Notes under the pieces: model-generated
The model's input: the letters and a program-made list of their open reading frames with translations, nothing else
The model's database searches: none
What the model was told of the DNA's origin: nothing
Assembly (NCBI GenBank): GCA_963744145.1
Contig: CAVUSO010000001.1
Span: 2,062,831 to 2,126,830 of the forward strand
DNA from: an uncultured cyanobacterium
Lineage (GTDB): Bacteria > Cyanobacteriota > Cyanobacteriia > Cyanobacteriales > CAWUOF01
Direction: 5' to 3'
DNA: 64,000 nt
In this document: piece by piece, positions 1 through 64,000 of the stretch
How positions within the stretch are numbered: position 1 is the first letter of the stretch
Layout: the number at the start of each line of letters is the position of its first letter
Translations under genes and position numbers: made by a program

Positions 1-567
1 TCCTCTAATGCGATCGTGGTCTTGGAAGTTTTTGTTGGTTGGTTATTACAAGCAATTATTACTGGTTTAGCTTTTGCCAGATTCTCTCGTCCTCAAGCTC
101 AAGTTTTATTCAGCAACATTGCCGTCATTACTAATTATAATGGTATCCCAAGTCTAATGTTTCGTGTCGCTAATCAGCGGCATAATCAAATTTTACAAGC
201 CGAAATATCAGTAAGTTTATTTTGCTATGAAATTACCTTGGAAAATGAATCTATACCTCAATTTTATCAGCTAAATTTGGTTCGTAATAAATCGCCAATT
301 TTTGATTTAACCTGGAGAGTGATCCACCAGATCGATGCTAATAGTCCCCTGTATGGAATTACTCCTGAAGAACTTGTCCAAAAACAGATGGAAATTATCG
401 TCACCTTCACTGGACTAGATGAGACAGTTTCGCAAACAATTTATGCTCGTCATTCCTTTACAGCATCAGAAATCCAGTTGAATCGGCGATTTGTTGATAT
501 CATATCGGGTACTAACGGACGTCGTCAAATTGATTATGTGCGTTTTCACGAAACTATTCCAGGGTAG
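1..567 (+). CDS. Inward-rectifier (KirBac-type) potassium channel, 5'-truncated by the window edge (C-terminal cytoplasmic domain)
   Basis: Frame 1 is open from nt 1. The translation (…AFARFSRPQAQVLFSNIAVITNYNG…LVRNKSPIFDLTWRVIHQIDANSPLYGITPEEL…RHSFTASEIQLNRRFVDIISGTNGRRQIDYVRFHETIPG) is collinear with my recollection of the KirBac1.1 cytoplasmic Ig-like domain, including its xARFSRPxA…HxIDxxSPL…IDYxRF landmarks. Confidence 0.8.
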   Translation, partial: SSNAIVVLEVFVGWLLQAIITGLAFARFSRPQAQVLFSNIAVITNYNGIPSLMFRVANQRHNQILQAEISVSLFCYEITLENESIPQFYQLNLVRNKSPIFDLTWRVIHQIDANSPLYGITPEELVQKQMEIIVTFTGLDETVSQTIYARHSFTASEIQLNRRFVDIISGTNGRRQIDYVRFHETIPG

Positions 568-730
568 TTTTTTATCCCACATTCCGCAAGTCAATTTGTA
601 GTAATATACTTGGTAACAGCTAAAAGACATTGAAGCGATCGCCCGGATCAATTAATTAGGGTGCGATCGCCATTTTTTAGGTAATAAAAAAGAATTTTCT
701 CTATTGGATCGAGTAAATTTCAAAAAATAA

Positions 731-949
731 TTAAGCAATTTGTAGCCGACTAGGTTCAGGGATAGATTTACCTTCTGCTTGCCAACTTTCTAAATATATT
801 TCAATGACTTCTTCAGCATTATGAATTGCTTCTTCACGAGTTTTACCATGAGTGCAAGGCATAAAGACCCGCTCATCAAACTCTGGAATTGTCACTAAAA
901 AAAGCTGATCTTCATCAGACCATTGAATGAGCATACTATATTGACTCAT
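731..949 (-). CDS. hicB: HicB-family antitoxin (UPF0150)
   Basis: 72 aa. YSMLIQWSDEDQLFLVTIPEFDE…THGKTREEAIHNAEEVIEIYLESWQAEGKSIPEP fits the HicB N-domain consensus. It is translationally coupled to hicA. Confidence 0.7.
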   Translation of the reverse strand: MSQYSMLIQWSDEDQLFLVTIPEFDERVFMPCTHGKTREEAIHNAEEVIEIYLESWQAEGKSIPEPSRLQIA

Positions 950-1166
950 TATTATCCTCCCTTAATTCTTCTAATATAATAAGTAACTTCGCTAGTTGTT
1001 TTTCTAAGTATAATGGTACATCATCTCCATCTTGACCTGAAATAGTCAAGGTTTTTCCCAATAAAGGATGTCGCCAAAGTTCGTGACTTCCTTTACCACG
1101 TTTGGGTAGATAAACAAATCCTGCACGGGCAATCTGAATTTTTAACTCTCGAATTTTCCTAGGCAT
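936..1166 (-). CDS. hicA: HicA-family toxin (YcfA-like mRNA interferase)
   Basis: 76 aa. Motif KIRELKIQIARAGFVYLPKRGKGSHELWRHP matches the HicA consensus (KxxELIKxLxxxGW/F…KGSH). It overlaps the downstream hicB by 14 nt, the typical operon order. Confidence 0.7.
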   Translation of the reverse strand: MPRKIRELKIQIARAGFVYLPKRGKGSHELWRHPLLGKTLTISGQDGDDVPLYLEKQLAKLLIILEELREDNNESI

Positions 1167-1256
1167 GAATGTTGTTTGCCGATCGCAACTACACCAATAT
1201 TAGACTAAAATTGATTCAAACTCCGATCGCTCTTTTCTGGCGATCGCCCCATATAT

Positions 1257-4200
1257 ATGAAACGACAAGCGTTAGTTATTGGGATCAACCGCTATCCATT
1301 TTTAAAGCAGCATCTCGACGGACCCGATCGAGATGCTAATGATATTGCCAACTTGCTGGATCGTCCCCAGGAACATCCCGATGATTTTACTTGGTGTGTG
1401 GAACGCTTGCTTTCTGCCAAAATAGAAACAGAAGATAGCACAGTTAAAACAGAAGAACTGCGCGAAGCTATCCAGAATTTATTTTTACCAACTACCAAAA
1501 CGCCCCCAGAAGTAGTGTTGTTGTTTTTTGCTGGTCACGGACTGCGGAATAAAGCAGGAGAAGTTTACCTAGCTGCTAGTGATGTCTGTCCCACCAGAAA
1601 AGATAAATGGGGTTTTCCGATTGAGGAATTGCGGGAATTAATGCAAAAAAGTAAAATTCCCCAGCAGATAGTATTTCTCGATTGCTGTCATAGCGGTGAC
1701 TTAGTGAATGGGTTGACAAATTTAACAGAGCCAGAACTGCAACAATGGAACATCGGTGGGAGTCGATTAATTGTCACTGCTTGTAGAGACGATCGCACGG
1801 CTAAAGGTATTGGTAAACGCGGTGTACTTACTGAGGCACTTTTACAAGGACTCGACCCCCAAAACCGAGAAACTGGCTACTGGGTCAGCACTTACTTCCT
1901 CTACGAATTTTTAATGCGGCACATCAATTATAATCCCCTGCTCAAGGAGCAAATTCCACTATGCTATCGGTATGGAGAACCGATTAATTTTTGGATGGGG
2001 AAAGGAGAAAGCGATCGCCTCCCGACTTCAACAATAGGATGGTGGAAATCTATTTGTGAGCAACGCTTAGAACAGCAGCACGCGATCAGCAGCAAATTTT
2101 TAACAGGAATTGCCCCCAAAATTGAAGATGTTTATGTACCGCTTGGTTTGGTGGAACGCCAACAGAAAAGTCGCCAAAAAGACGGCGGTGAAATAGATGC
2201 AACGCGGGGTTCTGCTTTGTATGAAGAAACCGAAATTACCCGCCGATTCCAGCACCATGAATTTTTAGAAAATGTATTGCGACGCGGTGATAGTCCGAAA
2301 AGTAAAGGCAAACGATTAGTTATATTAGGAGAACCAGGAGCCGGAAAAACTACCTTACTTCAACAAGCATCTCGCTGGGTAGCAGCAGAAATTGAGGATG
2401 CAATTGTTTTGTGGGTTTCCCTAGCAGATTTGGGAGGAAGAAGTTTAGAGGATTATTTATTAGAAGTGTGGCTACTTGAAATAGTACGAATGGCTCTGGA
2501 AGTTAGCGTTTCTGAAACTGATAAAAAGGATTTTATTGTGCAGGTTGATCAGGGACGAGTGTGGCTGTTCCTTGACGGTGCAGATGAAATGGCAGCTAGC
2601 AAACCATTATTAAAAATTGATAAACAAATTCGCAATCCAGGTTGGTTAAATAAAGCACGAATTTTACTCACCTGTCGGCTCAATTTGTGGGATAGTGGCA
2701 GTAACCCTCTCGCTGAATTTGATGTTTACCGGACATTAGAGTTTGACTATCCGGTACAGGTAGAGCAGTTTATTAATAGTTGGTTTACTGATTTGGGTAA
2801 AACGGATGAGAAAGCAATTGCTAGAGGGCAGCAACTCTGTACTGCATTAAAAGAATCAGGAAAAGAGCGAATTCAAGATTTAGTTAAAAATCCTTTGCGG
2901 TTGACACTTTTATGCTTTACTTGGCATAAGTGGCAAGGTAAATTACCGGATACAAAAGCCGGACTTTATGAAAATTTTATCGAGCGATTTTATGAATGGA
3001 TAGAAAATAAGTTTCCGGTAACTGTTGAGAAGCAAGAACAGTTAAATAAGGCGCTGGGTGAGTTGGCGCGGGAGGCAATTGATAAAGAATTAACTCGGTT
3101 TCGCTTGCGGCGCAAGTTTGTTAGCAAGTTTTTGGGAAGTCCAAAGGATAAGAAGTCCCTCTTTTATCTGGCGTTACAGGTGGGTTGGTTGAATCAGGTA
3201 GGAGTAGATGCAGATAACCCAGATGAGCCAGTTTATGCGTTTTATCATGCCTCATTTCAGGAGTATTTTGCAGCATTAGCAGTTGAAGATTGGCAGTATT
3301 TTTTACATCACATACCGCAAAATCCGCAGTTAGGAACCTATCGAATTTTTGAGAAGCAGTGGAAACAGGTAATTTTGCTGTGGCTGGGACGTGAAAATAT
3401 ACCAAAAGACCAAAAAGAAGAGTTTATTAATGGGTTGGTAGAGTTTCATGATGGATGCAGAGGTTTTTATAAGTATCAAGCCTATTTTCTAGCGGCTGCG
3501 GGAATTGCTGAGTTCAAAACTTGTAACCGATCGCAGGAGATAGTAGCAGAGATTGTTAAGTGGGGTTTTGGTTATTTCGATAATGAAAAACAGTCATGGA
3601 TGACTTTTTATGAACCTATACCGGAAACCGCTAGGAAAGCATTAAAAGAAACCGATTCTCAAAAGGCGATCATTCTTATAACGCAGCTAATTAATACGGA
3701 TTGTTCTGAAAGTATCCGCTGGCAAGCGGCAGAAAGTTTAGGGGAAATCGACCCAGGGAATCCCCAGGCGATCGCGGTTTTCATCGACTTAATCGCTCAC
3801 TCCCATGATGAATTTACCCGTTGGAAAGCAGCAGAAGAGTTAGGGAAAATTGACCCAGGGAATCCTCAGGCGATCGCGGTTTTCATCGACTCAATCGCTC
3901 ACTCCCGTGTATATCCCCCCAGCGCAGCGGCAAAAAGGTTAGGGAAAATTGACCCAGGGAATCCCCAGGCAATCGCGGCTTTAATCGACTTAATCGCTCA
4001 CTCCCACTCCCATGATGAATATACCCGCACATCCGCAGCAAATAGTTTAGGGTACATTGCCCCAGGGAATCCCCAGGCGATCGCGGCTTTAATCGACTTA
4101 ATCACTCACTCCCATGATGAATATACCCGCAGATCCGCAGCAGATAGTTTAGGGAAAATTGACCCAGGGAATCCCCAGGCAATCACGGCTTTAATTGACT

Positions 4201-5267
4201 TAATCACTCACTCCCAAGATGAATCTATCCGCATAGAAGCAGCAGATAGTTTAGGGAAAATTGACCCAGGGAATCCCCAGACGATCGCGGCTTTAATTGA
4301 CTTAATCACTCACTCCCATGATGAAGATACCCGCAATCAAGCGGCATATAATTTAGGGAAAATTTGGTACATTGCCCCAGGGCATTCCCAGGCGATCGCG
4401 GCTTTAATCGACTTAATCGCTCACTCCCATGATGAAGATATCAGCAGGCAAGCGGCAGAAAGTTTAGGGTACATTGACCCAGGGAATCCCCAGGCGATCA
4501 CGACTTTGACTGACTTAATCGCTCGCTCCCAAGATGAATCTATCCGCATAGAAGCAGCAGATAGTTTAGGGTACATTGACCCATGGAATCCCCAGGTGAT
4601 CGCGGCTTTAATCGACTTAATCACTCACTCTCAGGATGAAAATATCCGCAGGCGAGCGGCATATAATTTAGGGAAAATAGGAAAAATTGCCCCAGGGCAT
4701 TCCCAGACGATCGCTATTTTAATTGACTTAATCGCTTACTCCCAGCATCACCACACCCGCTATCGAGCGGCAGAAAGTTTAGAGAAAATCCTGCTAGACG
4801 ATTTTATATCAGAAGGTGTTACTCTTTTGGGAGTAAGGCAAAATCAAGAAGGCTTCAAAGTTCTATGGCAATGTGCCCAAAAGATGTCCTATCCAGCTTT
4901 CTATGAAGCTTATACAGTTTCCACTCTTGAGTATTGTCAGAAGTGGCTGGAGATTAAACGAACCATCGGTGATAAGCGAGGTGAGGCAGATTATCTGATC
5001 GCAATAGGTACTTTATATCAACAAAGTCGGAAATTTCGGGAAGGACAGGCATTTCTTCAACAAGCTATATATATTTTACAGGAAATTAATGCACCTATTG
5101 ATGCTTATCCCTTTGCCCAGTGGTTAAAATCAATTATTAAATTTGCTAATGGGGGCAAGTTGCAGTTAGCTCTATGCTTTATTGCTGGTTTAATAGCATT
5201 TCCGATAGCATTTCCTTTGGCTTTGATGTGGTTTTTAGCAGTGTGGTTGTGGCGTAAATGGCATTAG
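1257..5267 (+). CDS. STAND (signalling NTPase) protein: N-terminal caspase-like peptidase C14 domain - NACHT NTPase - about 9 PBS-lyase-type HEAT repeats - C-terminal hydrophobic segment
   Basis: A caspase-type His/Cys dyad is present (FFAGHGL … FLDCCHSGD). Walker A is VILGEPGAGKTTLLQ, Walker B is WLFLDGADEM, and LLTCR matches the NACHT sensor motif. Ten copies of a ~40-aa unit (…IRxxAAxSLGKIDPGNPQAIAALIDLIxHSxDE…) are encoded by ~120-nt nucleotide repeats at 3700-4790. The final 50 aa are hydrophobic. Confidence 0.8.
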   Translation: MKRQALVIGINRYPFLKQHLDGPDRDANDIANLLDRPQEHPDDFTWCVERLLSAKIETEDSTVKTEELREAIQNLFLPTTKTPPEVVLLFFAGHGLRNKAGEVYLAASDVCPTRKDKWGFPIEELRELMQKSKIPQQIVFLDCCHSGDLVNGLTNLTEPELQQWNIGGSRLIVTACRDDRTAKGIGKRGVLTEALLQGLDPQNRETGYWVSTYFLYEFLMRHINYNPLLKEQIPLCYRYGEPINFWMGKGESDRLPTSTIGWWKSICEQRLEQQHAISSKFLTGIAPKIEDVYVPLGLVERQQKSRQKDGGEIDATRGSALYEETEITRRFQHHEFLENVLRRGDSPKSKGKRLVILGEPGAGKTTLLQQASRWVAAEIEDAIVLWVSLADLGGRSLEDYLLEVWLLEIVRMALEVSVSETDKKDFIVQVDQGRVWLFLDGADEMAASKPLLKIDKQIRNPGWLNKARILLTCRLNLWDSGSNPLAEFDVYRTLEFDYPVQVEQFINSWFTDLGKTDEKAIARGQQLCTALKESGKERIQDLVKNPLRLTLLCFTWHKWQGKLPDTKAGLYENFIERFYEWIENKFPVTVEKQEQLNKALGELAREAIDKELTRFRLRRKFVSKFLGSPKDKKSLFYLALQVGWLNQVGVDADNPDEPVYAFYHASFQEYFAALAVEDWQYFLHHIPQNPQLGTYRIFEKQWKQVILLWLGRENIPKDQKEEFINGLVEFHDGCRGFYKYQAYFLAAAGIAEFKTCNRSQEIVAEIVKWGFGYFDNEKQSWMTFYEPIPETARKALKETDSQKAIILITQLINTDCSESIRWQAAESLGEIDPGNPQAIAVFIDLIAHSHDEFTRWKAAEELGKIDPGNPQAIAVFIDSIAHSRVYPPSAAAKRLGKIDPGNPQAIAALIDLIAHSHSHDEYTRTSAANSLGYIAPGNPQAIAALIDLITHSHDEYTRRSAADSLGKIDPGNPQAITALIDLITHSQDESIRIEAADSLGKIDPGNPQTIAALIDLITHSHDEDTRNQAAYNLGKIWYIAPGHSQAIAALIDLIAHSHDEDISRQAAESLGYIDPGNPQAITTLTDLIARSQDESIRIEAADSLGYIDPWNPQVIAALIDLITHSQDENIRRRAAYNLGKIGKIAPGHSQTIAILIDLIAYSQHHHTRYRAAESLEKILLDDFISEGVTLLGVRQNQEGFKVLWQCAQKMSYPAFYEAYTVSTLEYCQKWLEIKRTIGDKRGEADYLIAIGTLYQQSRKFREGQAFLQQAIYILQEINAPIDAYPFAQWLKSIIKFANGGKLQLALCFIAGLIAFPIAFPLALMWFLAVWLWRKWH

Positions 5268-5412
5268 TATCTCAGCAGAAGAAGGGTGAAGCATTCGGAT
5301 ATAATATTACTGCCCTTCGACTACGCTCAGGGTAAAGTTTAAGCGTTCAATTTTCGCCCGAATGCTTCACCCCTACACTTAACTGAACCGTATTGCATTA
5401 AATCAAACAAAA

Positions 5413-5697
5413 ATGTCACCAAATACTCTCTTACTACCCCAATTCCAAAACCTACTCAATACGCTACCCATCGAAGGAGCAGTCCGCATCGAACTTGCCG
5501 AAGGAGTCCCGATTTTTCGAGCTTCTAGTGCTGTCCAAACTCGCATTAAGGAACTGCTCGAAAAACAAAGCTCTTTTCCCTTAACGATAGAAGAAGAACG
5601 AGAACTTGACCTTTATGAAGAAATCGACGATTACCTGAGTTTTGTTAATCGGACAATTCGCAATCTTTTTTTAGCTCAAACTCAGCTTAGTTTATAA
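5413..5697 (+). CDS. Hypothetical small protein (94 aa) flanked by two direct copies of a hairpin repeat
   Basis: Clean ORF with no recognisable motif. It sits between repeat copies at 5283-5400 and 5771-5900. Confidence 0.35.
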   Translation: MSPNTLLLPQFQNLLNTLPIEGAVRIELAEGVPIFRASSAVQTRIKELLEKQSSFPLTIEEERELDLYEEIDDYLSFVNRTIRNLFLAQTQLSL

Positions 5698-6083
5698 AGA
5701 TATCGGGGCTTTTTATTATGGGTTTAACCCTCATTGGGTGGGCAACAGTTGTCGGCTTAATCTCAATACAGTTCAGTTAATTGTAGGGGCGAAGCATTCG
5801 GGCGATAATTTATCACTTAAACCAGTTAATTTTATATCCGAATGCTTCGCCCTTCTTCTGTGCCGAGATCTCCAAAAACATTCTTAACTGAACCGTATTG
5901 TGCTTAATCTTGAATCGCGAAAGAGTTATTAATATAAGATATGCTGATCAAACCATAGGAAGACACCCGCCAGATGGCGATCGCATTCAGCCAGAAACTT
6001 AAACCGATTTCATGCTAAACTCATAGATGCAGTCTTACATTCTGGTTTCAAAAAATTAAAGATAATCAATAAGGACTAGAGCT

Positions 6084-6329
6084 ATGAGTATTGTGATCTC
6101 CGATGAAATTTTAACTATAACTCGCATGACTGAACCGGAAATGAGACAAGAAATTGCTGTTCTGCTCTTTCAGAGGGAAAAGTTGACACTTGCTCAAGCG
6201 AGTCGATTTGCTGCTATGAACCGGATTGCTTTTCAACACCTCCTCGCAAGTCGTCAAATCCCAGTACATTACGGTGTAGAAGATTTTGAACAAGACATTA
6301 AGAACTTACGGGAGATGGGTAGACTGTGA
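6084..6329 (+). CDS. UPF0175-family antitoxin-like protein
   Basis: 81 aa. EMRQEIAVLLFQREKLTLAQASRFAAMNRIAFQHLLASRQIPVHY…EDFEQDIKNL matches the UPF0175 pattern (…LSLGKAAELAGMSxxEFxxLLxxRGIPxxY…EDLExDL). Confidence 0.65.
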   Translation: MSIVISDEILTITRMTEPEMRQEIAVLLFQREKLTLAQASRFAAMNRIAFQHLLASRQIPVHYGVEDFEQDIKNLREMGRL

Positions 6330-6457
6330 TCATTGTCAGCGATCGCACAGTGATTGAAGCACTGAGTAACGAACTTGATCCAGGTGAGGCTGAGGCGATC
6401 GCTTTGGCGCTGGAACTAAAAGCCGATCAAATTTTGATTGATGAACACTTGCCCTAA
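6326..6457 (+). pseudogene. Truncated DUF3368/PIN-like toxin remnant downstream of the UPF0175 gene
   Basis: A short ORF overlapping the UPF0175 stop encodes VIIVSDRTVIEALSNELDPGEAEAIALALELKADQILIDEHLP then stops. This resembles only the C-terminal ~45 aa of DUF3368 partners (…GEAEAIALAxExxADxLLIDE). Confidence 0.45.
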
Positions 6458-6617
6458 CCTTAAAATTATCAAACACCATTTGACAGCGATCGCCTCTTAC
6501 TTCACCAACCATCACTCTTATTAAAAGCCGTTAATGCTAAAAGCAAAGAATGGGATAATTGGCAGATTTGACCCAATTAGTGCTATAGTTTAGCTTAATT
6601 CATTACAAGGAAAAGCT

Positions 6618-6827
6618 ATGGCTGAAATTACCCTAGACGAAACCAAAATCAAGGAACTGTTCAAAGCCGCAATTGTTGAGGTACTGCAAGAACAAAAAGA
6701 AGTGTTTTTTGACCTTTTAGCAGAAGCATTAGAAGATCTAGCCATAGAAAGTGCTATCAAAGAAGGTGAGAATACTGAAACAGTCAGCCGCGAGGAGATT
6801 TTCAAACTCCTGAAGAGATTACCATGA
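6618..6827 (+). CDS. Hypothetical small acidic protein (69 aa)
   Basis: An ORF with a plausible RBS context (aaggaaaagctATG). No recognisable motif. Confidence 0.35.
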   Translation: MAEITLDETKIKELFKAAIVEVLQEQKEVFFDLLAEALEDLAIESAIKEGENTETVSREEIFKLLKRLP

Positions 6828-6957
6828 ATATTGATGCTCTGTACTTATATAATCAGCTAGCGATCGCGTTTCACTCACCAACTATAAATAGCTGTAATCT
6901 AAAGGATGCGAAAAAATATTAGGCAAAGAAGACGATCGCTGATTTGATCCCAAAATA

Positions 6958-7292
6958 TTCTTAACTGAACCCTATTGTGCTATAATCTAGCTGAATCGAT
7001 TACCAAGAAAGTTTCAGTTGTTGATCAAAAACTGTCCGGACTATTGATTGATCAAGTACAGTAAGATTGTGGGACAAGCATCTTGCCTGTCCGATAAATT
7101 TGTCAGTTAAAGTCAGTTGTTAGTTATCTGTGTTGGTTGGGCAGGTTTATGATGGTGATCTGTTTGGAGCAAAATTGATTGGTGAACCTGCCCCTACAAA
7201 TCCTGGTTGATTGTGATTATAAATTCATCGATCATACATTTTATGATCTAGTTTAATCTGAAAACACGCCGCATCATAGTTCAATCCGGTTC
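6958..7292. mobile_element. MITE-like element (~335 bp) bounded by terminal inverted repeats CTTAACTGAACC…GGTTCAGTTAAG
   Basis: The left end at 6960-6980 (cttaactgaaccctattg) is the reverse complement of the right end at 7271-7292 (caatccggttcagttaagc). The interior is non-coding and carries a GGGACAAGCATCTTGCCTGTCC palindrome (7068-7092) and a long hairpin (7141-7195). The same TTAACTGAACCGTATTG terminus recurs at 5381, 5868, 18340, 47479 and 50726. Confidence 0.45.
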
Positions 7293-7541
7293 AGTTAAGC
7301 TAGGTCAGGTATATTTATCCTGATCTTGGTTACTGATGCTTGTCCGCTCGTTTACTCCTTGTTTAATCAAAAAGTCATTAAAGCTTGACATCTTTTTCAT
7401 AAATAGTAAAAATAGATACAGAACTTCTGAAAGTTTTTCAAAAGTTGCAAATTGCTCCCTGATCAGGAAACCCAGCTACTGGGACAATTTCCCTAGACTA
7501 GAGCTTAGTTAACCACTGTTAGAGACTTTTTTGGGCCAATT

Positions 7542-7952
7542 ATGCAATTAACTAATCGCGGTGTTAGCTACGAATATCGTCACCCTTCGATTGAAGTCAC
7601 GGAAGGGGAACTTCTCAACAAATACCAGAGTAGGAATGACACCTGTCATTATCCCAGACATATTCCCGTACCACATCCACCTTTAAATGTCAGCTATCGT
7701 CGCTTGGCTAATCGCTCGGCTCGAATGGGACAAACGGCTCAAGAGGAAAATGAAGCTCCAAAGTTTTTGTATATGATTGAGCATCCTTTGACTCGCGATC
7801 GCCAAGAAATTTTAACAGAAATTGCCAGGGTTCACCTGAATAATATCTGTCAAAACTTAGAACACCGTCTTCGAGTAGCTCAAGCGAAACAGGATCACGA
7901 ATTAATTAAAGTTTTGGAAGCGGAATGTCAACAACTAACTTGTTCCTTGTAA
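7542..7952 (+). CDS. DUF4278-family cyanobacterial protein
   Basis: N-terminus MQLTNRGVSYEYRHPSIEVTEGE matches the DUF4278 signature (MKLTYRGVSYEYNPP…). It is followed by a strong terminator. Confidence 0.55.
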   Translation: MQLTNRGVSYEYRHPSIEVTEGELLNKYQSRNDTCHYPRHIPVPHPPLNVSYRRLANRSARMGQTAQEENEAPKFLYMIEHPLTRDRQEILTEIARVHLNNICQNLEHRLRVAQAKQDHELIKVLEAECQQLTCSL

Positions 7953-7958
7953 AAACAT

Positions 7959-7988
7959 GAGGAGGTTTTCGATACCTCCTCTTTTTTT
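7959..7988. terminator. Bidirectional rho-independent terminator between convergent genes
   Basis: gaggaggttttcgatacctcctc hairpin (8-bp GC-rich stem) followed by TTTTTTT on the + strand and preceded by an A-run. It serves the 136-aa gene (+) and rtcB (-). Confidence 0.75.
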
Positions 7989-9849
7989 AGCCTTTTACAC
8001 AAACAACCTGCTTTAAAGTTGCTTCTATTTGCACTAAATCTGATTGCTGTTTCATCACTTCATCAATTGGCTTATAAGCCCCAGGTATTTCATCCAGAAC
8101 TCCCTGATCTTTACGACATTCTACACCCTTAGTTTGCTGAATCAAATCATCTAAAGTATAAAGATTTTTAGCCTTATTACGAGATAACAAACGCCCAGCA
8201 CCGTGGGAACAAGAGCAATAACTTTCAGCATTACCCTTACCTTTCACAATAAAAGACTTAGCTCCCATTGAACCAGGAATAATTCCATAATCTTCTAATT
8301 TCGCTCGAACTGCACCTTTGCGAGTGACATAAACCTCTTCACCAAAATGCACCTCTTTTTCTGCATAATTGTGGTGACAATTAACCTCTAATAAAGGCTT
8401 AATAGACTTTCCTCCAGCAAGATGTTTCTCAATAATCCGACGAAAACGAGCCATCATCACATCGCGATTAAAACGAGCATAATCTTGTGCCCATTGTAAA
8501 TCCCGCCAATAGGCTGCAAATTCTGGAGTTCCAGCCACAAAATAAGCTAAATCTTTATCTGGTAAAGGATTTTCTGCCAGTTTTGCTAATTCCTTAGCAG
8601 TATCAATATGACACTGAGCTAACATATTCCCAATATGGCGAGAACCAGAGTGCAACATCAGCCAAACATAGTTTTCGGTATCGAGACAAACCTCAATAAA
8701 ATGATTACCACCACCAAGAGATCCTAATTGTTTGATCGCTTTACCTTCTAAACGTTGCACACCGGGATGTAATTCTTTAAAATCACTCCATTTCTGCCAA
8801 TTAGTTACGCTTTTTTCAACATCTTTGTTTTCATTAAATCCTACTGGAATAGATGTTTCAATATCTAAGCGAATTTGTTTGAGTTTTCCCTCTAAGCGAT
8901 CGCCTACAAATGGAGTTTTAACAGCCATCATCCCACAGTTATGAACAAATATACCAGCAGTAAGAGCAAAATTACCGTATTCTGGTACTGTCAAACAGTA
9001 AACATCTTCACTATTTGATAAAGGGATAACATCTAACACTTTGTGATTATAGCCATGTTGGGATTTTCTATGGTTATGATGCCAATGAGAATTTTTTTCT
9101 ATTAGTAATCGATGATCGGAGGAATGATTCTTATTGCCCATCAATTCTAAGTTTTCTGGTCTATGAGCAAAACCATTAAAATTCTTATGATGAATAACTG
9201 TTCTTTGATTTTCAAATGAAGGTACTTTCCCCAATAATTTTGATCGGGCAATAATCCAATGTGCTTTTTGATATTTACCTGAATAATTCTGCTGGATTAA
9301 AGTATAGCCATACTTATCTGTTTTAGAATAGAATGGCATTAAAGATACACCCGCTTTGAGCTGGTTAGCTTCTTGATATGTGCCATCTCGTAGCATAAAC
9401 TGATGATCCGTCGTACATTTGATCTCTTCCCCATTATCTAGAATTACCTTTAGTAATGAAGCGTTACGACGAGTTAAGTGTGCCCTCGCTTTTGCTGCTA
9501 CTACTCTTCCACTTGGGGTACAAGAATAAACAATAAATTCTTCAGAAAGTAAAGTTAGTTCTTTGATTGGGTAAGATTTTCCGTCTGCCAGAGGAATTAA
9601 GGTATCCCCAGTAAAACAACCAATGTCCACACCCACAGCGGCAGGAATAATTGCTTCTTTGGTCGCAATTACTGATCCGACTAAAGCACCTTTACCTAAA
9701 TGCACATCTGGCATTAAAGCAATATGCTTAAATACAAATGGTAATGATGCTACATTTCTGGCCATTTTCTGCTCTTCATGGCCCAGTAAATGTCCAGCCC
9801 ATGATAAAACTGGGCTAGGTGCGGATAATTGTAACTGTTCGTAGGGCAT
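7987..9849 (-). CDS. rtcB: RNA-splicing ligase RtcB interrupted by an in-frame intein (extein about 393 aa, intein 227 aa)
   Basis: RtcB landmarks are present: MPDVHLGKGALVGSV, then AVGVDIG|C…HN|CGMM, where the conserved GVDIGCGM is split. C-terminal motifs GGGNHF, HSGSRHIG and NCHHNY follow. Confidence 0.85.
   Translation of the reverse strand: MPYEQLQLSAPSPVLSWAGHLLGHEEQKMARNVASLPFVFKHIALMPDVHLGKGALVGSVIATKEAIIPAAVGVDIGCFTGDTLIPLADGKSYPIKELTLLSEEFIVYSCTPSGRVVAAKARAHLTRRNASLLKVILDNGEEIKCTTDHQFMLRDGTYQEANQLKAGVSLMPFYSKTDKYGYTLIQQNYSGKYQKAHWIIARSKLLGKVPSFENQRTVIHHKNFNGFAHRPENLELMGNKNHSSDHRLLIEKNSHWHHNHRKSQHGYNHKVLDVIPLSNSEDVYCLTVPEYGNFALTAGIFVHNCGMMAVKTPFVGDRLEGKLKQIRLDIETSIPVGFNENKDVEKSVTNWQKWSDFKELHPGVQRLEGKAIKQLGSLGGGNHFIEVCLDTENYVWLMLHSGSRHIGNMLAQCHIDTAKELAKLAENPLPDKDLAYFVAGTPEFAAYWRDLQWAQDYARFNRDVMMARFRRIIEKHLAGGKSIKPLLEVNCHHNYAEKEVHFGEEVYVTRKGAVRAKLEDYGIIPGSMGAKSFIVKGKGNAESYCSCSHGAGRLLSRNKAKNLYTLDDLIQQTKGVECRKDQGVLDEIPGAYKPIDEVMKQQSDLVQIEATLKQVVCVKG
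8938..9618 (-). mobile_element. Intein (227 aa) with an HNH homing-endonuclease-like insert, inside rtcB
   Basis: Starts with C FTGDTLI (block A) and has CTTDHQFML (block B). It ends IFVHN followed by the extein +1 Cys (block G). Internally, HHKNFNGFAHRPENLELMGNKNH…HWHHNH fits an HNH nuclease motif. Coordinates derive from residues 78-304 of the 620-aa ORF. Confidence 0.75.
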
Positions 9850-9905
9850 GATCTTTGCTCATCTTTGTTCAGATAATTATATACTACATTAATACTACAA
9901 AATTT

Positions 9906-10295
9906 TCAAGAGGTTTCAGACCGAAGTTGATGAATATTTGTTTCCCAGTTAGCACCATCAAAAGAAATTACTTGGAACCGATCGCCCACATGGTCATCAA
10001 GACAGTGGATATTCACATCGAAACAGTCGGGATGCGATCGCGGGCGATAAAAGGAGTGAATCCCACAAATCCGGCAAAAAATATGTTTAGCAATACCTGT
10101 ATTAAAGGTATAAGTTGTTAATTCATTTTCACCTTGGAGCAGGGTAAAATTTTCCGGTGGTACAATTAAGTGTAAAAAACCTTTTTTTCGACAAATTGAA
10201 CAATTACAATCAATTGCTTGATGTTGATTGATCATAACTTGAAACCGAACTGCTCCACAGTGACAACCACCTTGATAGGTAACTAAATTTTCCAT
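9906..10295 (-). CDS. GFA-family (glutathione-dependent formaldehyde-activating / CENP-V-like) zinc-binding protein
   Basis: GGCHCGAVRF … CNCSICRKKG … CRICG cysteine pattern typical of the GFA/Mss4-like fold. Confidence 0.65.
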   Translation of the reverse strand: MENLVTYQGGCHCGAVRFQVMINQHQAIDCNCSICRKKGFLHLIVPPENFTLLQGENELTTYTFNTGIAKHIFCRICGIHSFYRPRSHPDCFDVNIHCLDDHVGDRFQVISFDGANWETNIHQLRSETS

Positions 10296-10305
10296 ATTCT
10301 GTAAA

Positions 10306-10995
10306 TTAGGAGCTAATTGTTTGGCGATCGCGATTAATTAAAATTCCTCGCATTCCTACAGTTTTAGCAGCTTGGTAATCTTCTTTATAACTATCACCAA
10401 TATGCCAAGCATTGATAGTTAAACATCGATGTTTTTTTAAGCCAACTCGAAAAATATGAGGATCAGGTTTAGCCGCACCAACTTCTGTAGAAATTGTCAC
10501 CGATGAGAAATATTTGGCTAAATCCAAAGCTTTTAAAACTGAATAAAGACGAGTATCGAAATTAGAGATCACACCGAGAGTAATCTGAGTCTGATGCAGT
10601 TGTTCTAAAACAGGTAAAACATCAGGATAAACAAACCAAGGTTTAGCAGTGGCAAAATAGGAATATAGTTCAGCAAAAAAACCGGGAAAATCGGCAAAAT
10701 CATTAATTACCCCAGCTTGTTGAAAGGTTTGGGTCGCGATCGCTTGCCACCATTCAAATTCTAAAGCGGGCACATCGGACTGATTTACTCCGGCAAATGA
10801 GGAGGAATTTGCTGATTGAAAACTCTGAGCAAAAGCTAAATTTATTTGATCAGCAGCAACCTTTACTCCAAATTGACTTGCTAAATCAGCATATACTTGA
10901 CCGACACTACCACGCACTCCAAACAAAGTGCCAACTGCATCAAAAAAAATTACCTTTGGTATTGATATTTTAATATTCATCTGTTGAGCGATCAA
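10306..10995 (-). CDS. HAD-superfamily hydrolase
   Basis: Motif I FFDAVGTLF (DxxGT). VISNFD and a late GDSYKED motif match HAD motifs III and IV. Confidence 0.65.
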   Translation of the reverse strand: MIAQQMNIKISIPKVIFFDAVGTLFGVRGSVGQVYADLASQFGVKVAADQINLAFAQSFQSANSSSFAGVNQSDVPALEFEWWQAIATQTFQQAGVINDFADFPGFFAELYSYFATAKPWFVYPDVLPVLEQLHQTQITLGVISNFDTRLYSVLKALDLAKYFSSVTISTEVGAAKPDPHIFRVGLKKHRCLTINAWHIGDSYKEDYQAAKTVGMRGILINRDRQTISS

Positions 10996-11048
10996 AAGAA
11001 AGTTTTTCGGTTCATTGCGAGAGGATTACTTTGACAATTTATTGCTGA

Positions 11049-12248
11049 TTACTTATCAGTTAATACCCAGGTAAAAATTGGTTTAGCCATCCAATTTATC
11101 CCAACTTTTAACTGATGATCTAATGTGGGCATTCGATAAAGGTAGGCTAAACGTCGAAAGACTGTAGCCCATATTCCATCTAGTTTGATTCCTAAACCGG
11201 TCAGGGTAGCATCATTAATTCCCAAAGTCATCATTTCCCCTAATTGCTGATAATGAAAAGGAAGTAAAGGTCTTCCCGTCAGAGTAGCCCAAACATTCCA
11301 AGCGACATAATCAGCTTCTTGAATTGCAACTTGAGCAGTTTGGGGCATTTTTTGTCCAGAGACATCTTGACATTCGACTAAATCACCCACACCAAAAATT
11401 TCTGGATAGTCAATCGTTTGAAGAGTAGTCGTGACAATTAATTGACCGCGTGGATTAAATTTGAGGGGCAGATCGCGCAGTGTTTGGGGGATACGGATAC
11501 CCACAGTCCAGATCGCAATATCTACCGGGATTGGATCAATCTGTCCTTTATATAAGAGGGAAATTTGATCAGCTTGAATAGAATCGACAGTAGTTTCTAA
11601 ATCAATCCAAACACCTTTATCAGCTAAAGCTTTTCTGGCGGTTTCTCGATTATATTCAGATGACGATCGCAAAATTTCACTACTTTGTTCAATTAAGCGT
11701 AAACGTCCTCTTGTTCCCAGGCGATCGGCTAGTTTACAGGCTAATTCTACACCACTATAACCAGCACCAACAATCGCAATGCGAATTTTATCTTGCTCTG
11801 ATTCTTCGGCAATTCGCAACTTTTCTTCTAAACGATAAGCATCAGCGATCGTGCGGAACCCAATAGCATATTCTGCGGCACCCTGTACCAGGTTGCTCGG
11901 AGTTTCTCCACCTAATGCTAAGACTAAGTGAGTATAGGACAATTCCAGACCATTTTGTAATTGTACCTGTTTAGCAGCAATATCAATTTTCTCTACTGCT
12001 GCTTGGATAAAGCGAATACCTGTATGAGAGAGAAGTTCAGAAAAAGCTGGGGCTATTTCCCAAGTTTGCAATTCTCCGGTCAGGAGTTCATACAGTAAAG
12101 GTGAAAATAAAAAGCGATCGTTACGATCTACTAGAATAATTTCGGGTTGTTCTGGTTTTTCCCAAGGTAATTGACTTAAACGAAGAGCTGTGTAGAGACC
12201 TCCAAATCCCCCACCTAGGATAACTATACTTCTCGGTTGTTGGGTCAT
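11049..12248 (-). CDS. Type II NADH dehydrogenase (NDH-2) / FAD-dependent pyridine nucleotide-disulfide oxidoreductase
   Basis: N-terminal IVILGGGFGGLYTA FAD-binding Rossmann motif. A second dinucleotide motif IAIVGAGYSGVELA is present. Length ~400 aa. Confidence 0.7.
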   Translation of the reverse strand: MTQQPRSIVILGGGFGGLYTALRLSQLPWEKPEQPEIILVDRNDRFLFSPLLYELLTGELQTWEIAPAFSELLSHTGIRFIQAAVEKIDIAAKQVQLQNGLELSYTHLVLALGGETPSNLVQGAAEYAIGFRTIADAYRLEEKLRIAEESEQDKIRIAIVGAGYSGVELACKLADRLGTRGRLRLIEQSSEILRSSSEYNRETARKALADKGVWIDLETTVDSIQADQISLLYKGQIDPIPVDIAIWTVGIRIPQTLRDLPLKFNPRGQLIVTTTLQTIDYPEIFGVGDLVECQDVSGQKMPQTAQVAIQEADYVAWNVWATLTGRPLLPFHYQQLGEMMTLGINDATLTGLGIKLDGIWATVFRRLAYLYRMPTLDHQLKVGINWMAKPIFTWVLTDK

Positions 12249-12329
12249 AAGTTTAGTGATTGCCTTTACTCTTTCCAGAATAGCAATTAGCGTGGAGTTG
12301 AGGTGGTTATTTTTCAGCGTGAGGGCAAA

Positions 12330-13433
12330 ATGCGACGGTTATTTTTTTATTTGCTGGTGGGTTTGTTAGTATTATGCTTAGGATCAGAAAGTGCGATCGC
12401 CAATATGTCCTCTCCCTGGAGTCCGGGAGACCCCATCGGAGAACCAGTTGGTGTTTTTCGTCAGTTAGATATTGTCACCGAAAAGTTATCCTTTGATTTG
12501 CGATCGCTGGCTCATCAAAATTCCGGTCAAGTCACTGCTACCTACCAAATTCGCAATTCGGGTAAAAGTGTGAGTGTTGATCTAGTTTTTATTTCTCCTG
12601 GGATTAAAACTGGTAATGTCACGTTAGATGACAAAAAAGTTTCTGCAAATATAATTCCTAAACCCTCTCTACCCCAGGAATGGGATCACCTGATCCAATT
12701 ACCAATTATGAGTGACAAAATCAACTGGGCTGATAGCGGTAGAATTAGCGTGAGTGGTGCTGGTGAATCTGCGCTTAGTTTTCAGACCATCTTACCAAGT
12801 GGAGAACATTCATTGCAAGTTAGCTATGAGATCAGACCGGGCACATATAATGGTAATGATATCTATCGAGAATATAATATTGGCTATTTATTAGCTCCCG
12901 CGCGATCGTGGGCTACTTTTGGTAAGTTAGATATTCAGGTGAATCTCCCCCATGGGTGGGAAGTAGTAACTACACCCTTAAAATTGCCACGTCAGGGTGA
13001 TACTTTAACCGGAAGTTTTGCGGGTCTTCCTAGTGATACGTTCGCGATCGCTACTCGTCCGACCTTGTGGTTATTTAGTTTAATTATTAGTATAATTGTC
13101 GAAGTTTCTATTTGGATAATGGGGTTAATTGCTTGTGTTTTTTTCGGGCAAAAATTAGCCCGAATCAGATATCGTGAAGGTACTATTGAATGGCTGCTCT
13201 CGACCGTTATTTTTTTCATACTCATGTTATGTGGTGGATTAATGGTGCCGTTCATCGGTCTAACCGGAGAATACTTTAGTTTATTAATTTTAGATAACGG
13301 ACATCTTTCTAGTAGTTGGTCTTATGGACAAAATATCTTGCGATTGTTAGTATTTCCCTTCATCGGTTTTGGCTTAGGTATTTTTCTCATGCCCTTTGCT
13401 TTTATTTATTGGCGTTATTTTCAAAAAACCTAA
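12330..13433 (+). CDS. Hypothetical exported/membrane protein (signal peptide, ~240-aa extracytoplasmic domain, 3-4 C-terminal TM helices)
   Basis: An ATG at 12330 with GAGGG upstream begins MRRLFFYLLVGLLVLCLGSESAIA, a signal-peptide-like sequence. The C-terminal third is strongly hydrophobic. No catalytic motif recognised. Confidence 0.45.
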   Translation: MRRLFFYLLVGLLVLCLGSESAIANMSSPWSPGDPIGEPVGVFRQLDIVTEKLSFDLRSLAHQNSGQVTATYQIRNSGKSVSVDLVFISPGIKTGNVTLDDKKVSANIIPKPSLPQEWDHLIQLPIMSDKINWADSGRISVSGAGESALSFQTILPSGEHSLQVSYEIRPGTYNGNDIYREYNIGYLLAPARSWATFGKLDIQVNLPHGWEVVTTPLKLPRQGDTLTGSFAGLPSDTFAIATRPTLWLFSLIISIIVEVSIWIMGLIACVFFGQKLARIRYREGTIEWLLSTVIFFILMLCGGLMVPFIGLTGEYFSLLILDNGHLSSSWSYGQNILRLLVFPFIGFGLGIFLMPFAFIYWRYFQKT

Positions 13434-13524
13434 AATCAAGCATGAAGCTGAAAGTAAACATCAGCGAGAATCGTTTTTGCGAGTTTCACCTGAAAATGCT
13501 CTAGATGCTAAATTGGGAACTAAC

Positions 13525-15156
13525 ATGATGAATAAATGTATTTTACTTTATACAGATGACTCAATTTTTGGGGGAGTAGCACATTATAATCACTCACTTT
13601 TATGTGGATTAGCTACAGAATTTAGTTACCAGTTGAAATACGCCCAAACCTATAATAATCGACCCTTAGCTATCCAAGAAAAAAACCTAGGAATTGAACA
13701 TATATGGTTAGATTTTGATACCTGCAAAAGCTTTAAACGGACTCTGACTAACTTAGATGATGCTCGTCAAGTTTTAGCAATTGCTAAACCTGATCTAGTC
13801 ATTTTTAGTAACGCTTGTCCTTTTTCAAATTTGGCTGCTAAAAGCGTAGTAATTGACTTAAATATTCCTTTTATTATCATTGAACATTTCACCCCCGCAT
13901 ATTTACTTGAAAATTTTGCTATCTGGTTAGATGAACTAGAGCGACATTATCATTATGCAACGACAGTTATTGCCGTTTCCCATGAAAATTTAGCGCTTTT
14001 GCATAAATTCTTTAGACTACCCAAACATCAAGGAAAAGTTATTTATAATGGACGCCCACCAGAATATTTTGAGCCAATTAGCTTATCAATTAGAAATCAT
14101 TATCGCCAGAAAATTGGGATTCCAGAAGATGCTGTAATTTGTTTTACTGCTGCTCGGGTAGAACTGGTTAAAGGTTATGAATATCAATTCCAAGCGATTC
14201 AATTACTGAAAAACTATTATTTATGGTCTAAAATTTACTTTGTCTGGAGTGGAACTGGCCATTTCGACTCCCAGCTAGAAAAATTAATCAATCAATTAGG
14301 ACTAAAAAATAAAATTAAATTTTTAGGACATTGTTGGGATGTAAAATCATGGCTCGATGCTAGCGATATTTTCATATTACCATCAAAATCTGAGGGAATG
14401 CCCTTAGCCATTATGGAAGCAATGGCTAAAGGATTACCTGTGATTGCTTCTGCGGTTAATGGGATTCCAGAAGAATTAGGAGATACCGGTCAACTCCTAA
14501 CTGATCCTAATATTAATTCTACTGCAACAGTTAATGAATTAGTCACCACAATCCAAGCTTGGGTTGAAAATCCAAAATTACGTTATTTAATTGGTCAAAA
14601 CTGTCAGAAAAGAGCAGAAGCAATGTTTACACAAGCTAGGATGGTAAAACAAATGGTGGAAACTATTGAAGAAGCTCTATTACCGCTCGGAAATTTAGCT
14701 AATTACTGGCAAAACTATGAAGTTAATACAAGGAACACAAAAACCTTAACTGAATTCATCAATCGTCTCCACAACTGTGTCAATCTTTATCGGATTGATC
14801 CGTCAAAGCAATCGATCGTTCTCGAACTCCGTCAACTACGTCAAGAATTAGCTAATTTTTGGCTAAAAGTACCTGATCATCACCTAGAAACCATTTACCA
14901 AGATCACCTCATCAAAGTCTATCAGTCTCTGATGAACTGTGGTTTTCGGAGTGAACCACTAACAGAAATGGAACAAACTTTACTCCAAGAATTAGCTAAT
15001 CAACTCAGAAAAGGATTTGAACAACCCCAAGCTCTTAATTACTTACTAGCCATCATGCTCTACTTACCCAGTGGTAAAATGCGGGTAGCTAATCCCTCAA
15101 CTAATTTACCTCAGTGGTTATTGAAAGATTATCAACAATTTTTTGAAACTGGTTGA
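13525..15156 (+). CDS. Glycosyltransferase family 4 (GT-B, group 1) with a ~150-aa C-terminal extension of unknown function
   Basis: EGMPLAIMEAMAKGLPVIAS matches the EX7E GT1/GT4 signature. The start is taken at the MMNKC ATG (13525) to avoid overlap with the upstream gene. Residues ~420-544 have no obvious GT homology. Confidence 0.65.
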   Translation: MMNKCILLYTDDSIFGGVAHYNHSLLCGLATEFSYQLKYAQTYNNRPLAIQEKNLGIEHIWLDFDTCKSFKRTLTNLDDARQVLAIAKPDLVIFSNACPFSNLAAKSVVIDLNIPFIIIEHFTPAYLLENFAIWLDELERHYHYATTVIAVSHENLALLHKFFRLPKHQGKVIYNGRPPEYFEPISLSIRNHYRQKIGIPEDAVICFTAARVELVKGYEYQFQAIQLLKNYYLWSKIYFVWSGTGHFDSQLEKLINQLGLKNKIKFLGHCWDVKSWLDASDIFILPSKSEGMPLAIMEAMAKGLPVIASAVNGIPEELGDTGQLLTDPNINSTATVNELVTTIQAWVENPKLRYLIGQNCQKRAEAMFTQARMVKQMVETIEEALLPLGNLANYWQNYEVNTRNTKTLTEFINRLHNCVNLYRIDPSKQSIVLELRQLRQELANFWLKVPDHHLETIYQDHLIKVYQSLMNCGFRSEPLTEMEQTLLQELANQLRKGFEQPQALNYLLAIMLYLPSGKMRVANPSTNLPQWLLKDYQQFFETG

Positions 15157-15354
15157 TTTTGACTCATTAAGAAAATGGAGAATAGAGCCGAGATGTCCAG
15201 ACAACAACTCCAAAAATGCAAGCTCAAGCGCCTTTTGTTGAGAAGATTGTAAAGTCATATTGCAACTCTTTGCTAAATATTGAGAGATCCGGCAAAATCT
15301 AACCAAGAAAGTCTTCTGGAAATTTAACGAAATATTACAAGGAACAAGCCAACC

Positions 15355-15666
15355 ATGAATAATCTGCAAAGATACCGCTTTGTCTGTACCCTCACCTTTG
15401 GCGATATCTACGGACAAATAATTATCTGGTTAATCGTCATCTTCCTTAGTCTAGCTTCTGCCTTAGCTTTGTGGAGTACAACTCGGCAAATATACGCATT
15501 AGCCACAATTGGCTTAATCGTCGTATTGTCCTTACCATTTCTCCTGTTTGCCTTTGTTACTACTCTGATCAATCATATTGAATTTGTTGCCATCGATAAA
15601 GAAACATCAGCACAAACCGCAGGTGCAAGTATGTCAGCACAGACCGCTATGCAAGGAACCAAATAA
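15355..15666 (+). CDS. Hypothetical small membrane protein (2 TM)
   Basis: Two hydrophobic helices in the translation. It lies in the intergenic gap between the GT gene and sdhA. Confidence 0.35.
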   Translation: MNNLQRYRFVCTLTFGDIYGQIIIWLIVIFLSLASALALWSTTRQIYALATIGLIVVLSLPFLLFAFVTTLINHIEFVAIDKETSAQTAGASMSAQTAMQGTK

Positions 15667-15787
15667 AATTGACCATTGGTCAAGATTTTGGAGATGAAAA
15701 ACCAAAACTTTCCCTACCTGATGATGGTAGGGAATCGTTTTTTCAGTAACCATAGTAATCAGTAAAATAGATCATAATTTTCCCAAA

Positions 15788-17515
15788 ATGCTAGAACATG
15801 ATGTAATTATTGTTGGTGGTGGGTTAGCTGGATGTCGCGCTGCACTAGAAATTGCTCGTACTGATCCGAGTTTAAGTATCGCTGTTGTGGCTAAAACCCA
15901 CCCAATTCGTTCCCACTCAGTTGCGGCTCAAGGGGGTATGGCTGCATCCCTGAAAAATGTCGATCCAGAAGATAGTTGGGAAGCTCATGCTTTTGATACT
16001 GTTAAAGGTTCCGATTATTTAGCTGATCAAGATGCAGTCGAAATACTTACCCGTGAAGCTCCAGATGTGGTAATTGATTTAGAACATTTGGGAGTATTGT
16101 TCTCCCGATTGCCCGATGGTCGGATTGCCCAGCGAGCATTTGGAGGTCATTCTCACAATCGGACTTGTTACGCAGCAGATAAAACTGGTCACGCGATTCT
16201 GCACGAATTGGTTAATAATCTGCGTCGTTACGGTGTCTATATATATGATGAATGGTACGTTACCCGGCTCATTTTAGAAGATGGACAAGCCAAAGGGTTG
16301 GTCATGTACCATATTCAAGACGGTCAATTAGCGATCGCGCGTGCGAAAGCGATCATGTTTGCGACTGGTGGATATGGAAGAGTTTACAATACCACCTCCA
16401 ATGATTATGCCTCGACGGGTGATGGGTTAGCCATGTCCGCGATCGCTGGTGTCCCCCTGGAAGATATGGAATTTGTCCAGTTTCATCCGACCGGATTATA
16501 TCCAGTGGGAGTGTTAATTTCCGAAGCGGTCCGGGGTGAAGGTGCTTATTTAATTAATAGTCAGGGCGATCGCTTCATGGCTAATTATGCACCTAGTCGG
16601 ATGGAATTAGCACCTCGGGATATTACTTCGCGAGCGATCACGCGGGAAATTCGGGCTCAACGAGGTATTCATGTTGATGGAAGTGCGGGGGGTCCTTTTG
16701 TTTATCTCGATTTGCGTCATCTGGGACGAGAAAAAATTATGAGTCGGATTCCCTTTTGTTGGGAAGAAGCTCATCGATTATTAGGGATTGATGCGGTAAA
16801 TCAACCTATGCCAGTACGTCCTACGGTACATTATTCTATGGGGGGAATACCTGTTGATACGGATGGAAAAGTCCGTAGTGGTGTAGATGGTTTTGTCGAT
16901 GGTTTTTTTGCTGCTGGTGAAACTGCTTGTGTTTCGGTTCATGGTGCTAACCGACTGGGTAGTAATTCCTTACTGGAATGTGTAGTATATGGAAAAAGAA
17001 CTGGTGCTGCGATCGCGAACTACGTGCAAAATCGTAAGCTTCCCGTGATCGATGAACAAAAATATCTGAGGGAAACAGAGAAATTATTTCAGTCCCTAAT
17101 CAATCAAACAGGTACAATTCGGATTGGTCAATTGCGCCAAAATTTTCAAGACTGCATGACTGATCATTGTGGGGTGTTTCGGACATCAGAAATCATGAGT
17201 CAAGGATTAACTAAGCTGGAAGAATTACAGCAACAATACTCACAAATTTACCTTGATGATAAAGGGAAACTTTGGAACACCGAAATTATCGAAGCTTTAG
17301 AATTGAGAAGCTTAATGATTGTCGGTCGATTGATTTTAACCTCTGCTTTGAACCGTCAAGAAAGTAGAGGATCTCATTGTCGGGAGGACTATATTGAACG
17401 AGATGATCAGAATTTTCTCAAGCACACACTAGCTTACTATTCTCCTACAGGAATTGAACTCCAATATTTACCTGTAAAGATTAGTATGTTTGAACCTAAA
17501 GAACGGAAGTATTAA
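15788..17515 (+). CDS. sdhA: Succinate dehydrogenase / fumarate reductase flavoprotein subunit
   Basis: VIIVGGGLAGCRAALE FAD motif. HSVAAQGG covers the covalent-FAD His region. The RxxRGEGA-type and HYSMGG motifs are present. Length 575 aa. Confidence 0.85.
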   Translation: MLEHDVIIVGGGLAGCRAALEIARTDPSLSIAVVAKTHPIRSHSVAAQGGMAASLKNVDPEDSWEAHAFDTVKGSDYLADQDAVEILTREAPDVVIDLEHLGVLFSRLPDGRIAQRAFGGHSHNRTCYAADKTGHAILHELVNNLRRYGVYIYDEWYVTRLILEDGQAKGLVMYHIQDGQLAIARAKAIMFATGGYGRVYNTTSNDYASTGDGLAMSAIAGVPLEDMEFVQFHPTGLYPVGVLISEAVRGEGAYLINSQGDRFMANYAPSRMELAPRDITSRAITREIRAQRGIHVDGSAGGPFVYLDLRHLGREKIMSRIPFCWEEAHRLLGIDAVNQPMPVRPTVHYSMGGIPVDTDGKVRSGVDGFVDGFFAAGETACVSVHGANRLGSNSLLECVVYGKRTGAAIANYVQNRKLPVIDEQKYLRETEKLFQSLINQTGTIRIGQLRQNFQDCMTDHCGVFRTSEIMSQGLTKLEELQQQYSQIYLDDKGKLWNTEIIEALELRSLMIVGRLILTSALNRQESRGSHCREDYIERDDQNFLKHTLAYYSPTGIELQYLPVKISMFEPKERKY

Positions 17516-17519
17516 ATAT

Positions 17520-17546
17520 AAGGGTGGGTAATTCCCACCCTTATTA
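17520..17546 (+). terminator. Hairpin terminator after sdhA
   Basis: aagggtggg-taatt-cccaccctt, a perfect 9-bp stem immediately 3' of the stop, followed by an AT-rich tract. Confidence 0.5.
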
Positions 17547-17574
17547 ATAAGTATTTACACACCAGTAGTAAATT

Positions 17575-18189
17575 ATGGTTAAATCCTTATCAAAACCAAA
17601 AACTTTCGCTGAATTTATCCAGTGGAAACCGGAAAATAAACACTATGAACTGCATGATGGAGCAATTATTGAAATGCCCCAACCAACAGGTGAACATGAA
17701 GATATTGTGGGATTTTTAGCGGAAAAACTGACTTTAGAATATGTTCGTCTCAACCTTCCCTATTCTATTCCAAAAACGGCGCTGGTTAAATCAGCATCAA
17801 GTGAATCAGCTTATTCACCAGATCTATTGTTAATCAACCGTTCTAATTTGATCAACGAACCTTTTTGGAAAAAAGAATCTACCGTAACTATGGGTGCATC
17901 TATTCCTTTAGTTATTGAAGTGGTTAGCACTAATTGGCGAGATGATTACTACAAAAAATATGGGGAGTATGAAGGTATAGGAATTTCCGAGTATTGGATT
18001 GTAGATTATCTGGCTCTAGGTGCTGGTAAATTTGTTGGTAATCCTAAACAACCGACTGTTTCTATTTACTTTTTAGTAGAGGGAGAATACCAAGTTAGTC
18101 AATTTAGAGGAAATGACAACATTCAATCATTAATTTTCCCAGAGTTAAGTTTAACTGCCCAACAAATATTTCGATCGGTAAGTGAATAA
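17575..18189 (+). CDS. Uma2-family (DUF820) PD-(D/E)xK endonuclease-like protein
   Basis: FAEFIQWKPENKHYELHDGAIIEMPQPTGEHEDIVGFL… matches the Uma2 N-terminal consensus. It is one of five paralogues in the window. Confidence 0.7.
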   Translation: MVKSLSKPKTFAEFIQWKPENKHYELHDGAIIEMPQPTGEHEDIVGFLAEKLTLEYVRLNLPYSIPKTALVKSASSESAYSPDLLLINRSNLINEPFWKKESTVTMGASIPLVIEVVSTNWRDDYYKKYGEYEGIGISEYWIVDYLALGAGKFVGNPKQPTVSIYFLVEGEYQVSQFRGNDNIQSLIFPELSLTAQQIFRSVSE

Positions 18190-18210
18190 GATTTATAAAC
18201 CAATGCAATT

Positions 18211-18365
18211 CAGTTACCTGTAGGGGCGAAGCATTCGGGCGACAATTTATTGCTTAAAGGGAGTTAATATTAAATCCGAATGCTTCGCCCTTCGACTCCG
18301 CTCAGGGTAAACCCTTCTTCGTCGATATCTCCCAAAACATCTATTAACTGTACCGTATTGATTTA
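18211..18365. repeat. Hairpin-bearing dispersed repeat (GGGGCGAAGCATTCGGGCG…CCGAATGCTTCGCCC + CCTTCGACTCCGCTCAGGGTAAAC + TTAACTGTACCGTATTG)
   Basis: The same composite element occurs at 5283-5400, 5771-5900, 47393-47510 and 50590-50725. Confidence 0.7.
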
Positions 18366-18404
18366 TAAATTAGGATTAAAACATTAGGGTCTATAACAAA
18401 TTTA

Positions 18405-18626
18405 TTAATCATTTTTAGCTAAAATATCTTGTAAAATTTCTGGCGTTAGCCCTCGCTGTTGTGCTTTATTAGAGATTTCTGCCATTACTTGGGTTAAACT
18501 TTTATTGTGTAGATTTTCTCTAAAAAATAATTGAATAATATAGCTTAATTTTTTCTGAATCTCAGGATTAGCCTGTTCAAATGCGGTTTTAATTTCTTCA
18601 TTAACTTCAATAATAATACTAGGCAT
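18405..18626 (-). CDS. Hypothetical small protein (73 aa), possibly an antitoxin-like component
   Basis: Compact ORF divergent from a PIN-fragment ORF. No firm motif. Confidence 0.3.
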   Translation of the reverse strand: MPSIIIEVNEEIKTAFEQANPEIQKKLSYIIQLFFRENLHNKSLTQVMAEISNKAQQRGLTPEILQDILAKND

Positions 18627-18853
18627 TGGGGTTTCTTTTGATTGTTAGCAATTTATGGTTTGATTATAACTATAGCATCAATCACAGACATATTCATCAA
18701 AAATATTTTGATTTTCCTGTAAATCTTGATAATCTTAATCGTTGGCCTATAGTTGTCATAGGAGAGTTAATTTTTGGTGCAGAATATTTTCTGGCGATCG
18801 CCCTAGCTGTTGTGCATTATAACTGGATTGGGTATGATTGCACAACAGCTTAA
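18626..18853 (+). pseudogene. VapC/PIN-domain gene fragment
   Basis: The ORF contains PIVVIGELIFGAE. The nucleotide stretch 18745-18795 is near-identical to 19340-19385 inside the intact vapC (LPIVVVGELIFGAENS). The rest of the ORF has no PIN features. Confidence 0.4.
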
Positions 18854-19053
18854 AGGAACGGGAAAAAAAGGCTTTTTATGGTATGACTAGCAATGTAATA
18901 CCTATGCGACCCACAACAGAGACTACTTGCTCAGGTATTAGGGTGATCGGTGGGTTTTTGCTCCAAATTTAGCTAAAATGTCGATAGATCCTTTAATCGT
19001 ACTATGCTTTATGGCAAAAGAGCCTAAAAAAGTTTATGACTAATCTTGAGTAG

Positions 19054-19245
19054 TTGATTCAGGAACTAGAACAAGCTCCTGATGACCTAGTACAAACAGT
19101 GCTAGATTTTTTCTATCGGGTTAAGGCAATACGCCAAAAAAATTCCCTTGCCAAATTTGCCGGAATTTTAAGTGACTCTGAAGCGGAGGAACTACAACGA
19201 GCAATTACCACCGAGTGCCGCCAGGTAGATTTTAATGAGTGGTGA
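19054..19245 (+). CDS. vapB: VapB-like antitoxin
   Basis: 63-aa acidic protein whose stop overlaps the start of the PIN gene by 11 nt. Confidence 0.55.
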   Translation: MIQELEQAPDDLVQTVLDFFYRVKAIRQKNSLAKFAGILSDSEAEELQRAITTECRQVDFNEW

Positions 19246-19627
19246 GATTGCATTAGATACCTCTGTTGCGATTCGTTTCTTGAATGGAGACGCAGCTATT
19301 ACGGAAAGAGTGTTGGCATTACCAGAAATAGTTTTGCCAATAGTTGTTGTGGGAGAGTTAATTTTTGGTGCAGAAAACTCTACCCGTCAGTTACAAAATT
19401 TGCCTCGTTATCTTGAGTTTATATCGGCTTGTGTTGTTGTACAATTAGGACAAGAAACCGCAGAAACTTATGCTAGAACTCGGTTATTGTTGAAACGCAA
19501 AGGGCGACCAATCCCCATGAATGATGTATGGATCGCTGCTCAATGCTTAGAACAGGGTTGGGTATTGGTGACAGATGATACGGATTTTAATTATGTAGAT
19601 GGATTGATATTGGAACACTGGCGTTGA
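19235..19627 (+). CDS. vapC: VapC PIN-domain toxin
   Basis: IALDTSVAIRFL (N-terminal acidic D), VVGELIFGAE and LVTDDTDF match the conserved PIN acidic residues. Length 130 aa. Confidence 0.75.
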   Translation: MSGEIALDTSVAIRFLNGDAAITERVLALPEIVLPIVVVGELIFGAENSTRQLQNLPRYLEFISACVVVQLGQETAETYARTRLLLKRKGRPIPMNDVWIAAQCLEQGWVLVTDDTDFNYVDGLILEHWR

Positions 19628-19932
19628 GAAAATTATATTCATTGCTTACTACGAACCAGACCATCAAGTTATTTATTTTTCATTCCTTATCAAAACTCAA
19701 CCTCCTGCTCACCTACCCCAGAAGCGATCGACTTTTGCCACCAACTCACTGATACTAAGCGCGATCGCATGGCTAACCAATGAACCCCTAGAAGCACCGT
19801 TAAAAGGTTTTCCACCTCATCAACCCAATCTGTTATCTGCGATTCAAACCTGGTTAGAAGAGACTTGAACAAGTGGATTTTTGCTCCAAATTGAGCTAAA
19901 ATCTCGGTAGACCATAATTCTTAATCCTCAAA

Positions 19933-20139
19933 ATGCCTCAAACTCTTGATCTCAGCGGACTCACCCCCGAACAAATCGAGCAAATTTCTCTGATGATAGA
20001 AACATTTAAAACTATCAATCAACAGCGCCACCCATTAACCCAAAAAAAACTATCAGAATTCAATCCAAATCCGTTGTTTTTTGCCAGCGAAATTCTCCAG
20101 CCATTTAATCGTACTATACTTTATGGCAAAAGAGCCTAA
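19933..20139 (+). CDS. Antitoxin-like small protein upstream of a disrupted PIN gene
   Basis: 68 aa. It overlaps the following PIN-remnant ORF out of frame. Confidence 0.35.
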   Translation: MPQTLDLSGLTPEQIEQISLMIETFKTINQQRHPLTQKKLSEFNPNPLFFASEILQPFNRTILYGKRA

Positions 20140-20287
20140 GCGAATTTATCTTGATCCCAACATTCTCGCTTATGTTGCCAATACTAAAGCCCCTCAACAG
20201 GCTGCATTTGAGTTTGCCCGCTCGCGAAGTCGAAGTTTACCCGTTCGCGGAGTCGAAGGGGTAGTCGATGTAACTTTTTTGGTTTAA
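20081..20287 (+). pseudogene. PIN-domain (VapC-like) toxin remnant truncated by repeat insertion
   Basis: MAKEPKRIYLDPNILAYVAN is a typical PIN N-terminus (xIYLDTNILIY). After ~40 aa the ORF ends in low-complexity residues and runs into the repeat cluster starting at ~20290. Confidence 0.45.
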
Positions 20288-20289
20288 TT

Positions 20290-20500
20290 GAATTGGATTT
20301 TAATATATATAGTTGATCTGTTTGTTGCATAAATGGTAAGGGCAAAGCATTTCGGTAATATTATTCTTCCCTTCGACTACGCCCCCTTCGACTACGCTCA
20401 GGGTAAACTTCGACTCCGCCCTTCGACTACGCCCTTCGACTACGCTCAGGGTAAACTCAGGGTAAACTCAGGGTAAACTCAGGGTAAACGTTTAAGTAAT
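20290..20500. repeat. Composite short-dispersed-repeat cluster (GGGCAAAGCATTTCGG hairpin arms; CCTTCGACTACGC(T/C)C units; 4 x CAGGGTAAACT 11-mers)
   Basis: It has the same architecture as the 183-bp unit of the 50726-51262 tandem array, with the internal 11-mer expanded to 4 tandem copies. Confidence 0.75.
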
Positions 20501-20583
20501 GATTGATTTGCCGAAATGCGAAAGCCCCTACCCGGATTGACCGATATCTGGCGATCGCAATTGTCTCTCCTATAATTCAGTTT

Positions 20584-21516
20584 ATGAGTATCATTGTCTT
20601 TGGTAGTATTAACCTCGACCTAATTACTACAACTCCTCGCTTCCCTCATCCTGGCGAAACTATCCAGGGCTATAATTTTTATACAGCAGGTGGTGGTAAA
20701 GGTGCAAATCAAGCTGTAGCAGCTTCCCGTCTGGGAGTCACAACCCATCTGATTGGGCGCGTTGGTGCTGATAATTTTGGCCAAGAATTATTGAGAAGTT
20801 TAGAGTCTTATGGATTAAATATTGATAATATTTTGATTGACAAAACTACTCATTCAGGTATTGCAATTATCACTGTAGAGGATGGTGGTCAAAATAATAT
20901 TATCGTTATTCCTGGAGCAAATAACTGTGTTAATGATCTAGATGTAGAGCGTTTAAAAGAAATATTACCAACAGCTACAACTTTGTTATTACAGTTAGAA
21001 ATACCTCTAGCAATTGTGCAACAATCGGCGATCGCTGCATGGGAAGCGAAGGTAAAAGTTATTCTAGATCCCGCACCTGTTCGCTCAGATATTCCCAGGG
21101 AATTATATCCATTAATTGATATTATTACTCCCAATGAAATCGAAGCTAGTCAATTGGTAGGTTTTATGGTGAATAGTCGGGAGAGTGCGATTGATGCTGC
21201 TGTTCAATTGCGTGATTGGGGTGTTAATACTGCTATTGTTAAATTGGGCGATCGAGGTGTTGTTTGTGCAACGGCTGATGAGACCTTTTTTCTTCCAGCT
21301 TTTCCAGTAGTTGCTGTTGATACAGTAGCTGCTGGTGATGCTTTTAATGGGGGACTTGTAGCAGCTTTAGATAGTGGTTTAGCTTTGCGAGATGCGGTAG
21401 TTTGGGGGACAGCAGCAGGTGCTTTATGTGTGATGAAACCTGGTGCTCAACCTGCTATGTGCGATCGCGGAACTTTTGATGCTTTTTTGGCAACTGTTCA
21501 CGGACCCAAGCTCTAA
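20584..21516 (+). CDS. rbsK: Ribokinase (PfkB carbohydrate kinase family)
   Basis: MSIIVFGSINLDL…AGGGKGANQAVAASRLG is the ribokinase N-terminal GG motif. The C-terminal DTVAAGDAFNGGL is the PfkB signature 2. Start taken at the ATG at 20584, after the repeat cluster. Confidence 0.8.
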   Translation: MSIIVFGSINLDLITTTPRFPHPGETIQGYNFYTAGGGKGANQAVAASRLGVTTHLIGRVGADNFGQELLRSLESYGLNIDNILIDKTTHSGIAIITVEDGGQNNIIVIPGANNCVNDLDVERLKEILPTATTLLLQLEIPLAIVQQSAIAAWEAKVKVILDPAPVRSDIPRELYPLIDIITPNEIEASQLVGFMVNSRESAIDAAVQLRDWGVNTAIVKLGDRGVVCATADETFFLPAFPVVAVDTVAAGDAFNGGLVAALDSGLALRDAVVWGTAAGALCVMKPGAQPAMCDRGTFDAFLATVHGPKL

Positions 21517-22126
21517 AAGCTCTCATTGTCTTATTTCTACCATCCGTATTGATTCTACTTAAATATTCGGGGATTACCTCAATGAGGGGTAAATTAGGAA
21601 AAATAGAACTAAATTTTGACTCCCTATACTTTCCATCTTCTAGCACATTAATTTGTAACTTACCTTTTTCAAATCGCCAAAGTTCAGGCACTTTTAAAGC
21701 TGCATAAATATCTGGATGAGTGCGAGAAGTTATATCTATCTCCAAGACTAAATCTGGAGGGGGATCATGGCTTAAGTCTAATTTAGATTTTCCTCTGACT
21801 AATGCTTCATTTTGGATATAGAAACAGTTATCTGGTTCTATTCCTTTCCAAGTTTCTGGGTTGGTAAAGGTAGTAGATCCCAGAGGATAAAAATCAATAT
21901 TTAGTTCTTCTAAAATAATTTCTACAAAGTTACCGATGAAGATTTTGCTAAATTCATGCTCTGGTAATGGTGTCATAATTTCTAATCTGCCGTGATCATA
22001 AGCTATTCTGGAGGTACGATGTTCTCCTAATTCATCTAAAATAGATTCAAATTCTTGCCAGGTGATCCCATCTAAAAATATTTTATGACCGGGTGGTATG
22101 TTAAATCGCTTTAATTCTAAGAGCAT
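21455..22126 (-). CDS. Uma2-family (DUF820) endonuclease-like protein
   Basis: FLDGITWQEFESILDELGEHRTSRIAYDHGRLEIMTPLPEHE… aligns with the other Uma2 paralogues at 17575, 25287 and 55950. Confidence 0.7.
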   Translation of the reverse strand: MLLELKRFNIPPGHKIFLDGITWQEFESILDELGEHRTSRIAYDHGRLEIMTPLPEHEFSKIFIGNFVEIILEELNIDFYPLGSTTFTNPETWKGIEPDNCFYIQNEALVRGKSKLDLSHDPPPDLVLEIDITSRTHPDIYAALKVPELWRFEKGKLQINVLEDGKYRESKFSSIFPNLPLIEVIPEYLSRINTDGRNKTMRAFRAWVREQLPKKHQKFRDRT

Positions 22127-22359
22127 TTTAAATCCTTGTTTGTATGTTGATAAAAATACCGGATATTATGGTGGGTTTTTTTATCCTAATTCAATCCTTA
22201 AACTAGATAAATTTGCGATCGATCTGGATCAGATTTATGATGCTGATCTAGATGTACCAATTTATGATATCATAATTGCCACGATCGCAACAGTAGTTTA
22301 AAATATTTTTTCTGAGGGGGTAGTCCCTGAATCGATAAAATTTAGATGTGTCTTAGCTT

Positions 22360-23076
22360 ATGTCTGTACCGATTGATTTAATCTTAGTTCCTCAAGGAGC
22401 AGAGTATAACTCTATTTGTCGAGGTTTAAGACTTGTTAAGGGTTTTCATCCCCAGGTGTTAGCAATTCCGATGGGTTTTCAACCATTAACTCAATATCTA
22501 GAAAAAGTTTTTACCGCTGAATATCTTGCTAATTCTGGACCATTACAAGTTCTCCTGGTGGGATTATGTGGTAGTTTAACTCCTTTGTATTCCCTTAGGG
22601 ATGTGGTACTTTATCAAGAATGTGTTTATCAGTCTGAACTGGGACTACAACAGCAAACTTGCGATCGCACTTTGACATCTCTCTTACAAGAAAAATTACC
22701 AAAACCAGTTAGCTTAGTCAAATCCTTAACTAGCGATCGATTAATTTTTTTAGCATCTGAAAAACAACAATTATGCCAAAAGTATGCTTTAGATGTTGTT
22801 GATATGGAAGGATTTGCAGCGTTAGATTTTTTTAATAAACATCACATCGCAGTAGCAATGGTGAGAGTGGTTAGTGATGATAGTAAACACAATTTACCTG
22901 ATCTTTCAGCAGCAATAAATCCAGATGGAATACTTCAACCTATCCCATTAGCGATCGGGATGATCCGACAACCCCTTGCAGCGATAAGATTAATTTATGG
23001 TTCTTTAAAAGGACTAAAAGTCTTAGAAAAAACTATCATGGAAATCTACCACCATCACCATCTTGAGGATAGATAG
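22360..23076 (+). CDS. PNP_UDP_1 / nucleoside phosphorylase-superfamily protein (MTA/SAH-nucleosidase-like)
   Basis: VDMEGFAALDF…VAMVRVVSDD resembles the MTAN-family catalytic region. The C-terminus ends HHHHLEDR, which is natural rather than a tag. Confidence 0.45.
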   Translation: MSVPIDLILVPQGAEYNSICRGLRLVKGFHPQVLAIPMGFQPLTQYLEKVFTAEYLANSGPLQVLLVGLCGSLTPLYSLRDVVLYQECVYQSELGLQQQTCDRTLTSLLQEKLPKPVSLVKSLTSDRLIFLASEKQQLCQKYALDVVDMEGFAALDFFNKHHIAVAMVRVVSDDSKHNLPDLSAAINPDGILQPIPLAIGMIRQPLAAIRLIYGSLKGLKVLEKTIMEIYHHHHLEDR

Positions 23077-23131
23077 ATAAATTCTGTATGCTGATCTATT
23101 ATATTGCCCTAATCGCTGATATAATAAAGTC

Positions 23132-23956
23132 TTGTTTAATGCTGTAAATAAAAAGGTCAAAAAACCAATGCAGAAAATTATGCAAATACTGAAAAATAAT
23201 CGTTGGGTGCGGATGGCTGTATATCTGAATACTTTTTTATTCATGATTTATGGAAGCGCTCGGATCAGGTTGGTGGATAATTCTAGCTCTAATATAACCA
23301 CAATAACTAATCCAGAAATAGTTAGTATTGCTGCTACTAGCTCATCATCAATAGATAATCTTAGTTCTGTTGCTTGGTGGCAATATAGAGTTAATAATCA
23401 AATTAAGATCAATGAAAATAAAGAACTTAATGCTTGTTTATTTGGAGATTCTATCTCTTCTCATTTAGACAATACACTGGGTAACAATAATTTTAACTTT
23501 GCTTTACCAGCAATGACTACTATTTCCTTAATCCAACAGTTAAAAATGTTAGATTTAGCTAATGTAAAATGTAAACAGGCTATTATTGCGATCGGTACAA
23601 ATGACGCTGATTCTGCTATGACAGATAATGATTTTTTCATAAATATGCGAAATATAATCACTAGAATGCGGTTAATGGGAGCAACTAAAATTATCCTGAT
23701 TCCTGCTTTTTACTCAACCCTTGAAGCTAGTCATAAACCAGAATTAGCAGCACCAATTAGTCGAGTAGAAGAAATTAATAACCTGATTAGTCTGGTAGGA
23801 AAAGTTGAAAAAGTTTTAGTTGTAGAAGAAACAATAAAACCTTTATTTGATGGACAAAAATTAAAATCAAATTTAACTATAGATGGAGTTCATCTTAACG
23901 AAGATGGTCTAAAAATTTATCGAGAATCAATCTTAAAGATAATCACAGGATCATAA
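23132..23956 (+). CDS. SGNH/GDSL-family hydrolase with N-terminal membrane anchor
   Basis: Block I FGDSISS, block III IAIGTNDA and block V DGVHLNEDG. An N-terminal hydrophobic segment is present. Confidence 0.65.
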   Translation: MFNAVNKKVKKPMQKIMQILKNNRWVRMAVYLNTFLFMIYGSARIRLVDNSSSNITTITNPEIVSIAATSSSSIDNLSSVAWWQYRVNNQIKINENKELNACLFGDSISSHLDNTLGNNNFNFALPAMTTISLIQQLKMLDLANVKCKQAIIAIGTNDADSAMTDNDFFINMRNIITRMRLMGATKIILIPAFYSTLEASHKPELAAPISRVEEINNLISLVGKVEKVLVVEETIKPLFDGQKLKSNLTIDGVHLNEDGLKIYRESILKIITGS

Positions 23957-24092
23957 ATAAGCTTGGATTGAAGCGATCGCAAGATGATCAAGAAACGATC
24001 TCCTCTATATTCAGAGCCTTTAATTTGTTGATCAGATAGCGATCATTTTAAATACCCCCTGATCAAAATCCTATATTTTTGTGAATAAGTGG

Positions 24093-25181
24093 TCAATTTA
24101 ATGCAGCTTGAAGCTTTTCATTTTTTTGCAAAATATCTACTAAACTATAGGTATCTGTACTACCTTGGATAATCTGAATATGACGATTGGGAAAATCTAT
24201 TTCGATTAAGCCATCATTGACAACATAGAAAGGTAGCATGATTGGATAACCACCTTGCTTAAAACCAGTCAATCCAAATCTTCCCACAATCTCTCCATGA
24301 ATCAGACGTTGAGTAGTGGTTATTTTGAACAGAGCTACCTTATTCAAAATCTCAGGATCAATACTGTAATAAGCTACTTGATAATCTAAAGTGTAGTCTG
24401 ATTGAGCTACATCTGGCACATCTTTAAACCACTTGGTAAATAAACTATTAACGACCAAACTATAGGGATCACTAATGCGATATCCTTCAGGATCAGCAGC
24501 ATTACCATTCAGGCAATTTTTCATCGAAGAAGTCCAAATAATCCGATCTCTAGTTCCTTCTGTTACCCGTTGAATATCAAAGTCCTTGGTCGGTCTACTA
24601 CAAGTAAGTTGAAATGTATAACTTGCTCTCATTGATTCTTTAGCAGTGATCTGATCGGTAAGTCCTGATTGAACTGATGCTTCTATTCCACCGTTCACAC
24701 TCCAACCAGTTTGGAAGCGATAATTAACTTCATTAACCGCTGTACGTGGAACTGTTGCTGTTTGGGCAATGTCCCAGAGTTGTTCAGTAGTTGGTCTAAT
24801 CTTAAAGGAAACAGAATCTTGGTAGAGAGAGCGGATCGTTGATTTAATATCTTCGCTTTCGTTTTGTTTCTTATCGTATCCCGGAGTATAGGTAATTGCA
24901 GCTTGGATCACTAGATCGATTGTTCCAGTTTGTTGTTGGAGTACCGTAACTGCAAATGTACCCGTAATTCCCGACGGTTTAATGTGTGGTTTTGATTTGA
25001 TTAAATTAATAAAATGACTTGCATCTAAATGTCCCAAGGTCAAAATTTCCAAGGGAGATTTGATCACTTCCTTAAACATATCAAACTGGACAGAAATTTC
25101 CTCTAAGTTAGCAGGAACATTAATGCGCCCCATCCCGTTTATATTGCCCATAGTTTTGGCAAAAATAAAATCTTCATTCAT
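24093..25181 (-). CDS. Hypothetical 362-aa protein. Possible beta-pore-forming-toxin-like (aerolysin/ETX-MTX2-type) fold, weakly supported
   Basis: No catalytic motif. It is Ser/Thr/Gly-rich with a stretch of alternating polar/hydrophobic residues (TAVNEVNYRFQTGWSVNGGIEASVQSGLTDQITAKESMRASYTFQLT) of the kind seen in amphipathic beta-hairpins. Confidence 0.3.
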   Translation of the reverse strand: MNEDFIFAKTMGNINGMGRINVPANLEEISVQFDMFKEVIKSPLEILTLGHLDASHFINLIKSKPHIKPSGITGTFAVTVLQQQTGTIDLVIQAAITYTPGYDKKQNESEDIKSTIRSLYQDSVSFKIRPTTEQLWDIAQTATVPRTAVNEVNYRFQTGWSVNGGIEASVQSGLTDQITAKESMRASYTFQLTCSRPTKDFDIQRVTEGTRDRIIWTSSMKNCLNGNAADPEGYRISDPYSLVVNSLFTKWFKDVPDVAQSDYTLDYQVAYYSIDPEILNKVALFKITTTQRLIHGEIVGRFGLTGFKQGGYPIMLPFYVVNDGLIEIDFPNRHIQIIQGSTDTYSLVDILQKNEKLQAALN

Positions 25182-25286
25182 CCTGATAACTCCTTTATGC
25201 TCAACAATTCAAGTTTTTAATAAGAGATTTCTAGTTACTAAATAAGAAACTCCTAATCTCATATTTCCCAATCTTCAAGCCTGTTT

Positions 25287-26051
25287 TCAATCAATTTCAT
25301 CTGGGTTTAGTCCTAGCGATCGCAAGCGTTCTGCTAATCTTTCGGCTCGTTGACGCTCTTGTTCAGCTCGTTGACGCTCTTGTTCGGCTCGTTGCTGCTC
25401 TTGTTCGACTTGTTGTTGAGCTAATACAGCACGTTGTTTAACTTCTTCAGCTTCTTGTAAGGCTGATTCTAACTTTTGATTAGTTTCACTAGGATCGTAA
25501 AATAGATTACCATTAGGATGATAAAGCTGTAATTCTTCACTTGATAAATCAAACCGAATACCTAGTCTTGGGCTTACCCAATTATTCATTTCTTCAATGA
25601 CGCATAAATTATCTTCTGCTCTTAACCAACCAGTCAAATCATTGTTTTCTGGGTCATAAAGATAGTATTCTTCGACTCCATAAATACGATAAAATTCCTG
25701 TTTTTTACTCATTGCTGATAATCTATTCCCAGGTGAAAGAATCTCAAATACTACTTGTGGGGCAATGTTTCCTTCTTCCCATTGTCGATAGGAACCTCGA
25801 TGTTTTTTTTCAGCTCCAAATACCACCATTACATCAGGAGCTTGACGAATTTTATTATTTCCTTCGACTGGATACCATAATAAATCCCCAGCAATAAATA
25901 CATTAGGTACATCTGCAAATAAGCTGACCAAATTGCAATAGATGATCGTAATCCAATAAAATTGCTTGGTATTCTCTGACATCGGGTTACCGTCGTCCTC
26001 TGGGTAAATTACTGTGGGTTTAGCGGGCGATTCTAGTTTCATCATAACCAA
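25287..26051 (-). CDS. Uma2-family (DUF820) endonuclease-like protein with C-terminal coiled-coil QRAEQER repeat tail
   Basis: The Uma2 core (FYWITIIYCNL…VVFEILSPGN) is followed by QQQVEQEQQRAEQERQRAEQERQRAERLAERL. The nucleotide sequence 25340-25440 is a 30-nt tandem repeat. Confidence 0.65.
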   Translation of the reverse strand: MVMMKLESPAKPTVIYPEDDGNPMSENTKQFYWITIIYCNLVSLFADVPNVFIAGDLLWYPVEGNNKIRQAPDVMVVFGAEKKHRGSYRQWEEGNIAPQVVFEILSPGNRLSAMSKKQEFYRIYGVEEYYLYDPENNDLTGWLRAEDNLCVIEEMNNWVSPRLGIRFDLSSEELQLYHPNGNLFYDPSETNQKLESALQEAEEVKQRAVLAQQQVEQEQQRAEQERQRAEQERQRAERLAERLRSLGLNPDEID

Positions 26052-26101
26052 ATTTTATCCATTCTCTTTAATTAAGTATAGCACAATTGCACCAAATTTT
26101 T

Positions 26102-27349
26102 TTAATGTTCAGAATCTACCCAAACAGTTTGACCACTTGTATTGATATATCTCCACTGTTGATCTACTTTCACGTAAGCTAGATCACCCTGAACAAAAGG
26201 AAAAATATCGACTTCATCAAATTCTGGTGCGATCGCGATTTGCCCAGTTTCATCCATAAATCCCCACTTTCCCTTGAGCATGATTGCTTTTAATCCATGA
26301 TAAAAACAGTAGGAATTATCAATTTTATCAAACTGTGGCTGGACAATTATTTGCCCAGCTTGATTAATAAATCCCCACTTGTTATTAATTTCTACTGCGG
26401 TGAGATATTGAGGAAAACATTTATACGATATTCTCTCAAACTGTGGTGAAATGAGAAATTCTCCCTGGTGATTAATTAGTCCATATTTGCCATTTTTGGC
26501 GGCGATCGCTAATCCTTTTGCCGAAAATATTGATAGGGCGTAAAATTGTGGTTTCGGTTCTTCTGTAAATTTTCCATCCCGATCTATATAACCCCTTTTT
26601 GTATTATAAACTACCCAAGCTTTGCCATGATAAAAATTTTCAGCCCACTCAAATTGGGGTGGAATAACAACTTGTCCATTGTGATTAATAAAACCGATAT
26701 TATTCCCAATTCTTACTTGTGCTAATCCCTCAGAAAAAAATCCCGGAGCATCAAATTGGAGTGGAATGACAATGGTGCCATGTTGATTAATATAACCCCA
26801 TTTATCGTTAATTGCCACTGCTGCTAAGTCTTCGGAAAATCCCTGGATAAAATCAAATTGAGGTGAGGTGACTATCTGTCCTTTTTCGTTAATTAATCCA
26901 ATTTTACCGTTAATTCTTACTTGGGCTAAACCATGTTTAAATTCTTCTTCACCCTGAAATTGTGGGGGAATGATTATTTTACCAGTCTGATTAATATAAC
27001 CCCATTTCCCATTCATACTTACTGGAGTTAGTGCTTCATTTCCACAGTTTAAAACTCGCTCAAATTGGGGTGCGATCACAATTTTTCCATTTTCATCGAT
27101 ACAGCCCCATTTCTGGTTAATTTTTACTAATGCTCTGTGATTAAAGAAATCTGATACTTGTTCAAATTGAGGAGCAATTACTATTTTTCCAGTTTCATCT
27201 ATATAGCCAAACTTTTGGTTTTGACGAATGATAAACCTTTGGATCATATTTTGCGACTCTCGTGATCTTGCTTGAACTCGGGCTGAATCTGCTAAAATGA
27301 TTAATGTGAGCGTGACTAAACCTAACATCCCAAATCTACCTGGTTTCAT
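26102..27349 (-). CDS. Secreted KWG (WG-containing) repeat protein, paralogue 3 of 3
   Basis: Signal peptide, then about 12 repeats of …KWGYIDxxGKIVIxPQFDxx…F.EGLA…. Confidence 0.7.
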   Translation of the reverse strand: MKPGRFGMLGLVTLTLIILADSARVQARSRESQNMIQRFIIRQNQKFGYIDETGKIVIAPQFEQVSDFFNHRALVKINQKWGCIDENGKIVIAPQFERVLNCGNEALTPVSMNGKWGYINQTGKIIIPPQFQGEEEFKHGLAQVRINGKIGLINEKGQIVTSPQFDFIQGFSEDLAAVAINDKWGYINQHGTIVIPLQFDAPGFFSEGLAQVRIGNNIGFINHNGQVVIPPQFEWAENFYHGKAWVVYNTKRGYIDRDGKFTEEPKPQFYALSIFSAKGLAIAAKNGKYGLINHQGEFLISPQFERISYKCFPQYLTAVEINNKWGFINQAGQIIVQPQFDKIDNSYCFYHGLKAIMLKGKWGFMDETGQIAIAPEFDEVDIFPFVQGDLAYVKVDQQWRYINTSGQTVWVDSEH

Positions 27350-27364
27350 TTTTATTTTCCTTGA

Positions 27365-28699
27365 TTAACTTGTCGGTTTCCAAATTAATTTACCATTTCG
27401 ATCAACATAACCCCATTTATAATCTATTTCCGGAATTACTAGTTGAAAATTAGGAGCGGTTTTGGGACTTTTTACTTCCGTATTCTCGACCTCAATTAAT
27501 CCACCTTCGATATAACTAATATGACTAAACTGAGGAGGAATAATAATTTTACCGTCCCGGTTAATAAAACCGATCTTTTGATTAACTTCGATCGCAGCAA
27601 TTCCGTTAATGAACCGACCAGCACTATTAACTGACAGATTAGCAATCACGATTTTACCAGTTTGATCAATATAATTCCATTGATTGCCGATTTTGACTGC
27701 GGCTAAACCTTCACTAAAATATGTATAGTCATTAAATTGTGGTTTAATTATAATCTGACCTTGTTTATTTACATACCCCCACTTACCACCTATTTTCACA
27801 GGTGCGATTTCTTCAACTAAATATGTGGTTTGAGTGAATATAGGTAAACTGACTAAGTTTCCAGTTTTGTCAATCAATCCATACTTATCCCCAATTTTTA
27901 CAGGTGCTATTCCTTGGTAAAAAGAATTAGCGTCATCAAACTGAGGAGGAATAACTATTTTTCCACTTTGATCAATATAACCCCATTTTTGATTAATTTC
28001 CACTGCTGCTAGTCCCTCACTAAAATCGTGATCGCTAGAACCAAAAATATCATCTCCATGGATAGGAAATTGGATCGGGATGACTAGCTTTCCTTGGGAA
28101 TTAATAAAACCATACTTATCCCCAATTTCGATCCGAGCCATCTGTTCACTAAAATAATAAAGATGATCACAATGGGGCAATTCTATAATTTTTCCTGTAT
28201 GATCAACTAATGCGCGATTTTGAGCAAGTCTTACTTGTGCTAATCCTGATTGAAAATCACTAGCTAGATCGAATTCTATGGGGATAACTATGTGACCATT
28301 TTTGTCGATAAATCCGTATTTTGATCCAATTCTGATTCTTCCTAATCCCTCTTGAAAACTATATGCTTCATCAAACTGGGGAGTAATCACTATGTTTCCG
28401 GATCTGTTGATATACCCATACTTTTTATCCACTTTTATTGCTGCTAATCCTGCGGAAAAGCGAGAAGCTTCCTGAAAATTTGGTGGGATAATAATTTTAC
28501 CAGTAGAATCAATATAACCATATTTTCCCTGTTGCTTAATCAGTAATAGTAAAGGATCTGTTTGGTTGTTTTCCCTTAGTAACAGAGACTGCTCAGGTTT
28601 TGCTAAAAGGGACTGCGATCGCAGATCAATTAGAGATATTGCACAAACAACAGCAATTCCTACACCTACCAAGATTTTGAGGTTTAATTTGCGCTTCAT
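27365..28699 (-). CDS. Secreted KWG repeat protein, paralogue 2 of 3
   Basis: Same repeat architecture. An N-terminal TM/signal segment is present. Length 444 aa. Confidence 0.7.
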   Translation of the reverse strand: MKRKLNLKILVGVGIAVVCAISLIDLRSQSLLAKPEQSLLLRENNQTDPLLLLIKQQGKYGYIDSTGKIIIPPNFQEASRFSAGLAAIKVDKKYGYINRSGNIVITPQFDEAYSFQEGLGRIRIGSKYGFIDKNGHIVIPIEFDLASDFQSGLAQVRLAQNRALVDHTGKIIELPHCDHLYYFSEQMARIEIGDKYGFINSQGKLVIPIQFPIHGDDIFGSSDHDFSEGLAAVEINQKWGYIDQSGKIVIPPQFDDANSFYQGIAPVKIGDKYGLIDKTGNLVSLPIFTQTTYLVEEIAPVKIGGKWGYVNKQGQIIIKPQFNDYTYFSEGLAAVKIGNQWNYIDQTGKIVIANLSVNSAGRFINGIAAIEVNQKIGFINRDGKIIIPPQFSHISYIEGGLIEVENTEVKSPKTAPNFQLVIPEIDYKWGYVDRNGKLIWKPTS

Positions 28700-28762
28700 A
28701 TTCCACCAGTAGAGTGATTTTTTCTAACTTAGCTCAAAAAATAGAAACTGCCAATATGTTCA

Positions 28763-29842
28763 TTACTCCTTGGGTACAAGAAAGACTATTTTTCCAGATT
28801 TATCAATAAATCCAGCTTGATCATAATTAATAACTACAGCTGCTAATCCTTCTGAAAAATCTTCTGCGTAATCAAACTGAGCGGGAATTATGAGCTTACC
28901 CGTTTGATCAATATATCCCCATTTTGAATTGATTCTTACTGCTGACAATCCTTCATGGAAATCATGAGCAAAGCCAAAATTAGATGGGATTACTAATTTT
29001 CCATTGTGATCAAAAAAACCATACATTTCATCGTCAATTCTTACCCATGCTCGGTGTTCATGGAAGTTTCCGACCACAGCATACTTAGCAGGAATAACCA
29101 TTTTTCCGGTTTGATCTATATAACCAAATTGATCACCAACTTTTACAGCTGCTAATCCTTCTTTAAAAGGAGCAGCTAAATCAAATTGTAGGGGAATGAC
29201 AAGACGACCTGTTTGATCAATATAACCACTTTTACCACGACTATAGATTACTGCTAAACCTTCGGAAAAATTATCAGCATCACTAACATATAAAGAGATG
29301 ACAATTTTGCCAGTTTTGTCAATATATTTAATCTTAGTACCAATCTCTACTTTTGCTAGTCCCTCAGAAAAATAATCTGCTCGATCAAATTGAGGTGCGA
29401 TCGCAATTTTTCCTTGCTGATTCAAATATGCCCATTTGTTATTAATTGTGACTAATACTAATCCTTCGTGGAAAGTTGCAGCAAAATCAAAATTTGGAGG
29501 AATGACAAACTTTCCCGCTCGATTAATATAGCCAATCTTATTATTTATTTGCACCCGCGCTAATCCATCAATAAACGCTCCTGCATTTTCAAATTGTGGT
29601 TGAATGACAATTTTGCCAGTTTTGTCTACATAACCCAATTGATTACCGATCTGGATTGCTACCAATTCCTCGGAAAATCCTTGATTAATCTCCACCTCTG
29701 ACTTGTTTCTATTTGAGATTTGAGCTAACTCTAGAGTCTGATTTGCTGCAATAATTTGATTTGGATAAAGCGCGATCGCTAATCCCCAACTAAGGAGATA
29801 AAGAAAAAAAATAATAGACCTGTTCATTAATGGTAAATTCAA
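28763..29842 (-). CDS. Secreted KWG repeat protein, paralogue 1 of 3
   Basis: Same repeat architecture. Signal peptide MNRSIIFFLYLLSWGLAIALYPNQIIAA. Confidence 0.7.
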   Translation of the reverse strand: MNLPLMNRSIIFFLYLLSWGLAIALYPNQIIAANQTLELAQISNRNKSEVEINQGFSEELVAIQIGNQLGYVDKTGKIVIQPQFENAGAFIDGLARVQINNKIGYINRAGKFVIPPNFDFAATFHEGLVLVTINNKWAYLNQQGKIAIAPQFDRADYFSEGLAKVEIGTKIKYIDKTGKIVISLYVSDADNFSEGLAVIYSRGKSGYIDQTGRLVIPLQFDLAAPFKEGLAAVKVGDQFGYIDQTGKMVIPAKYAVVGNFHEHRAWVRIDDEMYGFFDHNGKLVIPSNFGFAHDFHEGLSAVRINSKWGYIDQTGKLIIPAQFDYAEDFSEGLAAVVINYDQAGFIDKSGKIVFLVPKE

Positions 29843-29902
29843 AACAAGATGTTCAAATTTTAAATAATCAGCCCAATTTTCTCAAAATAAATGCGATCGC
29901 GA

Positions 29903-30253
29903 TCAATTTTCTTGTCTCCCAAATAAATGTTCTAATATGCGTTGATTTTCAGTACGAATACCTTTAATTTCGTTCATAATAACTTCAAAATTGCGTTGAC
30001 TTACTTCGTGATTTTGCTGATGGATTTCTACTAACTGCACTAAGGAGTTAACTGTCTTACGCAGTTCCGATATAGCAGCTCTTTCTGTTTGGATTTCTGA
30101 GCGCAATTCAGCGATCGCTGCTGAATTAGCTTGGATTTGGGCTGAATTAGCTTGGATTTGGGCTGAATTAGCTTGGATTTGAGCTGAATTAGCTTGAATT
30201 TGTTCTGCATTGGCTGCTATAATAGCTTCGATTCTGTCTAATCTTTCTGTCAT
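29903..30253 (-). CDS. Coiled-coil protein with 5 tandem heptads (ANSAQIQ) encoded by a 21-bp tandem DNA repeat
   Basis: DNA 30115-30200 is gctgaattagcttggatttgg repeated about 4 times. The protein is predicted to be all-helical. Confidence 0.5.
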   Translation of the reverse strand: MTERLDRIEAIIAANAEQIQANSAQIQANSAQIQANSAQIQANSAAIAELRSEIQTERAAISELRKTVNSLVQLVEIHQQNHEVSQRNFEVIMNEIKGIRTENQRILEHLFGRQEN

Positions 30254-30408
30254 GGTAATTTATCCTTTTTTATTTTCTATCTAGTCTGATTAACCTATTA
30301 TAGCTAAAAATCATTTGAAATGACCACTATTTTTAGCAATTGGGCAAGATGTAGTGATCATCAAATTCAGCACAAGTCCAGCGAACAAATAGGTACAGTT
30401 CGATTTGA

Positions 30409-32193
30409 TCATAAGCGATCGCGAAAGTATTGAGCATATAAATAACATCTTGGAGTGCAATCATTACCTTGCAATTTTACTAAACCCATGCTATTTAACT
30501 TAAATGCTAGAGTTGAGGGTAATCGCACTGGTAGATTGACAGTTACCACCTGTTGCATCGCTGATTTTAACTCTGGATATCTTTCTAAATTCCACAAATG
30601 ACGACGTAAATGATCGCTATAAATTCCGGTTTCTGTCGTAGCATCTTGAAGCAATTGATTGAGGGTGATATCTTGTTGGGCGATCGCATACATTGCTAAC
30701 CGTAATAAGTAGGGATGTCCTCCAACTAAATTCATGATTTGCTCTACATCATTAGGATGCCAATTCAATTGATAACATTCAGCTAATTTTTCCACTTGCT
30801 GGGGACTAAATTCAGTTAATTCTATTGGTAAACCAACATTAAAAGGTGACTTATTTACATCTAAGGGGATATAAACTTCGGTGGAGTGAACTACTACTAA
30901 ACGAAAATTTTTCCAAATATTACGACGTTTAGATTCTTCATGGAGAGAACGCAATAAGCCAAAAAAATCATCTGCAATTTCGGGGGATTCAAAAAGGCGA
31001 TCGACTTCATCTAATCCTAGTGTTAAAGGTTGAGATATTTCTGGTAATAAATATTCCTCAAAGTAAGCTTTACAGCTTTGATTGCTACCGATGATTTCGG
31101 CTAAATCTGCATATTTGGCTAGTTGCGATCGGTCTAATAAACCCAATTCTAAACTAACATTAGCGCAAAACCACTGTAAAAAAGCATCTGAATTGGTAAA
31201 AACCCGTTGATTAGCTAATTGAAAACTCAAAGCAACAGTTTTCAATCCTTGACTTTCTGCATAATGAATAATTCTAGCCATTAAGGAAGTTTTGCCCATC
31301 TGTCTCGGTGCTTTAATCCGAATTAGGGCTCCTGGTTGCATAATTCTTTCATAACACCTAGTTTCTATCGGGGGGCGATCGATATAAAAACGAGAGTCTA
31401 AATTTACTTGTCCTTCCGGTAATTCTGGTGCTGAAGTAGGCAAAGGATGATAATATTTAGTTACTGTTTCTTTGAAAGTTTTATTGGTAGTAATAATATT
31501 ATCCCACGCGATCGCTAACTCCTGATCATGACTTAATGTAGTGCGTTTTTCCTTAATGATATTAATAATTTTGGTAATTAAAATATCTATATTATTACCA
31601 CAGTTCCAACACCAAGGCTGAATTTCCTGTAAATATCCTAGTAAATCAAAGGAAATTTCATATTTCCAGGGCAAATTTAGACAAATTGGTAAAATTGCTG
31701 GTTTTTGCGGAGTAGTATGGTGTAACTCCCTCACTAAACGCACTTGTTCTGAGATCATTTCACTGATCCCTGTAGTCTCCGATAGCAGTAGCAAAAAATA
31801 ATCTGACTGTTTTAAATATAAGTCGGTCGGAATATGACTATTATTCACAAAAATTTCATAACCTGCTGCTTGTAAATGTTGTTGTAGCTGAAACGCGAGC
31901 AGAGCATCTGAGTGACAATAACTAAGCCAAATTTTGGTAATTATATTTGTCGTTGTTTCCGAGACAGATTTATCATCGAAATCAGCAATATCACGCCATT
32001 CTAGCCCTAAGATCCGACAAATTTCGAGGAAATTGGCAAAATCTACAGGTTTACCATTGAGAAAATTGCTGACCGTAGATTGGGCGATCGCTAAATTTTC
32101 CGCGAGAATTTTCTGACTGGGAAAACCATGTCGTAACAGAGAGGACTTGATTTTTGCGGTGTACTCTGGACGCACCTTTAGGGATCTGGACAT
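30409..32193 (-). CDS. HTH (XRE-like) - TIR-like domain - AAA_35-type P-loop NTPase protein (594 aa)
   Basis: The N-terminus LAENLAIAQSTVSNFLNGK is a helix-turn-helix. KIWLSYCHSDALLAFQLQQHLQAAGYEIFVN…DYFLLLLSE fits the TIR/TIR_2 core (flavodoxin-like βα start xFISYxxxD…L…G…vFxD). IRIKAPRQMGKTSLMARI is the Walker A of the cyanobacterial 'AAA-like' (PF14516-type) domain, and LTLGLDEVD is the Walker B. The C-terminal ~200 aa is helical. Confidence 0.6.
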   Translation of the reverse strand: MSRSLKVRPEYTAKIKSSLLRHGFPSQKILAENLAIAQSTVSNFLNGKPVDFANFLEICRILGLEWRDIADFDDKSVSETTTNIITKIWLSYCHSDALLAFQLQQHLQAAGYEIFVNNSHIPTDLYLKQSDYFLLLLSETTGISEMISEQVRLVRELHHTTPQKPAILPICLNLPWKYEISFDLLGYLQEIQPWCWNCGNNIDILITKIINIIKEKRTTLSHDQELAIAWDNIITTNKTFKETVTKYYHPLPTSAPELPEGQVNLDSRFYIDRPPIETRCYERIMQPGALIRIKAPRQMGKTSLMARIIHYAESQGLKTVALSFQLANQRVFTNSDAFLQWFCANVSLELGLLDRSQLAKYADLAEIIGSNQSCKAYFEEYLLPEISQPLTLGLDEVDRLFESPEIADDFFGLLRSLHEESKRRNIWKNFRLVVVHSTEVYIPLDVNKSPFNVGLPIELTEFSPQQVEKLAECYQLNWHPNDVEQIMNLVGGHPYLLRLAMYAIAQQDITLNQLLQDATTETGIYSDHLRRHLWNLERYPELKSAMQQVVTVNLPVRLPSTLAFKLNSMGLVKLQGNDCTPRCYLYAQYFRDRL

Positions 32194-32347
32194 TGGTCAT
32201 AAGGATGAGGACTCTCAAATCATTGTAAATGCTATTTCTGCAAAAGTCGATGAGTTTTCAAATAACTCAGTTAAGAACTCAAATAGCTATGTGGATTAAT
32301 AGAGATTAACCAGCAAATACCTAAAGGTTTTTTATCCAGAGGTTAAC

Positions 32348-32863
32348 ATGATATTTTCACCTAATTTGGTACTAGTCCAAATGAATATGTATTATATCCC
32401 TACTTTGCCTACATTTGGATTTTGTTTCCTAGCTGGAGTGATTTTGATTGGAATTGAGTTTTTTTTTACTAAAAGTTTGGGTAAAAAATATCAATTCATA
32501 TTTTTGTTGATGGGAATTAATGCCTTAATCATGGGATTTTATACTTTCAGAGGAAACATTTACGATCGGGCAATAAGTTGGCTGATCATCTATTGGATGG
32601 GGTTATCTTTTGCTACCATACTTTGGATTCGTCCGATATTATTACTAAAAGGTAAAAGAAATGTTGTTCAAGACGCAACTGAAGCTCAAACTATTGGCGA
32701 AATTTCATCGGGAAAAATTGGCAAAGTCATCTATGAAGGTTGTGTCTGGCAAGCTCGATGTGAGGATAAAACCATCACTATTTTACCTAACCAAACAGTT
32801 TATGTAATGCGACGGGAAGGTAATATTTTAATTGTTGTTCCAGTCGATTTATTTCAAATGTAG
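32348..32863 (+). CDS. NfeD-like membrane protein (short form), paralogue 1
   Basis: Three N-terminal TM helices plus a C-terminal OB-fold region (GKIGKVIYEGCVWQARCEDKTITILPNQTVYVMRREGNILIVVP), as in NfeD partners of SPFH proteins. Confidence 0.6.
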   Translation: MIFSPNLVLVQMNMYYIPTLPTFGFCFLAGVILIGIEFFFTKSLGKKYQFIFLLMGINALIMGFYTFRGNIYDRAISWLIIYWMGLSFATILWIRPILLLKGKRNVVQDATEAQTIGEISSGKIGKVIYEGCVWQARCEDKTITILPNQTVYVMRREGNILIVVPVDLFQM

Positions 32864-32866
32864 ACA

Positions 32867-33418
32867 GTGAACAATTTACTCGAACAGTATTTGATGTTGT
32901 TAATCGCTCTGGTCAATATGAACTCATTTTTTGTCTTTACTCCTCCTTGGTTTTGGCTAACAGTTGGGATTATTCTCTGTTCGTTAGAGCTATTTTTACC
33001 CAAAAATATTGCCACAAAATATCGCTTTATTGCCGTAATTATGGGGGTGAGTGCTTTGATAGTTTCCTTGATTTTGTGGCGATCGGCAATAATTCTAGGT
33101 TTTGGTTGGGAATATTCTATGTATGAAGGTTTTGAGTTTCAAATTATGTACTGGATGGGATTATCTCTGACTGGTGCTATTTGGATTCGTCCCATGTTTA
33201 TTAAGCGGAAAAAAGTTGAAATTCCGGAAGCAATAGATGCCCAAACTATTACAGAAATTGAAGCTGGAAAAAAAGGAAGAGTAATTTATGAAGGATGTTA
33301 TTGGTTAGCTTGCTGTGAAGATAAAACGATCGCGATCGCCCCCCATCAAAAAGTTTGCGTTTTGCGACGAGAAGGAAACACCTTAATTGTCGTACCAGAA
33401 GATTTGTTTCAAGTCTAG
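32867..33418 (+). CDS. NfeD-like membrane protein, paralogue 2
   Basis: Same architecture. GKKGRVIYEGCYWLACCEDKTIAIAPHQKVCVLRREGNTLIVVP. It starts 4 nt after paralogue 1. Confidence 0.6.
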   Translation: MNNLLEQYLMLLIALVNMNSFFVFTPPWFWLTVGIILCSLELFLPKNIATKYRFIAVIMGVSALIVSLILWRSAIILGFGWEYSMYEGFEFQIMYWMGLSLTGAIWIRPMFIKRKKVEIPEAIDAQTITEIEAGKKGRVIYEGCYWLACCEDKTIAIAPHQKVCVLRREGNTLIVVPEDLFQV

Positions 33419-33456
33419 TTGATCACTTTTATTACCAAAAGATTAGGAGGTTTATC

Positions 33457-33990
33457 ATGGACCAATTTTTATTAATGGTATTTATCGCCATTACTGGAAC
33501 TGCAACTCTAGGTAATAGCATTAAAATCATCAAACAAGGTGATGGTGCTTTAGTGGAAATGCTGGGTAAATATGAAGGGAAAAAGCTGCAACCTGGTTTA
33601 ACTTTTCTGATTCCTTTTATCGAACAGGTAGCTTATAAACAAACTCTCCGGGAACAAATTTTAGAAATTCCTCCCAAACCATGCACCACTGCGGACAAAT
33701 TTTCTGTTACTGTTGATTTTGTCATTTATTGGCGCATTACAGATATCGAAAAATCCTTTTATAAGGTACAAGATCTAAAAGCAGCGATGATGAATTTGTT
33801 GGTAACTTTGATTCGCACGGAAATGGCTAAATTGAAATTAGAGGATATTTTTACAGCAAGGGATGAAATCAATGAGGTAATGATCGACCAGTTAGATATT
33901 GCGACAGAACCTTGGGGAATTAAGGTAACAAGGGTGGAGTTGCGTGATTTTACGATCGGTAATAAAGTAGCTTTAGTCAAGCAGTCTTAG
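33457..33990 (+). CDS. SPFH / band-7 (stomatin/prohibitin-like) domain protein
   Basis: An ATG at 33457 preceded by AGGAGG. N-terminal TM segment. IKIIKQGDGALVEMLGKYEGKKLQPGLTFLIPFIEQV…VTVDFVIYWRITD matches the SPFH domain start. The predicted protein is short (177 aa) for the family. Confidence 0.55.
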   Translation: MDQFLLMVFIAITGTATLGNSIKIIKQGDGALVEMLGKYEGKKLQPGLTFLIPFIEQVAYKQTLREQILEIPPKPCTTADKFSVTVDFVIYWRITDIEKSFYKVQDLKAAMMNLLVTLIRTEMAKLKLEDIFTARDEINEVMIDQLDIATEPWGIKVTRVELRDFTIGNKVALVKQS

Positions 33991-34090
33991 TTGACTCGAT
34001 TAGATTTACACAATTACCATCATGAGGGCGTATATGCTACGCCCTATTTACTTAAACATGATAAAATAATAATTAAACAAGGATTAATTT

Positions 34091-36721
34091 ATGGAAAAAT
34101 CCTATCAATATCAAGTTGGTGGAAGTTTACCGGAAAATGCACCGACTTATGTAGTAAGACAAGCTGACTTTGAGTTATTCGAGTACCTGAAAGCAGGAGA
34201 GTTTTGCTATGTCCTAAATTCCCGACAAATGGGAAAATCTAGTTTGCTAGTTCGCACTATGCAAAGGTTAATTGCTGCGGGAATTTCCTGTGCTAGTATC
34301 GATATTTCGGATCTCGGTAGTAAACAAATTTCTTTAGACCAATGGTATGGTGGTGTTGCTTATAAACTGGTGAGTAGTTTTAATATCTGTGATACTGTTG
34401 AGTTTATGAATTGGTGGCGATCGCGAGAATTAATTTCTCCGGTGCAGCGTTTAAGTGATTTAATCGAAAATTTGCTTCTCACCAGACTTGCAGGAAAATT
34501 GGTAATTTTTATTGATGAAATTGATAGTGTTTTAAGTTTTAATTATTGTCTGGATGATTTTTTTGCTTTAATTCGTGCTTGCTATAATAAACGCGCTCAA
34601 AATTTAGAATATAATCGATTAACTTTTGCCCTTCTCGGAGTTGCTACACCATCAGATTTAATCGCTGATCATACCAGAACACCGTTTAATATTGGTAGAG
34701 CGATTTCTCTGAATGGTTTTAGTTTAGCAGAAGCTCAACCCTTAGCTCATGGATTAGCAGCAAAAGTAGAAAATTCTCAACAAGTTCTCGCAGATATTTT
34801 AATTTGGACAGGAGGACAGCCATTTTTAACCCAAAAACTATGTCAAATTATTCTCCATACTTCGATTTCTGATCAGCAAGATTGGTTAGAGCATTTAGTC
34901 CGATCGCATATTATTGAAAATTGGGAATATCAAGATGAACCAGTCCACATTAAAACCGTGCGTGATCGTCTCCTCAGAAATCAACAAAGGGCAAGTAAAT
35001 TACTGGGAATCTATCAAAAAATCTTACAAGATAGTAAAATAATTGCTGACGATAGCCCCGAACAAATCGAATTACAGCTATCAGGTTTAGTCGTTAAATG
35101 TCAAGGTTATTTACGGGTTAATAACCTGATATATGCGTCTATTTTTAATCAAAATTGGGTGGAAAAATCTCTGTTTGATCTGCGCCCTTATGCTGAAGTA
35201 TTAGCAGCTTGGTTAGCTTCCCAATGTCAGGATGAATCGCGATTATTACGTGGAAAAGCTTTGCAAGATGCCAGGGAATGGGCTAATCATAAAAGTTTGA
35301 GTACCCCAGATTATCAATTTTTAACTGCTAGTCAAGAATATGAATTAGCTGAATTCCGCAAAAAAGAACAACAAACCCAAATTGAAATTACTCGACTTTC
35401 CCAGGAAAAAGAATTATTAGAAAAATTAAACCAAGAACAAGAACAACGTAAATTAATAGAAAAACAACTCCGACAGGAACGGATGCTTAAAGCTGAAATA
35501 ATGGTGAGATTATCTGCTGCTTTAATCGCGATTATAGCTTTTCTGATCGGTACATTCTGGGTGAAATCATCCATTGATGATAACCGAGAAAAAATTATCT
35601 CTATCAGTTTATTTTCTGAAGCCCTATTTGAAGAAGGTAGACCCCTAGATGCCCTCAGAGAAAGTATTAAAGCTGGAATAGAATTAAAAAAATCCTTGGA
35701 TATAGATGCTGCTACTCAGATGCGGGCTTTAATGGCATTAAACCAAGCAGTTTATAGCTTTCAAGAACGAGAAAAATTGCTGGGATATACCAGTAAAGTT
35801 ACTTTTGTAAATTTCAGTCCTGATAGTCAGATCATTGCTACTGCGAATACAGATAAAACTATCAAACTTTGGCAAAAAAATGGTAAATTTCTCTCAGTTT
35901 TAGCAGGGCATGACGCTACTATTTACAGTTTGAGTTTTAGTCCAAATGGTCAGATGATCGCTTCCGCAAGTGCAGATAAAACCGTCAAACTTTGGCAGCA
36001 GAGTGGCAAATTGATTACCACTTTAAAAGGACATACTGCTGCTATTTATAGTGTTATTTTTAGCCCTAATGGTAAGTTAATTGCATCTGCTAGTGGTGAT
36101 GGAACTGTAAAAATTTGGCAACTTAATGGTAAGTTAGTTACTACTTTAAAAGATAATGATGCTCCAATTTATAGTATTAGTTTTAGTCCGGATGGTCAAA
36201 AAATTGCATCTGCTAGTGGTGATGGAACTGTAAAAATTTGGCAGTCTGATGGGAAGTTTCTTCAGATTTTAAATGAACATAATGCTGCGGTGTTAAGTGT
36301 TAGTTATAGTCCAGATGGAACTATGCTTGCTTCTGCTAGTGCTGATGGTACGGTCAGACTTTGGGAGTCAAATGGTAAACGCTTAAGTATTTTTCGACAT
36401 AAAAGTAGAGTAAATAGTATTAGTTTTAGTTCGGATAATCAGATCATTGCTTCTGCTAGTGCTGATAAAATGGTTAGATTGTGGCACCGCGATGGGACGC
36501 TAATCAAAACTTTAAAAGTTCATCAAGATCAGGTTTTAAGTGTAAATTTTAGTCTAGATGGTATGATGTTGGGTTCAGTAAGTTCTGATGGAAATGTCAT
36601 TCTTTGGAATTTACAACTTGAAGATTTGTTGAAAGCAGCTTGTCAAATTATAGGCGATCGCGATCATATTTCCCAGGTCGATCAAAATGACCTACATCTG
36701 TGCGACGGTGTTTTTAGATAG
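34091..36721 (+). CDS. AAA_35-type NTPase - coiled coil - TM helix - 8x WD40 repeat protein (876 aa)
   Basis: [22 protein letters not shown] is the same NTPase family as the TIR protein. [10 protein letters not shown] is Walker [19 protein letters not shown] coiled coil follows. The TM segment is [18 protein letters not shown]. Eight repeats of …ASASxDxTVKLW… (WD40) are present. Confidence 0.7.
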
Positions 36722-36916
36722 CATTAATACTCCTAATTTTTACCAGTAGGTGGTCTGAGCAGTCCTGGGGCGATCGCACCTAAAATCTCGAAAAAATGAT
36801 TATGCTAGTTTAAGATGTAGAATGGACTGGGAAACTCTTTTGGCAAATATTTCGTCTCAAGCCAAGGAGACTAGCGAAAACATGGCTGATTTAATTAAGT
36901 AGGAATATGTTTATTT

Positions 36917-37468
36917 ATGCGTTTAGCCTTTTTATTCCATGGAAAGACAATTGCTTTGGCTGTTACTGTGAGCCTTTTACTGGGAACGACTAATGCGTTT
37001 GCAGCAGAAACTGTAGTCCTCAAGTATGGCATATTCAGGGAATCAATATCAGTGAAGGAACTAACTACCTTTGGGGAAACTGGTGAAGTTTCTGATTCCC
37101 TAAAAGACTATTTTAATAAGTCTAAGCAAAATCCTGAAGCTATCCGTAATGCTTTAACCCAACCAATCCCAGCCAAAGTAACATTTTTAGACCGAACACT
37201 CAATAGTCGTCTCGGTGAGATTGTTCTCGATGACCTGAGTAAATTTGTTCATACTCCCTCTGGACAAGCTGACCGACAAGCATTACGAGCATCTCTGGTA
37301 CTCTCTGCTAGTAAAAGTAACCAGGTGAGTTTAATCTCAGCTATTCAAAATTATCCTACCAAAGAGGTTGAAGTTGAAGGTAAGCAAATACTTAATGCTT
37401 ATCACCGACTTCACACCCTTGGAGAACGCTTACAGGACTTGTTCGATCAGGTTGGTCAATGGTTTTGA
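36917..37468 (+). CDS. Secreted hypothetical protein (signal peptide), possibly DUF1400-like
   Basis: Signal peptide MRLAFLFHGKTIALAVTVSLLLGTTNAFA. The remainder has no catalytic motif. Confidence 0.35.
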   Translation: MRLAFLFHGKTIALAVTVSLLLGTTNAFAAETVVLKYGIFRESISVKELTTFGETGEVSDSLKDYFNKSKQNPEAIRNALTQPIPAKVTFLDRTLNSRLGEIVLDDLSKFVHTPSGQADRQALRASLVLSASKSNQVSLISAIQNYPTKEVEVEGKQILNAYHRLHTLGERLQDLFDQVGQWF

Positions 37469-38044
37469 CTTTTTTTAGTAAGCTAATGTTTCTAAGGTTT
37501 CTCGCAGATATAGACTGACTTGATGATCGAGACTAAACTCCTCGGTCCTATGCTTAGGATCTTGTTCTAATTGCCAGCGCTGAAATCCAGAAGTATTTGT
37601 GATCGTCTTTTTTAAGCTATCCCAAATCTGAGAGTCTGTTGCAGATTCATTTAACGATATCATTGGTTCTGCTGGTAAAACTGAAGGAACGCTGGTCATA
37701 AATTACCTCGGCTAATAAATTAAGAAGATCGAAAACTTTTTTTGACTACCTCTAAGCTTAACTACTTATATGTTTTCAATTAGTTAAGCTGATGTGGGCC
37801 TCAGTATTTGCTCTGCTACCTCGATTTTTTTTAAAATTTTACTCTCCTCTATGGATATATCATATCTTTACTGATTTTGGCAAGGTTCTTTTAGTTGTCA
37901 TATTATAGGAAATAGCAGATCAACTTGATTTTGGTTGGTATTCTTTACTACAAATTGCCAGAATATTACCGAAAATTTTCAACGGAGGGTGCCAAATATT
38001 CAAAAATTCGGTACAATAACTTTATCTGATTCGGTGATCTAATT

Positions 38045-40348
38045 TTGCTAATTCTTGCTGGTGCAACTCTTTTTATTAGTGCCTTTCTGCTGTTCTGGGT
38101 GCAGTTAATGGTCGCTAAAATGATTTTACCGCTTTTAGGAGGTTCTCCTGGGGTCTGGAATACTTGTCAATTTTTTTTCCAAGCCACTTTATTGTTTGGT
38201 TATGGATATTCCCATGTAACTACGCGGTGGTTAAATATTCGTCGTCAAGTGATCATTCAGATTATTTTAATTGTACTACCTTTACTAATTTTACCCATCA
38301 CTATATCTAAAAATTGGATTCCTCCCCATGATACTAATCCCATTCCTTGGCTATTACTATTGTTAATTTTATCTGTAGGATTACCCTTTTTTGTTGTCTC
38401 TACCACTGCTCCTTTAGTCCAAAAATGGTTTGCTGATAGTAATCATCCTCACGGTCATGATCCTTATTTTCTCTATACTACTAGTAATCTCGGTAGTATG
38501 TTAGGATTGATTTTCTATCCGGTGCTAATTGAACCAAATCTCTCTCTGACTAATCAAGCTTGGTTATGGACAAATGGTTACAGATTATTGATTATTTTAA
38601 TTTTTGGTTGTGTCATTTATTGGTGGCGATCGCTTCAACTAGAACCGCTTACTAAAGTAATTGAATCTCCATCTACCGCTCCCTCTCTACTTCAGCAAGC
38701 TCAATGGGTATTACTGTCTTTTTTACCATCTAGCTTACTGTTAGGAGTTACCACTTATATTACTACCGATCTAGCTGCTATTCCCCTTTTATGGGCTGGA
38801 CCATTAGCGATTTATTTATTAACATTTATTTTGACATTTGCTCGAAAAACAATTCTTCCTTATCGGACTTTCATCTCACTTTTGCCCTTAATTTTAACAT
38901 CATTGATTTTATTATTTTTGCTAAAAATAATGTCACCGATTTGGTTATTATTACCTTTACATTTAGGAGGATTTTTTGTAACTGCTTCTGTATTTCATGG
39001 AGAATTAGCAAGAAATCGTCCACAACCAGAAAATTTGACACTTTTTTATTGGTGGGTTTCCTTTGGTGGGGTGTTAGGTGGATTATTTAATGCGATCGCT
39101 GCACCATTAATATTTCCATCTGTCATGGAATATCCACTCATGATGATTGTCGCTCTATTACTATTGCAAAATCCCGACCAGGAAAAATTAGATCCGCAAC
39201 AAGTCACCCCAGATGAATTAGAACGGATCACCAATACCTTCGGACAGGAAGTAATCGCAAAATTAGCGATCCAAACTAAAGAAAAACCCGTGATTAACTC
39301 ATCAAATATTTTGAGTTTATCAAAAACTCTCCCCTTAAGCATCGGGGTCTTAAGTGGTAGTTTATTGGTGGGCTTAGAGATAGATTCTATTACTAATAAT
39401 TTACTGGGTAATGTGCTGGCTTTTAGTGTGCTAATTGGCATTTTTTATGCTTTTAAATTACCTTTTTGGCGAGTAGTAGTTGGGGTGATTTTAATTATGT
39501 TTATCAGCCATTTTTCTGTGGGAAATATGGGGGGAGTCATTAGAGCTGAACGAAGTTTTTTTGGGATTTCGAGAATATTATATGATGCAAATGGAGGTTA
39601 TCATAGTCTATTACATGGTACGACTTTACATGGTAAACAAAGTCTTGATCCTAAACGTAGTCAAGAACCCTTAACTTATTTTTATCCAACTGGACCAATT
39701 GGACAACTATTTCAAGTTTTAGCTGTTACTAAACCAACTAATATTGCGGTGCTAGGATTAGGTGTAGGGAGTTTAGCTGCTTATTCACAACCAAACCAAA
39801 ACTGGACATTTTACGAAATTGATCCGACCGTAGAAAAGTTAGCATCAGATCCGCGTTATTTTACTTTTTTACGAGACTCAAAAGCACCAGTGAAGATAGT
39901 TTTAGGTGATGGTCGTCTCCGTTTAGCTGAAGTTACTGATCACAGTTATGATATTATTTTTATGGATGCTTTTAGCTCTGATTCAATCCCAGTTCACTTA
40001 GTCACAAGAGAAGCACTGGAACTTTATTTGCAAAAATTAACTCCATCAGGACTAATTGCGATTAATATTACTAATCGTCTCATCAATCTGGAACCAGTAA
40101 TCGGAACTTTAGCCAACAATTTTGGATTATCTACCCTCCACCAATGGGAAAAAGATATTTCTGAAACAGAAAAGAACCTGGGTAAAGCACCTTCTCATTG
40201 GGTCCTATTAACTCGCGATCGCCAAAATTTTGGTAATCTTATTAATGATCCGCGTTGGGAACCAATTCCTGACTATAATACTTCTTTATGGACTGATAAT
40301 TTTTCTAATATTTTCCAAGTCCTCCGGATTTTTGACAATCCAGAGTGA
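38045..40348 (+). CDS. Polytopic membrane protein fused to a C-terminal spermidine-synthase-like (PABS, class I SAM-MTase fold) domain
   Basis: The N-terminal ~480 aa is highly hydrophobic with about 12 TM segments. The C-terminal domain has VLGLGVGSLAAY (GxGxG) and DIIFMDAFSSDSIPVHL, typical of spermidine/spermine synthase-family proteins. The true start may be a non-ATG codon upstream. Confidence 0.6.
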   Translation: MLILAGATLFISAFLLFWVQLMVAKMILPLLGGSPGVWNTCQFFFQATLLFGYGYSHVTTRWLNIRRQVIIQIILIVLPLLILPITISKNWIPPHDTNPIPWLLLLLILSVGLPFFVVSTTAPLVQKWFADSNHPHGHDPYFLYTTSNLGSMLGLIFYPVLIEPNLSLTNQAWLWTNGYRLLIILIFGCVIYWWRSLQLEPLTKVIESPSTAPSLLQQAQWVLLSFLPSSLLLGVTTYITTDLAAIPLLWAGPLAIYLLTFILTFARKTILPYRTFISLLPLILTSLILLFLLKIMSPIWLLLPLHLGGFFVTASVFHGELARNRPQPENLTLFYWWVSFGGVLGGLFNAIAAPLIFPSVMEYPLMMIVALLLLQNPDQEKLDPQQVTPDELERITNTFGQEVIAKLAIQTKEKPVINSSNILSLSKTLPLSIGVLSGSLLVGLEIDSITNNLLGNVLAFSVLIGIFYAFKLPFWRVVVGVILIMFISHFSVGNMGGVIRAERSFFGISRILYDANGGYHSLLHGTTLHGKQSLDPKRSQEPLTYFYPTGPIGQLFQVLAVTKPTNIAVLGLGVGSLAAYSQPNQNWTFYEIDPTVEKLASDPRYFTFLRDSKAPVKIVLGDGRLRLAEVTDHSYDIIFMDAFSSDSIPVHLVTREALELYLQKLTPSGLIAINITNRLINLEPVIGTLANNFGLSTLHQWEKDISETEKNLGKAPSHWVLLTRDRQNFGNLINDPRWEPIPDYNTSLWTDNFSNIFQVLRIFDNPE

Positions 40349-40562
40349 TCCCTAATTTTTACCTAAATCAGTGATTATGGTGAAAAATGTGTTAAGTTTA
40401 ATTAAGTAGCCATTCAGGATAATTAGGATGATTGAAAATAAACCCCCTCAATGGAATCTCTGTAGATTTGTAAAAACTCTTAGTTATTTTAGAGTGATCC
40501 CCTTTGTCGGTCAAATTGATTGGTTACAGCAACTTTTGGGGACAAAGACTAAACATAAAACT

Positions 40563-41993
40563 ATGTCAAACAATCAATCTAATGTGATTCTAGTAGCTGG
40601 TGCTACTGGTGGTGTTGGTAAAAGAGTAGTACAACGTTTAAGGGAACAGGGTTATCAAGTGCGATCGCTAGTCCGAAATGCTAACAAAGCTAAAGAAATT
40701 TTGGGGAATCAAGTCGAAATTGTCGAGGGAGATATTAGTATTCCAGAAACCTTAACTGCTGAAGTTACCAATAATCTCAAAGCGATCATTTGTTGTACAG
40801 GGACAAGAGTCCAACCTGTGGAAGGAGACACCCCAACTCGGGAAAAATATTATCAGGGTCTTAAATTCTATCTTCCCGAAGTTGTAGATGTACCGGAGAT
40901 GGTTGAATATAAAGGAATTCAAAACCTTTTACAAGCTACCCGTAACCAGCTAATTTCCAGTGGAATTGATCAGGAAAAAGTCGTCTTTGACTTCACCCAA
41001 CCTACTTCAGATTTATCAGCAGTTTGGGGTGCTTTAGATGATATCGTCATGGGGGGAGTGAGTGAAAGTGGAATTCGATTAGTTAACAACACCGCGATCT
41101 TTTCAGGTAATGTTTCCACAGCAAATTCCGGTGGATTTGCTTCAGTCCGAACTCGCAATTTTGAATCCCCACTAAATTTAGCCGAATACCAGGGAATCTA
41201 TATCCGGGTAAGAGGAGATGGAAAACGATATAAATTTATTCTTCGTAATGAAGACAAATGGGATAGTATTGCTTACACCTATTCCTTTGATACAGTTTAT
41301 AATATCTGGATTAATATTCCCATTCCTTTTCATGCCTTAATTCCATCATTTCGGGCTAAAACAGTAAAAAATGCCGATAAATTTGACCCTAGTAAAATCT
41401 ACTCATTGCAACTAATGTTGAGTAAATTTGAATATGATGGTGAATTAAACCCCAAATTTAAACCAGGGTTATTTCAGTTAGAAGTTGAAGCGATTAAAGC
41501 TTATGGGAGTAAAAAATTACCCTTCGACTCCCCTTCGACTACGCCCTTCGACTACGCTCAGGGTAAACTCAGGACAAGCGCTCAGGGTACACCCCAATTT
41601 ATTCACATTAGTTCTGCTGGAGTTACTCGTCCAGGAAGACCAGGAATCAATCTAGACCAAGAACCTCCTGCGGTGAGATTAAATGACCAGTTAGGAGGGA
41701 TTTTAACCTGGAAATTAAAAGGTGAAGAAGCAATTCGTAAAAGTGGAATTCCCTACACTATTATTAGACCTTGTGCTTTGACTGAAGAACCAGGAGGTCA
41801 AGCATTAACCTTCGCCCAAGGAGATAATATTAGGGGTAAAGTTAGCCGTAATGATATTGCTGATCTTTGTCTTTATATATTAAATGAACCGCAAGCAGTG
41901 AATGTTACTTTTGAGGTGAAAGAAAGTCAAAATGAAGGAGAAAATAGGAATTGGGAAACTCAGTTTGCTAGTTTGCAACCCGATTCTCCATAG
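40563..41993 (+). CDS. NAD(P)-binding (NmrA/SDR-like) protein with embedded CIA30 domain, carrying an in-frame short-dispersed-repeat insertion
   Basis: VILVAGATGGVGKRVV Rossmann motif. DDIVMGGVSESG…FSGNVSTANSGGFASVRT marks the CIA30 domain. The C-terminal half of the NAD-binding fold resumes after the insertion. Start taken at the MSNNQSNV ATG (40563). Confidence 0.65.
   Translation: MSNNQSNVILVAGATGGVGKRVVQRLREQGYQVRSLVRNANKAKEILGNQVEIVEGDISIPETLTAEVTNNLKAIICCTGTRVQPVEGDTPTREKYYQGLKFYLPEVVDVPEMVEYKGIQNLLQATRNQLISSGIDQEKVVFDFTQPTSDLSAVWGALDDIVMGGVSESGIRLVNNTAIFSGNVSTANSGGFASVRTRNFESPLNLAEYQGIYIRVRGDGKRYKFILRNEDKWDSIAYTYSFDTVYNIWINIPIPFHALIPSFRAKTVKNADKFDPSKIYSLQLMLSKFEYDGELNPKFKPGLFQLEVEAIKAYGSKKLPFDSPSTTPFDYAQGKLRTSAQGTPQFIHISSAGVTRPGRPGINLDQEPPAVRLNDQLGGILTWKLKGEEAIRKSGIPYTIIRPCALTEEPGGQALTFAQGDNIRGKVSRNDIADLCLYILNEPQAVNVTFEVKESQNEGENRNWETQFASLQPDSP
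41522..41594 (+). repeat. In-frame SDR insertion within a CDS, the same repeat as at 20370-20470 and in the 50726-51262 array
   Basis: The DNA cccttcgactccccttcgactacgcccttcgactacgctcagggtaaactcaggacaagcgctcagggtacac encodes …PFDSPSTTPFDYAQGKLRTSAQGT… in the middle of the protein. Confidence 0.7.
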
Positions 41994-42040
41994 AATCAGG
42001 TAAGATGCGATCGCAAGTAACCGTTTAGATTGATGAAAAA

Positions 42041-43054
42041 ATGAGTAATATCGAAGGTATCTACGAAATCTGCATTGGCACTTGCGATCCCTTACCTTTA
42101 ATTCAATATTGGGAGCAATTTGGTTATCGAATTGGAGATCAGGGTGAATTATCAGCCAACATAGCTAATAATTTATATGGAGTAAATTCCCGTTTACGTT
42201 CTCTGCGCTTATATCACCAAGATGCGGATCATGGTTTAGTCCGATTAATGGTATGGGATACCCCACTCAATCATGGGTTAGGAATGGACTCAATGCAAAT
42301 TAAAGGAAACCGTTGGGGAACCACATTAACGGGAGACATATTAAATATTTTAAATCATGTCGAAGCAGCGATCGCGGCAAATTTACCACTTAAATATAGC
42401 ATTCCCCACTGGGAAATAATTTATCAAAAAGAAAGAAAAAGTCGCCCATTTATTGATCCAGCAGTTGGGGTACGTGAAATGATGCTACTTCAACCATTAA
42501 CTCGACAGATATTTTTTCAGAGATTTAATTACCATCTGCCAGATTATGGGAAAATTAATGAAAGTGCATTCTTCAAAACTAGCCAAATTACCCATGCAGG
42601 GATGGTAATTCAAGATGACAGTAAAGAAACTCTCAGGTTTTACGAAGAAATACTCGGGTTAAAGAGAGTAAGAGATGACGTAGAAACTACCTATGAAAAT
42701 TCTCTAGCAGCCAGGGCAATTTTTGAGATTAAACCTCAAGAAAAGTTTCTAGTTACAGCTTTTGATGATTCTCGTTCTGTCACTACCGATTTTCATGGAG
42801 CGCGTTCAGGAAGACTTTATATCATTCGTTTTCCTGATCGGATGAATTTAACCGAAGGATTTGAGCAATCACGTCCTGGTTGTTTAGGAATGTCTTTATA
42901 TACTTATCGAGTCCAGGAAATTGAAAATTATTTAGACCGAATTAAAACAAGTAAAGTCAGAGAATTTACCGAAATTGAACAAAATGAGTTTGGAGAAAAG
43001 AGCTTTTCTTTTGTAGCACCTGATGGCTATTTTTGGACATTAATCAGCAAATGA
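42041..43054 (+). CDS. Hypothetical two-domain protein, possibly VOC/glyoxalase-like
   Basis: 337 aa, soluble. Weak resemblance to tandem βαβββ VOC modules. No firm motifs. Confidence 0.3.
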   Translation: MSNIEGIYEICIGTCDPLPLIQYWEQFGYRIGDQGELSANIANNLYGVNSRLRSLRLYHQDADHGLVRLMVWDTPLNHGLGMDSMQIKGNRWGTTLTGDILNILNHVEAAIAANLPLKYSIPHWEIIYQKERKSRPFIDPAVGVREMMLLQPLTRQIFFQRFNYHLPDYGKINESAFFKTSQITHAGMVIQDDSKETLRFYEEILGLKRVRDDVETTYENSLAARAIFEIKPQEKFLVTAFDDSRSVTTDFHGARSGRLYIIRFPDRMNLTEGFEQSRPGCLGMSLYTYRVQEIENYLDRIKTSKVREFTEIEQNEFGEKSFSFVAPDGYFWTLISK

Positions 43055-43066
43055 ATAAACAACAGC

Positions 43067-43285
43067 TTACTGATCGATAATTTTGACCCGGTTAGTTTGG
43101 AGAGAGTCAAACACCCGAGTTACTTGACGACGTTCTTCGTCAGTTAACTTGTAATCTTTGTAGTTAGAAAGGATTACAGAAGTCAGTAACAAATACTCCT
43201 GACGACTGAGCTGACCACTAGATGTGATTCGTTCTACCATTTGACTAATTAATGGGTCGGATTTATTCTGACTATTCCAGATCAT
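43067..43285 (-). CDS. Hypothetical small protein (72 aa)
   Basis: Compact ORF convergent with the upstream gene. No motif. Confidence 0.3.
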   Translation of the reverse strand: MIWNSQNKSDPLISQMVERITSSGQLSRQEYLLLTSVILSNYKDYKLTDEERRQVTRVFDSLQTNRVKIIDQ

Positions 43286-43355
43286 AATTTGCTACCATTA
43301 GATCATGACCATACCTAATTAAGTTCTTTTTTAGCATAAGGAGATGAAAGGGATG

Positions 43356-44126
43356 GAGATTTATCGGCTACAAGCCCTTACAGATAACTATATCTTCCTA
43401 CTGCATCATTCTGAACAAAATATTGCCGCAGTAGTAGATCCAGCCCAAGCAGAACCTGTCCTCAAACAACTCCAAGCTCTGGGAACTCGATTGGTCGCTA
43501 TTTTTAATACCCACCACCATCAGGATCATGTGGGTGGTAATCAAAAACTTTTATCACATTTTCCTGATGTTTGTGTTTATGGGGGAAGTCAGGATCGGGG
43601 GAGAATCCCTGGACAACAGGTGTTTTTACTAGAAAACGATCGCGTCCCTTTTGGAGATGAGACCGGAACCGTTTTTTTTATTCCTGGACATACCTATGCT
43701 CATATTGCTTATTACTTTCCACCGACAACACCAGATCAACCTGGAAATTTATTCTGTGGAGATACTCTATTTGCTGGTGGTTGTGGTCGTTTGTTTGAAG
43801 GTACTCCTGACCAGATGGTCGCTTCTTTAAGTAAACTCAAAGCTTTACCCGACCATACTTATGTCTGGTGTGCCCATGAATATACTCTGAAAAATCTGGA
43901 ATTTGCCCTGACGGTTGACAGCAATAACATGAATTTACAATCTCGTTTTGCCCAAGTCAAGGCAGCTCGCGATCGCTTAGAAGCTACTGTCCCCTCTCTG
44001 TTAGGAGTGGAAAAATTGACCAATCCGTTTTTACGTTGGGATGATCCTCACCTACAAACAGTAGTCCATGGTCAAACCCCGGTCCAAACCTTTGCCCGTT
44101 TACGGGGAATGAAGGATCGATTTTAA
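43356..44126 (+). CDS. gloB: Hydroxyacylglutathione hydrolase (glyoxalase II), metallo-beta-lactamase fold
   Basis: [10 protein letters not shown] metal-binding motif. Length ~256 aa, typical of GloB. A downstream His and Asp (GHTYAH…CGDTLF) are present. Confidence 0.75.
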
Positions 44127-44244
44127 GTATAGCTTGCGATCGCGACCCTTAGTTCGGTATAATTAAAAGTTCTGATCTAAACCAAGGGAGAGCTACTATG
44201 AAGATTTCTCTCAACCAGAACGTAAAATTGAGAATAGGAAAGTT

Positions 44245-44703
44245 ATGGCCAAACGAGTTCAGTTAGTTTTAAATCAAGATGTCAGCAAATTGGGAAAATC
44301 TGGTGATTTAGTTGAAGTTGCACCAGGATATGCTCGCAATTATCTAATTCCCCATAAGATTGCTGTTAATGCTACTCCCGGTTTGCTCAAGCAAGTAGAA
44401 AGAAAAAGAGAACAAGAGCGTCAACGTCTATTAGAAGAAAAACAACAAGCAGAAAGTCGCAAGAATGCGATCGAAGCTACAGGTAAGTTTAGCATTTCTA
44501 TGCAGGTTGGTGAAAATGAGGCGATCTTTGGTAGTGTCACTGCTTCTGATGTTGCCGAAGTAATTCAATCAGTAACTGGTCAAGAAGTAGATCGACGTGG
44601 AATTACTATTCCAGATATTCGCAAACTTGGCACCTATAAAGCGGAAATCAAACTTCACCCAGAAGTCACAGCTCAAGTGGAAATTGAAGTTGTAGCTAAT
44701 TAA
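44245..44703 (+). CDS. rplI: 50S ribosomal protein L9
   Basis: [41 protein letters not shown] is the canonical L9 N-domain. Length 152 aa. Confidence 0.9.
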
Positions 44704-44706
44704 CCA

Positions 44707-44727
44707 GGACAGTCAAGATGACTGTCC
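44707..44727 (+). terminator. Palindromic hairpin after rplI (GGACAGTCAAGATGACTGTCC)
   Basis: Perfect 9-bp stem with a 3-nt loop immediately after the stop. It belongs to the GGACAG…CTGTCC palindrome family seen at 7068, 54558, 54610, 56609 and 56652. Confidence 0.5.
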
Positions 44728-44821
44728 CACAATTGGTAATTGGTATTGATTAATATTACCAATTACCTCCATTTTCACGGTAATATGAATATTAACATCC
44801 TCCATCAACCCATGATTTACT

Positions 44822-46600
44822 GTGGCTAGCGATCGCTTACCTCCCCAAAATATCGAAGCGGAAGAAAGCATTCTGGGTGGGATTCTGTTAGATCCAGAAG
44901 CCATCACCAGAGTAGCAGAAATTCTAGCGCCAGATCAATTTTCTATTACTGCTCATCAAACTATCTATCGCGCTGCTCTCACCTTAAATAGTCAAGGGAA
45001 ACCAACTGATTTAATGAGTGTCACGAGTTGGTTAGCTGACCACCATTTGCTCGAAAAAGTTGGTGGACAAAATAAACTAGCTGACCTAGTAGATCGGACT
45101 GTCTCAGCTATAAATATTGATCAATATGCTGAGTTAGTCTTAGATAAATATATCCGTCGTAAATTAATCCATACTGGTCACGAAATTGTCGAATTAGGTT
45201 ACGAAACCTCAACGGAATTAGAAATAGTATTAGATCGCGCTGAACAGAAAATATTTAGTATTACTCAGGATCGTCCTCAATCAGGTTTAGTACCGATCAC
45301 TGATACTCTCATCCATGCTTTTCAGGATATTGAAACCTATAATCAAGGATTAGCACTACCTGGTTTACCTTGTGGTTTTTATGATTTAGACGCAATGACT
45401 GGTGGTTTTCAACCTTCTGATTTAATTATTATTGCGGGAAGACCATCCATGGGGAAAACTGCTCTTTCTGTCTGTATTGCGAGAAATATGGCAGAAATTC
45501 ATCAATTACCAGTGGCAATTTTTAGTTTAGAAATGTCAAAGGAACAACTGGTACAACGTTTATTAGCAAGTGAAGCTGGAATTGAAAGTAATCGATTACG
45601 AGCTGGAAGAGTTAGTCAATCAGAATGGGAACCTTTAAGTAGTGCGATCGGCACCTTATCGGAATTGTCAATATTTATTGATGATACTGCCAATATTACA
45701 GTGACAACAATGCGGAGTCAATCGCGTCGTCTCCAAGCAGAATTTGGGGGAAAGTTAGGATTAATTTTAATCGATTATCTGCAATTAATGGAAGGAGGAA
45801 ATAGTGATAATCGGGTGCAAGAGTTATCAAAGATTACTCGCAGTTTAAAAGGTTTAGCTCGGGAATTAAATGTGCCAATTATTGCTTTATCTCAGCTTAG
45901 TCGAGGAGTGGAAGCAAGAAATAATAAACGTCCGATGCTTTCTGATTTAAGAGAAAGTGGATGTTTAACCGGAGAAAGTTTGGTAAATTTAGCAGATCAT
46001 AATGTTATTGTACCAATTCGAGCATTAATCGGACAAGCTGGTTTTACAGTTTGGGCATTAAATCAATCTACCATGAAATTAGAAAGGGCAATGGTGAGCA
46101 ATGTCTTTTCGACCGGAATTAAGTCAGTATTTAATTTAATCACTAGATTAGGAAGTAAAATTAAAGCCACTCTCAATCACAAATTTCTCACTATCGATGG
46201 ATGGAAAAGACTAGATGAATTACAAGCAAATTTAAGGAGAAAAATTACCTTAAAAGTTGCTAATATTCTTCCATCTAATGACCTTACCAATAGCGAGGTT
46301 AATTGGGATGAGATAGTTTCCATAGAATACAGTGGAGAGGAAGAAGTATTTGACCTTTCTGTACCTAAGCTGCATAATTTTATTGCCAACAACATAATTG
46401 TTCACAATAGTATTGAACAGGATGCAGATTTAGTAATTATGCTGTATCGGGATGAGTATTATAATCCTGATACCGTCGATCGAGGATTAGCAGAGATGAT
46501 TATAGCTAAACATCGCAATGGCCCAACTGGAACTGTCAAATTATTGTTTAATCCCCAATATACTCAATTCCGCAATTTAGCTACACCTAATCGTGTTTAG
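44822..46600 (+). CDS. dnaB: Replicative DNA helicase DnaB interrupted by a 149-aa mini-intein (GTG start)
   Basis: The N-domain LPPQNIEAEESILGGILLDP is present. Walker A is GRPSMGKTALS. The H4 region …SDLRESG|C…HN|SIEQDADLV is split exactly where the Synechocystis DnaB intein sits. RNGPTG is near the C-terminus. Confidence 0.85.
   Translation: MASDRLPPQNIEAEESILGGILLDPEAITRVAEILAPDQFSITAHQTIYRAALTLNSQGKPTDLMSVTSWLADHHLLEKVGGQNKLADLVDRTVSAINIDQYAELVLDKYIRRKLIHTGHEIVELGYETSTELEIVLDRAEQKIFSITQDRPQSGLVPITDTLIHAFQDIETYNQGLALPGLPCGFYDLDAMTGGFQPSDLIIIAGRPSMGKTALSVCIARNMAEIHQLPVAIFSLEMSKEQLVQRLLASEAGIESNRLRAGRVSQSEWEPLSSAIGTLSELSIFIDDTANITVTTMRSQSRRLQAEFGGKLGLILIDYLQLMEGGNSDNRVQELSKITRSLKGLARELNVPIIALSQLSRGVEARNNKRPMLSDLRESGCLTGESLVNLADHNVIVPIRALIGQAGFTVWALNQSTMKLERAMVSNVFSTGIKSVFNLITRLGSKIKATLNHKFLTIDGWKRLDELQANLRRKITLKVANILPSNDLTNSEVNWDEIVSIEYSGEEEVFDLSVPKLHNFIANNIIVHNSIEQDADLVIMLYRDEYYNPDTVDRGLAEMIIAKHRNGPTGTVKLLFNPQYTQFRNLATPNRV
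45962..46408 (+). mobile_element. DnaB mini-intein (no endonuclease domain)
   Basis: Begins CLTGESLV (block A) and ends IIVHN followed by the extein +1 Ser. It is 149 aa, too short for a homing endonuclease. Coordinates derive from residues 381-529. Confidence 0.75.
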
Positions 46601-46651
46601 GAGCTGATCATGGTTGATTTTTTGCTCATCCCCAACCATGACCATGAGGTT

Positions 46652-47218
46652 TTAGCTTACACCTAATAATTCCACATCGAAAATGAGAGTAGCGTTGGGA
46701 GGGATCACACCACCTGCTCCCCGACTACCATAACCCAATTCAGGTGGAATAATTAATTTCCGACGTCCACCAACTTTCATCGTCGCGATCCCTTCATCCC
46801 AACCTTGAATCACTTGGCCCACGCCCAGGCGAAACTTGAAAGGAGTATTTCGATCGCGAGAACTATCAAACTTGGTGCCATTTTCTAGAGTCCCCGTGTA
46901 GTGGACTTCTACCGTCTGTCCAGGTTGCGGAGTAGCACCAGTACCCTCTTTTATATCTGTATATTTAAGTCCGGAACTAGTTGTCGTCACTTGATCATCA
47001 TTGCTCATTTCTTTATTACCGCTATTGTCAGAATTTGGTGCTGTCGAGGGAGAATTTTCAGCTACCAGTGGACGGGTTTGAGTAGTTGTTACTGCTTGAG
47101 GTAAAGTTTCTGGACTTGATGTTGCATTCACAACTTGCCGATCGCCCTGAAATTGGGCAAAGACAATTAACAACAAACAAGCTAGCATTACACCTAAGCT
47201 AATTAAAATTGCCCGCAC
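46652..47218 (-). CDS. FKBP-type peptidyl-prolyl cis-trans isomerase with N-terminal signal/anchor
   Basis: The C-terminal domain ([41 protein letters not shown]…[10 protein letters not shown]) is a canonical FKBP. The N-terminus is hydrophobic, then a Thr/Ser/Pro-rich linker. Confidence 0.8.
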
Positions 47219-47392
47219 ATCAAACCTCCAGCTTGAATTAGTAAAGAATTAACTGCACCAACATAACATTTCTGGCGTTGCTTAATCAGGGTATGAAAAT
47301 CAATCGGGGTGCATGGCCATGCGCCCCGGGCTCTCATTGCCTTATGCCCCTACAAATTATTTATTCATACCGTAAATCAGCAACGCCCTAAT

Positions 47393-47510
47393 TCTAATCT
47401 GAGCGATCGGGTAAACTCAGGGCAAGGCTCAGGGTAAAGTTTGATTGTTCAATTGTCGCTAAATATGCTTCATCCCTACACTTAACTGAACTGTATTGAG
47501 CGATCGTCAA
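47393..47510. repeat. Dispersed repeat copy (CTCAGGGTAAAC units + TTAACTGAACTGTATTG terminus)
   Basis: It shares the 3' module with the elements at 5283-5400 and 18211-18365. Confidence 0.55.
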
Positions 47511-47557
47511 CTTGAATCACACCTAAGAATTATCCAACCAAAGATATTAGATAAAGC

Positions 47558-47935
47558 TTATAAAGACAAAGCAAGAGATTGGGTTGGCAAATCCTGAATC
47601 TTTGTCAACTGCTGATCATTGGTTAGTAATGTTGCCTCTAAACTAAGGGTTGTGGCTACGATAATAGCATCGGGGAGTTTTAACTTGTATTGTCGTCGCC
47701 ATTGAATAGCTAGATTTTTGATCACGTCATTAATATTAATGATAGTCAAATGACTTAAAAAACTATAAATTAGCTGTGCTTCAGCATCACTTAATCCGGG
47801 ATAAGATAACAGTTCCATCTCTGTAATGATAGAAACAAAATAAAGACCAGAAGGGAAAGGCTGCTCTAAGCGATTTCCCAAATGGTAGAGAGCAATATTG
47901 GTATCTACAACCAAACGAGGTAACGTTAGAGCCAT
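47558..47935 (-). CDS. vapC: VapC PIN-domain toxin
   Basis: LVVDTNIALYHL (N-terminal D), …EMEL…, LTNDQQL. Length 125 aa. Overlaps the upstream antitoxin gene by 10 nt. Confidence 0.65.
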   Translation of the reverse strand: MALTLPRLVVDTNIALYHLGNRLEQPFPSGLYFVSIITEMELLSYPGLSDAEAQLIYSFLSHLTIININDVIKNLAIQWRRQYKLKLPDAIIVATTLSLEATLLTNDQQLTKIQDLPTQSLALSL

Positions 47936-48159
47936 CCGTTTCTTACCTCACGTTGATACTCTAAAGGGTCAAGTGTTAGTTTAATACTGCCAGCATAATC
48001 CGCTAATTTCTGAGAAGACCCTACATCATTTTTAGAGCTAACCTCCTGCTCATATTGTTGTAACAACGCCTCAATTTTTTGCCAATCTTGGTAATTAATA
48101 ATCACCGCCACAGGATTAAAAGTTTCATCCATGACAATTTGCTTTTTAATCGATCGCAT
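47926..48159 (-). CDS. vapB: Antitoxin partner of VapC (Phd/YefM- or VapB-like)
   Basis: 77 aa. It overlaps the toxin start and has the typical N-terminal β-strand …VAVIINYQDWQKIEALL. Confidence 0.5.
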   Translation of the reverse strand: MRSIKKQIVMDETFNPVAVIINYQDWQKIEALLQQYEQEVSSKNDVGSSQKLADYAGSIKLTLDPLEYQREVRNGWL

Positions 48160-48283
48160 AACCTCAATCCTCCTTAAATTCCTTATATATGCTAGTCTGT
48201 AAGGCCAGATGGGTTATGTCTCGACTACCCTTCGACTCCCCCTTCGACGATCCTCTGGGCAAGACTCTGATTTTGAGAAGATT

Positions 48284-48607
48284 TTAACGCCACAGTTTAT
48301 TTTCCAGATCACGCACCTGTCGTTCTAGACGGTCTAATCTCCCTCGGAGTTCATCCATTTCTGATTGACGAGGGACACCTAAGTCTTGCATCGCATTACG
48401 CAATTGACGCTGCATTTGGGCTTCAAATCCACCCTGTTCTGTCTTCATCTGCTGCATCAGGTCATCAACAAAACTTTTAGCCTGGTCTGGATTAAGTTTA
48501 CCATCTTTGACCCATTCATCGCTCACTTCCCGAATTTTTTCCGCTACTAATGAAGTAGTACCAATTCCAATCATGAGCAACTGTTTGATCCAGTTATTGC
48601 TATCCAT
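48284..48607 (-). CDS. Phasin-family (PHA-granule-associated-like) protein
   Basis: IGIGTTSLVAEKIREVSDEWVKDGKLNPDQAKSFVDDLMQQ… resembles the phasin family annotated in many cyanobacteria. C-terminal coiled coil. Confidence 0.5.
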   Translation of the reverse strand: MDSNNWIKQLLMIGIGTTSLVAEKIREVSDEWVKDGKLNPDQAKSFVDDLMQQMKTEQGGFEAQMQRQLRNAMQDLGVPRQSEMDELRGRLDRLERQVRDLENKLWR

Positions 48608-48743
48608 GCTGTGTTCCTGTTACTTTTTTAGCAAAGGGAGTTGAGCTGAGGTCTGCTAACCGACAATCTCCGGTACTTCCCCTCGCTCAGTCCAGGCTTA
48701 AATTATATTCTGTCATCAAATTTGCAGATTAGTCACTGATTAT

Positions 48744-49088
48744 ATGGCTGATTGTCCCCATTGTCATCAATCAATCCCCAGTCAGGCGATCGCTTGTCCC
48801 TACTGTCGGACGATCCTCAAAGCTTATGGTCATCCGGGGATTCCCCTTTATCACTCTCACAGTACAGAATTTCTCTGTCAGAGTTGCACCTATCATGAGG
48901 ATAATAGCTGTACCTTTCCTCAACGTCCTTTTGCTCGGGAATGTACTCTTTATTGCGATCGCTCCCAACCTCTGACTCAACCCCAATTTTCTCCTCCAGG
49001 ATTCCGACTGAGAATTTGGTGGGAAAGTTACCAAATTTGGGTAATTCTGCTGGTGATCTTAATTATCAGTTTACTCCTTTCTTTATAA
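48744..49088 (+). CDS. Zinc-ribbon protein with C-terminal TM anchor
   Basis: CPHCHQ…CPYCRT and further C-x2-C pairs. The C-terminal WVILLVILIISLLLSL is hydrophobic. Confidence 0.4.
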   Translation: MADCPHCHQSIPSQAIACPYCRTILKAYGHPGIPLYHSHSTEFLCQSCTYHEDNSCTFPQRPFARECTLYCDRSQPLTQPQFSPPGFRLRIWWESYQIWVILLVILIISLLLSL

Positions 49089-50543
49089 CCCAATGATCAC
49101 TCCACTACGAGATGGTAGACTTAAGGTTAAATAATCGGATTCTCCTTGACGAGACCAAGCAATGTCTCCTGCACCATATAATAACTGATCGGGCTGAGAT
49201 TTTAAGGCAGTTACGGCAAAATTAACTGTTTCAGGATTATTACCAATATTTACAGCAACAATAATTTCTTCTGTTGCTAAAATCCGGGCAAAAACATAAA
49301 CATTTGTTTCGGCAAAAAGTACCTGATAAGCACCCGTCCGAAGAGCAGGATATTGGTGACGTAGAGCGATTAATTTTTGATGATATGCCAAAACCTCCCT
49401 ATTCCAATTAGATTCTAAGGGAAAACCACGCCGAGAATCCGGATCTAAACGACCTGGTAAACCAACTTCATCCCCATAGTAAATACTCGGAGCGCCGGGA
49501 TAGGTTAATAATAATAATGTGGCTAAGTGAACACTACTTTGATCATCTTTAGCGATCGAAATTAGTCTTGCTGTATCATGACTAGCTAATAAATTGAGTT
49601 GAGTTAGTTGAATTTCCCAAGGGTATAATTTCAGTAAATCTTCGATTTTTTTAGCATATTCATCAGCTAACAAAGCTGGATAAGGTTGATAAGCACGATC
49701 CTTGACTAAATCCATCTCCACCCGATCGCCCGTAGTAAAAGCAATTGTTGGTGCTGTAAATAAATAATTCATTACCCCATCAAATTGATGACCATCTAAC
49801 CAGATCCGAGCATCAGTCCAAACTTCACCAACAATATAAGCTTCTGGATTAATTGCTTTGACGCGATCGCGAAATTCTTGCCAAAATCCGGAAACTTTAA
49901 TCTCATAAGGTACATCTAATCTCCAACCATCAATGCCGAATTGAATCCAATATTCGGCAATTTGCATGAGATATTCCCGCACTTCTGGATTATTATGATT
50001 AAATACGGGTAAAGCGCGATTACCTGCCCAACCTTGATAATTAGCAGGAAAATCACCATTATAGGCACAAATCGGCCATTGGTCAACTTTAAACCAATTG
50101 AGCCAAGGTGAATGAGGACCATTTTCTAGAATATCATGAAAACCGAAAAACCCACGACTAGCATGATTAAACACACCATCCAGCACAACTTTAATTTGTC
50201 GTTGATGCGCTGCATCTAGTAATTCTTGAAAAGCCTGATTTCCGCCCAAAACGGGATCGACTTGATAATAATCATGGGTATGATAACGATGATTACAAGC
50301 AGATTGAAAAATCGGTGTAAAATAAATTGCATTAATACCTAAACTTTGCAAATAATCTAATTTTTCAATTACCCCCCATAAATCACCACCTTTATAACCT
50401 TGTAAAGTAGGAAGCGCATCCCAATCTTCCCAAGTAGCATTTTGTAGTAATCGCTGGTGTGATTTTTGACTTTTGGCAAATCGATCTGGAAAAATTTGAT
50501 AAAAAACCGCGTGTTTAACCCAATCTGGGGTATAAATTCCCAT
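49083..50543 (-). CDS. GH13 alpha-amylase-family glycoside hydrolase (alpha-glucosidase/maltodextrinase-like)
   Basis: GH13 conserved regions: GINAIYFTPIF, VVLDGVFNHAS, GWRLDV, YIVGEVW, LLASHD. Confidence 0.8.
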   Translation of the reverse strand: MGIYTPDWVKHAVFYQIFPDRFAKSQKSHQRLLQNATWEDWDALPTLQGYKGGDLWGVIEKLDYLQSLGINAIYFTPIFQSACNHRYHTHDYYQVDPVLGGNQAFQELLDAAHQRQIKVVLDGVFNHASRGFFGFHDILENGPHSPWLNWFKVDQWPICAYNGDFPANYQGWAGNRALPVFNHNNPEVREYLMQIAEYWIQFGIDGWRLDVPYEIKVSGFWQEFRDRVKAINPEAYIVGEVWTDARIWLDGHQFDGVMNYLFTAPTIAFTTGDRVEMDLVKDRAYQPYPALLADEYAKKIEDLLKLYPWEIQLTQLNLLASHDTARLISIAKDDQSSVHLATLLLLTYPGAPSIYYGDEVGLPGRLDPDSRRGFPLESNWNREVLAYHQKLIALRHQYPALRTGAYQVLFAETNVYVFARILATEEIIVAVNIGNNPETVNFAVTALKSQPDQLLYGAGDIAWSRQGESDYLTLSLPSRSGVIIGL

Positions 50544-50589
50544 TCATCTAGCCTCCCAGGATACAACTTTTTCAGAAAATTAGGTCAAT

Positions 50590-50725
50590 TTAATCCAATC
50601 CGGTTCTAGGAGCAAAGCATTCGGGCGATAATTAATCGCTTAAATCCGTTAATATTATATCCGAATGCTGATGCCGTAGGCATCGCTACGCGAACGCCCT
50701 TCTTCTTCGATATCTCCTAAAAACG
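50590..50725. repeat. Hairpin repeat copy (AGCAAAGCATTCGGGCG…ATCCGAATGCT) preceding the tandem array
   Basis: Same family as the copies at 5771 and 18211. The 3' arm is degenerate. Confidence 0.55.
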
Positions 50726-51262
50726 CCTTAACTGAATGTATTTTAATATCTAGTTGATCTGTTGGCTGCATACATGGTGAGGGCAAAGCATTTCGGTAAT
50801 ATTATGCTTCCCTTCGACTACGCCCTTCGACTCCGCTCAGGGTAAACTCAGGGTAAACGTTTCAACCATCATTTATGCGCCGAAATGCTTTGCCCCTACG
50901 GTTAACGCCTTAACTGAATGTATTTTAATATCTAGTTGATCTGTTGGCTGCATACATGGTGAGGGCAAAGCATTTCGGTAATATTATGCTTCCCTTCGAC
51001 TACGCCCTTCGACTCCGCTCAGGGTAAACTCAGGGTAAACGTTTCAACCATCATTTATGCGCCGAAATGCTTTGCCCCTACGGTTAACGCCTTAACTGAA
51101 TGTATTTTAATATCTAGTTGATCTGTTGGCTGCATACATGGTGAGGGCAAAGCATTTCGGTAATATTATGCTTCCCTTCGACTACGCCCTTCGACTCCGC
51201 TCAGGGTAAACTCAGGGTAAACGTTTCAGCCATCATTTATGCGCCGAAATGCTTTGCCCCTA
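50726..51262. repeat. Tandem array: 3 copies of a 182-183-bp composite unit (long hairpin arms GGGCAAAGCATTTCGG / CCGAAATGCTTTGCCC flanking SDR units)
   Basis: Unit starts (cttaactgaatgtattttaatatctagttgatctg) are at 50726, 50909 and 51091. The copies are near-identical. The array has no unique spacers, so it is not a CRISPR. Confidence 0.85.
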
Positions 51263-51295
51263 CTTTCTATATCAGCTACCGCAGTAGGAGATATT

Positions 51296-51583
51296 TCAAT
51301 CTGGTAAACCATATTTTTCGTGGAGTTCTGCAAATGCTTGTTTTAGAGGTATCCCTTTTCCTTGCTCAAATTCTGCCATACTTTTGCCGATACCCACAAT
51401 CGACTCCAGTAACTCAATCCGATCGAGAAGTTGCTGGTAACCTTCAGCATCTTGAACAACAGCAGCAGCTTTACCATTAACAGTCAGAACTATTGGGGCT
51501 TTAGTTTCTTTAAGTCTTGTCAGGAAAGCTTTCGCACCCCGTTGGAACTCGGAGAGAGGATAGATGTCACTCAAACTGAGCAT
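51296..51583 (-). CDS. Phd/YefM-family antitoxin (orphan; no toxin ORF downstream)
   Basis: PLSEFQRGAKAFLTRLKETKAPIVLTVNGKAAAVVQDAEGYQQLLDRIELLE is a canonical Phd/YefM sequence. Its 3' neighbour is the tandem repeat array rather than a toxin. Confidence 0.7.
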   Translation of the reverse strand: MLSLSDIYPLSEFQRGAKAFLTRLKETKAPIVLTVNGKAAAVVQDAEGYQQLLDRIELLESIVGIGKSMAEFEQGKGIPLKQAFAELHEKYGLPD

Positions 51584-51832
51584 AATATTTTCAAAAAATT
51601 ATTTGATAATTTCATGCTAACAGTTGGCAATTGTTTTGTCTATGGTGCGATCGCGAAGCGTTGCGGCTCTTGGGATCGTTTGTTTGTGGGGTAGCCCGCT
51701 TGGGAGAATTTGGCAGGGTGATTGCTGCGATCGGAGAATTATCATTCCTAAATGGCGATTTAATCACAGAATTGAACCCAATACAGTGACACTATAACTA
51801 TAATAGAATCAATTCCTCTCCTCTCAAACACC

Positions 51833-52090
51833 ATGCAAATTATTTTGCCACCTGAAGCCGAAGCCCTCGTACAGCGTCAACTTATGAGTGGCAAATATCA
51901 AAGCGCGATCGAAGTTATCCTCGCGGGTATTCAACTACTCGAACAGCCAGAAGATATTTATCAGGGACGACTCTCTGAACTCCAACGAGATGCAATGCTT
52001 GGCTGGGAAGCATCCCAACGCGGTCAAGTTGTAGATGGTCCGACAGCTATAGAACAAATTCGTACTAATCTACGATCGGACAAGATGTAG
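51833..52090 (+). CDS. ParD-like (RHH, PF03693-type) antitoxin (orphan)
   Basis: LPPEAEALVQRQLMSGKYQSAIEVILAGIQLLEQ matches ParD/UPF0156. No ParE-like ORF follows. Confidence 0.55.
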   Translation: MQIILPPEAEALVQRQLMSGKYQSAIEVILAGIQLLEQPEDIYQGRLSELQRDAMLGWEASQRGQVVDGPTAIEQIRTNLRSDKM

Positions 52091-52188
52091 AATCGAGATT
52101 TATCAACTCTGTTCACAGATGAAGAAATTTAATCAAAAATAAAATCTCGATCAGCAGGGGCGTATCAACCTACGCCCCAAATTTTTAG

Positions 52189-52560
52189 TTATAAAGAATC
52201 TAGATCAAGCGATCGCGATCCACCTTTTTCTAACTGATTTAACAGTTTACCTAACTGCACCCAAACTAACCCAGCAATCAGCACCGTTAGTGGTAAAGAA
52301 AGCTGGTAGGACATAGTTTTCGGAAACCCAAAAACCTCTAATCCAGCCGATAAAAATAAACCAATTCCGATCGTAATCCCCAAAAAAGGAATTCCTAATA
52401 ACGTCCCTTGGATATTAGATAGAGAATGGGTAGAACGGTTTTTTGACCACTCATGTACCTGTTGTTTGAGACTTGATTGAAATGCTAACCCTGATGTTAA
52501 AGCAATTAGCAGCCCAGCTAACAGTAAAACATAGGGAGGGTCAGGAAAATAATAGTACAA
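52189..52560 (-). CDS. Hypothetical small membrane protein (3-4 TM)
   Basis: Hydrophobicity pattern only. Confidence 0.35.
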   Translation of the reverse strand: MYYYFPDPPYVLLLAGLLIALTSGLAFQSSLKQQVHEWSKNRSTHSLSNIQGTLLGIPFLGITIGIGLFLSAGLEVFGFPKTMSYQLSLPLTVLIAGLVWVQLGKLLNQLEKGGSRSLDLDSL

Positions 52561-52596
52561 GTAGGCACTCCTTACATCAGATTAACTACACTAAAT

Positions 52597-54348
52597 TCAC
52601 TTCTGATTAAACGCTGTAAAAGCAACTGTTGGCAATACCGTAGCTGCTCCCTCCGTCGAAAATCCAGCTAACGCACCTAAAGCCGCATTCCACCAACGAG
52701 ATGGTTGTAAATCATCTTTAACTAAGTCCCATAAACGACGAACTTCTTCTGTGTGAAGACGATCATCTTCAATCAATGCAAGTAACAATTGTTTGCGGAG
52801 AAATGCTCCTTCATCAGAAAGTAAATATTGTAACCCCATCCCCGCAGTTGGTAGTAGATCAAATTTAGTATCTGAACGGGCGATCGCGATCATATTTTCC
52901 AGTCTTTCCCACTGAAATTTACCATTTTTAAACAATACATTAATTAGGCGTCGGCGCAACTCGGGCGATTCTCCCATCAGTAAACGTCTGGCTACATAAG
53001 GATAGGCAACTTCGACAATTTTGAAGTCCGGATTTATGCTTAAGGCTAATCCTTCCTGTGTCACTAAAGAGCGAATAATTAAAGCAAACTTCGCGGGTAC
53101 ACGGAAAGGATAATCATACATTAACTCACTAAAGCGATCGGTAATAGTTTTGAAGTTAAAATCCCGGACTTTTTCGCCGATAATATCCCCCAATACGGAT
53201 TCTAAAGCTGGCACAATCGGCAGAATATCGGTTTCTGGGGTCAGAAAACCTAATTTCACAAAGTCTTCAGCTAAATCTAGATAGTCTTTATTGATCAGAT
53301 GTACTACGGCATCTACTAAATTTTCTTTAGTAGTTTCCTCCAATTGATCCATCATCCCAAAATCAATATAAGCCATTCTCCCACTGTGGATCAAATGACC
53401 AGAATTTGCTTCACCCTCAACCGTACATTGAGGTGGAAGAGCAAAAAGATTACCTGGATGGGGGTCAGCATGGAAAAATCCGTATTCTAACAGTTGCTGT
53501 AATCCCGAAGTTACACCGATCCGAATCAGTGCATCTGGATCTAACCCCGCTTGGGCAAGTTTGTGAGCGTCAGTCAGTTTAAATCCATGAATCCATTCTA
53601 GAGTCAGAACGCGGTTACTACTATAACGCCAGTAGATCCTCGGTACTTTGATATTAGGCTCATTGCGGAAATTGGCGGCAAATTTTTCGGCGTTACGACC
53701 TTCATTGTGATAATCTATTTCTTCAAATAGTTTGATGCCAAATTCATCGACAATCAAACTTAAATCATGCCCAAGATTTAAGGGTAGCCAGGGAGCCATC
53801 CAACTAGCAGCCCAGCGCATGAGATATAAGTCTAAAGTTAGTGTGGGTAGTAAATTAGGACGTTGAACTTTGACCGCTACTTCTTCACCACTGTGCAGAC
53901 GAGCTTGATAAACTTGTCCCAAACTAGCCGCAGCAACGGGAATGGGGGAAATTTGCTGATAAATCTCTTCAATGGTTCGCTCTAGTTCAGTTTCGATCAA
54001 CTCCAGTGCGATCGCATTATCAAAGGGCGGAAGTTGGTCTTGTAACTTCACTAACTCTTCTAAATAGTCTTTGTGAATTAAATCCGGTCTGGTGGACAAA
54101 GCTTGACCAACTTTGATAAAAGTAGGGCCAAGGTCTGTCAAAATATGCCGGAGCTGCTCGGCTCGCTGAGATTTATGTTCCCCCGCTTGATGTTGCCATT
54201 GATCCCAGAGGAAACCCAGCATAAATCCCGCAAAATTCCAAAAAATGCTTAACATTCGCCAGAAAGCTTGCCAAGGACGACGACGATAATAGCGGGCGAT
54301 CGCTTCTGGATCGTAACGCTTCATCTGAGCGAGTGGATGCTGACTCAC
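52597..54348 (-). CDS. ABC1/UbiB/ADCK-family atypical kinase
   Basis: PIPVAAASLGQVYQARLHSGEEVAVKVQRPN (AAASxAQVH…VAVKVQxP), HADPHPGN and IDFGMM are all present, as in ABC1 kinases. Confidence 0.8.
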   Translation of the reverse strand: MSQHPLAQMKRYDPEAIARYYRRRPWQAFWRMLSIFWNFAGFMLGFLWDQWQHQAGEHKSQRAEQLRHILTDLGPTFIKVGQALSTRPDLIHKDYLEELVKLQDQLPPFDNAIALELIETELERTIEEIYQQISPIPVAAASLGQVYQARLHSGEEVAVKVQRPNLLPTLTLDLYLMRWAASWMAPWLPLNLGHDLSLIVDEFGIKLFEEIDYHNEGRNAEKFAANFRNEPNIKVPRIYWRYSSNRVLTLEWIHGFKLTDAHKLAQAGLDPDALIRIGVTSGLQQLLEYGFFHADPHPGNLFALPPQCTVEGEANSGHLIHSGRMAYIDFGMMDQLEETTKENLVDAVVHLINKDYLDLAEDFVKLGFLTPETDILPIVPALESVLGDIIGEKVRDFNFKTITDRFSELMYDYPFRVPAKFALIIRSLVTQEGLALSINPDFKIVEVAYPYVARRLLMGESPELRRRLINVLFKNGKFQWERLENMIAIARSDTKFDLLPTAGMGLQYLLSDEGAFLRKQLLLALIEDDRLHTEEVRRLWDLVKDDLQPSRWWNAALGALAGFSTEGAATVLPTVAFTAFNQK

Positions 54349-54534
54349 GCTTTCAGTGCCTCTAAAAGTAATTTTTTTGAACTTATTTAAACATTACCCG
54401 TTTAGCTAGGCTAACGAGTTAAATTAACTGTTTATATTTTTTGATCAGTTTACAAAACTATATACTATTTAGCACCTACTTTTGCCCTAATTTAACAATC
54501 TTTTCCGTAAAAATGCCTATTCCCTCAATTAACC

Positions 54535-54660
54535 TATTTAATTCTGGGAAAGATTGTGGGACAGACATCTTGTCTGTCCAATAAACTATTTAATTCTGGG
54601 AAAAATTGTGGGACAGACATCTTGTCTGTCCAATAAACTATTTAATTCTGGGAAAAATTG
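54535..54660. repeat. About 2.4 tandem copies of a 53-bp unit containing the perfect palindrome GGGACAGACATCTTGTCTGTCC
   Basis: The palindromes are at 54558-54579 and 54610-54631. The array lies between the 3' end of the aminotransferase gene and the 5' region of the ABC1 kinase gene. Confidence 0.75.
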
Positions 54661-54684
54661 TTGGACTGATGGTAGGAGAAACCC

Positions 54685-55872
54685 CTAATTCTCCGAGAGG
54701 AATAATAAAGAATCTTTTAAGCCATACACAATTTGCTCTTGTTCAGTTACCGACAGTTCGGGAAACATTGGTAAAGACAAAACCTCGTGGGATATTTGTT
54801 CAGCGATCGGGAATTGACCCGGTTGATAGCCCAAATTTTGGTAAACTGACTGTAAATGGAGTGGAATTGGATAGTAGACCATCGAATTAATTCCCCGTTT
54901 TTGCAACTGGACTTGGATCGAGTCTCTTAGTCTAATCGGGGATAGGGCATCTTGACTTTTCAGGCGAATTGTGTATTGATTCCAGACAGCTTGACCTCCG
55001 ACTGGTTCTTGGGGCAGAATTATTCCTGGAACGGGATTAAGTAATTGATGATAACGGGTAGCGATCGCGCGACGTGCATCATTCCACAGATCTAGGTAAC
55101 GTAACTTAATTTGCAGAATTGCAGCTTGGAGAGAATCCAAGCGACTATTGATACCAGTTTCTTCATGATAATAACGCTGACGACTACCATGTTCCTTCAA
55201 CATTCGCATTTTCGCCGCGAGGGTAGAATCGGATGTAGTGCAAGCTCCTCCATCACCACAAGCACCGAGATTTTTGGTGGGGAAAAAACTAAAACAACCA
55301 ATATCACCCATACTACCCACTTTTTGACCAGCCCACTCCGCCCCAATTGCTTGGGCACAATCTTCAATGACAGGGATACCGCGATCGCGAGCAATGGACA
55401 TTAAACTCGTCATTTCGACGGGATGTCCAAACAAATGGACTGGAATGATTGCCCGAGTTTTAGGGGTAATAGCTGCGGCTAATTGATTGACATTTATATT
55501 AAAAGTTTGGGGGTAAATATCCACAAAAACTGGTGTAGCCCCAGTAATGCTAATTACCTCAGCTGTAGCAATAAAGGTAAAAGGTGTGGTGATCACCTCA
55601 TCTCCAGGACCAATATTCAGAGCGCGTAAAGCCAGGTATAAGGCATCAGTACCAGAATTACAGGTTATACATTGAGAAACACCAATGTAACTAGCTAACT
55701 GTTGCTCAAAGTCTTGGACTACGGGACCACCAATATAGCGTCCAGAGGACAAAACTTTTAACACCGCAGCATTAACCTCTTCACCAATTATTGCGTACTG
55801 CCTGGTTAAGTCAAGGGTTGGTATGTTATTCACTCGCGCTACACCATAATTTTGCATTATCCATAACATCAA
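54685..55872 (-). CDS. DegT/DnrJ/EryC1/StrS-family PLP-dependent sugar aminotransferase
   Basis: GDEVITTPFTFIATAEVI and the FFPTKNLG lysine region are present. Length ~390 aa. The start may be an internal Met. Confidence 0.8.
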   Translation of the reverse strand: MMLWIMQNYGVARVNNIPTLDLTRQYAIIGEEVNAAVLKVLSSGRYIGGPVVQDFEQQLASYIGVSQCITCNSGTDALYLALRALNIGPGDEVITTPFTFIATAEVISITGATPVFVDIYPQTFNINVNQLAAAITPKTRAIIPVHLFGHPVEMTSLMSIARDRGIPVIEDCAQAIGAEWAGQKVGSMGDIGCFSFFPTKNLGACGDGGACTTSDSTLAAKMRMLKEHGSRQRYYHEETGINSRLDSLQAAILQIKLRYLDLWNDARRAIATRYHQLLNPVPGIILPQEPVGGQAVWNQYTIRLKSQDALSPIRLRDSIQVQLQKRGINSMVYYPIPLHLQSVYQNLGYQPGQFPIAEQISHEVLSLPMFPELSVTEQEQIVYGLKDSLLFLSEN

Positions 55873-55949
55873 ATTTCGTTCAGAATGGAAACTAGGGTGG
55901 CTAGTGCTATGTCAAAATTGAACCAGCTACCCAGAAAAGTCCTGCAAGT

Positions 55950-56588
55950 ATGAGCGTTACTGTTTCCATTCAAGCTATTGTCCTTACCCCAGGTAGTCAT
56001 ATTACTATCCCTAATCTCTCTTGGCAAGATTTTGAAAGTATCCTGGCTGATTTAGGAGAAAAACGCAATACCCGTTTCGCTTATTATCAAGGTATTCTGG
56101 AAATTATGTCCCCGTTAGCATTACATGAACGTCCTCATCGAATTATTGGGGATATTGTCAAAACTCTGCTTGATCTCCAAGGACGTAATTGGGAAGATTT
56201 TGGCTCTACCACTCTCAAACGTCCCCAAATTGCTGGGATTGAACCTGATACCTGTTTCTATATTCAGAATGCTGACCGGATGCAAGGTTGTACCAATCTT
56301 AATTTAGCAGACTACCCACCTCCGGATTTGGCGATCGAGTGTGATGTGACCTCAAAAACAACTTTAGGTGCTTATACTGAGCTGGGAGTTCCTGAACTAT
56401 GGATTTATAGTGATCGTCAACTAAAAATTTACCTTCTTGATAATGATAACTATCATGAATCTCTGATCGGTTTAAGTTTTCCTGATCTTCCCTTAACTAC
56501 CATGATTCCCCAGCTAGTTGAACAAGCGATTAATCTGGGAACTAGTCAAATGCTGCGGGGTTTAAAAAATCAATTTCGCTCGGAATAG
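55950..56588 (+). CDS. Uma2-family (DUF820) endonuclease-like protein
   Basis: ITIPNLSWQDFESILADLGEKRNTRFAYYQGILEIMSPLALHE… and IECDVTS (PD-(D/E)xK-like) are present. Confidence 0.7.
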   Translation: MSVTVSIQAIVLTPGSHITIPNLSWQDFESILADLGEKRNTRFAYYQGILEIMSPLALHERPHRIIGDIVKTLLDLQGRNWEDFGSTTLKRPQIAGIEPDTCFYIQNADRMQGCTNLNLADYPPPDLAIECDVTSKTTLGAYTELGVPELWIYSDRQLKIYLLDNDNYHESLIGLSFPDLPLTTMIPQLVEQAINLGTSQMLRGLKNQFRSE

Positions 56589-56709
56589 ACCTCTTGCAAA
56601 AATAAATAGGACAGGCAAGATGCCTGTCCCACCAGAATCAATAACTTTTGTGGGACAGGCATCTTGCCTGTCAATAACATAGATCAATAAGGACTTTTGC
56701 AAGAGGTCT
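56587..56709. repeat. Compound palindromic element: 15-bp inverted repeats (AGACCTCTTGCAAAA / TTTTGCAAGAGGTCT) enclosing two GGACAGGCA(A/T)GATGCCTGTCC hairpins
   Basis: The inverted repeats are at 56587-56601 and 56695-56709. The hairpins are at 56609-56629 and 56652-56672. The element lies in the intergenic region between the Uma2 and FetB-like genes. Confidence 0.7.
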
Positions 56710-56742
56710 AATGAATCGCAGTTTTCCTTACTCCAAAAAACA

Positions 56743-57519
56743 GTGAATGTTATTCAATTAGATATTACTCAATTATTAATCGCCGCAGGATTGATGCTGA
56801 TGGCGATCGCGCTTTCGGCTTGGGAAAAGCTAGGATTAGAATGGAATTTGGCACTTGCTACTGGTCGAACGATCATTCAACTTTTAGTGGTCGGGTATGT
56901 TCTCGAAATAGTTTTTGCTTTCAAAAATCCTTGGGCAGTGTTAACTATTTTGGTAATAATGTTAACGATCGCTACTCTAGTTACTCGGAATCGGATTGGC
57001 AAAAAGATACCGAGGTCGTTACCATTAGTATGGGGTGCAATTTTTGTCAGTACAGCCATCACTTTGAGTTATACTATTTTCCTAGTAATTCGACCAGAAA
57101 TTTGGTATGAACCAAAATATATTGTGCCCTTAGCTGGAATAGTTTTGGGTAATGCAATGAATTCAGCTGCGATCGCTGGAGAACGTCTGGTGAGTACAAT
57201 TTGTTCTAGTTATCTAGAAATTGAAACTCATTTAAGTTTAGGTGCTACCCCACAACAATCGATTACCCAATATCGTCAAGAAGCGATCAAAGCTGGACTG
57301 ATTCCCATTCTGAATCAAATGATGGTGGTGGGTGTAGTCACCTTACCAGGAACCATTACTGGACAATTACTGGGGGATGTGAGTCCTCTGAATGCCGCAG
57401 CTTATCAAATGCTGATCATGTTTATGTTAGCTTTTACAAGCTTAGTTGCTACTGTCATCCTGACTCACGGTCTTTATCGACAGTTTTTTAATTCCGCAGC
57501 TCAATTGCTCAGATATTAG
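56743..57519 (+). CDS. UPF0014/FetB(YbbM)-family ABC-type permease
   Basis: 258 aa, about 7 TM. The sequence pattern (…GLEWNLALATGRTIIQLLVVGYVLE…LGATPQQSITQYRQEAIKAGLIP…) resembles FetB/YbbM iron-export permeases. Confidence 0.5.
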   Translation: MNVIQLDITQLLIAAGLMLMAIALSAWEKLGLEWNLALATGRTIIQLLVVGYVLEIVFAFKNPWAVLTILVIMLTIATLVTRNRIGKKIPRSLPLVWGAIFVSTAITLSYTIFLVIRPEIWYEPKYIVPLAGIVLGNAMNSAAIAGERLVSTICSSYLEIETHLSLGATPQQSITQYRQEAIKAGLIPILNQMMVVGVVTLPGTITGQLLGDVSPLNAAAYQMLIMFMLAFTSLVATVILTHGLYRQFFNSAAQLLRY

Positions 57520-57530
57520 TTCCCTAGCAC

Positions 57531-59366
57531 CTAATTTTTTGGTTCGTGAGTACCAATTAAATAACCATCCGGAGCATAAGTTTCTAGAGGTAACTGAGCA
57601 TTATCGCTAATGGTTTCAAGCGCATCTTCTAAAGAACGCAAATGTTCGATGATGCCAGCACGAGTTTTGATATCATCAGTTGCACCTAAAGTAGAAATCG
57701 TTTCCTTATAATCAGAAGTAATCCGCACTTTGATTTTATCTCGACTGGCAATAAAAGAACAAATCGTGGGCGAACCAGAACAAATTTGGCTTAAATCATG
57801 ATTGGTTTGCTGTAAAATATTCGCCCATTTCAAACTATTTTCAGCTTGCTTTAACGCATCTGTATAGGAAACTATTAACTGTTGAGCTTGATGATAATAA
57901 AAAGTTTCAGAAGGAATTTGCTGGGCATAAATTAAAGCTCGGTTCCAATTCGCGATCGCTTTATTCCATTGATTATCTTGTTCCCAATTTTTGGCAAGGA
58001 AAGCAAAGTTGACTGATTGAGTATAATTAGTGATCGCTAATTTTTCTTGATTATGGCGATCGCGAGCTTTAATTAATTTAGCTTGGTAAGGGGTTAATAA
58101 TTCTTGCGCTTCAGTAAACCCCATCGTTCCCGGAGGGATGGCTTTAAGTAAATCTACAGCTTTTTGCCAGGTTGATTCGACCGATTGCCAATTTTCTCTC
58201 GATACGGCAATTCCTTGAGCTGCTTCGGCACCATGAGCGGTTGATTGAGCTAGACTTAGTTGTTTTTGTGATTGTTCTTCTGCTCGTAAACGTGAATTGA
58301 CCGTCTTGAGATTAATGCGATACTCCTGTAATTTTTGTTGAGCGAGTGGATATAAATTATTACTAGAGGGAATTTTTTCGAGTTTATCGATCGCTTCTTG
58401 CCATAATATTTGCAAATCTGACCACATCTGCAAGGAATGGGGTACATTTTCACCTGCTTGAACTGCGGCTCCAACCAAGCGTCCGGCAGTGACTAATTGT
58501 TCCAGAGTAGTCAGTTGGGTTTGATCGGTAGCTAATAATTTTTGGGCAGAGGAATAGTAACTAGACCAGAAGGGGATCGGTCTTAACATCGCTGTTGCGA
58601 CTGCTAATTGCTGTGTAGCTTTGACTAACCCTTCCTGGGATTTATCTAACTCAATCGTTTTCGCTGACTCCTGACTTAAGACTTGCGCTGTATCGATCGC
58701 ATTACACTTACCCACCACACAGGGACGATTGAATAGGTAAATTAGTCCTAGGGTAATTAAGAAACCAAGACTAGCTCCAGCTAACACAGCAATTGCGGGT
58801 GTAACTACAAAAGAATCCTGGCTAATTTCTGCGGGATCTTCTTCAGTAATTACGGTTTCGCTACTAGCATCTGGTAAAGTAACTATCTCTGGGTTAACTT
58901 CTGAGATGGGCTGTTGGGGTTCTAGCAGCGTTGCTGGTTCCCTTGGTTCTGGTTCTTGATCGTCAGTTGCTAATTGAGCCAATTCCGTGATGCTGTTCAA
59001 ACTTGCTGGACTCTGAGCAATCGAGTCCAACCTCACATTAGACTCAGTTGGTGGAGACCAAGGTTGAGGTTTAAAAGTAAAAGTATGAAAAGAATAAGGT
59101 TGTTTTTGTCCCGTAACTCGCAAATAGAGTCGGACTTGCTGGGTCAATTCGATCGCTTGAGTTAAGATTGCTTGTTGCAAAGTAGCAAAGGTTTGTTGTT
59201 GATCGGGTGCTACTTCTGCTGGATGTTGAGCAAGAACCATCAAAGTTCCTTTCTTCAGGACACACTGAATCTGAATTGGAACATAATGAGATAATTCTGC
59301 GAGTAAACGCTCTTGTAAAAATTGCCCTAAAGCTTGTAGCTCATTTTGCTTTACTGCTGTTTTCAT
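57531..59366 (-). CDS. Hypothetical bitopic membrane protein (611 aa; ~190-aa cytoplasmic N-domain, 1 TM, ~390-aa helical periplasmic domain)
   Basis: Long clean ORF with a single TM (AIAVLAGASLGFLITLGLIYLF). The C-terminal domain is helical and TPR-like. Confidence 0.45.
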   Translation of the reverse strand: MKTAVKQNELQALGQFLQERLLAELSHYVPIQIQCVLKKGTLMVLAQHPAEVAPDQQQTFATLQQAILTQAIELTQQVRLYLRVTGQKQPYSFHTFTFKPQPWSPPTESNVRLDSIAQSPASLNSITELAQLATDDQEPEPREPATLLEPQQPISEVNPEIVTLPDASSETVITEEDPAEISQDSFVVTPAIAVLAGASLGFLITLGLIYLFNRPCVVGKCNAIDTAQVLSQESAKTIELDKSQEGLVKATQQLAVATAMLRPIPFWSSYYSSAQKLLATDQTQLTTLEQLVTAGRLVGAAVQAGENVPHSLQMWSDLQILWQEAIDKLEKIPSSNNLYPLAQQKLQEYRINLKTVNSRLRAEEQSQKQLSLAQSTAHGAEAAQGIAVSRENWQSVESTWQKAVDLLKAIPPGTMGFTEAQELLTPYQAKLIKARDRHNQEKLAITNYTQSVNFAFLAKNWEQDNQWNKAIANWNRALIYAQQIPSETFYYHQAQQLIVSYTDALKQAENSLKWANILQQTNHDLSQICSGSPTICSFIASRDKIKVRITSDYKETISTLGATDDIKTRAGIIEHLRSLEDALETISDNAQLPLETYAPDGYLIGTHEPKN

Positions 59367-59591
59367 GGGACTATACTAATTAATGAATTTTTGCTGATCG
59401 TGAATCAGGTTTTAGACCATCATGTCAGTGTTGAGATTTTTCTGAATGATATGGCTAAAGTAAAGTAAGTACAAGTCTTGATTAGTTGATTTATTGATAA
59501 TTTTGGCCAAGTTGATGTTTTCATCAATGAGGCGAGGCGACCAGTAAGTGGGCCAATACCAAATTAAGCATGAAAAATTACAGGGAAAAAA

Positions 59592-60860
59592 ATGGATTTA
59601 TTAGAATATCAAGCCAAAGAATTATTTCAGGAAAAGGGGATTCCCATCCTACCATCTCAAAGGATTGACCATCCAAGAGACTTAAAAAACTTAAAAATTC
59701 CCTATCCGGTGGTACTGAAGTCTCAAGTCCACGCGGGTGGACGTGGGAGAGCTGGAGGAATTAAGTTTGTCCAAAATACCATCGATGCGATCGCAGCTGC
59801 CCAAAAAATTTTTAGTTTGTCCATTATGGATGAATATCCCCAAGTTCTGTTAGCAGAAGCTAAGTATAATACTGACCAAGAATTTTATCTAGCTGTGGTT
59901 CTTAATGCTAGCGCCAAAAGACCTGTACTTTTAGGTTCCCAACAGGGTGGAATGGAAACCGAAGCATTGAACAATCCTGCTCAAATGGTAGTGGTAGATC
60001 AAGAATTTACTCCTTTTTATGCGCGACGTTTGGCCCTAAAGATGGGCTTAAAAGGGGCATTAATTCAGTCGGTGAGTGGAATTGTTGAGAAAATGTATCA
60101 ACTATTTATTGAACAAGATTTGGATCTAGTAGAAATTAATCCCCTAGGAATTAGTCCAACGGGTGAAGTAATGGCTTTAGATGGTAAAGTAACAGCTAAT
60201 GATTATGCCCTAGGACGTTACCCAAATTTAGCAGCACTAAGGACTAAAAATGGACTTAAGATTTCGGAAAAACATGGGGAGATCAAAATAGAAAAATATT
60301 TCAGAAATGCTAATTTTGGCGAATTAGAAGGTAATATTGGGATAATTTGTAATGGTACAGGATTAGTAATGGCTACGTTAGATTTAGTTTATCAAGCTGG
60401 AGGTAAACCAGCCAGTTTTGTGAATATAGGTGGTCATCCTGATTATCAGACCTGGACTCCGGACTTGACAGAATCCATTGAACAAGGCTTGGAGCTAATT
60501 ACTCAAAATAAAAATGTTAAAGTTGTGCTAGTAAATCTTATAGGTAGTGCTACTACTAGTGACGAAATTGCGGAAACTATTGTTGCCTATGTACAACGTA
60601 AAAATCGTCCAAATAGTAATTCTCCCCTGCGCGATCCTTTGCTCCGTAATAATCCCAATGATTTAGCAAATATTGATATCAATTTAGGTTCATCTGTACC
60701 GTTAAGTTATCGTAAAAATCGTTTTCCTAGTTTGATTGTACGTTTGATTGGTAAAAATATCGAGAAAGCTCAAGAGCAGTTAAGTTACCTGCAAATTCCC
60801 ATGCTAGAAAATTTAGAAGATGCAGTTGCTCAAGCAGTTGCTGTAGGAGCAAAAAATTGA
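59592..60860 (+). CDS. sucC: Succinyl-CoA synthetase beta subunit (ATP-grasp), with an extended C-terminus
   Basis: MDLLEYQAKELFQEKGIPI…VVLKSQVHAGGRGRAGGIKF is the canonical SucC N-terminus. The GIICNGTGLVMATLD CoA-ligase domain is present. Confidence 0.8.
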   Translation: MDLLEYQAKELFQEKGIPILPSQRIDHPRDLKNLKIPYPVVLKSQVHAGGRGRAGGIKFVQNTIDAIAAAQKIFSLSIMDEYPQVLLAEAKYNTDQEFYLAVVLNASAKRPVLLGSQQGGMETEALNNPAQMVVVDQEFTPFYARRLALKMGLKGALIQSVSGIVEKMYQLFIEQDLDLVEINPLGISPTGEVMALDGKVTANDYALGRYPNLAALRTKNGLKISEKHGEIKIEKYFRNANFGELEGNIGIICNGTGLVMATLDLVYQAGGKPASFVNIGGHPDYQTWTPDLTESIEQGLELITQNKNVKVVLVNLIGSATTSDEIAETIVAYVQRKNRPNSNSPLRDPLLRNNPNDLANIDINLGSSVPLSYRKNRFPSLIVRLIGKNIEKAQEQLSYLQIPMLENLEDAVAQAVAVGAKN

Positions 60861-60968
60861 TTCTTCAAGGGTTAAATCAGGTAATTTTTCCCGAATAATT
60901 ATGGTATAAAAAATTTTGTACTAATAGTTAAAGCTAACATTTATCAGGGTTGTGAGGAGGATTTTGAG

Positions 60969-61871
60969 ATGAAATTAACGCCAGAAAGTCCAGTTCTGGT
61001 ACAGGGAATTACCGAAATCCAAGCTGCTAAACAGGTGGAGTTAATGACAGCTTATGGGACTAAAATAGTTGCCGGAATTAGTCCGGGGGAAGGGGGTCAA
61101 GAATTACAAGGAATTCAGATTTTTGATATGGTAGAACAGGCACTACCTGTAGTCGGTGCTGTTGATACTACGATTATCTTTGTTCCACCTTATTTAGCTT
61201 TAGATGCAGCTTTAGAAGCGATTGCCGCAGGAATTCGCCAAATTGTGCTAATTAGTGAAGGGATACCTCCCTTAGATATGGTTCACTTAATTAGAAAAGC
61301 AGAAGCAACAGAAACCATGTTGGTTGGTCCTAATTCTCCGGGCATAATCATTCCGGAAAAATTACTACTAGGGACTCATCCCACGGAAATATATACTCCG
61401 GGAAAGGTAGGAATTATTAGTCGTTGTAGCACCCTCACCTATGAAGTTGCTTTACAGTTAACTCAAGCAGGTTTAGGACAATCCATTAGTATTGGAATTG
61501 GTGGAGATGCCATAGTTGGTTCTTCTTTTGCTCAATGGTTAGAAATTTTAGATGAAGATGACAATACAGAAGTGATTGTTTTAGTTGGAGATAATAGCGG
61601 TAATAGTGAAGAAATAGCTACTCGCTACATTACCGAAGCGATCGATAAACCAGTAATTGCTTATATTGCTGGTCGTCATGCTCCTCCGGAAAAAATTCTT
61701 GGTCATGCTAATACAATTATTGCTTCCTTTAATGCAGAATTAAGCACGGAAGTAGGTCGAGTTGAAAGCAAACTTGCAGCTTTTGCCAAAGCTAAAATTC
61801 CTGTAGCCGAACGTCCGTCAGAAATTCCAGCTTTGGTGAAAAAGGCACTGAAAAAGAAAAGGCATAAATAG
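60969..61871 (+). CDS. sucD: Succinyl-CoA synthetase alpha subunit
   Basis: CoA-binding N-domain (VLVQGITEIQAAKQ…). The IISRCSTLTYE/SISIGIGGD region contains the SucD active-site His loop. Confidence 0.75.
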   Translation: MKLTPESPVLVQGITEIQAAKQVELMTAYGTKIVAGISPGEGGQELQGIQIFDMVEQALPVVGAVDTTIIFVPPYLALDAALEAIAAGIRQIVLISEGIPPLDMVHLIRKAEATETMLVGPNSPGIIIPEKLLLGTHPTEIYTPGKVGIISRCSTLTYEVALQLTQAGLGQSISIGIGGDAIVGSSFAQWLEILDEDDNTEVIVLVGDNSGNSEEIATRYITEAIDKPVIAYIAGRHAPPEKILGHANTIIASFNAELSTEVGRVESKLAAFAKAKIPVAERPSEIPALVKKALKKKRHK

Positions 61872-61965
61872 TTAGTAAATTCTTATTTATTGCCTGTTAA
61901 TAAAGCTTGGGATGCTGATTCACCCGCAATCCGAATTTTTTGGGTTAATTTAATGCTAAATAAAC

Positions 61966-63564
61966 TCAAAATTGGCAAAAACATAAAAACATGATGACCA
62001 TGAGGGTAGCTGTTGTCCATAATACTTGATTTTTTGTTTTCATCAATAGCATTATTTGAGCAATTACAGCGTAGATCAAAATTGCTATCCCTAAGGAACC
62101 CATACAAATTATGGCTTGAGTTTTATCCTGACTTTCGGTGCCAATTAAAATGTAGAATAAGGTGGGGATAATCGCGATGATCAAATTAATTGCGATCGCT
62201 AAAATTGCCGGACTTTTTTCACCCCACAACAAATCTGAGACGATCGACTGTTTCCACCACTTTTGACCAATTGATTTTTGCTGATACCTAGCCCAATCCT
62301 GTAAGCTTTGACGCTGAGGTGAGAGCATCATAATTAGCCCCAAAAACATCAGCAGATTTACAACTAAGAAAGGTAAATCGCTTAAGTGACTTCTTCCGAG
62401 GTAGAAAAATCCGAGGATGATTATTTCAAAACAAGCGACAAACAAATAACTTTGTCTTTTATTAAAAATAGTCGCTTCTGAATTGCGAAAGCAACGTAAT
62501 AATCCCAGCCAAATCCACCCAGTCCAACAAATATAATTACCTAGGATTAGACTAGCTAAAATGACAATATTCTGACCAATCGGTAAGTCAAACCATTGCC
62601 ATTCTAATAAACTTTTATAGGAAAAATATAATTCTCCTATAGAGGAAAAATGTCCTTTATCTATTTCTACTACATATTGTGAGTGAAACGCCATATATGG
62701 AATATATACCGTAGGATAAAATAAATTAAACCAGTCGGTTACCTGATGATTAATTGGCTGATTAGAGCTAGACAATGTTTGGGATGTAAATCCCAACAAA
62801 GTTAAAACTAAACCACTTCCTAACCAGGATTGAAATCCATTTAACCCAGAACTAACTAGCCCAAATAACATGGCAGCACTATAGAAAAAGAGGCAACTAG
62901 CAGCTAAAATCCCATAGAAACTGAAAATTATCCAGACTGGAATTTGGGCTGATAAACCAGCACATAGATGTAAGGGGATCGTGAGAATAATTCCCCAATA
63001 AAGTAAACTCGGAACTCCTAGTAATTTTCCCACAAAAATTTTATAGGTTGACTGGGGACTGAGTCTAATAAAATTCAGAGTTCCTCGACGTTCTTCTTGA
63101 GTAATATCGTTGATTAGTAGATAAATACCGATCGTTAATAAAGCAAACACACTAATAAAGCTCAACCACAGAAAGATATCGAACCACCAGTGAGACCACT
63201 CAATAGTGGGATGTCCATTTGTCAGTAAACATTCCCGACTGATATTAGATCCTGTTGGTGGTGGTGGTGGTGGTGGTAAATGCCGTAAATATTCCCGACT
63301 GATACTGGGTGGTGGTGCAGGCAAATTCCGAACCCTGGAAACACTGTGTGATACATAATGGAAACTTAAGTAATTATCAGGATTGCAATCATTTCCTATC
63401 AAATAGCCATATAATTTAGTCCAAAAAGATAAAATGGTGTAGATTTGACTAAATAAGGATATCCCCGTGGCGATCGCGACGGAATTCCGATTCAACCGAC
63501 CTTTAATTTCTCGGTATAACTGAGGGTTCCAGTTAGCAATTTTTTCGAGCCACAGTAGATTCAT
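61966..63564 (-). CDS. Hypothetical polytopic membrane protein with a poly-proline tract, probably frameshifted at its 3' end
   Basis: About 12 TM segments and a PPPPPPPTGS tract. After its stop, a different frame (ORF 61883..62107) encodes …MFLPILSLFSIKLTQKIRIAGESASQALL, which parallels the 63574..63843 ORF. Confidence 0.45.
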   Translation of the reverse strand: MNLLWLEKIANWNPQLYREIKGRLNRNSVAIATGISLFSQIYTILSFWTKLYGYLIGNDCNPDNYLSFHYVSHSVSRVRNLPAPPPSISREYLRHLPPPPPPPTGSNISRECLLTNGHPTIEWSHWWFDIFLWLSFISVFALLTIGIYLLINDITQEERRGTLNFIRLSPQSTYKIFVGKLLGVPSLLYWGIILTIPLHLCAGLSAQIPVWIIFSFYGILAASCLFFYSAAMLFGLVSSGLNGFQSWLGSGLVLTLLGFTSQTLSSSNQPINHQVTDWFNLFYPTVYIPYMAFHSQYVVEIDKGHFSSIGELYFSYKSLLEWQWFDLPIGQNIVILASLILGNYICWTGWIWLGLLRCFRNSEATIFNKRQSYLFVACFEIIILGFFYLGRSHLSDLPFLVVNLLMFLGLIMMLSPQRQSLQDWARYQQKSIGQKWWKQSIVSDLLWGEKSPAILAIAINLIIAIIPTLFYILIGTESQDKTQAIICMGSLGIAILIYAVIAQIMLLMKTKNQVLWTTATLMVIMFLCFCQF

Positions 63565-63573
63565 GTTATTTAC

Positions 63574-63843
63574 CTATTTTTCCATTAACAGATTTTTAGA
63601 ACCTGATTCACCTAAAATCTGAATTTGTTGAGTTAACTTCACACTCAATAAACTCAAAACACTTAACTGACCAAGCAAACATAGCAATATAGTCATTCCT
63701 CCCACCTTTGAGATTTCCACTAAAGGAAAAGCCGATAGCAACCAAACCGCAGGATATTCGTCTGGATTAACAGATAATAATGAAAAGAGCATCAGTGGTA
63801 AAAACATAATTACCATCAAGGTGATGCTTGCCCAATTTTGCAA
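63574..63843 (-). CDS. Small membrane ORF resembling the C-terminal tail of the downstream paralogue (TTG start; possibly a remnant)
   Basis: …ITLMVIMFLPLMLFS…SVKLTQQIQILGESGSKNLL mirrors the tail after the 532-aa gene. Its 3' flank (63565-63660) is similar in sequence to 61872-61990. Confidence 0.3.
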   Translation of the reverse strand: MQNWASITLMVIMFLPLMLFSLLSVNPDEYPAVWLLSAFPLVEISKVGGMTILLCLLGQLSVLSLLSVKLTQQIQILGESGSKNLLMEK

Positions 63844-64000
63844 ACTTTGGCACTGAGATTATAGAATTATAATTACACCAAAAAACAGGCATAGATGGAA
63901 AATTACTAAAGGAACATAACGAAAATAATTATTAGAGAAAGAAAGATAACCATTATCCCCATAGTAAACTATTCCCAAAGAGTAAAACACCATCACTATG

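What the first reader, a model, noticed from the sequence alone, without database searches (positions are those of the whole stretch)
731..5267. Caspase-like (C14) – NACHT – HEAT-repeat giant STAND protein next to a HicAB module
A single 1336-aa ORF combines an orthocaspase-type His/Cys dyad (FFAGHG / DCCHSGD), a NACHT NTPase (GEPGAGKTTLLQ, LFLDGADE, LLTCR) and about 9 PBS-lyase HEAT repeats, and ends in a hydrophobic segment. The architecture looks like an NLR-like sensor fused to a protease effector, reminiscent of bacterial NACHT defence proteins and of caspase-linked programmed cell death. The adjacent hicAB addiction module and the upstream ion-channel gene place it in an accessory or defence context. 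Peptidase-NACHT fusions with this repeat type are essentially uncharacterised.
Basis: partly seen in the sequence, partly recalled or inferred. Interest (0 to 1): 0.7.

Follow-up and report, generated by a model that had tools for sequence, protein, structure and literature searches.

The report
Mosaic caspase–NACHT–HEAT immune-type sensor
This is an intact cyanobacterial gene for an NLR-like "sensor plus executioner" protein (caspase-type protease, NACHT switch, variable HEAT-repeat binding surface). It belongs to an already described class but is assembled from three different protein lineages, including a borrowed tail that is probably a membrane anchor.

Summary
One 1336-aa ORF (1257..5267, +) encodes a Peptidase_C14 domain with its His94/Cys144 dyad, an intact NACHT NTPase, 11 HEAT units, an NCC-H domain and a hydrophobic C-terminus. 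A HicA/HicB pair lies divergently upstream.

It is a member of the bacterial NACHT (NLR-like) proteins described computationally by Aravind and co-workers and Kibby et al. Caspase effectors, HEAT sensors and NCC-H are all listed there, so the kind is known.

New details:
- The protein is a three-way mosaic. The caspase clade normally sits on nSTAND1–WD40 proteins. The NACHT–HEAT–NCC-H chassis normally carries EAD10 or no effector. The last ~115 aa come from NB-ARC–TPR proteins.
- That tail ends in a conserved module with no Pfam model (55 carriers, nearly all C-terminal), predicted as an amphipathic helix plus a hydrophobic helical hairpin.
- The HEAT units are αRep-type. Their four most variable positions are αRep binding positions.
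- The closest orthologues sit in caspase-rich conflict islands with a conserved divergent ~160-aa partner. That partner is absent here.
- HicAB adjacency is not conserved and is probably coincidental.

The function (ligand-triggered oligomerisation, protease activation, cell death or abortive infection) is inferred by analogy only.

The parts
1257..5267 (+). Whole gene: 1336-aa caspase-NACHT-HEAT-NCC-H-TPR/anchor protein
   Evidence: Intact ORF. The identical protein P0001 lies on a 7.63-Mb NCBI/ENA contig and is a singleton 90% cluster. The N-terminus MKRQALVIGINRY matches the start of all relatives.
1257..2006 (+). Caspase-like (Peptidase_C14, orthocaspase/metacaspase-type) domain, aa 1-250. 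Catalytic His94 at nt 1536-1538 and Cys144 at nt 1686-1688. Metacaspase-like TACRDDRTAKG at aa 174-184.
   Evidence: Pfam 69.7 bits. PADLOC 'caspase' 3e-18. AlphaFold model with pLDDT >90 over most of aa 1-250. Foldseek probability 1.0 to MALT1, GSU0716, Yca1, AtMC9 and AtMC4. Dyad conserved.
2007..2291 (+). Linker, aa 251-345: helix 260-282, a low-confidence stretch, then the conserved pre-NACHT segment (DVYVPLGLVER...)
   Evidence: pLDDT <50 for aa 281-307. The DVYVPLGLVE motif is invariant in relatives and also opens the effector-less paralogues.
2292..2936 (+). NACHT NTPase core, aa 346-560: Walker A 2328-2351, Walker B 2565-2588, LLTCR 2664-2678
   Evidence: Pfam NACHT above cut-off. Walker A present in 119/120 and Walker B in 118/119 family members. 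80-86% identity to P0002, P0004 and P0121.
2937..3656 (+). NACHT-associated helical / winged-helix region, aa 561-800, with FYHASFQEYFAA (nt 3240-3275)
   Evidence: About 58-62% identical across the whole family. Motif located. Reading it as the NLR winged-helix His motif is my own knowledge.
3657..4799 (+). Array of 11 HEAT (alphaRep / PBS-lyase type) units, aa 801-1181; predicted ligand-binding solenoid
   Evidence: HEAT_2 at 7e-59. TRF period 102. PDB alphaRep hits down to 2e-20. The four most variable unit positions are alphaRep positions 19, 22, 23 and 26 (P about 5e-4). dN/dS is 1.95 at alphaRep positions against 0.68 at scaffold positions.
4851..4913 (+). NCC-H domain (NACHT C-terminal Cys/His-containing), aa 1199-1219, ...WQCAQKMSYPAFYEAY
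   Evidence: Pfam PF22730, 36.4 bits against a cut-off of 27. The same motif sits near the C-terminus of most family members.
4923..5087 (+). About 1.5 TPR_12-type repeats, aa 1223-1277, derived from the NB-ARC-TPR lineage
   Evidence: Homology to TPR repeats of NB-ARC-TPR proteins starts at aa ~1223. PADLOC TPR hit; Pfam TPR_12 below cut-off. AlphaFold TPR hairpin with pLDDT >90.
5088..5264 (+). Conserved C-terminal anchor module, aa 1278-1336: amphipathic helix (1288-1298) plus hydrophobic helix-turn-helix (1301-1314 / 1318-1335)
   Evidence: 55 HMMER hits, nearly all at the extreme C-terminus, with a conserved alignment. The nine long carriers scanned are NB-ARC and/or TPR_12 proteins. No Pfam model. 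AlphaFold hairpin. K/R on both flanks and no acidic residues.
936..1166 (-). HicA toxin gene (76 aa), divergent from the large gene; a neighbour, probably not a functional part
   Evidence: Pfam HicA_toxin 33.2 bits. Not adjacent to any orthologue. Homology breakpoint at the ATG.
731..949 (-). HicB antitoxin gene (72 aa), overlapping hicA by 14 nt
   Evidence: Pfam HicB_lk_antitox 32.2 bits.

Best explanation
The gene encodes a single-polypeptide NLR-like conflict (immune or regulated-cell-death) sensor of a filamentous cyanobacterium. It belongs to the bacterial NACHT family.

Proposed mechanism:
1. The alphaRep-type HEAT solenoid uses its variable helix-B surface to bind a trigger, most likely a phage protein or a phage-induced change in a host protein.
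2. Binding releases the NACHT NTPase switch, and the protein oligomerises.
3. The N-terminal caspase-like domains are brought together and activated, as caspase-9 is on the apoptosome.
4. The protease, probably Arg/Lys-specific like other orthocaspases and metacaspases, cuts cellular proteins. This stops growth or kills the infected cell, protecting the rest of the filament.
5. A C-terminal module acquired from NB-ARC-TPR proteins probably tethers the protein to a membrane through a re-entrant hydrophobic hairpin.

Shown here by computation: the domain composition, the intact catalytic and NTPase motifs, the caspase fold, the position of the repeat variability, the mosaic origin, and the island context of the orthologues.

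Inferred by analogy only: the trigger, the oligomerisation, the proximity activation, the substrate specificity, the cell-death outcome and the membrane location.
For: - Domains pass curated cut-offs.
- His94/Cys144, Walker A/B and LLTCR are intact and conserved.
- The caspase fold is confident and matches paracaspase and metacaspase structures.
- The chassis belongs to a family of at least 871 cyanobacterial NACHT-HEAT-NCC-H proteins whose N-terminus varies: EAD10, caspase or nothing. The slot after NCC-H also varies: nothing, NCAB1, Fer2, or here TPR plus anchor. This is the effector/sensor shuffling described for bacterial NACHT proteins, several of which protect E. coli against phage.
- The four most variable HEAT positions are the alphaRep binder positions, with dN/dS 1.95 against 0.68.
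- The repeats are homogenised within the protein and diverged from those of the orthologues, as in rapidly evolving NLR sensors.
- The closest orthologues (L004, L078) lie beside caspase-iSTAND + AAA + vWA systems; L078 also holds further caspase genes and an integrase. These match the conflict systems of multicellular bacteria in Kaur et al. 2020.
- Relatives occur on plasmids (L049; P0060).
Against: - No experiment exists for this protein or for any caspase-NACHT-HEAT protein.
- PADLOC and NCBIfam give no hit above cut-off to any validated defence system.
- No known defence system is adjacent in the window.
- The conserved divergent ~160-aa partner of this caspase clade, present in 40 of 78 loci including the closest orthologues, is absent from the entire 64-kb window. 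The protein may therefore lack a needed component.
- The gene has recombination junctions at both ends, and one repeat unit looks scarred. Decay cannot be excluded.
- The dN/dS test rests on six codons in non-independent paralogous units.
- The trigger could be abiotic or endogenous rather than a phage.
Confidence: 0.55

Rival explanations
1. A decaying or orphaned mosaic. The gene was moved without its usual partner genes, fused by accident to the 3' end of an NB-ARC-TPR gene, and is no longer functional, or only constitutively inert.
For: - Homology to the orthologues starts exactly at the ATG and ends just after NCC-H.
- The conserved divergent ~160-aa partner and the downstream iSTAND/AAA/vWA genes of L004 and L078 are absent from the window.
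- HEAT unit 2 (aa 869-901) looks like a local frameshift scar.
- The neighbourhood is rich in orphan antitoxin-like genes.
- A truncated 169-aa caspase paralogue exists on the same contig.
- The protein is a singleton cluster.
Against: - A 4-kb ORF with no stop or frameshift.
- Every catalytic and NTPase motif is intact.
- The borrowed tail keeps the consensus residues of its family.
- Many family members are solitary genes, and bacterial NACHT proteins work as single genes in E. coli.
Confidence: 0.15
2. A regulated-cell-death or stress orthocaspase that is not directed at phages. The HEAT array monitors an endogenous state, for example phycobilisome or photosynthetic-apparatus proteins at the thylakoid membrane, and triggers proteolysis under nutrient, light or oxidative stress.
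For: - The HEAT units are of the PBS-lyase type, with weak similarity to CpcE and NblB.
- The tail suggests membrane proximity.
- Cyanobacterial orthocaspase expression and activity have been linked to stress-induced cell death in Trichodesmium and Microcystis.
- Kibby et al. note cyanobacterial NACHT sensors, such as GUN4, that may monitor photosynthesis.
Against: - CpcE and NblB scores are far below cut-off: 70.9 against 330, and 39.5 against 300.
- The gene is rare, non-syntenic and mosaic, which is unlike a core stress pathway.
- The hypervariable binding positions fit a changing target better than a conserved host protein.
Confidence: 0.15
3. An allorecognition or kin-discrimination NLR, comparable to fungal HET-E/NWD proteins. 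The variable repeats would recognise polymorphic proteins of other strains, and death would follow contact or fusion between incompatible filaments.
For: Highly similar, internally homogenised repeats with variation focused at binding positions are the hallmark of fungal incompatibility NLRs (papers listed). The parallel is drawn by Kaur et al. 2020.
Against: Cytoplasmic exchange between unrelated cyanobacterial filaments is not an established process (my own knowledge). No polymorphic partner locus was identified. There are no allelic data.
Confidence: 0.07
4. A functional unit with the adjacent HicAB module, or a housekeeping HetF-like developmental protease.
For: Only the physical adjacency: 90 bp between the divergent start codons.
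Against: - HicAB is absent next to every orthologue.
- The 5' flank is unrelated to that of the orthologues.
- Distribution is patchy: only 1 of 74 reference-genome loci with this caspase clade has the same chassis.
- No NCBIfam developmental-protease model matched.
Confidence: 0.03

Closest known systems
Bacterial NACHT (bNACHT) NLR-related proteins (Kibby et al., bioRxiv 10.1101/2022.07.19.500537); the cyanobacterial NACHT-HEAT-NCC-H subgroup
   Same: Tripartite effector-NACHT-sensor layout with an intact NACHT module, a HEAT-repeat 'antigen-receptor type' sensor and an NCC-H domain. The caspase is a listed effector class. Many paralogues with swapped effectors occur in multicellular cyanobacteria.
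   Different: The bNACHT proteins tested against phage in that study were assayed in E. coli, and the study names no caspase-bearing member among them. This protein adds a TPR plus hydrophobic-hairpin tail taken from the NB-ARC-TPR lineage. That tail was seen in none of the other 119 listed family members.
[quoted passage not shown]
   Same: A STAND NTPase plus a repeat sensor controlling a caspase-fold protease. Here the protease is fused directly, as noted for cyanobacterial Apaf-1 homologues.
   Different: NACHT rather than AP-ATPase/NB-ARC, and HEAT rather than WD40. The protease is of the metacaspase/orthocaspase type, for which basic P1 specificity is expected, and not an Asp-specific caspase. 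Oligomerisation is not demonstrated.
EACC1-caspase two-gene systems and MoxR-vWA-iSTAND ternary systems (Kaur et al. 2020, PMC7159879)
   Same: The caspase domain is closest to NCBIfam 'caspase, EACC1-associated type'. That system has a caspase N-terminus with interchangeable C-terminal STAND/repeat modules, often with TM helices. The orthologues L004 and L078 sit beside caspase-iSTAND + AAA + vWA genes.
   Different: The score is below the family cut-off (85.2 against 140). No EACC1-like 5' gene was seen here or in the relatives. No MoxR/vWA genes were found in the window ORFs scanned.
Cyanobacterial orthocaspases (e.g. MaOC1 of Microcystis) and multi-domain metacaspases catalogued by Asplund-Samuelsson et al. 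2012 and Jiang et al. 2010
   Same: A p20-type domain with the His-Cys dyad at the N-terminus of a multi-domain protein. Metacaspase-NACHT fusions and a NACHT-HEAT_PBS x9-metacaspase (Tery_1841) are on record, and a C-terminal TM helix is the commonest cyanobacteria-specific add-on.
   Different: The domain order is the reverse of Tery_1841. This specific protein has no biochemical data.
alphaRep artificial binders and their natural HEAT-like repeat family (Guellouz et al. 2013, PMC3754942)
   Same: The same 31-34-aa unit: PDB alphaRep hits down to 2e-20. The natural variability falls at the library's randomised positions.
   Different: A natural array with 34-37-aa spacing, embedded in a STAND protein. 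The ligand is unknown.

Membership tests
NACHT-clade STAND NTPase (bacterial NLR-related) | NACHT profile match above the curated threshold | tested here: met
   PF05729, 33.0 bits against 26.7, aa 354-510.
NACHT-clade STAND NTPase (bacterial NLR-related) | Intact Walker A (GxxGxGKT/S), Walker B (hhhhDGxDE) and the downstream hhhT[CS]R motif | tested here: met
   GEPGAGKT at aa 358, LFLDGADE at aa 437, LLTCR at aa 470. Conserved in 119/120, 118/119 and 79/119 family members respectively.
NACHT-clade STAND NTPase (bacterial NLR-related) | Tripartite architecture: N-terminal effector, central NTPase, C-terminal repeat sensor; NCC-H accessory domain in this subgroup | tested here: met
   Caspase / NACHT / HEAT x11 / NCC-H at 36.4 bits against 27. 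Definitions.
NACHT-clade STAND NTPase (bacterial NLR-related) | NTP-dependent oligomerisation and anti-phage (or cell-death) activity | not testable with these tools
   Needs biochemistry and infection assays.
Peptidase C14 (orthocaspase / metacaspase-like) | Caspase-hemoglobinase fold | tested here: met
   PF00656, 69.7 bits against 21.4. AlphaFold pLDDT >90 over most of aa 1-250. Foldseek probability 1.0 to MALT1, GSU0716, Yca1, AtMC9 and AtMC4.
Peptidase C14 (orthocaspase / metacaspase-like) | Catalytic His-Cys dyad in the (F/Y)xGHG and DxCHSG motifs | tested here: met
   H94 and C144 are present. They are invariant in 6 close relatives and at least 90% conserved in 40 and in 53 wider relatives.
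Peptidase C14 (orthocaspase / metacaspase-like) | Cleavage after Arg/Lys; autoprocessing | not testable with these tools
   D142 and the ACRDD motif are conserved, consistent with an acidic S1 pocket. That reading is my own knowledge. Specificity for MaOC1 is reported.
EACC1-caspase two-gene conflict system (Kaur et al. 2020) | Caspase of the EACC1-associated type, at the NCBIfam NF047832 cut-off | tested here: not met
   85.2 bits against a cut-off of 140.
EACC1-caspase two-gene conflict system (Kaur et al. 2020) | 5' gene encoding EACC1, a small single-TM protein | tested here: not met
   No same-strand small TM ORF upstream in the window or in 78 related loci. The upstream genes here are HicA and HicB.
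Avs / AVAST and other PADLOC-listed defence systems | Profile match to a validated defence-system protein | tested here: not met
   PADLOC gives only generic domain hits (caspase, HEAT, TPR, mad8 at 8e-4). NCBIfam antiphage EruA scores 39 against 1000, and HyoA 24 against 1200.
Bacterial gasdermin-protease systems | Adjacent gasdermin gene | tested here: not met
   No gasdermin among the ORFs within about 7 kb scanned with Pfam.
CpcE/CpcF/NblB phycobiliprotein lyase-type HEAT proteins | NCBIfam equivalog score | tested here: not met
   CpcE 70.9 against 330; NblB 39.5 against 300; CpcF 16.1 against 220. This is repeat-level similarity only.
HetF-like housekeeping or developmental CHF protease | Conserved orthology and synteny across heterocyst-forming cyanobacteria | tested here: not met
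   Singleton cluster. No close orthologue in the reference genomes. The context differs in every related locus. No direct sequence comparison with HetF was made.
HicAB type II toxin-antitoxin (neighbour) | HicA and HicB profiles above cut-off, in overlapping genes | tested here: met
   33.2 and 32.2 bits against 27, with a 14-nt overlap.

The most novel reading that the evidence does not exclude
The last ~60-70 aa form an undescribed, portable membrane-anchoring cap of cyanobacterial STAND/TPR proteins. It consists of an amphipathic helix and a Pro-kinked hydrophobic helical hairpin, flanked by basic residues on both sides. Here it has been transplanted from the NB-ARC-TPR lineage onto a NACHT-HEAT-caspase protein. 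The result would be a membrane-tethered 'mini-inflammasome' whose protease acts at the thylakoid or plasma membrane. A related point: this caspase clade normally works with a conserved divergent ~160-aa partner that has no Pfam or NCBIfam match (sometimes fused to a CHAT protease), and this protein has been uncoupled from it.
Probability: 0.3. Interest if true: 0.55.

Novelty: new member of a known kind. Interest (0 to 1): 0.38.

Why it matters
Bacterial NLR-like proteins are now viewed as relatives or forerunners of animal, plant and fungal innate-immune receptors. The tested examples come mostly from enterobacteria and carry nuclease or TIR-type effectors. A single polypeptide that joins a caspase-fold protease to a NACHT switch and a binder-type HEAT surface is a compact model for asking whether proximity-induced caspase activation, the logic of the apoptosome and inflammasome, already operates in multicellular bacteria.

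This copy also shows how such receptors are built, by recombining modules across STAND families (nSTAND1-WD40, NACHT-HEAT, NB-ARC-TPR). It points to two conserved modules with no Pfam model that could be studied: a C-terminal hydrophobic hairpin cap, and a ~160-aa divergent partner of the caspase clade. The kind itself is not new, so its value is as a well-dissected example and not as a discovery.

Tried and rejected
- Word-indexed search with the tail found nothing. The exhaustive HMMER search later found 55 relatives, so the 'orphan tail' idea was dropped.
- A direct scan of the reference genomes with aa 1-345 found no close orthologue. The source genome could not be named: P0001 carries no name or accession, and its gene is not in the contig index.
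- My first estimate of the chimeric junction, aa ~1237 from BLAST, was corrected to aa ~1223 by HMMER alignment to TPR proteins.
- EACC1 partner hypothesis: no such 5' gene.
- Idea that the caspase-NACHT-HEAT segment replaced the 5' part of a resident NB-ARC-TPR gene: the three tail-carrier loci examined (L079-L081) share no synteny or flanking DNA with the window. Neither supported nor refuted.
- orf94 (5413..5697) as a conserved partner: it has 70-73% identical copies in L013 and L016, but about 4.5 kb from caspase genes of different architecture, and in L013 it is followed by an HNH gene. I treated it as an unrelated small-gene cassette.
- Promoter and terminator scans were uninformative, with fewer promoter-like sites than in shuffles. 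There is no tRNA in the window.
- Reading the protein as a phycobilisome lyase was rejected on NCBIfam scores.


Full report
**1. The observation**

The window holds an intact 1336-aa ORF at 1257..5267 on the + strand. A HicA (936..1166) / HicB (731..949) pair lies on the - strand just upstream, and the 3' part of a Kir-type channel gene lies at 16..567.

Pfam places Peptidase_C14 at aa 3-203 (69.7 bits), NACHT at aa 354-510 (33.0 bits, above its cut-off), strong HEAT_2/HEAT_PBS matches, and NCC-H (PF22730) at aa 1199-1218.

The repeat region is a real DNA-level tandem array: 3716..4789, period 102, about 9-10 copies. At the protein level it is 10 clear units plus a cap-like first unit, aa 801-1181. 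The only hydrophobic segment is at the extreme C-terminus.

**2. The protease and the switch look active**

His94 and Cys144 (the Cys before His in DCCHSG) are invariant in the caspase-NACHT relatives down to about 25% identity. They are at least 90% conserved in 40 and in 53 wider relatives.

An AlphaFold model of aa 1-345 is confident over the caspase domain: pLDDT above 90 for most of aa 1-250, pTM 0.77. Its best PDB matches are MALT1 paracaspase, the bacterial GSU0716 protein, yeast Yca1 and Arabidopsis metacaspases 9 and 4.

Walker A, Walker B and the LLTCR motif are intact, and Walker A and B are near-universal in the family. The NLR-type winged-helix motif FYHASFQEYFAA is present at aa 662-673; reading it as that motif is my own knowledge.

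**3. The family**

The NACHT-HEAT-NCC-H chassis belongs to a very large cyanobacterial family. There were 871 hits at E <= 1e-5 among the candidates scored, typically 53-57% identical over the NTPase module.

- In most members the N-terminus is either an EAD10 adaptor domain (PF19954) or nothing at all, with Walker A at aa ~78-90. Only a handful carry a caspase: P0002, P0003/P0121, P0006, P0068, P0095.
- The slot after NCC-H is also variable. Most members end 8-34 aa after the YPxFYxAW motif. Some have a fused NCAB1 (P0111) or Fer2 (P0005), and some have NCAB1 as a separate downstream gene (L078, L001).

This matches the description of bacterial NACHT proteins by Kibby et al. They defined NCC-H and NCAB, listed HEAT repeats among 'antigen-receptor-type' sensors and caspases among effectors, reported up to 23 paralogues per cyanobacterial genome, and noted that effectors swap between close relatives. 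Earlier surveys had already listed metacaspase-NACHT fusions and a Trichodesmium NACHT-HEAT_PBS x9-metacaspase. The kind is therefore known, although no caspase-NACHT-HEAT protein has been tested.

**4. A three-way mosaic**

*(a) The caspase module.* Its clade (M-x-R-x-A-L-V-V-G-I-N-x-Y...) is widespread: 340 stretches in reference genomes, 74 loci fetched. Its usual partner is nSTAND1 plus WD40, in 21 and 19 of 40 proteins scanned. Only one of the 74 loci, L004 (Oscillatoriales cyanobacterium USR001), has the NACHT-HEAT-NCC-H chassis.

*(b) The chassis.* The NACHT core is 80-86% identical to P0002, P0004 and P0121. The HEAT array is only about 39-45% identical to anything. Its unit consensus is NPQAIAALIDLITHSHDE.TR..AA.SLGKI, whereas the closest orthologues have NEGAIARLIQLLDQTSDENTR..VA.ILGNI. 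Identity between units is higher within a protein than between the window and the others: 0.56 against 0.31-0.37. This indicates independent homogenisation or expansion of the sensor, and TRF also finds a 315-bp, three-unit period.

*(c) The tail.* Directly after the NCC-H motif (...YPAFYEAY, aa 1219), from about aa 1223, the sequence switches to TPR_12-type repeats and a hydrophobic end. These align with the last 110 aa of an NB-ARC-TPR protein, P0203, at E = 3.5e-36.
- An exhaustive HMMER search with aa 1262-1336 found 55 proteins. The match is at the extreme C-terminus in nearly all of them, with a well-conserved alignment.
- The nine long carriers scanned are NB-ARC and/or TPR_12 proteins. 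None of the 54 other carriers has caspase, NACHT or HEAT similarity.
- Named carriers are Coleofasciculus, Argonema, Ancylothrix and Kamptonema.
- No Pfam model covers the anchor part.
- AlphaFold predicts a TPR hairpin (aa 1240-1276, pLDDT above 90), an amphipathic helix (1288-1298) and a hydrophobic helix-turn-helix (1301-1314 / 1318-1335).
- Both flanks are basic and there are no acidic residues. I read this as a re-entrant, cytoplasm-facing membrane hairpin. That is an inference.

**5. The sensor surface**

By sequence the HEAT units are the natural counterpart of the engineered alphaRep scaffold, with PDB hits down to 2e-20. alphaRep libraries randomise positions 18, 19, 22, 23, 26 and 30, because these vary in the natural family and form the binding surface.

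In the window's nine canonical units, the four highest-entropy positions are 19, 22, 23 and 26. The chance of that is about 5e-4. Nei-Gojobori estimates pooled over unit pairs give dN/dS of 1.95 at the a-priori alphaRep positions and 0.68 at scaffold positions. This is suggestive only: six codons, and non-independent paralogous units.

**6. Context**

The two closest full-length orthologues lie in syntenic islands. These are L004 (56% identity over the full length) and P0121 in L078 (55% over the full length, about 67% over aa 1-808).
- Both have a divergent ~160-aa gene and a ~526-aa coiled-coil gene upstream, and a caspase-iSTAND + AAA + vWA system downstream.
- L078 also has an NCAB1 gene directly downstream, further caspase genes and an integrase.
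- These correspond to the conflict systems of multicellular bacteria described by Kaur et al. 2020.

The divergent ~160-aa gene is conserved next to this caspase clade in 40 of 78 loci. In some it forms the N-terminus of proteins of ~713-781 aa; the two of these scanned with Pfam (L013, L020) carry a CHAT domain. It has no Pfam or NCBIfam match.

None of this is in the window. tblastn finds neither the 160-aa nor the 526-aa protein anywhere in the 64 kb. DNA homology to L004, L005 and L078 begins exactly at the ATG. HicAB is absent from all orthologous loci. I therefore treat the HicAB and Kir adjacency as coincidental, in a region that also holds orphan antitoxin-like genes: UPF0175, a RelB-like gene and orf94.

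**7. Mechanism**

By analogy with the apoptosome and inflammasome, and with the phage-defence bNACHT and Avs proteins, the best-supported model has five steps: the variable HEAT surface binds a trigger; the NACHT module drives NTP-dependent oligomerisation; the fused caspase-like domains are activated by proximity; the protease cleaves, probably after Arg/Lys; the cell stops growing or dies. The borrowed tail would place all of this at a membrane.

Everything beyond anatomy, conservation and context is inferred. The main rivals are a non-functional orphaned mosaic, a stress or regulated-cell-death protease that senses a host state, and allorecognition.

**8. Verdict**

This is a real, intact and unusually well-resolved example of a known kind: the bacterial NLR-like NACHT proteins with a caspase effector. 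It is not a new kind.

What is new is at the level of detail: the three-lineage mosaic, the C-terminal hairpin cap with no Pfam model that is shared with NB-ARC-TPR proteins, the alphaRep-type variable surface, and the loss of a conserved partner gene that has no Pfam or NCBIfam match. Interest is moderate.

Noticed in passing
L004:7456-7953 (-), L078:7471-7947 (-), L005:7471-7953 (-), and 37 further loci: A conserved ~155-165-aa gene is transcribed divergently, directly upstream of genes of this caspase clade, in 40 of 78 loci. In L013, L016, L017, L020 and L063 it forms the N-terminus of 713-781-aa proteins; the two of these scanned with Pfam (L013, L020) carry a CHAT domain. It has no Pfam or NCBIfam match and is absent from the window. 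It looks like an undescribed partner of these caspase-STAND proteins.
   Followed up: partly
window 7987..9849 (-): A 620-aa RtcB RNA ligase homologue appears to carry an inserted intein-like block, roughly aa 78-300, flanked by GCFTGDTLIPL... and ...VHNCGMM.
   Followed up: no
window 30409..32193 (-) and 34091..36721 (+): Two AAA_35 (PF14516) proteins. One has an unassigned ~257-aa N-terminus and the other is fused to WD40 repeats (876 aa). The second is another NTPase-plus-repeat protein, about 29 kb from the caspase-NACHT gene.
   Followed up: no
window 26102..29842 (-): Three tandem paralogous genes made of WG_beta_rep (PF14903) repeats: 415, 444 and 359 aa.
   Followed up: no
window 19054..19862 (+): A VapB-like small gene plus a VapC/PIN toxin (19235..19627), followed by a frame-disrupted NCAB1-like remnant at 19652-19862 (67% identity over 33 aa to the NCAB1 gene of L078). 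A PIN gene followed by an NCAB1 fragment is also seen in the Planktothrix locus L001.
   Followed up: partly
window 5413..5697 (+): A 94-aa ORF with no family match. It has 70-73% identical copies in L013 (3189-3461, followed by a 150-aa HNH endonuclease gene) and L016 (3384-3656), each about 4.5 kb from a caspase-clade gene. In the window no HNH partner follows it.
   Followed up: partly
window 6084..6329 (+) and 6618..6827 (+): UPF0175 and RelB-like antitoxin-type genes with no toxin partner of at least 50 aa beside them. These are orphan antitoxin genes downstream of the large gene.
   Followed up: no
window 3861..3959 (aa 869-901 of the large ORF): HEAT unit 2 reads HSRVYPPSAAAKRLGKI where the other units read HSHDEYTRRSAADSLGKI, and it is one residue short. 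It looks like a compensated local frameshift scar inside the array.
   Followed up: no
window 17575..18189 (+), 21455..22126 (-), 25287..26051 (-): Three Uma2-family (PF05685) putative restriction endonuclease genes are scattered through the window. Uma2 genes also recur near the STAND genes in L003, L079 and L080.
   Followed up: no
P0144 (same 7.63-Mb contig as the window protein; location unknown): A 169-aa truncated caspase-domain paralogue, 42% identical over 58% of the query, exists elsewhere in the source genome.
   Followed up: no
window 1167..1256: The 90-bp divergent intergenic region between hicA and the large gene contains one copy of the cyanobacterial HIP1 palindrome GCGATCGC and two one-mismatch CCGATCGC variants (seen in the alignment). 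It is unrelated to the conserved intergenic region of the orthologues.
   Followed up: no

Follow-up and report, generated by a model that had tools for sequence, protein, structure and literature searches.

An intein-containing rtcB gene

We analysed a 64,000-nt window from the genome of an uncultured cyanobacterium, in which an open reading frame on the reverse strand encodes an RtcB-type RNA ligase interrupted by an intein (Table 1). The predicted gene product is an RtcB 3'-phosphate/5'-OH RNA ligase with a class-1 intein placed directly before its Mn-bridging catalytic cysteine. The +1 residue becomes Cys78 of the spliced enzyme (E. coli RtcB numbering, as for Asp75; residue roles from ref. 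PMC9745838), an oxidation-sensitive cysteine that bridges both Mn ions (PMC9745838), which bears out the suggestion of a first, sequence-only reading that the insertion lies in the active site. The genes upstream of rtcB (GFA, HAD and NDH-2) adjoin it in none of 80 other loci, the best-scoring of 564, and a functional linkage was rejected because this neighbourhood is not conserved. Searches for rRNA, tRNA and Rfam matches in the window returned none; the homologues of its genes clearly indicate a cyanobacterium of filamentous type.

Table 1 Features of the rtcB locus (positions in the 64,000-nt window; a slash marks a junction)
Feature	Position	Strand	Description
Terminator-like GC hairpin	7959..7981	both	Between rtcB and the convergent DUF4278 gene; consensus match only
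rtcB precursor ORF	7987..9849	-	620 aa, 69.5 kDa (computed); stop codon included
C-extein	7987..8937	-	aa 305-620 plus stop codon; +1 Cys codon 8935..8937
Intein	8938..9618	-	227 aa, 25.9 kDa, precursor aa 78-304; class 1: Cys1 ... His-Asn, then +1 Cys
C-terminal splicing region	8938..9042	-	Intein aa 193-227; block F D205, block G H226 and N227
C2H2 zinc finger remnant	9043..9081	-	Intein aa 180-192, H-HNHRKSQHGYNH; both Cys and the beta-hairpin gone
Deletion junction	9078..9079	-	Between intein aa 180 and 181 (NSHWH/HNHRK), +/- one residue; from alignment with 322-aa alleles
Homing-endonuclease remnant (putative)	9082..9333	-	Intein aa 96-179; phrog_7545 HNH, 3e-5
HNH core (putative beta-beta-alpha unit)	9109..9198	-	Intein aa 141-170: H143 H144 ... 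N156 ... H165 ... H169
N-terminal splicing region	9334..9618	-	Intein aa 1-95; block A Cys1 (codon 9616..9618), block B T69-x-x-H72; TIGR01445, 6.5e-10
N-extein	9619..9849	-	aa 1-77, ends ...AAVGVDIG; metal ligand Asp75 inside
Promoter-like match TTGAAA-17-TAGTAT	9881..9909	-	Just upstream of the rtcB start; consensus match only

The intein starts with CFTGDTLI and ends with FVHN, and CGMM follows directly, splitting the active-site motif VGVDIG/CGMM. After in-silico excision, the 393-aa spliced product (43.6 kDa) matched 17 intein-free cyanobacterial alleles from other species over 393 columns with 0 gaps and 82–84.5% identity. Likewise, Pfam RtcB (PF01139) matched the unspliced precursor in two separate stretches (6.9e-119) and the excised product in one (9.1e-124, 414.3 bits, profile positions 2–426 of 426). 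In the C-extein, the motifs GGGNHF, LHSGSR, NCHHNY and CSHGAGR are intact, and the spliced protein also has VDIGC. The intein has a GC content of 35.1%, versus 39.1% for the exteins.

All residues expected for class-1 splicing are there: Cys1, T69 and H72 (TTDH, block B), D205, H226, N227 and the +1 Cys. In an alignment of 25 sequences, D205 was at least 90% conserved and the other six were invariant. Three curated models of the splicing domain scored above their cutoffs, namely Pfam Intein_splicing (63.9 bits, cutoff 35.8), TIGR01445 for the N-terminal region (39.9 bits, cutoff 24.5) and TIGR01443 for the C-terminal region (28.6 bits, cutoff 15.6). These matches, like those of RtcB, far exceed what chance would give. 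Only 1 of 57 highly conserved columns in the splicing regions is altered (N-terminal 1/40, C-terminal 0/17). We modelled the intein with AF2 from the 25-sequence alignment; block pLDDT was mostly 72–89 over residues ~1–96 and 190–214, and dipped below 50 at residues 33–39 and 215–227. A Foldseek search of the PDB with the confidently modelled part returned inteins and Hedgehog autoprocessing domains for all of the top 50 matches, 36 of them at E ≤ 1e-3, as expected of a HINT fold. The sequence-only reading had described RtcB carrying a 227-aa insertion with recognisable blocks A, B and G, a block B His and a +1 nucleophile, and each of these features is upheld by the comparisons above. No LAGLIDADG family occurred among the Pfam and NCBIfam matches of the window intein. 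An intein at a second site in another rtcB locus (L021) does have LAGLIDADG motifs.

RtcB inteins of this type are already known: cyanobacterial examples were listed in the literature in 2015, and they are catalogued in hundreds of cyanobacteria. The precursor matched NCBIfam NF052663.1 (RtcB_rel_intein2, 'intein-containing RctB family protein') at 1214 bits (cutoff 1050), residues 1–620 aligning to profile positions 1–626 of 626. That family comprises cyanobacterial RtcB with an intein at VDIG/C, and two homologues of the window protein (P0062 and P0070) are so named in NCBI. The window protein shows no difference in kind from this family but is a 227-aa deletion variant of its own. A second curated intein-RtcB model, NF038162.1 (961 positions), reached only 150.6 bits against a cutoff of 1150, with its best stretch in the extein (query 370–620), which on this criterion places the window protein outside that family. 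The RtcB of Pyrococcus horikoshii (PH1602) has an intein in the same host enzyme at the same insertion point; its Cys98, an experimentally known splice junction (PMC4150793), aligns with the junction Cys of the window protein, although that intein is archaeal.

The endonuclease domain and its decay

The commonest allele size at this site is a full-length intein of 322 aa, in which a helical region lies between an HNH_3 core and a C2H2 zinc finger. All of 30 diverse full-length relatives matched Pfam HNH_3 (PF13392; best 3e-6), the family of phage homing endonucleases, with 21.5 bits (cutoff 24.8) for the first full-length member, and 14 of the 30 matched zf-C2H2; the finger reads YTCETCGxxVKSPIGLHNHRKxxH. 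A structural model of the endonuclease domain of a full-length relative contains a helical bundle and two beta-beta-alpha units, the second of which is the finger (HE-domain residues 164–188). Its best Foldseek match was weak (E = 0.046) and was to I-HmuI (PDB 1u3e), a free-standing, intron-encoded enzyme, whereas the endonuclease of the window lineage is nested in an intein. Searching PDB sequences with an endonuclease-domain profile gave C2H2-finger matches alone, all insignificant (E ≥ 0.26). Remoter relatives occur in phage portal inteins, which match HNH_3 at 54–74 bits. [quoted passage not shown] 1997 (cited in bioRxiv 10.1101/2025.01.02.630785). As in those inteins, the HNH domain here is nested in frame within a HINT domain, a place more usually taken by an endonuclease of the LAGLIDADG type; the window lineage differs in being of the HNH_3 type, followed in intact alleles by the helical region and C2H2 finger, and in being truncated in the window copy. 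Our literature search found no paper on an endonuclease of this make-up (HNH_3, helical region, C2H2 finger), nor on its sharing with the multi-intein portal proteins of T4-like phages. This combination may merit a short follow-up, as a family-level matter and not a property of the window copy.

The window intein has the insertion site and splicing blocks in common with 322-aa alleles such as those of Coleofasciculus (P0002), Microcoleus vaginatus HSN003 (L040) and Scytonema hofmannii PCC 7110 (P0030), as well as the HNH core sequence VIHHKNF...NRPENLEFMG..HSAYH. It differs from them by an in-frame internal deletion of 95 aa (285 nt), which took out both cysteines of the finger along with the helical region, and by four substitutions in the HNH core (D151A, N152H, F159L and Y168D). 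The ligand set of the finger (PF00096, C-x2-C ... H-x4-H) is incomplete, with only the two histidines left (HNHRKSQH). Each of the four substituted columns is at least 95% conserved across 112 full-length inteins. Of 40 highly conserved columns of the HNH region, 4 are altered in the window copy, whereas the 112 full-length inteins average 0.42 altered columns and none has more than 3. At the DNA level, alignment with the nearest full-length alleles (~70% identity) misplaced the gap, and no close full-length relative exists. Residues 97–189 of the AF2 model, covering the remnant, had pLDDT below 50.

PHROG HNH families matched the window copy at 3e-5 (phrog_7545), 2.8e-3 and 0.066, but no Pfam family matched its 106-aa central region at E ≤ 10, leaving it below every Pfam HNH threshold despite the 30/30 matches of its full-length relatives. 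The canonical HH...N...H(x3)H residues are kept, and the string HHKNFNGFAHRPENLELMGNKNHSSDH was found at intein aa 143–169. The initial assignment to the HNH rather than the LAGLIDADG type therefore agrees with the full-length relatives, the PHROG matches and the retained residues. It had also counted 'HWHHNH' as part of the HNH signature; 'HWHHNH' is instead composed of the deletion junction and two histidines of the finger remnant. Judged by its sequence, the endonuclease of the window copy is a decayed, truncated remnant.

The remnant could nevertheless still act as a homing endonuclease or nickase, so that the intein would be able to invade empty rtcB alleles. The retained catalytic residues leave residual nicking or cleavage possible, the frame is open through the remnant, the phrog_7545 match persists, and conserved empty targets are present in related species. 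We consider current mobility unlikely. The 95 aa missing after the HNH core, with both finger cysteines, are present in 112 of 112 full-length alleles, the core has more altered near-invariant columns than any of these alleles, and the HNH_3 match has been lost. In I-HmuI, target recognition needs DNA-binding modules located C-terminal to the catalytic core. Given the deletion, the four substitutions and the missing Pfam HNH match, the description 'mobile element' made on first inspection probably applies to a past state, and the decay of the endonuclease suggests that the element is most likely fixed and has probably lost its homing activity.

Alleles at the insertion site

We compared alleles at the same site; the 80 loci are the best-scoring of 564, so allele frequencies are indicative only. 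The alleles form a size series of 322-aa, shortened and 150–157-aa mini-inteins with many different deletion end-points, and the end-points of the 227-aa window allele had no match among the other sequences retrieved. In the extein tree, mini and shortened alleles are intermixed with empty and full-length ones, and some sister pairs set an empty allele beside a full-length one. The DNA of the empty site is highly conserved and present in related species, with the consensus GGTGTnGATATTGGT/TGyGGnATG, a substrate type GGTGTAGATATTGGT/TGCGGTATGATGGC and, as an example, GCTGCTGTTGGTGTAGATATTGGT/TGCGGTATGATGGCAATTAAAACA in Tolypothrix (L066). The window intein is most likely a fixed, splicing-competent and immobile allele that stands midway through the homing cycle.

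The persistence of inteins that lack an endonuclease could also point to a function. Other inteins have been suggested to splice conditionally (cited in bioRxiv 10.1101/2025.01.02.630785), and the intein might be kept since its splicing, and hence activation of RtcB, depends on redox conditions or on the supply of metal. Both Cys1 and the +1 Cys lie at the binuclear Mn site, and it is the oxidation-sensitive Cys bridging the metals that forms the junction (PMC9745838). Such a switch would account for the survival even of mini-inteins that have no endonuclease, and mini and shortened inteins with intact splicing blocks do so in many lineages. If this were true, splicing would gate RNA repair in cyanobacteria post-translationally, and the decay of the endonuclease would have no bearing on it. 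However, the 17 intein-free alleles are intermixed with occupied ones, each state neighbouring the others, which fits a selfish homing cycle and does not fit a conserved regulatory need. The lethality of imprecise excision would explain persistence equally well, and we regard regulated splicing as improbable.

Proposed history and fate of the intein

We favour an account, to which we assign a probability of about 0.8, in which this RtcB carries a widespread cyanobacterial class-1 intein that is expected to excise itself, whose endonuclease has decayed and which is probably immobile. The ancestor would have been a 322-aa intein whose endonuclease had a helical region of ~90 aa between its HNH_3 core and its C2H2 zinc finger, and would have cut the conserved empty site, leading to gene conversion. 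In this genome, the in-frame deletion of 95 aa has eliminated half of the finger as well as the helical region, and the HNH core is substituted at four near-invariant positions. We propose that the intein is retained solely because losing it imprecisely would abolish the active site. After translation, excision by the standard four steps would begin with an N-S acyl shift at Cys1, followed by trans-thioesterification onto the +1 Cys, cyclization of Asn227 and an S-N shift. The expected products would be an active 393-aa ligase (43.6 kDa) with the VDIG-CGMM site restored, and a free 25.9-kDa intein.

Should the intein no longer splice, the locus would yield no active RtcB. rtcB is dispensable in many bacteria, and a conserved operon context is absent here. 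Against a dead allele, the frame stays open over all 620 codons, the extein remains gapless and 82–84.5% identical to intein-free alleles with all catalytic motifs present, and 56 of the 57 highly conserved splicing-region columns are unchanged. We therefore consider this very unlikely, and predict from the conserved residues that the window intein splices. That the segment is instead a lineage-specific insertion domain of RtcB, for which its presence in many cyanobacteria is the only argument, is refuted by close orthologues lacking it at the precise boundary, by the full set of intein blocks and by a fold matching inteins and Hedgehog domains only; such a domain would also sterically split the Asp75/Cys78 metal site.

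For annotation, the locus is best recorded as one intein-containing rtcB whose product is a 393-aa ligase, and not as a fusion or a pseudogene. Beyond correct annotation it has little significance, the intein being real but ordinary. Across the cyanobacteria, all stages of the homing cycle can be seen at a single catalytic-site codon, which may be empty, hold a full-length intein with an HNH_3 plus C2H2 endonuclease, or hold variously deleted and mini forms; the window copy represents mid-decay. This allele series could serve studies of intein degeneration, and the natural 150–157-aa Cys1/Cys+1 mini-inteins are possible compact tools for protein engineering.

An intein at the catalytic cysteine of RtcB

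The sequence-only reading proposed an RtcB RNA ligase interrupted by an intein at 7987–9849, and the ORF listing has a single 620-aa minus-strand ORF at exactly these positions. Pfam finds RtcB in two stretches of the precursor (6.9e-119) together with Intein_splicing (63.9 bits, cutoff 35.8), and the NCBIfam models for the intein N-terminal (TIGR01445) and C-terminal (TIGR01443) regions both score above cutoff. Following removal of the 227 aa in silico, the 393-aa product matches RtcB as a single stretch (profile positions 2–426 of 426) with 414.3 bits, a higher score than that of the interrupted precursor. A split RtcB with an inserted segment is confirmed, far beyond chance. GC content is slightly lower in the intein than in the exteins (35.1% versus 39.1%).

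Features of the window
Feature	Position	Strand	Details
ORF, 1336 aa	1257..5267	+	N-terminal EACC1-type caspase domain (4.3e-24)
DUF4278 protein, 136 aa	7542..7952	+	convergent with rtcB
rtcB precursor ORF, 620 aa	7987..9849	-	ORF listing
Second-intein site (empty)	within 7987..8937	-	SYCS/CSHGAGR codons, C-extein
Intein CFTGDTLI...FVHN, 227 aa	8938..9618	-	aa 78-304; flanks ...AAVGVDIG and CGMMAV...
Zinc-finger remnant	9043..9081	-	
95-aa deletion junction	~9078/9079	-	intein aa 180/181; alignment with 322-aa type

We scanned one genome per GTDB species, which returned 564 related loci, and retained the best 80. Seventeen of these 80 carry intein-free alleles that encode a 393-aa RtcB with an unbroken VD[IV]GCGM[AMCG] motif. 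Their alignment with the spliced product runs through all 393 columns without a gap, at 82–84.5% identity, so the 227-aa segment is precisely absent from close orthologues. Continuous alignment of intein-free homologues across the region had been named as evidence against an intein; with the segment missing from 17 close orthologues, the intein survives this comparison. C1, T69, H72, H226 and N227 show no variation in a 25-sequence alignment, and D205 hardly any. An AF2 model of the intein is confident for most of the splicing domain (block pLDDT mostly 72–89), and every one of its 50 best Foldseek matches in the PDB is an intein or a Hedgehog autoprocessing domain, with the Ssp DnaB, Ssp DnaE and Npu DnaE inteins at the head of the list. 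Precise absence in orthologues, conserved splicing residues and the intein-like model thus all support the original intein call; the inserted segment is of class 1.

In alignment the junction cysteine corresponds to Cys98 in the RtcB of P. horikoshii, for which it is reported that 'Cys98 is the splice junction' (PMC4150793); the identical insertion site is therefore already known from this archaeal enzyme. Cys98 (Cys78 in E. coli RtcB) bridges two Mn ions, and its mutation abolishes all ligation steps (PMC9745838). In the spliced product of the window gene, the +1 Cys takes position 78 and the Asp ligand position 75, and the other catalytic motifs GGGNHF, LHSGSR, NCHHNY and CSHGAGR are intact. 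Of the proposed mobile element in the active site, the position holds, the junction Cys being the Mn-bridging Cys, but the element is most likely immobile.

The kind of element is not new. The window protein scores 1214 bits (cutoff 1050) against NCBIfam NF052663.1, 'intein-containing RctB family protein' (626 positions), a name that NCBI already uses for two homologues (P0062 and P0070), and the exact protein is already present in NCBI, ENA and Logan. Novikova et al. list RtcB as a bacterial intein host with 27 inteins, in phyla including Cyanobacteria (PMC4760082). A preprint (bioRxiv 10.1101/2025.01.02.630785) dates the discovery of in-frame HNH endonucleases in inteins to Dalgaard et al. 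1997 and terms them rare and non-canonical. The observation is real and its outline interpretation correct, and the window allele is a distinct deletion variant; what we add is that it carries a truncated, probably inactive HNH remnant.

A second intein, 408–410 aa long, is present in some cyanobacterial rtcB genes (in Desmonostoc vinosum and Phormidiaceae MAGs, L021 and L023, and in protein P0083). It sits in front of the Cys in C[SA]HG[AS]GR, directly ahead of this motif's Cys-x-His, whose His is the nucleophile, and has the LAGLIDADG-like motifs LLGVILADGT and LAGYLDGDGT. Two different catalytic sites within one gene family are thus occupied, one by an HNH intein and the other by a LAGLIDADG intein.

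Genomic context

Upstream of rtcB lie genes for a GFA-family protein, a HAD hydrolase and an NDH-2-like oxidoreductase, which adjoin rtcB in none of 80 other loci (best 80 of 564); the DUF4278 gene lies downstream. No rtcA, rtcR or prfH was found near the window rtcB. A promoter-like match just 5' and a hairpin readable on both strands just 3' of the gene are consensus matches only. The C-terminal 46 aa of the DUF4278 protein narrowly miss the cutoff of 50 bits, at 49.1, with the model for PirA (PII-interacting regulator of arginine synthesis), and five Microcoleus loci have a homologue of the protein close to rtcB. The 1336-aa ORF has weak NACHT-type matches to antiphage proteins (EruA, HyoA) and HEAT/TPR repeats, and looks like a caspase-NACHT conflict-system protein.

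The intact endonuclease in relatives

A search of 5.8 billion proteins gave at least 8000 matches. The best 120 of these are mostly cyanobacterial by name and all carry Pfam Intein_splicing, and wherever the intein was extracted the insertion site is that of the window. Among the matches listed, precursors of 715 aa, corresponding to a 322-aa intein, are commonest, and those of 555–638 aa are a minority. Following the N-terminal splicing domain, the 322-aa intein aligns as three parts: a conserved block VIHHKNFxxxDNRPENLEFMGxxxHSAYH, ~90 aa of additional sequence, and YTCETCGxxVKSPIGLHNHRKxxH. Pfam HNH_3 matches every one of 30 diverse full-length endonuclease domains (best 3e-6), and zf-C2H2 matches 14 of them. 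An AF2 model of one such domain (pLDDT 75) has a beta-beta-alpha unit (45–80), a helical bundle (82–161) and a second beta-beta-alpha unit (164–188). The intact endonuclease (for example, aa 96–292 of the intein in protein P0002) is thus an HNH_3 core, a ~90-aa helical region and a classical C-x2-C-x12-H-x4-H (C2H2) finger, a combination for which full-text literature searches found no paper describing it within an intein.

A representative search with the full-length domain profile yielded 448 clusters at 50% identity. Among the matches (P0156, P0169 and P0184, 1600–2300 aa, and P0146, 879 aa) are T4-like portal proteins (PF07230), each of which has two to four intein splicing domains and an HNH_3 score far over the cutoff, as well as a GT2/methyltransferase protein. 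This endonuclease module is thus in circulation among other inteins too, those of phage-type portal proteins among them. The match to P0167 (1903 aa, 16 matched stretches), a repetitive protein, is probably spurious.

Decay of the window copy

Compared with the 322-aa type, the window intein has lost 95 aa in frame between ...NSHWH and HNHRKSQH..., and with them the helical region and both finger cysteines. The sequence-only reading counted 'HWHHNH' in its HNH signature, but this string is the scar of the deletion followed by the two histidines of the finger; the HNH call is nevertheless right in kind, given the HNH_3 matches of the full-length relatives. Across 112 full-length inteins, 40 columns of the retained HNH region reach at least 95% conservation; the window copy is substituted at four of them (D151A, N152H, F159L and Y168D), against a mean of 0.42 and a maximum of 3 in those inteins. 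Only one of 57 equally conserved columns differs in the two splicing regions. Pfam finds no HNH family in the central region even at E ≤ 10, and PHROG HNH families match it at 3e-5. The canonical HNH residues H143, H144, N156, H165 and H169 are retained, so the remnant may keep residual catalysis. The endonuclease is a truncated, probably inactive remnant, and the element is most likely a fixed, splicing-competent, immobile intein. An intein that is fixed and past its homing phase would be expected to show this pattern of conserved splicing with an eroding endonuclease.

Allele states across cyanobacterial rtcB

Among the best 80 of the 564 loci, 31 have the full-length allele (321–323 aa intein), 20 a shortened allele (161–258 aa), 6 a mini-intein (150–157 aa), one a longer intein (375 aa) and 17 are truly empty, proportions that are indicative only because these loci are best-scoring and not a random sample; the remainder are partial or frameshifted. 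The longer intein (L051, a Desmonostoc geniculatum MAG) and the 365-aa intein of protein P0088 have additional 43–53-aa low-complexity insertions, one inside the HNH core and one inside the zinc finger, which look like endonuclease disruption by insertion instead of deletion. In [Scytonema hofmanni] UTEX 2349 (L071), the tblastn match spans 2178 nt, but the rtcB ORF is intein-free (393 aa); a partial copy nearby is one possibility.

The deletions end at many different positions, and the DNA of empty sites is highly conserved (GGTGTnGATATTGGT|TGyGGnATG). On a neighbour-joining extein tree the allele states are intermingled; L047 (322 aa), for example, is sister to L080 (empty), L037 (322 aa) to L074 (empty), and L048 (322 aa) to L058 (150 aa). 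This pattern is the classical cycle in which inteins invade, become fixed, degenerate and are lost.

Follow-up and report, generated by a model that had tools for sequence, protein, structure and literature searches.

Many filamentous cyanobacteria share a conserved, uncharacterised module, which this locus represents in its NfeD/SPFH-type version. The core of this module is a pair of paralogous AAA_35 NTPases of the ORC/Cdc6-STAND type. Its parts are protein A (XRE-HTH–AAA_35), protein B (AAA_35–TM–WD40) and a variable envelope accessory. The TIR domain present in A lacks the usual catalytic features, and the cluster therefore resembles a signalling switch more than a classical NAD-depleting phage defence. 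In the literature no experiments on any AAA_35 protein were found, and PF14516 was mentioned in no paper searched.

Organisation of the locus

An ORF scan of the window, i.e. the whole stretch of 64,000 nucleotides analysed, reproduced all ORF positions of a first-pass annotation. The following features were assigned:

29903..30253, minus strand: 116-aa coiled-coil ORF with 4 x AQIQANS (ORF scan; 4 x 21-bp repeat)
30409..32193, minus strand: gene A, XRE-HTH / degenerate TIR / AAA_35 NTPase, 594 aa (ORF, Pfam)
30421..31422, minus strand: AAA_35 NTPase + helical + winged-helix module, A residues 258-591 (Pfam profile positions 1-330 of 331)
31543..31935, minus strand: degenerate TIR-fold domain, A residues 87-217
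31972..32151, minus strand: XRE/Cro-C1-type helix-turn-helix, A residues 15-74 (HTH_26 match)
32222..32282, minus strand: conserved promoter/operator-like element in the divergent region between A and NfeD1, upstream of A (cross-genus intergenic alignment)
32348..32863, plus strand: NfeD paralogue 1, 171 aa, three hydrophobic segments and C-terminal NfeD OB domain (Pfam NfeD 35.6 bits, hydropathy)
32867..33418, plus strand: NfeD paralogue 2, 183 aa from GTG (gene callers: 174 aa; Pfam NfeD 37.4 bits)
33457..33990, plus strand: short SPFH/Band_7 protein, 177 aa, N-terminal hydrophobic anchor and SPFH domain (Band_7 94 bits)
34091..36721, plus strand: gene B, AAA_35 NTPase / conserved helical middle domain / coiled coil / one TM helix / seven WD40 repeats, 876 aa (ORF, Pfam)
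35498..35563, plus strand: predicted single transmembrane helix, B residues 470-491 (Kyte-Doolittle 19-mer score 2.29)
35753..36613, plus strand: seven-blade WD40 propeller, B residues ~555-841 (Pfam WD40, seven stretches)

The divergent layout described previously, with A on one side and NfeD–NfeD–SPFH–B on the other side of an intergenic gap of 154 bp, was confirmed for all genes and domains. Both NTPases belong to one family, as had been proposed (AAA_35 with 488 bits in A and 115 bits in B), and their AAA_35 modules share 24% identity over 315 aa. The coiled-coil ORF beside gene A and its repeat are also present. Profile searches yielded only weak coiled-coil matches for this ORF, its exact sequence was not found in the protein collection, and no homologue lies beside A in any of 137 related loci. 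It adjoins the module but probably does not belong to it.

Protein A and its TIR domain

At its N-terminus, the soluble NTPase A bears an XRE-type HTH that is invariant. By hydropathy scan no hydrophobic 19-mer, hence no TM segment, was detected. The predicted combination of HTH and AAA_35 in this protein was verified by Pfam (HTH_26 27.2 bits, cut-off 22). The HTH block QSTVS-FLNGKPVD-ANF-E-C--L--EWR-IAD is unchanged across 15 relatives, and the region was modelled with AF2 pLDDT values of 85-91. For AAA_35 (pLDDT 93) the motifs PRQMGKTS (Walker A), LGLDEVD (Walker B) and GGHPYL were found, with residues invariant in A2. Its best structural matches in Foldseek are 2qen, ORC2/Cdc6, Avs3, Roq1, RPP1 and MalT; the module is of the ORC/Cdc6-STAND type, with the predicted fold of ORC/Cdc6 and STAND NTPases. 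The nearest relatives of this A are the SPFH-type A proteins (AAA_35 identity 72-79%), and full-length orthologues with 61-68% identity adjoin NfeD/SPFH in the loci L050, L051 and L053-L056.

The middle domain of A, previously called TIR-like, is a genuine TIR homologue. The TIR_2 match lies marginally under the cut-off (27.2 vs 28 bits), and the orthologue of L053 clears it. Every top structural match is a TIR domain, and all 98 profile relatives match Pfam TIR_2 (best E-value 2.9e-48). The HTH–TIR–AAA_35 arrangement had been put forward as a candidate for novelty; a fusion of TIR_2 to AAA_35 is not rare, being present in 69 of the 98 relatives scanned. The TIR of A derives from the catalytically canonical TIR_2 of this wider family, in which the catalytic Glu is kept in 138 of 155 members. 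Relatives of this TIR occur in fusions with CHAT, trypsin, caspase, EAD11, bDLD1 and VMAP-C domains, the vocabulary of predicted conflict systems according to the available parts of PMC7159879 and PMC8195603.

The expected catalytic Glu was not found at its canonical column, which is occupied by Gln150. Furthermore, the Trp column holds Met146, and the BB loop is about 8 aa shorter, with deletion of the 'G..W' segment. Because of these three changes the domain would most likely serve as an oligomerisation or adaptor module and not as an efficient NADase. The domain may have retained some catalysis, residual or altered, because Glu149, beside the canonical column, is invariant across the XRE-HTH-TIR subclade and six relatives carry Glu at both positions (Glu-Glu in the orthologues of L050, L051, L053, L055 and L056). 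The Microcoleus orthologue has no TIR, nor have about 35 orthologues from Nostocales.

NfeD, SPFH and protein B

The two NfeD paralogues (46.6% identity) and the SPFH/band-7 protein were identified by Pfam as annotated before. The position of NfeD1 is conserved in L050-L056 and L058. The SPFH gene most likely starts with ATG at 33457, where gene callers place it likewise; a TTG start at 33355 was set aside. The Band_7 match spans profile positions 1-151 of 176, and the protein stops just past the domain, whereas relatives of 306-310 aa extend further. The short form (172-209 aa) accounts for about 75 of the 90 matches listed. Relatives with at least 60% identity adjoin A and B.

The architecture of B reported earlier (NTPase, coiled coil, TM and WD40) was found again, with seven repeats instead of eight: seven [KRI][LI]W motifs occur at 41-aa spacing, corresponding to a 123-bp tandem period in the DNA. 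AAA_35 covers residues 11-353, and 32 of 33 B orthologues retain intact Walker A and B motifs. One equivalent TM segment (1.84-2.59), following a K/R-rich stretch, is present in all 33 B sequences scored, i.e. 32 orthologues and the B of the window. From hydropathy and charge bias the WD40 propeller is predicted to be extracytoplasmic.

The TCGA-box element

In the sense of A, the upstream element reads TTGAGTTC-N23-ATCGACTT and contains TCGACT-17 nt-TACAAT. AAGTCGATG is located at 32244-32252 and AACTCAGTTAAGAACTCA at 32264-32281; a promoter-like site lies on the minus strand at 32250-32222. In the window, a single TCGA box is perfect. The tandem box ATCGA[CG]T-N4-ATCGA[CG]T gave 45 matches in 1.81 Mb, nearly all upstream of A and on its strand. 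Across genera, the element is found 70-140 bp upstream of A wherever A has the XRE HTH. The tandem box is missing from four loci whose A bears a sigma70_r4 HTH in place of XRE. In L053 it precedes A and also the separated NfeD operon.

Conservation and genomic context

The genes A and B are neighbours in about 40 genomes, and in 39 of the 49 genome loci the middle domain of B was detected at most a few kb away from A. The third partner varies: a TPR protein, a 198-aa secreted protein, a C39/PG-binding membrane peptidase, or NfeD with the short SPFH protein. It has membrane or secretion signals in every case; for the TPR accessory (36 proteins in about 28 Nostocales loci) the N-termini are TM or signal sequences. 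The linkage of A, NfeD/SPFH and B proposed for this locus is kept in eight others (L050, L051/52, L053, L054, L055, L056, L058). Two of them belong to Phormidium, one to Microcoleus and one to an Aerosakkonemataceae genome; the others are contigs from metagenomes or read archives. The linkage is conserved in two different gene orders, and therefore these proteins work together. No enzymatic effector was found in the common TIR-less version of the module.

The first-pass annotation had suggested a sensor/effector arrangement and a check for co-occurrence with defence islands. In the window metabolic genes surround the locus and no mobile or defence genes were found; within families the module lies in conserved synteny with ordinary genes. 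The proposed comparison with PADLOC models gave nothing significant for the locus. The two outcomes named beforehand as speaking against defence, a missing catalytic Glu and ordinary synteny, are thus largely the ones obtained.

Possible functions of the module

We prefer the reading as a membrane-to-DNA NTPase switch and give it about an even chance of being correct. B would be anchored in the membrane, its NTPase facing the cytoplasm and its propeller the outside, and would sense a cue from the envelope or from outside the cell. On NTP-dependent oligomerisation, B would recruit A by AAA_35-AAA_35 contacts, with the NfeD/SPFH assembly as membrane platform. The HTH of A would bind the TCGA boxes and regulate A itself and the divergent NfeD-SPFH-B operon. 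Both the A-B interaction and the binding of the HTH to the boxes are inferred. This reading is based on the pairing of A and B, the envelope accessories, the AAA_35 fold and the single TM of B. The tandem box, the invariant HTH residues, the degeneration or loss of the TIR, the effector-free TIR-less version, the ordinary neighbourhood and the PADLOC result argue for it as well. Autoregulated defence systems typically have an HTH and an operator as well, and this was counted against the switch, as were the conflict-system partners of the TIR, the single perfect TCGA box, the invariant Glu149 and the Glu-Glu relatives.

A rather unlikely alternative is NLR-like abortive infection or programmed death. 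B, or a hetero-oligomer of A and B, would sense an invader, and the TIRs of A, clustered by oligomerisation, would deplete NAD+ or make a signal. Glu149 would take over catalysis from a shifted position, NfeD/SPFH would serve as co-effector or platform at the membrane, and the role of the HTH would be limited to autoregulation. The TIR fold and homology, the STAND-type NTPase with Avs3, Roq1 and RPP1 among its matches, the Glu of the wider family, the fusion partners of its TIRs and the Glu149 and Glu-Glu patterns are consistent with this. Paired STAND operons and TIR-STAND proteins are predicted conflict systems in the available part of PMC8195603. It is opposed by the substitutions at the Glu and Trp columns, the BB-loop deletion, the loss of the TIR in L054 and its absence from the roughly 35 orthologous modules without another effector. 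The lack of a PADLOC match and of defence or mobile genes nearby, the stable synteny within families and the predicted position of the propeller, an odd site for sensing phage replication, also speak against it.

We consider it improbable that NfeD-NfeD-SPFH serves membrane quality control or microdomains as a housekeeping operon of its own, located between the NTPase genes by chance and functionally unconnected with them. NfeD-SPFH alone is common: about 25 metagenome pairs (at most 58% identity) have no A or B nearby, and the Roseofilum locus L057 likewise has no AAA_35 gene. A hairpin and a promoter-like site separate the SPFH gene from B, and neither SPFH nor NfeD gave a match to a defence model. 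However, of the other loci whose SPFH is at least 60% identical, all but the short contig L060 (eight loci) have A adjoining NfeD, in two gene orders and across the named Phormidium, Microcoleus and Aerosakkonemataceae genomes. The shared box in L053 and the other envelope proteins in the equivalent slot of other lineages point in the same direction.

A CheY-like pseudo-receiver or other flavodoxin-like identity of A's middle domain, which would make A an HTH-REC-NTPase regulator, is contradicted by the structural and TIR_2 matches, including L053, and by the end of beta-3, where Ser138 stands and a phosphorylatable Asp is missing; it can hardly be considered.

Comparison with known systems

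As in TIR-STAND/NLR-like proteins (Avs, bNACHT, the plant TNLs Roq1 and RPP1), a TIR is placed N-terminal to an ORC/Cdc6-STAND-type NTPase with helical and winged-helix parts, Avs3, Roq1 and RPP1 are among the best AAA_35 matches, and a beta-propeller sensor belongs to the system. In contrast, the repeat sensor belongs here to a paralogue of its own, B, which spans the membrane. In A the TIR follows an XRE HTH and has lost the canonical Glu, Trp and BB loop, and no PADLOC model matches. With STAND-type transcription regulators (MalT, AfsR/SARP-like, GutR) the module shares an NTP-dependent oligomerisation switch with a DNA-binding HTH, a structural match (MalT) and a conserved operator-like element at the regulator's own promoter. 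Unlike in these, the HTH of A is N-terminal and of XRE type, and sensor repeats are missing from A; presumably B and the envelope accessory take over the sensing.

The systems of the Npun2340/2341 family, as far as covered by the available parts of their descriptions, also occur in filamentous cyanobacteria, with two adjacent STAND-type NTPase genes and interchangeable N-terminal modules (TIR, HTH, peptidases, kinases). The TIR subfamily studied here shares partners with CHAT, caspase, EAD11, bDLD1 and VMAP-C. AAA_35 may be this family, a lead from the name alone. The NfeD/SPFH and TPR accessories, the TM topology of B and the TCGA-box operator do not appear in those partial descriptions.

NfeD-SPFH operons are represented by YbbJ-QmcA and YqiJ-YqiK of E. 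coli, PH1510-PH1511 of Pyrococcus and HflK/C-FtsH. A short membrane NfeD with C-terminal OB domain lies directly upstream of a membrane-anchored SPFH protein here too. In contrast to them, NfeD is duplicated, SPFH is the 177-aa short form, and the operon stands in linkage with two NTPases, whose upstream box it shares. Plant HIR (SPFH) proteins organise receptor and NLR signalling at the plasma membrane (PMC13534476). The combination of an SPFH scaffold with NLR-type or receptor signalling components may be compared with the cyanobacterial one as a functional analogy only, common descent not being implied.

Genes of the locus

The open reading frames of the first-pass annotation were all placed correctly. 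The locus and its closest neighbours comprise the following features:

21455-22126, minus strand: Uma2-family putative endonuclease
25287-26051, minus strand: Uma2-family putative endonuclease with a C-terminal QQRAEQER repeat tail
26102-29842, minus strand: three tandem paralogues (415, 444 and 359 aa), just downstream of the 116-aa ORF
29903-30253, minus strand: 116-aa coiled-coil ORF, four AQIQANS heptads from a 21-bp x 4 tandem repeat
30409-32193, minus strand: protein A, 594 aa; AAA_35 (488 bits), HTH_26 (27.2 bits, cut-off 22), TIR_2 (27.2 bits, cut-off 28)
32348-32863, plus strand: NfeD1
32867-33418, plus strand: NfeD2
33457-33990, plus strand: short SPFH/Band_7 protein
34091-36721, plus strand: protein B, 876 aa; divergent AAA_35 (115 bits), helical middle region, coiled coil, one hydrophobic helix (residues 470-491), WD40

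The two NfeD paralogues (46.6% mutual identity) lie on the strand opposite to A, at a distance of 154 bp. The AAA_35 module of B is 24% identical to that of A. Seven WD40 repeats were counted in B instead of the eight annotated before. The SPFH gene most likely starts with the ATG at 33457, as also annotated by the gene callers, and encodes 177 aa. The nearest GTDB species representative of A is only about 61% identical, and an NCBIfam scan of six locus proteins gave nothing useful. All 137 related loci compared lack a counterpart of the 116-aa ORF. Its exact sequence had no entry in a collection of 15 billion proteins, where it was either uncalled or annotated in another form. The ORF is possibly no genuine gene and, not being conserved, was rejected as a component of the module.

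Conservation and genomic context of the module

One genome was scanned for each species, and relatives of A were detected in 49 loci; in 39 of these the middle domain of B was found within a few kb. Usually, in Nostocales, two divergent transcription units are formed, one with A and the other with an accessory gene and B. Here A consists of about 440 aa (XRE-HTH-AAA_35, no TIR), and the second unit contains a single TPR protein or a pair of them, each about 335 aa long and with a signal or TM segment at the N-terminus, and then B (about 1250 aa). A second layout was identified in four Phormidium/Laspinema loci, with a sigma70_r4-TIR-AAA_35 protein, a 198-aa secreted protein and B on one strand. 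The third layout, that of the window, was recovered by searching with the SPFH protein. In eight loci with an SPFH protein at least 60% identical, A is directly divergent from one or two NfeD genes and SPFH, in one of them (L053) a few kb apart. These SPFH-type loci (L050, L051/52, L053, L054, L055, L056 and L058) derive from two Phormidium genomes, one Microcoleus and one Aerosakkonemataceae genome, and from metagenome and read-archive contigs. On a further contig of 4.8 kb (L060, SPFH 62% identical) no A was seen. B is present on every SPFH-type contig of sufficient length. Two gene orders occur, A divergent from NfeD-SPFH-B, and B followed by A, with A divergent from NfeD-NfeD-SPFH; in the latter a membrane C39-like peptidase with peptidoglycan-binding domain precedes B. 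Each of the accessory alternatives is a membrane or secreted protein.

The divergent region between A and B is also a site of insertions, as observed in three related loci (L020, 8402-9862; L036, 6166-9857; L041, 5409-6332). Small ORFs of 73-164 aa are inserted in L020 and L036, some of them common to both, and larger ones were found in L036 (503 aa) and L041 (307 aa). In L053 the HTH-TIR-AAA_35 gene is separated from the NfeD-NfeD-SPFH operon by a PBP_like_2 gene and a KaiB-like/KaiC-like pair (3151-6541).

The neighbourhood gave no indication of a defence-island or mobile context. In the window the neighbours are ordinary: a PfkB kinase, PNP, a GDSL lipase, two Uma2 genes, three WG-repeat genes, a DUF1400 gene, a CIA30/NAD-binding protein and glyoxalase II; integrases, transposases and known defence genes are absent from this neighbourhood. 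Furthermore, the flanks of the module are constant within the Rivulariaceae, the Scytonema/Tolypothrix group and the Phormidium-type loci; the same site is occupied in several Rivulariaceae and several Phormidium-type genomes. The Phormidium-type site is bordered by a polyprenyl synthase/C39 peptidase region on one side and a HetZ-transglutaminase-GGDEF region on the other. In L050, L051, L055 and L056 the HetZ and transglutaminase/GGDEF region follows about 1-3 kb downstream of SPFH, with synteny kept among them. Uma2 genes adjoin the module also in L020, L036, L037 and L054, and the 359-aa paralogue downstream of the locus has a hydrophobic segment at its N-terminus and then consists of WG_beta_rep repeats (Pfam, 315 bits).

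A comparison with PADLOC-DB v2 gave no significant match to a known antiphage system at the locus. The best models for A were ThsB (E 0.011) and SAVED-TIR (E 0.026), B matched a generic WD40/HEAT model only, and the NfeD and SPFH proteins had no match.

The TIR domain of protein A

The middle domain of A had been annotated as TIR-like, and this assignment holds by fold and by homology. In the AlphaFold model of residues 1-257 (pLDDT 72.5), residues 87-217 form five strands and five helices with a flavodoxin-like fold. The best Foldseek matches of this model were 22 TIR structures, including RPS4, SPARTA, Cat1 and SARM1. With Pfam TIR_2 (PF13676) A itself reached an E-value of 6e-6, just below the curated cut-off of 28 bits; the orthologue in L053 scored 43.1 bits, above it. 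A profile search of 1.84 billion representative proteins with the TIR domain yielded 948 relatives, and all 98 that were scanned matched TIR_2 (best E-value 2.9e-48). The homology is established by these matches of the relatives. On these matches, the score of the L053 orthologue and the structural matches to TIR domains, a pseudo-receiver was rejected, and it is very improbable that the domain is anything other than a TIR. The sole PDB match of the TIR-region profile was Cat1 (E 0.09), which served for the alignment register and not as proof.

The canonical glutamate column lies in helix alpha-C, 12 residues after the serine ending strand beta-C. It was aligned with the Glu of the WCWDE motif of Cat1, which we take to be the catalytic residue. 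This Glu was looked for in A, and the column is occupied by Gln150; Glu is found in 138 of the 155 sequences of the family alignment. Six members of the XRE-HTH-TIR subclade have Glu in this column and one has Thr; the window protein shares its Gln with 11 relatives. The residue before the column, Glu149, is invariant throughout the subclade. The Trp column, four residues ahead of the catalytic Glu, is Met146 (Met in 121 of 155 family members). Strands beta-B and beta-C are separated by 15 residues, compared with 22-23 in the mainstream family, and the BB-loop motif SIxxGxxW of the latter is deleted. Judged from its sequence, the TIR of the window is thus not catalytically canonical: the Glu and Trp columns are replaced and the BB-loop segment is lost. 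In the Microcoleus orthologue (L054) just first-strand remnants of the TIR are kept, and about 35 Nostocales orthologues of A have none. Hence, the orthologous group does not need the TIR for its core function. With Glu changed to Gln or Thr, the BB loop gone and the domain outright deleted in one orthologue, the TIR of this lineage appears to be in decay. A TIR call in AAA_35-type proteins should therefore not be read as a NADase effector before the catalytic columns have been checked.

The AAA_35 modules and the predicted topology of protein B

The AAA_35 module of A (residues 250-594, AF2 model, pLDDT 93) consists of the NTPase, a helical bundle and a winged helix, and the GxP motif is present. 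By sequence search no relative of the AAA_35 modules was detected in the PDB. With Foldseek the model of A matched the Pyrococcus Walker ATPase 2qen (E 4e-10), archaeal ORC2/Cdc6, the antiviral STAND protein Avs3, the plant TIR-NLRs Roq1 and RPP1, and MalT. The Walker motifs GKTS and DEVD of A are invariant in A2; those of B (GKSS and DEID) are kept in 32 of 33 orthologues. The GGxP motif reads GGHPYL in A and GGQPFL in B. Because of the structural matches and the intact Walker A, Walker B and GGxP motifs in both proteins, STAND-like is a fair label for AAA_35. The polypeptide of A ends at the winged helix without C-terminal sensor repeats. At this locus such repeats (WD40) occur only in B, after the TM helix.

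In all 33 B sequences compared (32 orthologues and the window protein), one strongly hydrophobic 19-mer lies between the coiled coil and the propeller (Kyte-Doolittle 1.84-2.59), preceded by a K/R-rich stretch. The single helix and the preceding basic residues suggest an N-in, C-out orientation, by which the WD40 propeller would be located outside the cytoplasm. This predicted orientation is consistent with the secreted or membrane accessories.

Pfam and hydropathy analysis identified the accessory genes of the window as an NfeD-SPFH operon: NfeD C-terminal domain proteins with TM segments are encoded upstream of an N-terminally anchored Band_7 protein. This SPFH protein lacks the C-terminal part found beyond the Band_7 domain in relatives of 306-310 aa. 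A truncated pseudogene was considered and ruled out, since the same short length (172-209 aa) is found in about 75 of the 90 matches listed.

A conserved element between A and NfeD

In an alignment of the A/NfeD intergenic region across genera, one block is far better conserved than the remainder. In the window the element spans 32222-32282, with these parts:

32244-32252, plus strand: conserved block, first part, AAGTCGATG
32264-32281, plus strand: conserved block, second part, AACTCAGTTAAGAACTCA

In the sense of A the element reads TTGAGTTC-N23-ATCGACTT. TCGACT, 17 nt upstream of TACAAT, forms a promoter-like site; scans with promoter and terminator consensus sequences gave no more matches than expected from shuffled sequence. 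Relatives carry the box as a tandem pair with 11-bp spacing, and the window has one perfect box only. The pattern ATCGA[CG]T-N4-ATCGA[CG]T had 45 matches in the fetched DNA (1.81 Mb), compared with roughly 0.1 expected, and nearly all copies are 70-140 bp upstream of A on its strand. Every SPFH-type locus has tandem boxes, as do about 28 Nostocales loci that lack the TIR. In L053 they are present at both promoters, that of A and that of the separated NfeD operon, and where insertions split A from B (L020 and L036) the box remains beside B. The four loci with a sigma70_r4 HTH in A have no box. HTH residues are invariant over the XRE-type proteins. The simplest reading is that the HTH of A would bind the TCGA boxes and control A itself and the divergent operon.

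Boxes at other positions were also observed. Shortly before the start of B, a single ACTCGAT (33994-34000), which is weak evidence, shares bases with a promoter-like TTGACT-18 nt-TACCAT, and a GC-rich hairpin with a weak T tail (34025-34045) lies between the SPFH stop and the B start (33991-34045). B may be under its own regulated promoter. Past the 3' end of A, two to four extra tandem boxes are present in L054 (6692-6703) and L058 (6761-6794), which suggest additional target promoters in the Microcoleus and the metagenome locus, respectively. In L054 a tandem box is located about 190 bp upstream of a Uma2 gene.

Function of the module

The first-pass annotation proposed a TIR-STAND defence locus acting by depletion of NAD. 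According to our analysis the locus is unlikely to be of this kind. We favour, at about even chances, a membrane-to-DNA NTPase switch. B would sense an envelope or extracellular cue and recruit A via the NTPase module common to both proteins. The membrane or periplasmic partner would be NfeD/SPFH here and the TPR protein elsewhere, and the output would be given by the HTH of A. The TIR of A would remain as a degenerate oligomerisation or adaptor module. Such a switch would be a new signalling route in multicellular cyanobacteria.

The main rival reading makes the locus an NLR-like abortive-infection system whose TIR has been re-wired. It can draw on the invariant Glu149, on the orthologues that keep Glu-Glu, and on the vocabulary of conflict systems that is seen in the TIR_2-AAA_35 family at large (PMC7159879, PMC8195603). 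Considering also the altered catalytic columns and the ordinary neighbourhood, we regard it as unlikely. An immune role would represent a new kind of membrane-based system. A more specific version is a resistosome scaffolded by SPFH/NfeD: the external propeller of B would detect phage attachment or a damaged envelope, B would assemble together with A on the SPFH platform, and the TIR, with Glu149 as relocated catalytic residue, would consume NAD+ or make a signal. This version is a long shot. If true, SPFH/NfeD proteins would for the first time be tied functionally to STAND-type immunity, and plant HIR-NLR membrane immunity would have a counterpart in bacteria. That NfeD and SPFH are independent housekeeping genes is poorly supported and quite improbable. 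In favour of this reading, about 25 NfeD-SPFH pairs of at most 58% identity have no AAA_35 neighbour; against it, A accompanies the NfeD genes in the eight loci with an SPFH protein at least 60% identical.

Relation to known systems

Each part of the locus belongs to a known kind, whether the TIR, the STAND-type NTPase, the WD40 sensor or the NfeD-SPFH pair. For multicellular bacteria, a computational catalogue (PMC8195603) covers paired STAND operons as well as TIR-STAND proteins, and its MNS clade (Npun2340/2341 family) may correspond to the AAA_35 family. In the literature searched, no description was found of the module of A, B and accessory as a unit, of its SPFH/NfeD version, of the TM topology of B or of the TCGA-box element. 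Likewise, no paper was found linking SPFH/NfeD with anti-phage function or with STAND-type NTPases. Although filamentous cyanobacteria have AAA_35 proteins in abundance, neither an experimental study of this family nor a paper mentioning PF14516 was found, and a search for 'AAA-like domain' gave just a genome-comparison table.

Whether it serves in signalling or in immunity, the locus is moderately interesting. The anatomy of the A/B pair is now defined, with a soluble HTH NTPase, a WD40 NTPase predicted to span the membrane and an interchangeable envelope accessory. The TCGA boxes are a concrete and testable DNA element accompanying this pair, and the association of SPFH/NfeD scaffolds with STAND-type NTPases was brought out.

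The TIR_2-AAA_35 combination is a large and common family and not a rare fusion, as AAA_35 was also detected in 69 of the 98 scanned TIR relatives. This TIR subtype also combines with CHAT, trypsin, caspase, EAD11, bDLD1, VMAP-C, kinases and cyclases. One relative from the TIR-profile search (P0156, 779 aa) carries TIR and AAA_35 followed by a C-terminal adenylate/guanylate cyclase domain (Guanylate_cyc, 64 bits), a nucleotide-signalling output fused onto the TIR-AAA_35 core.
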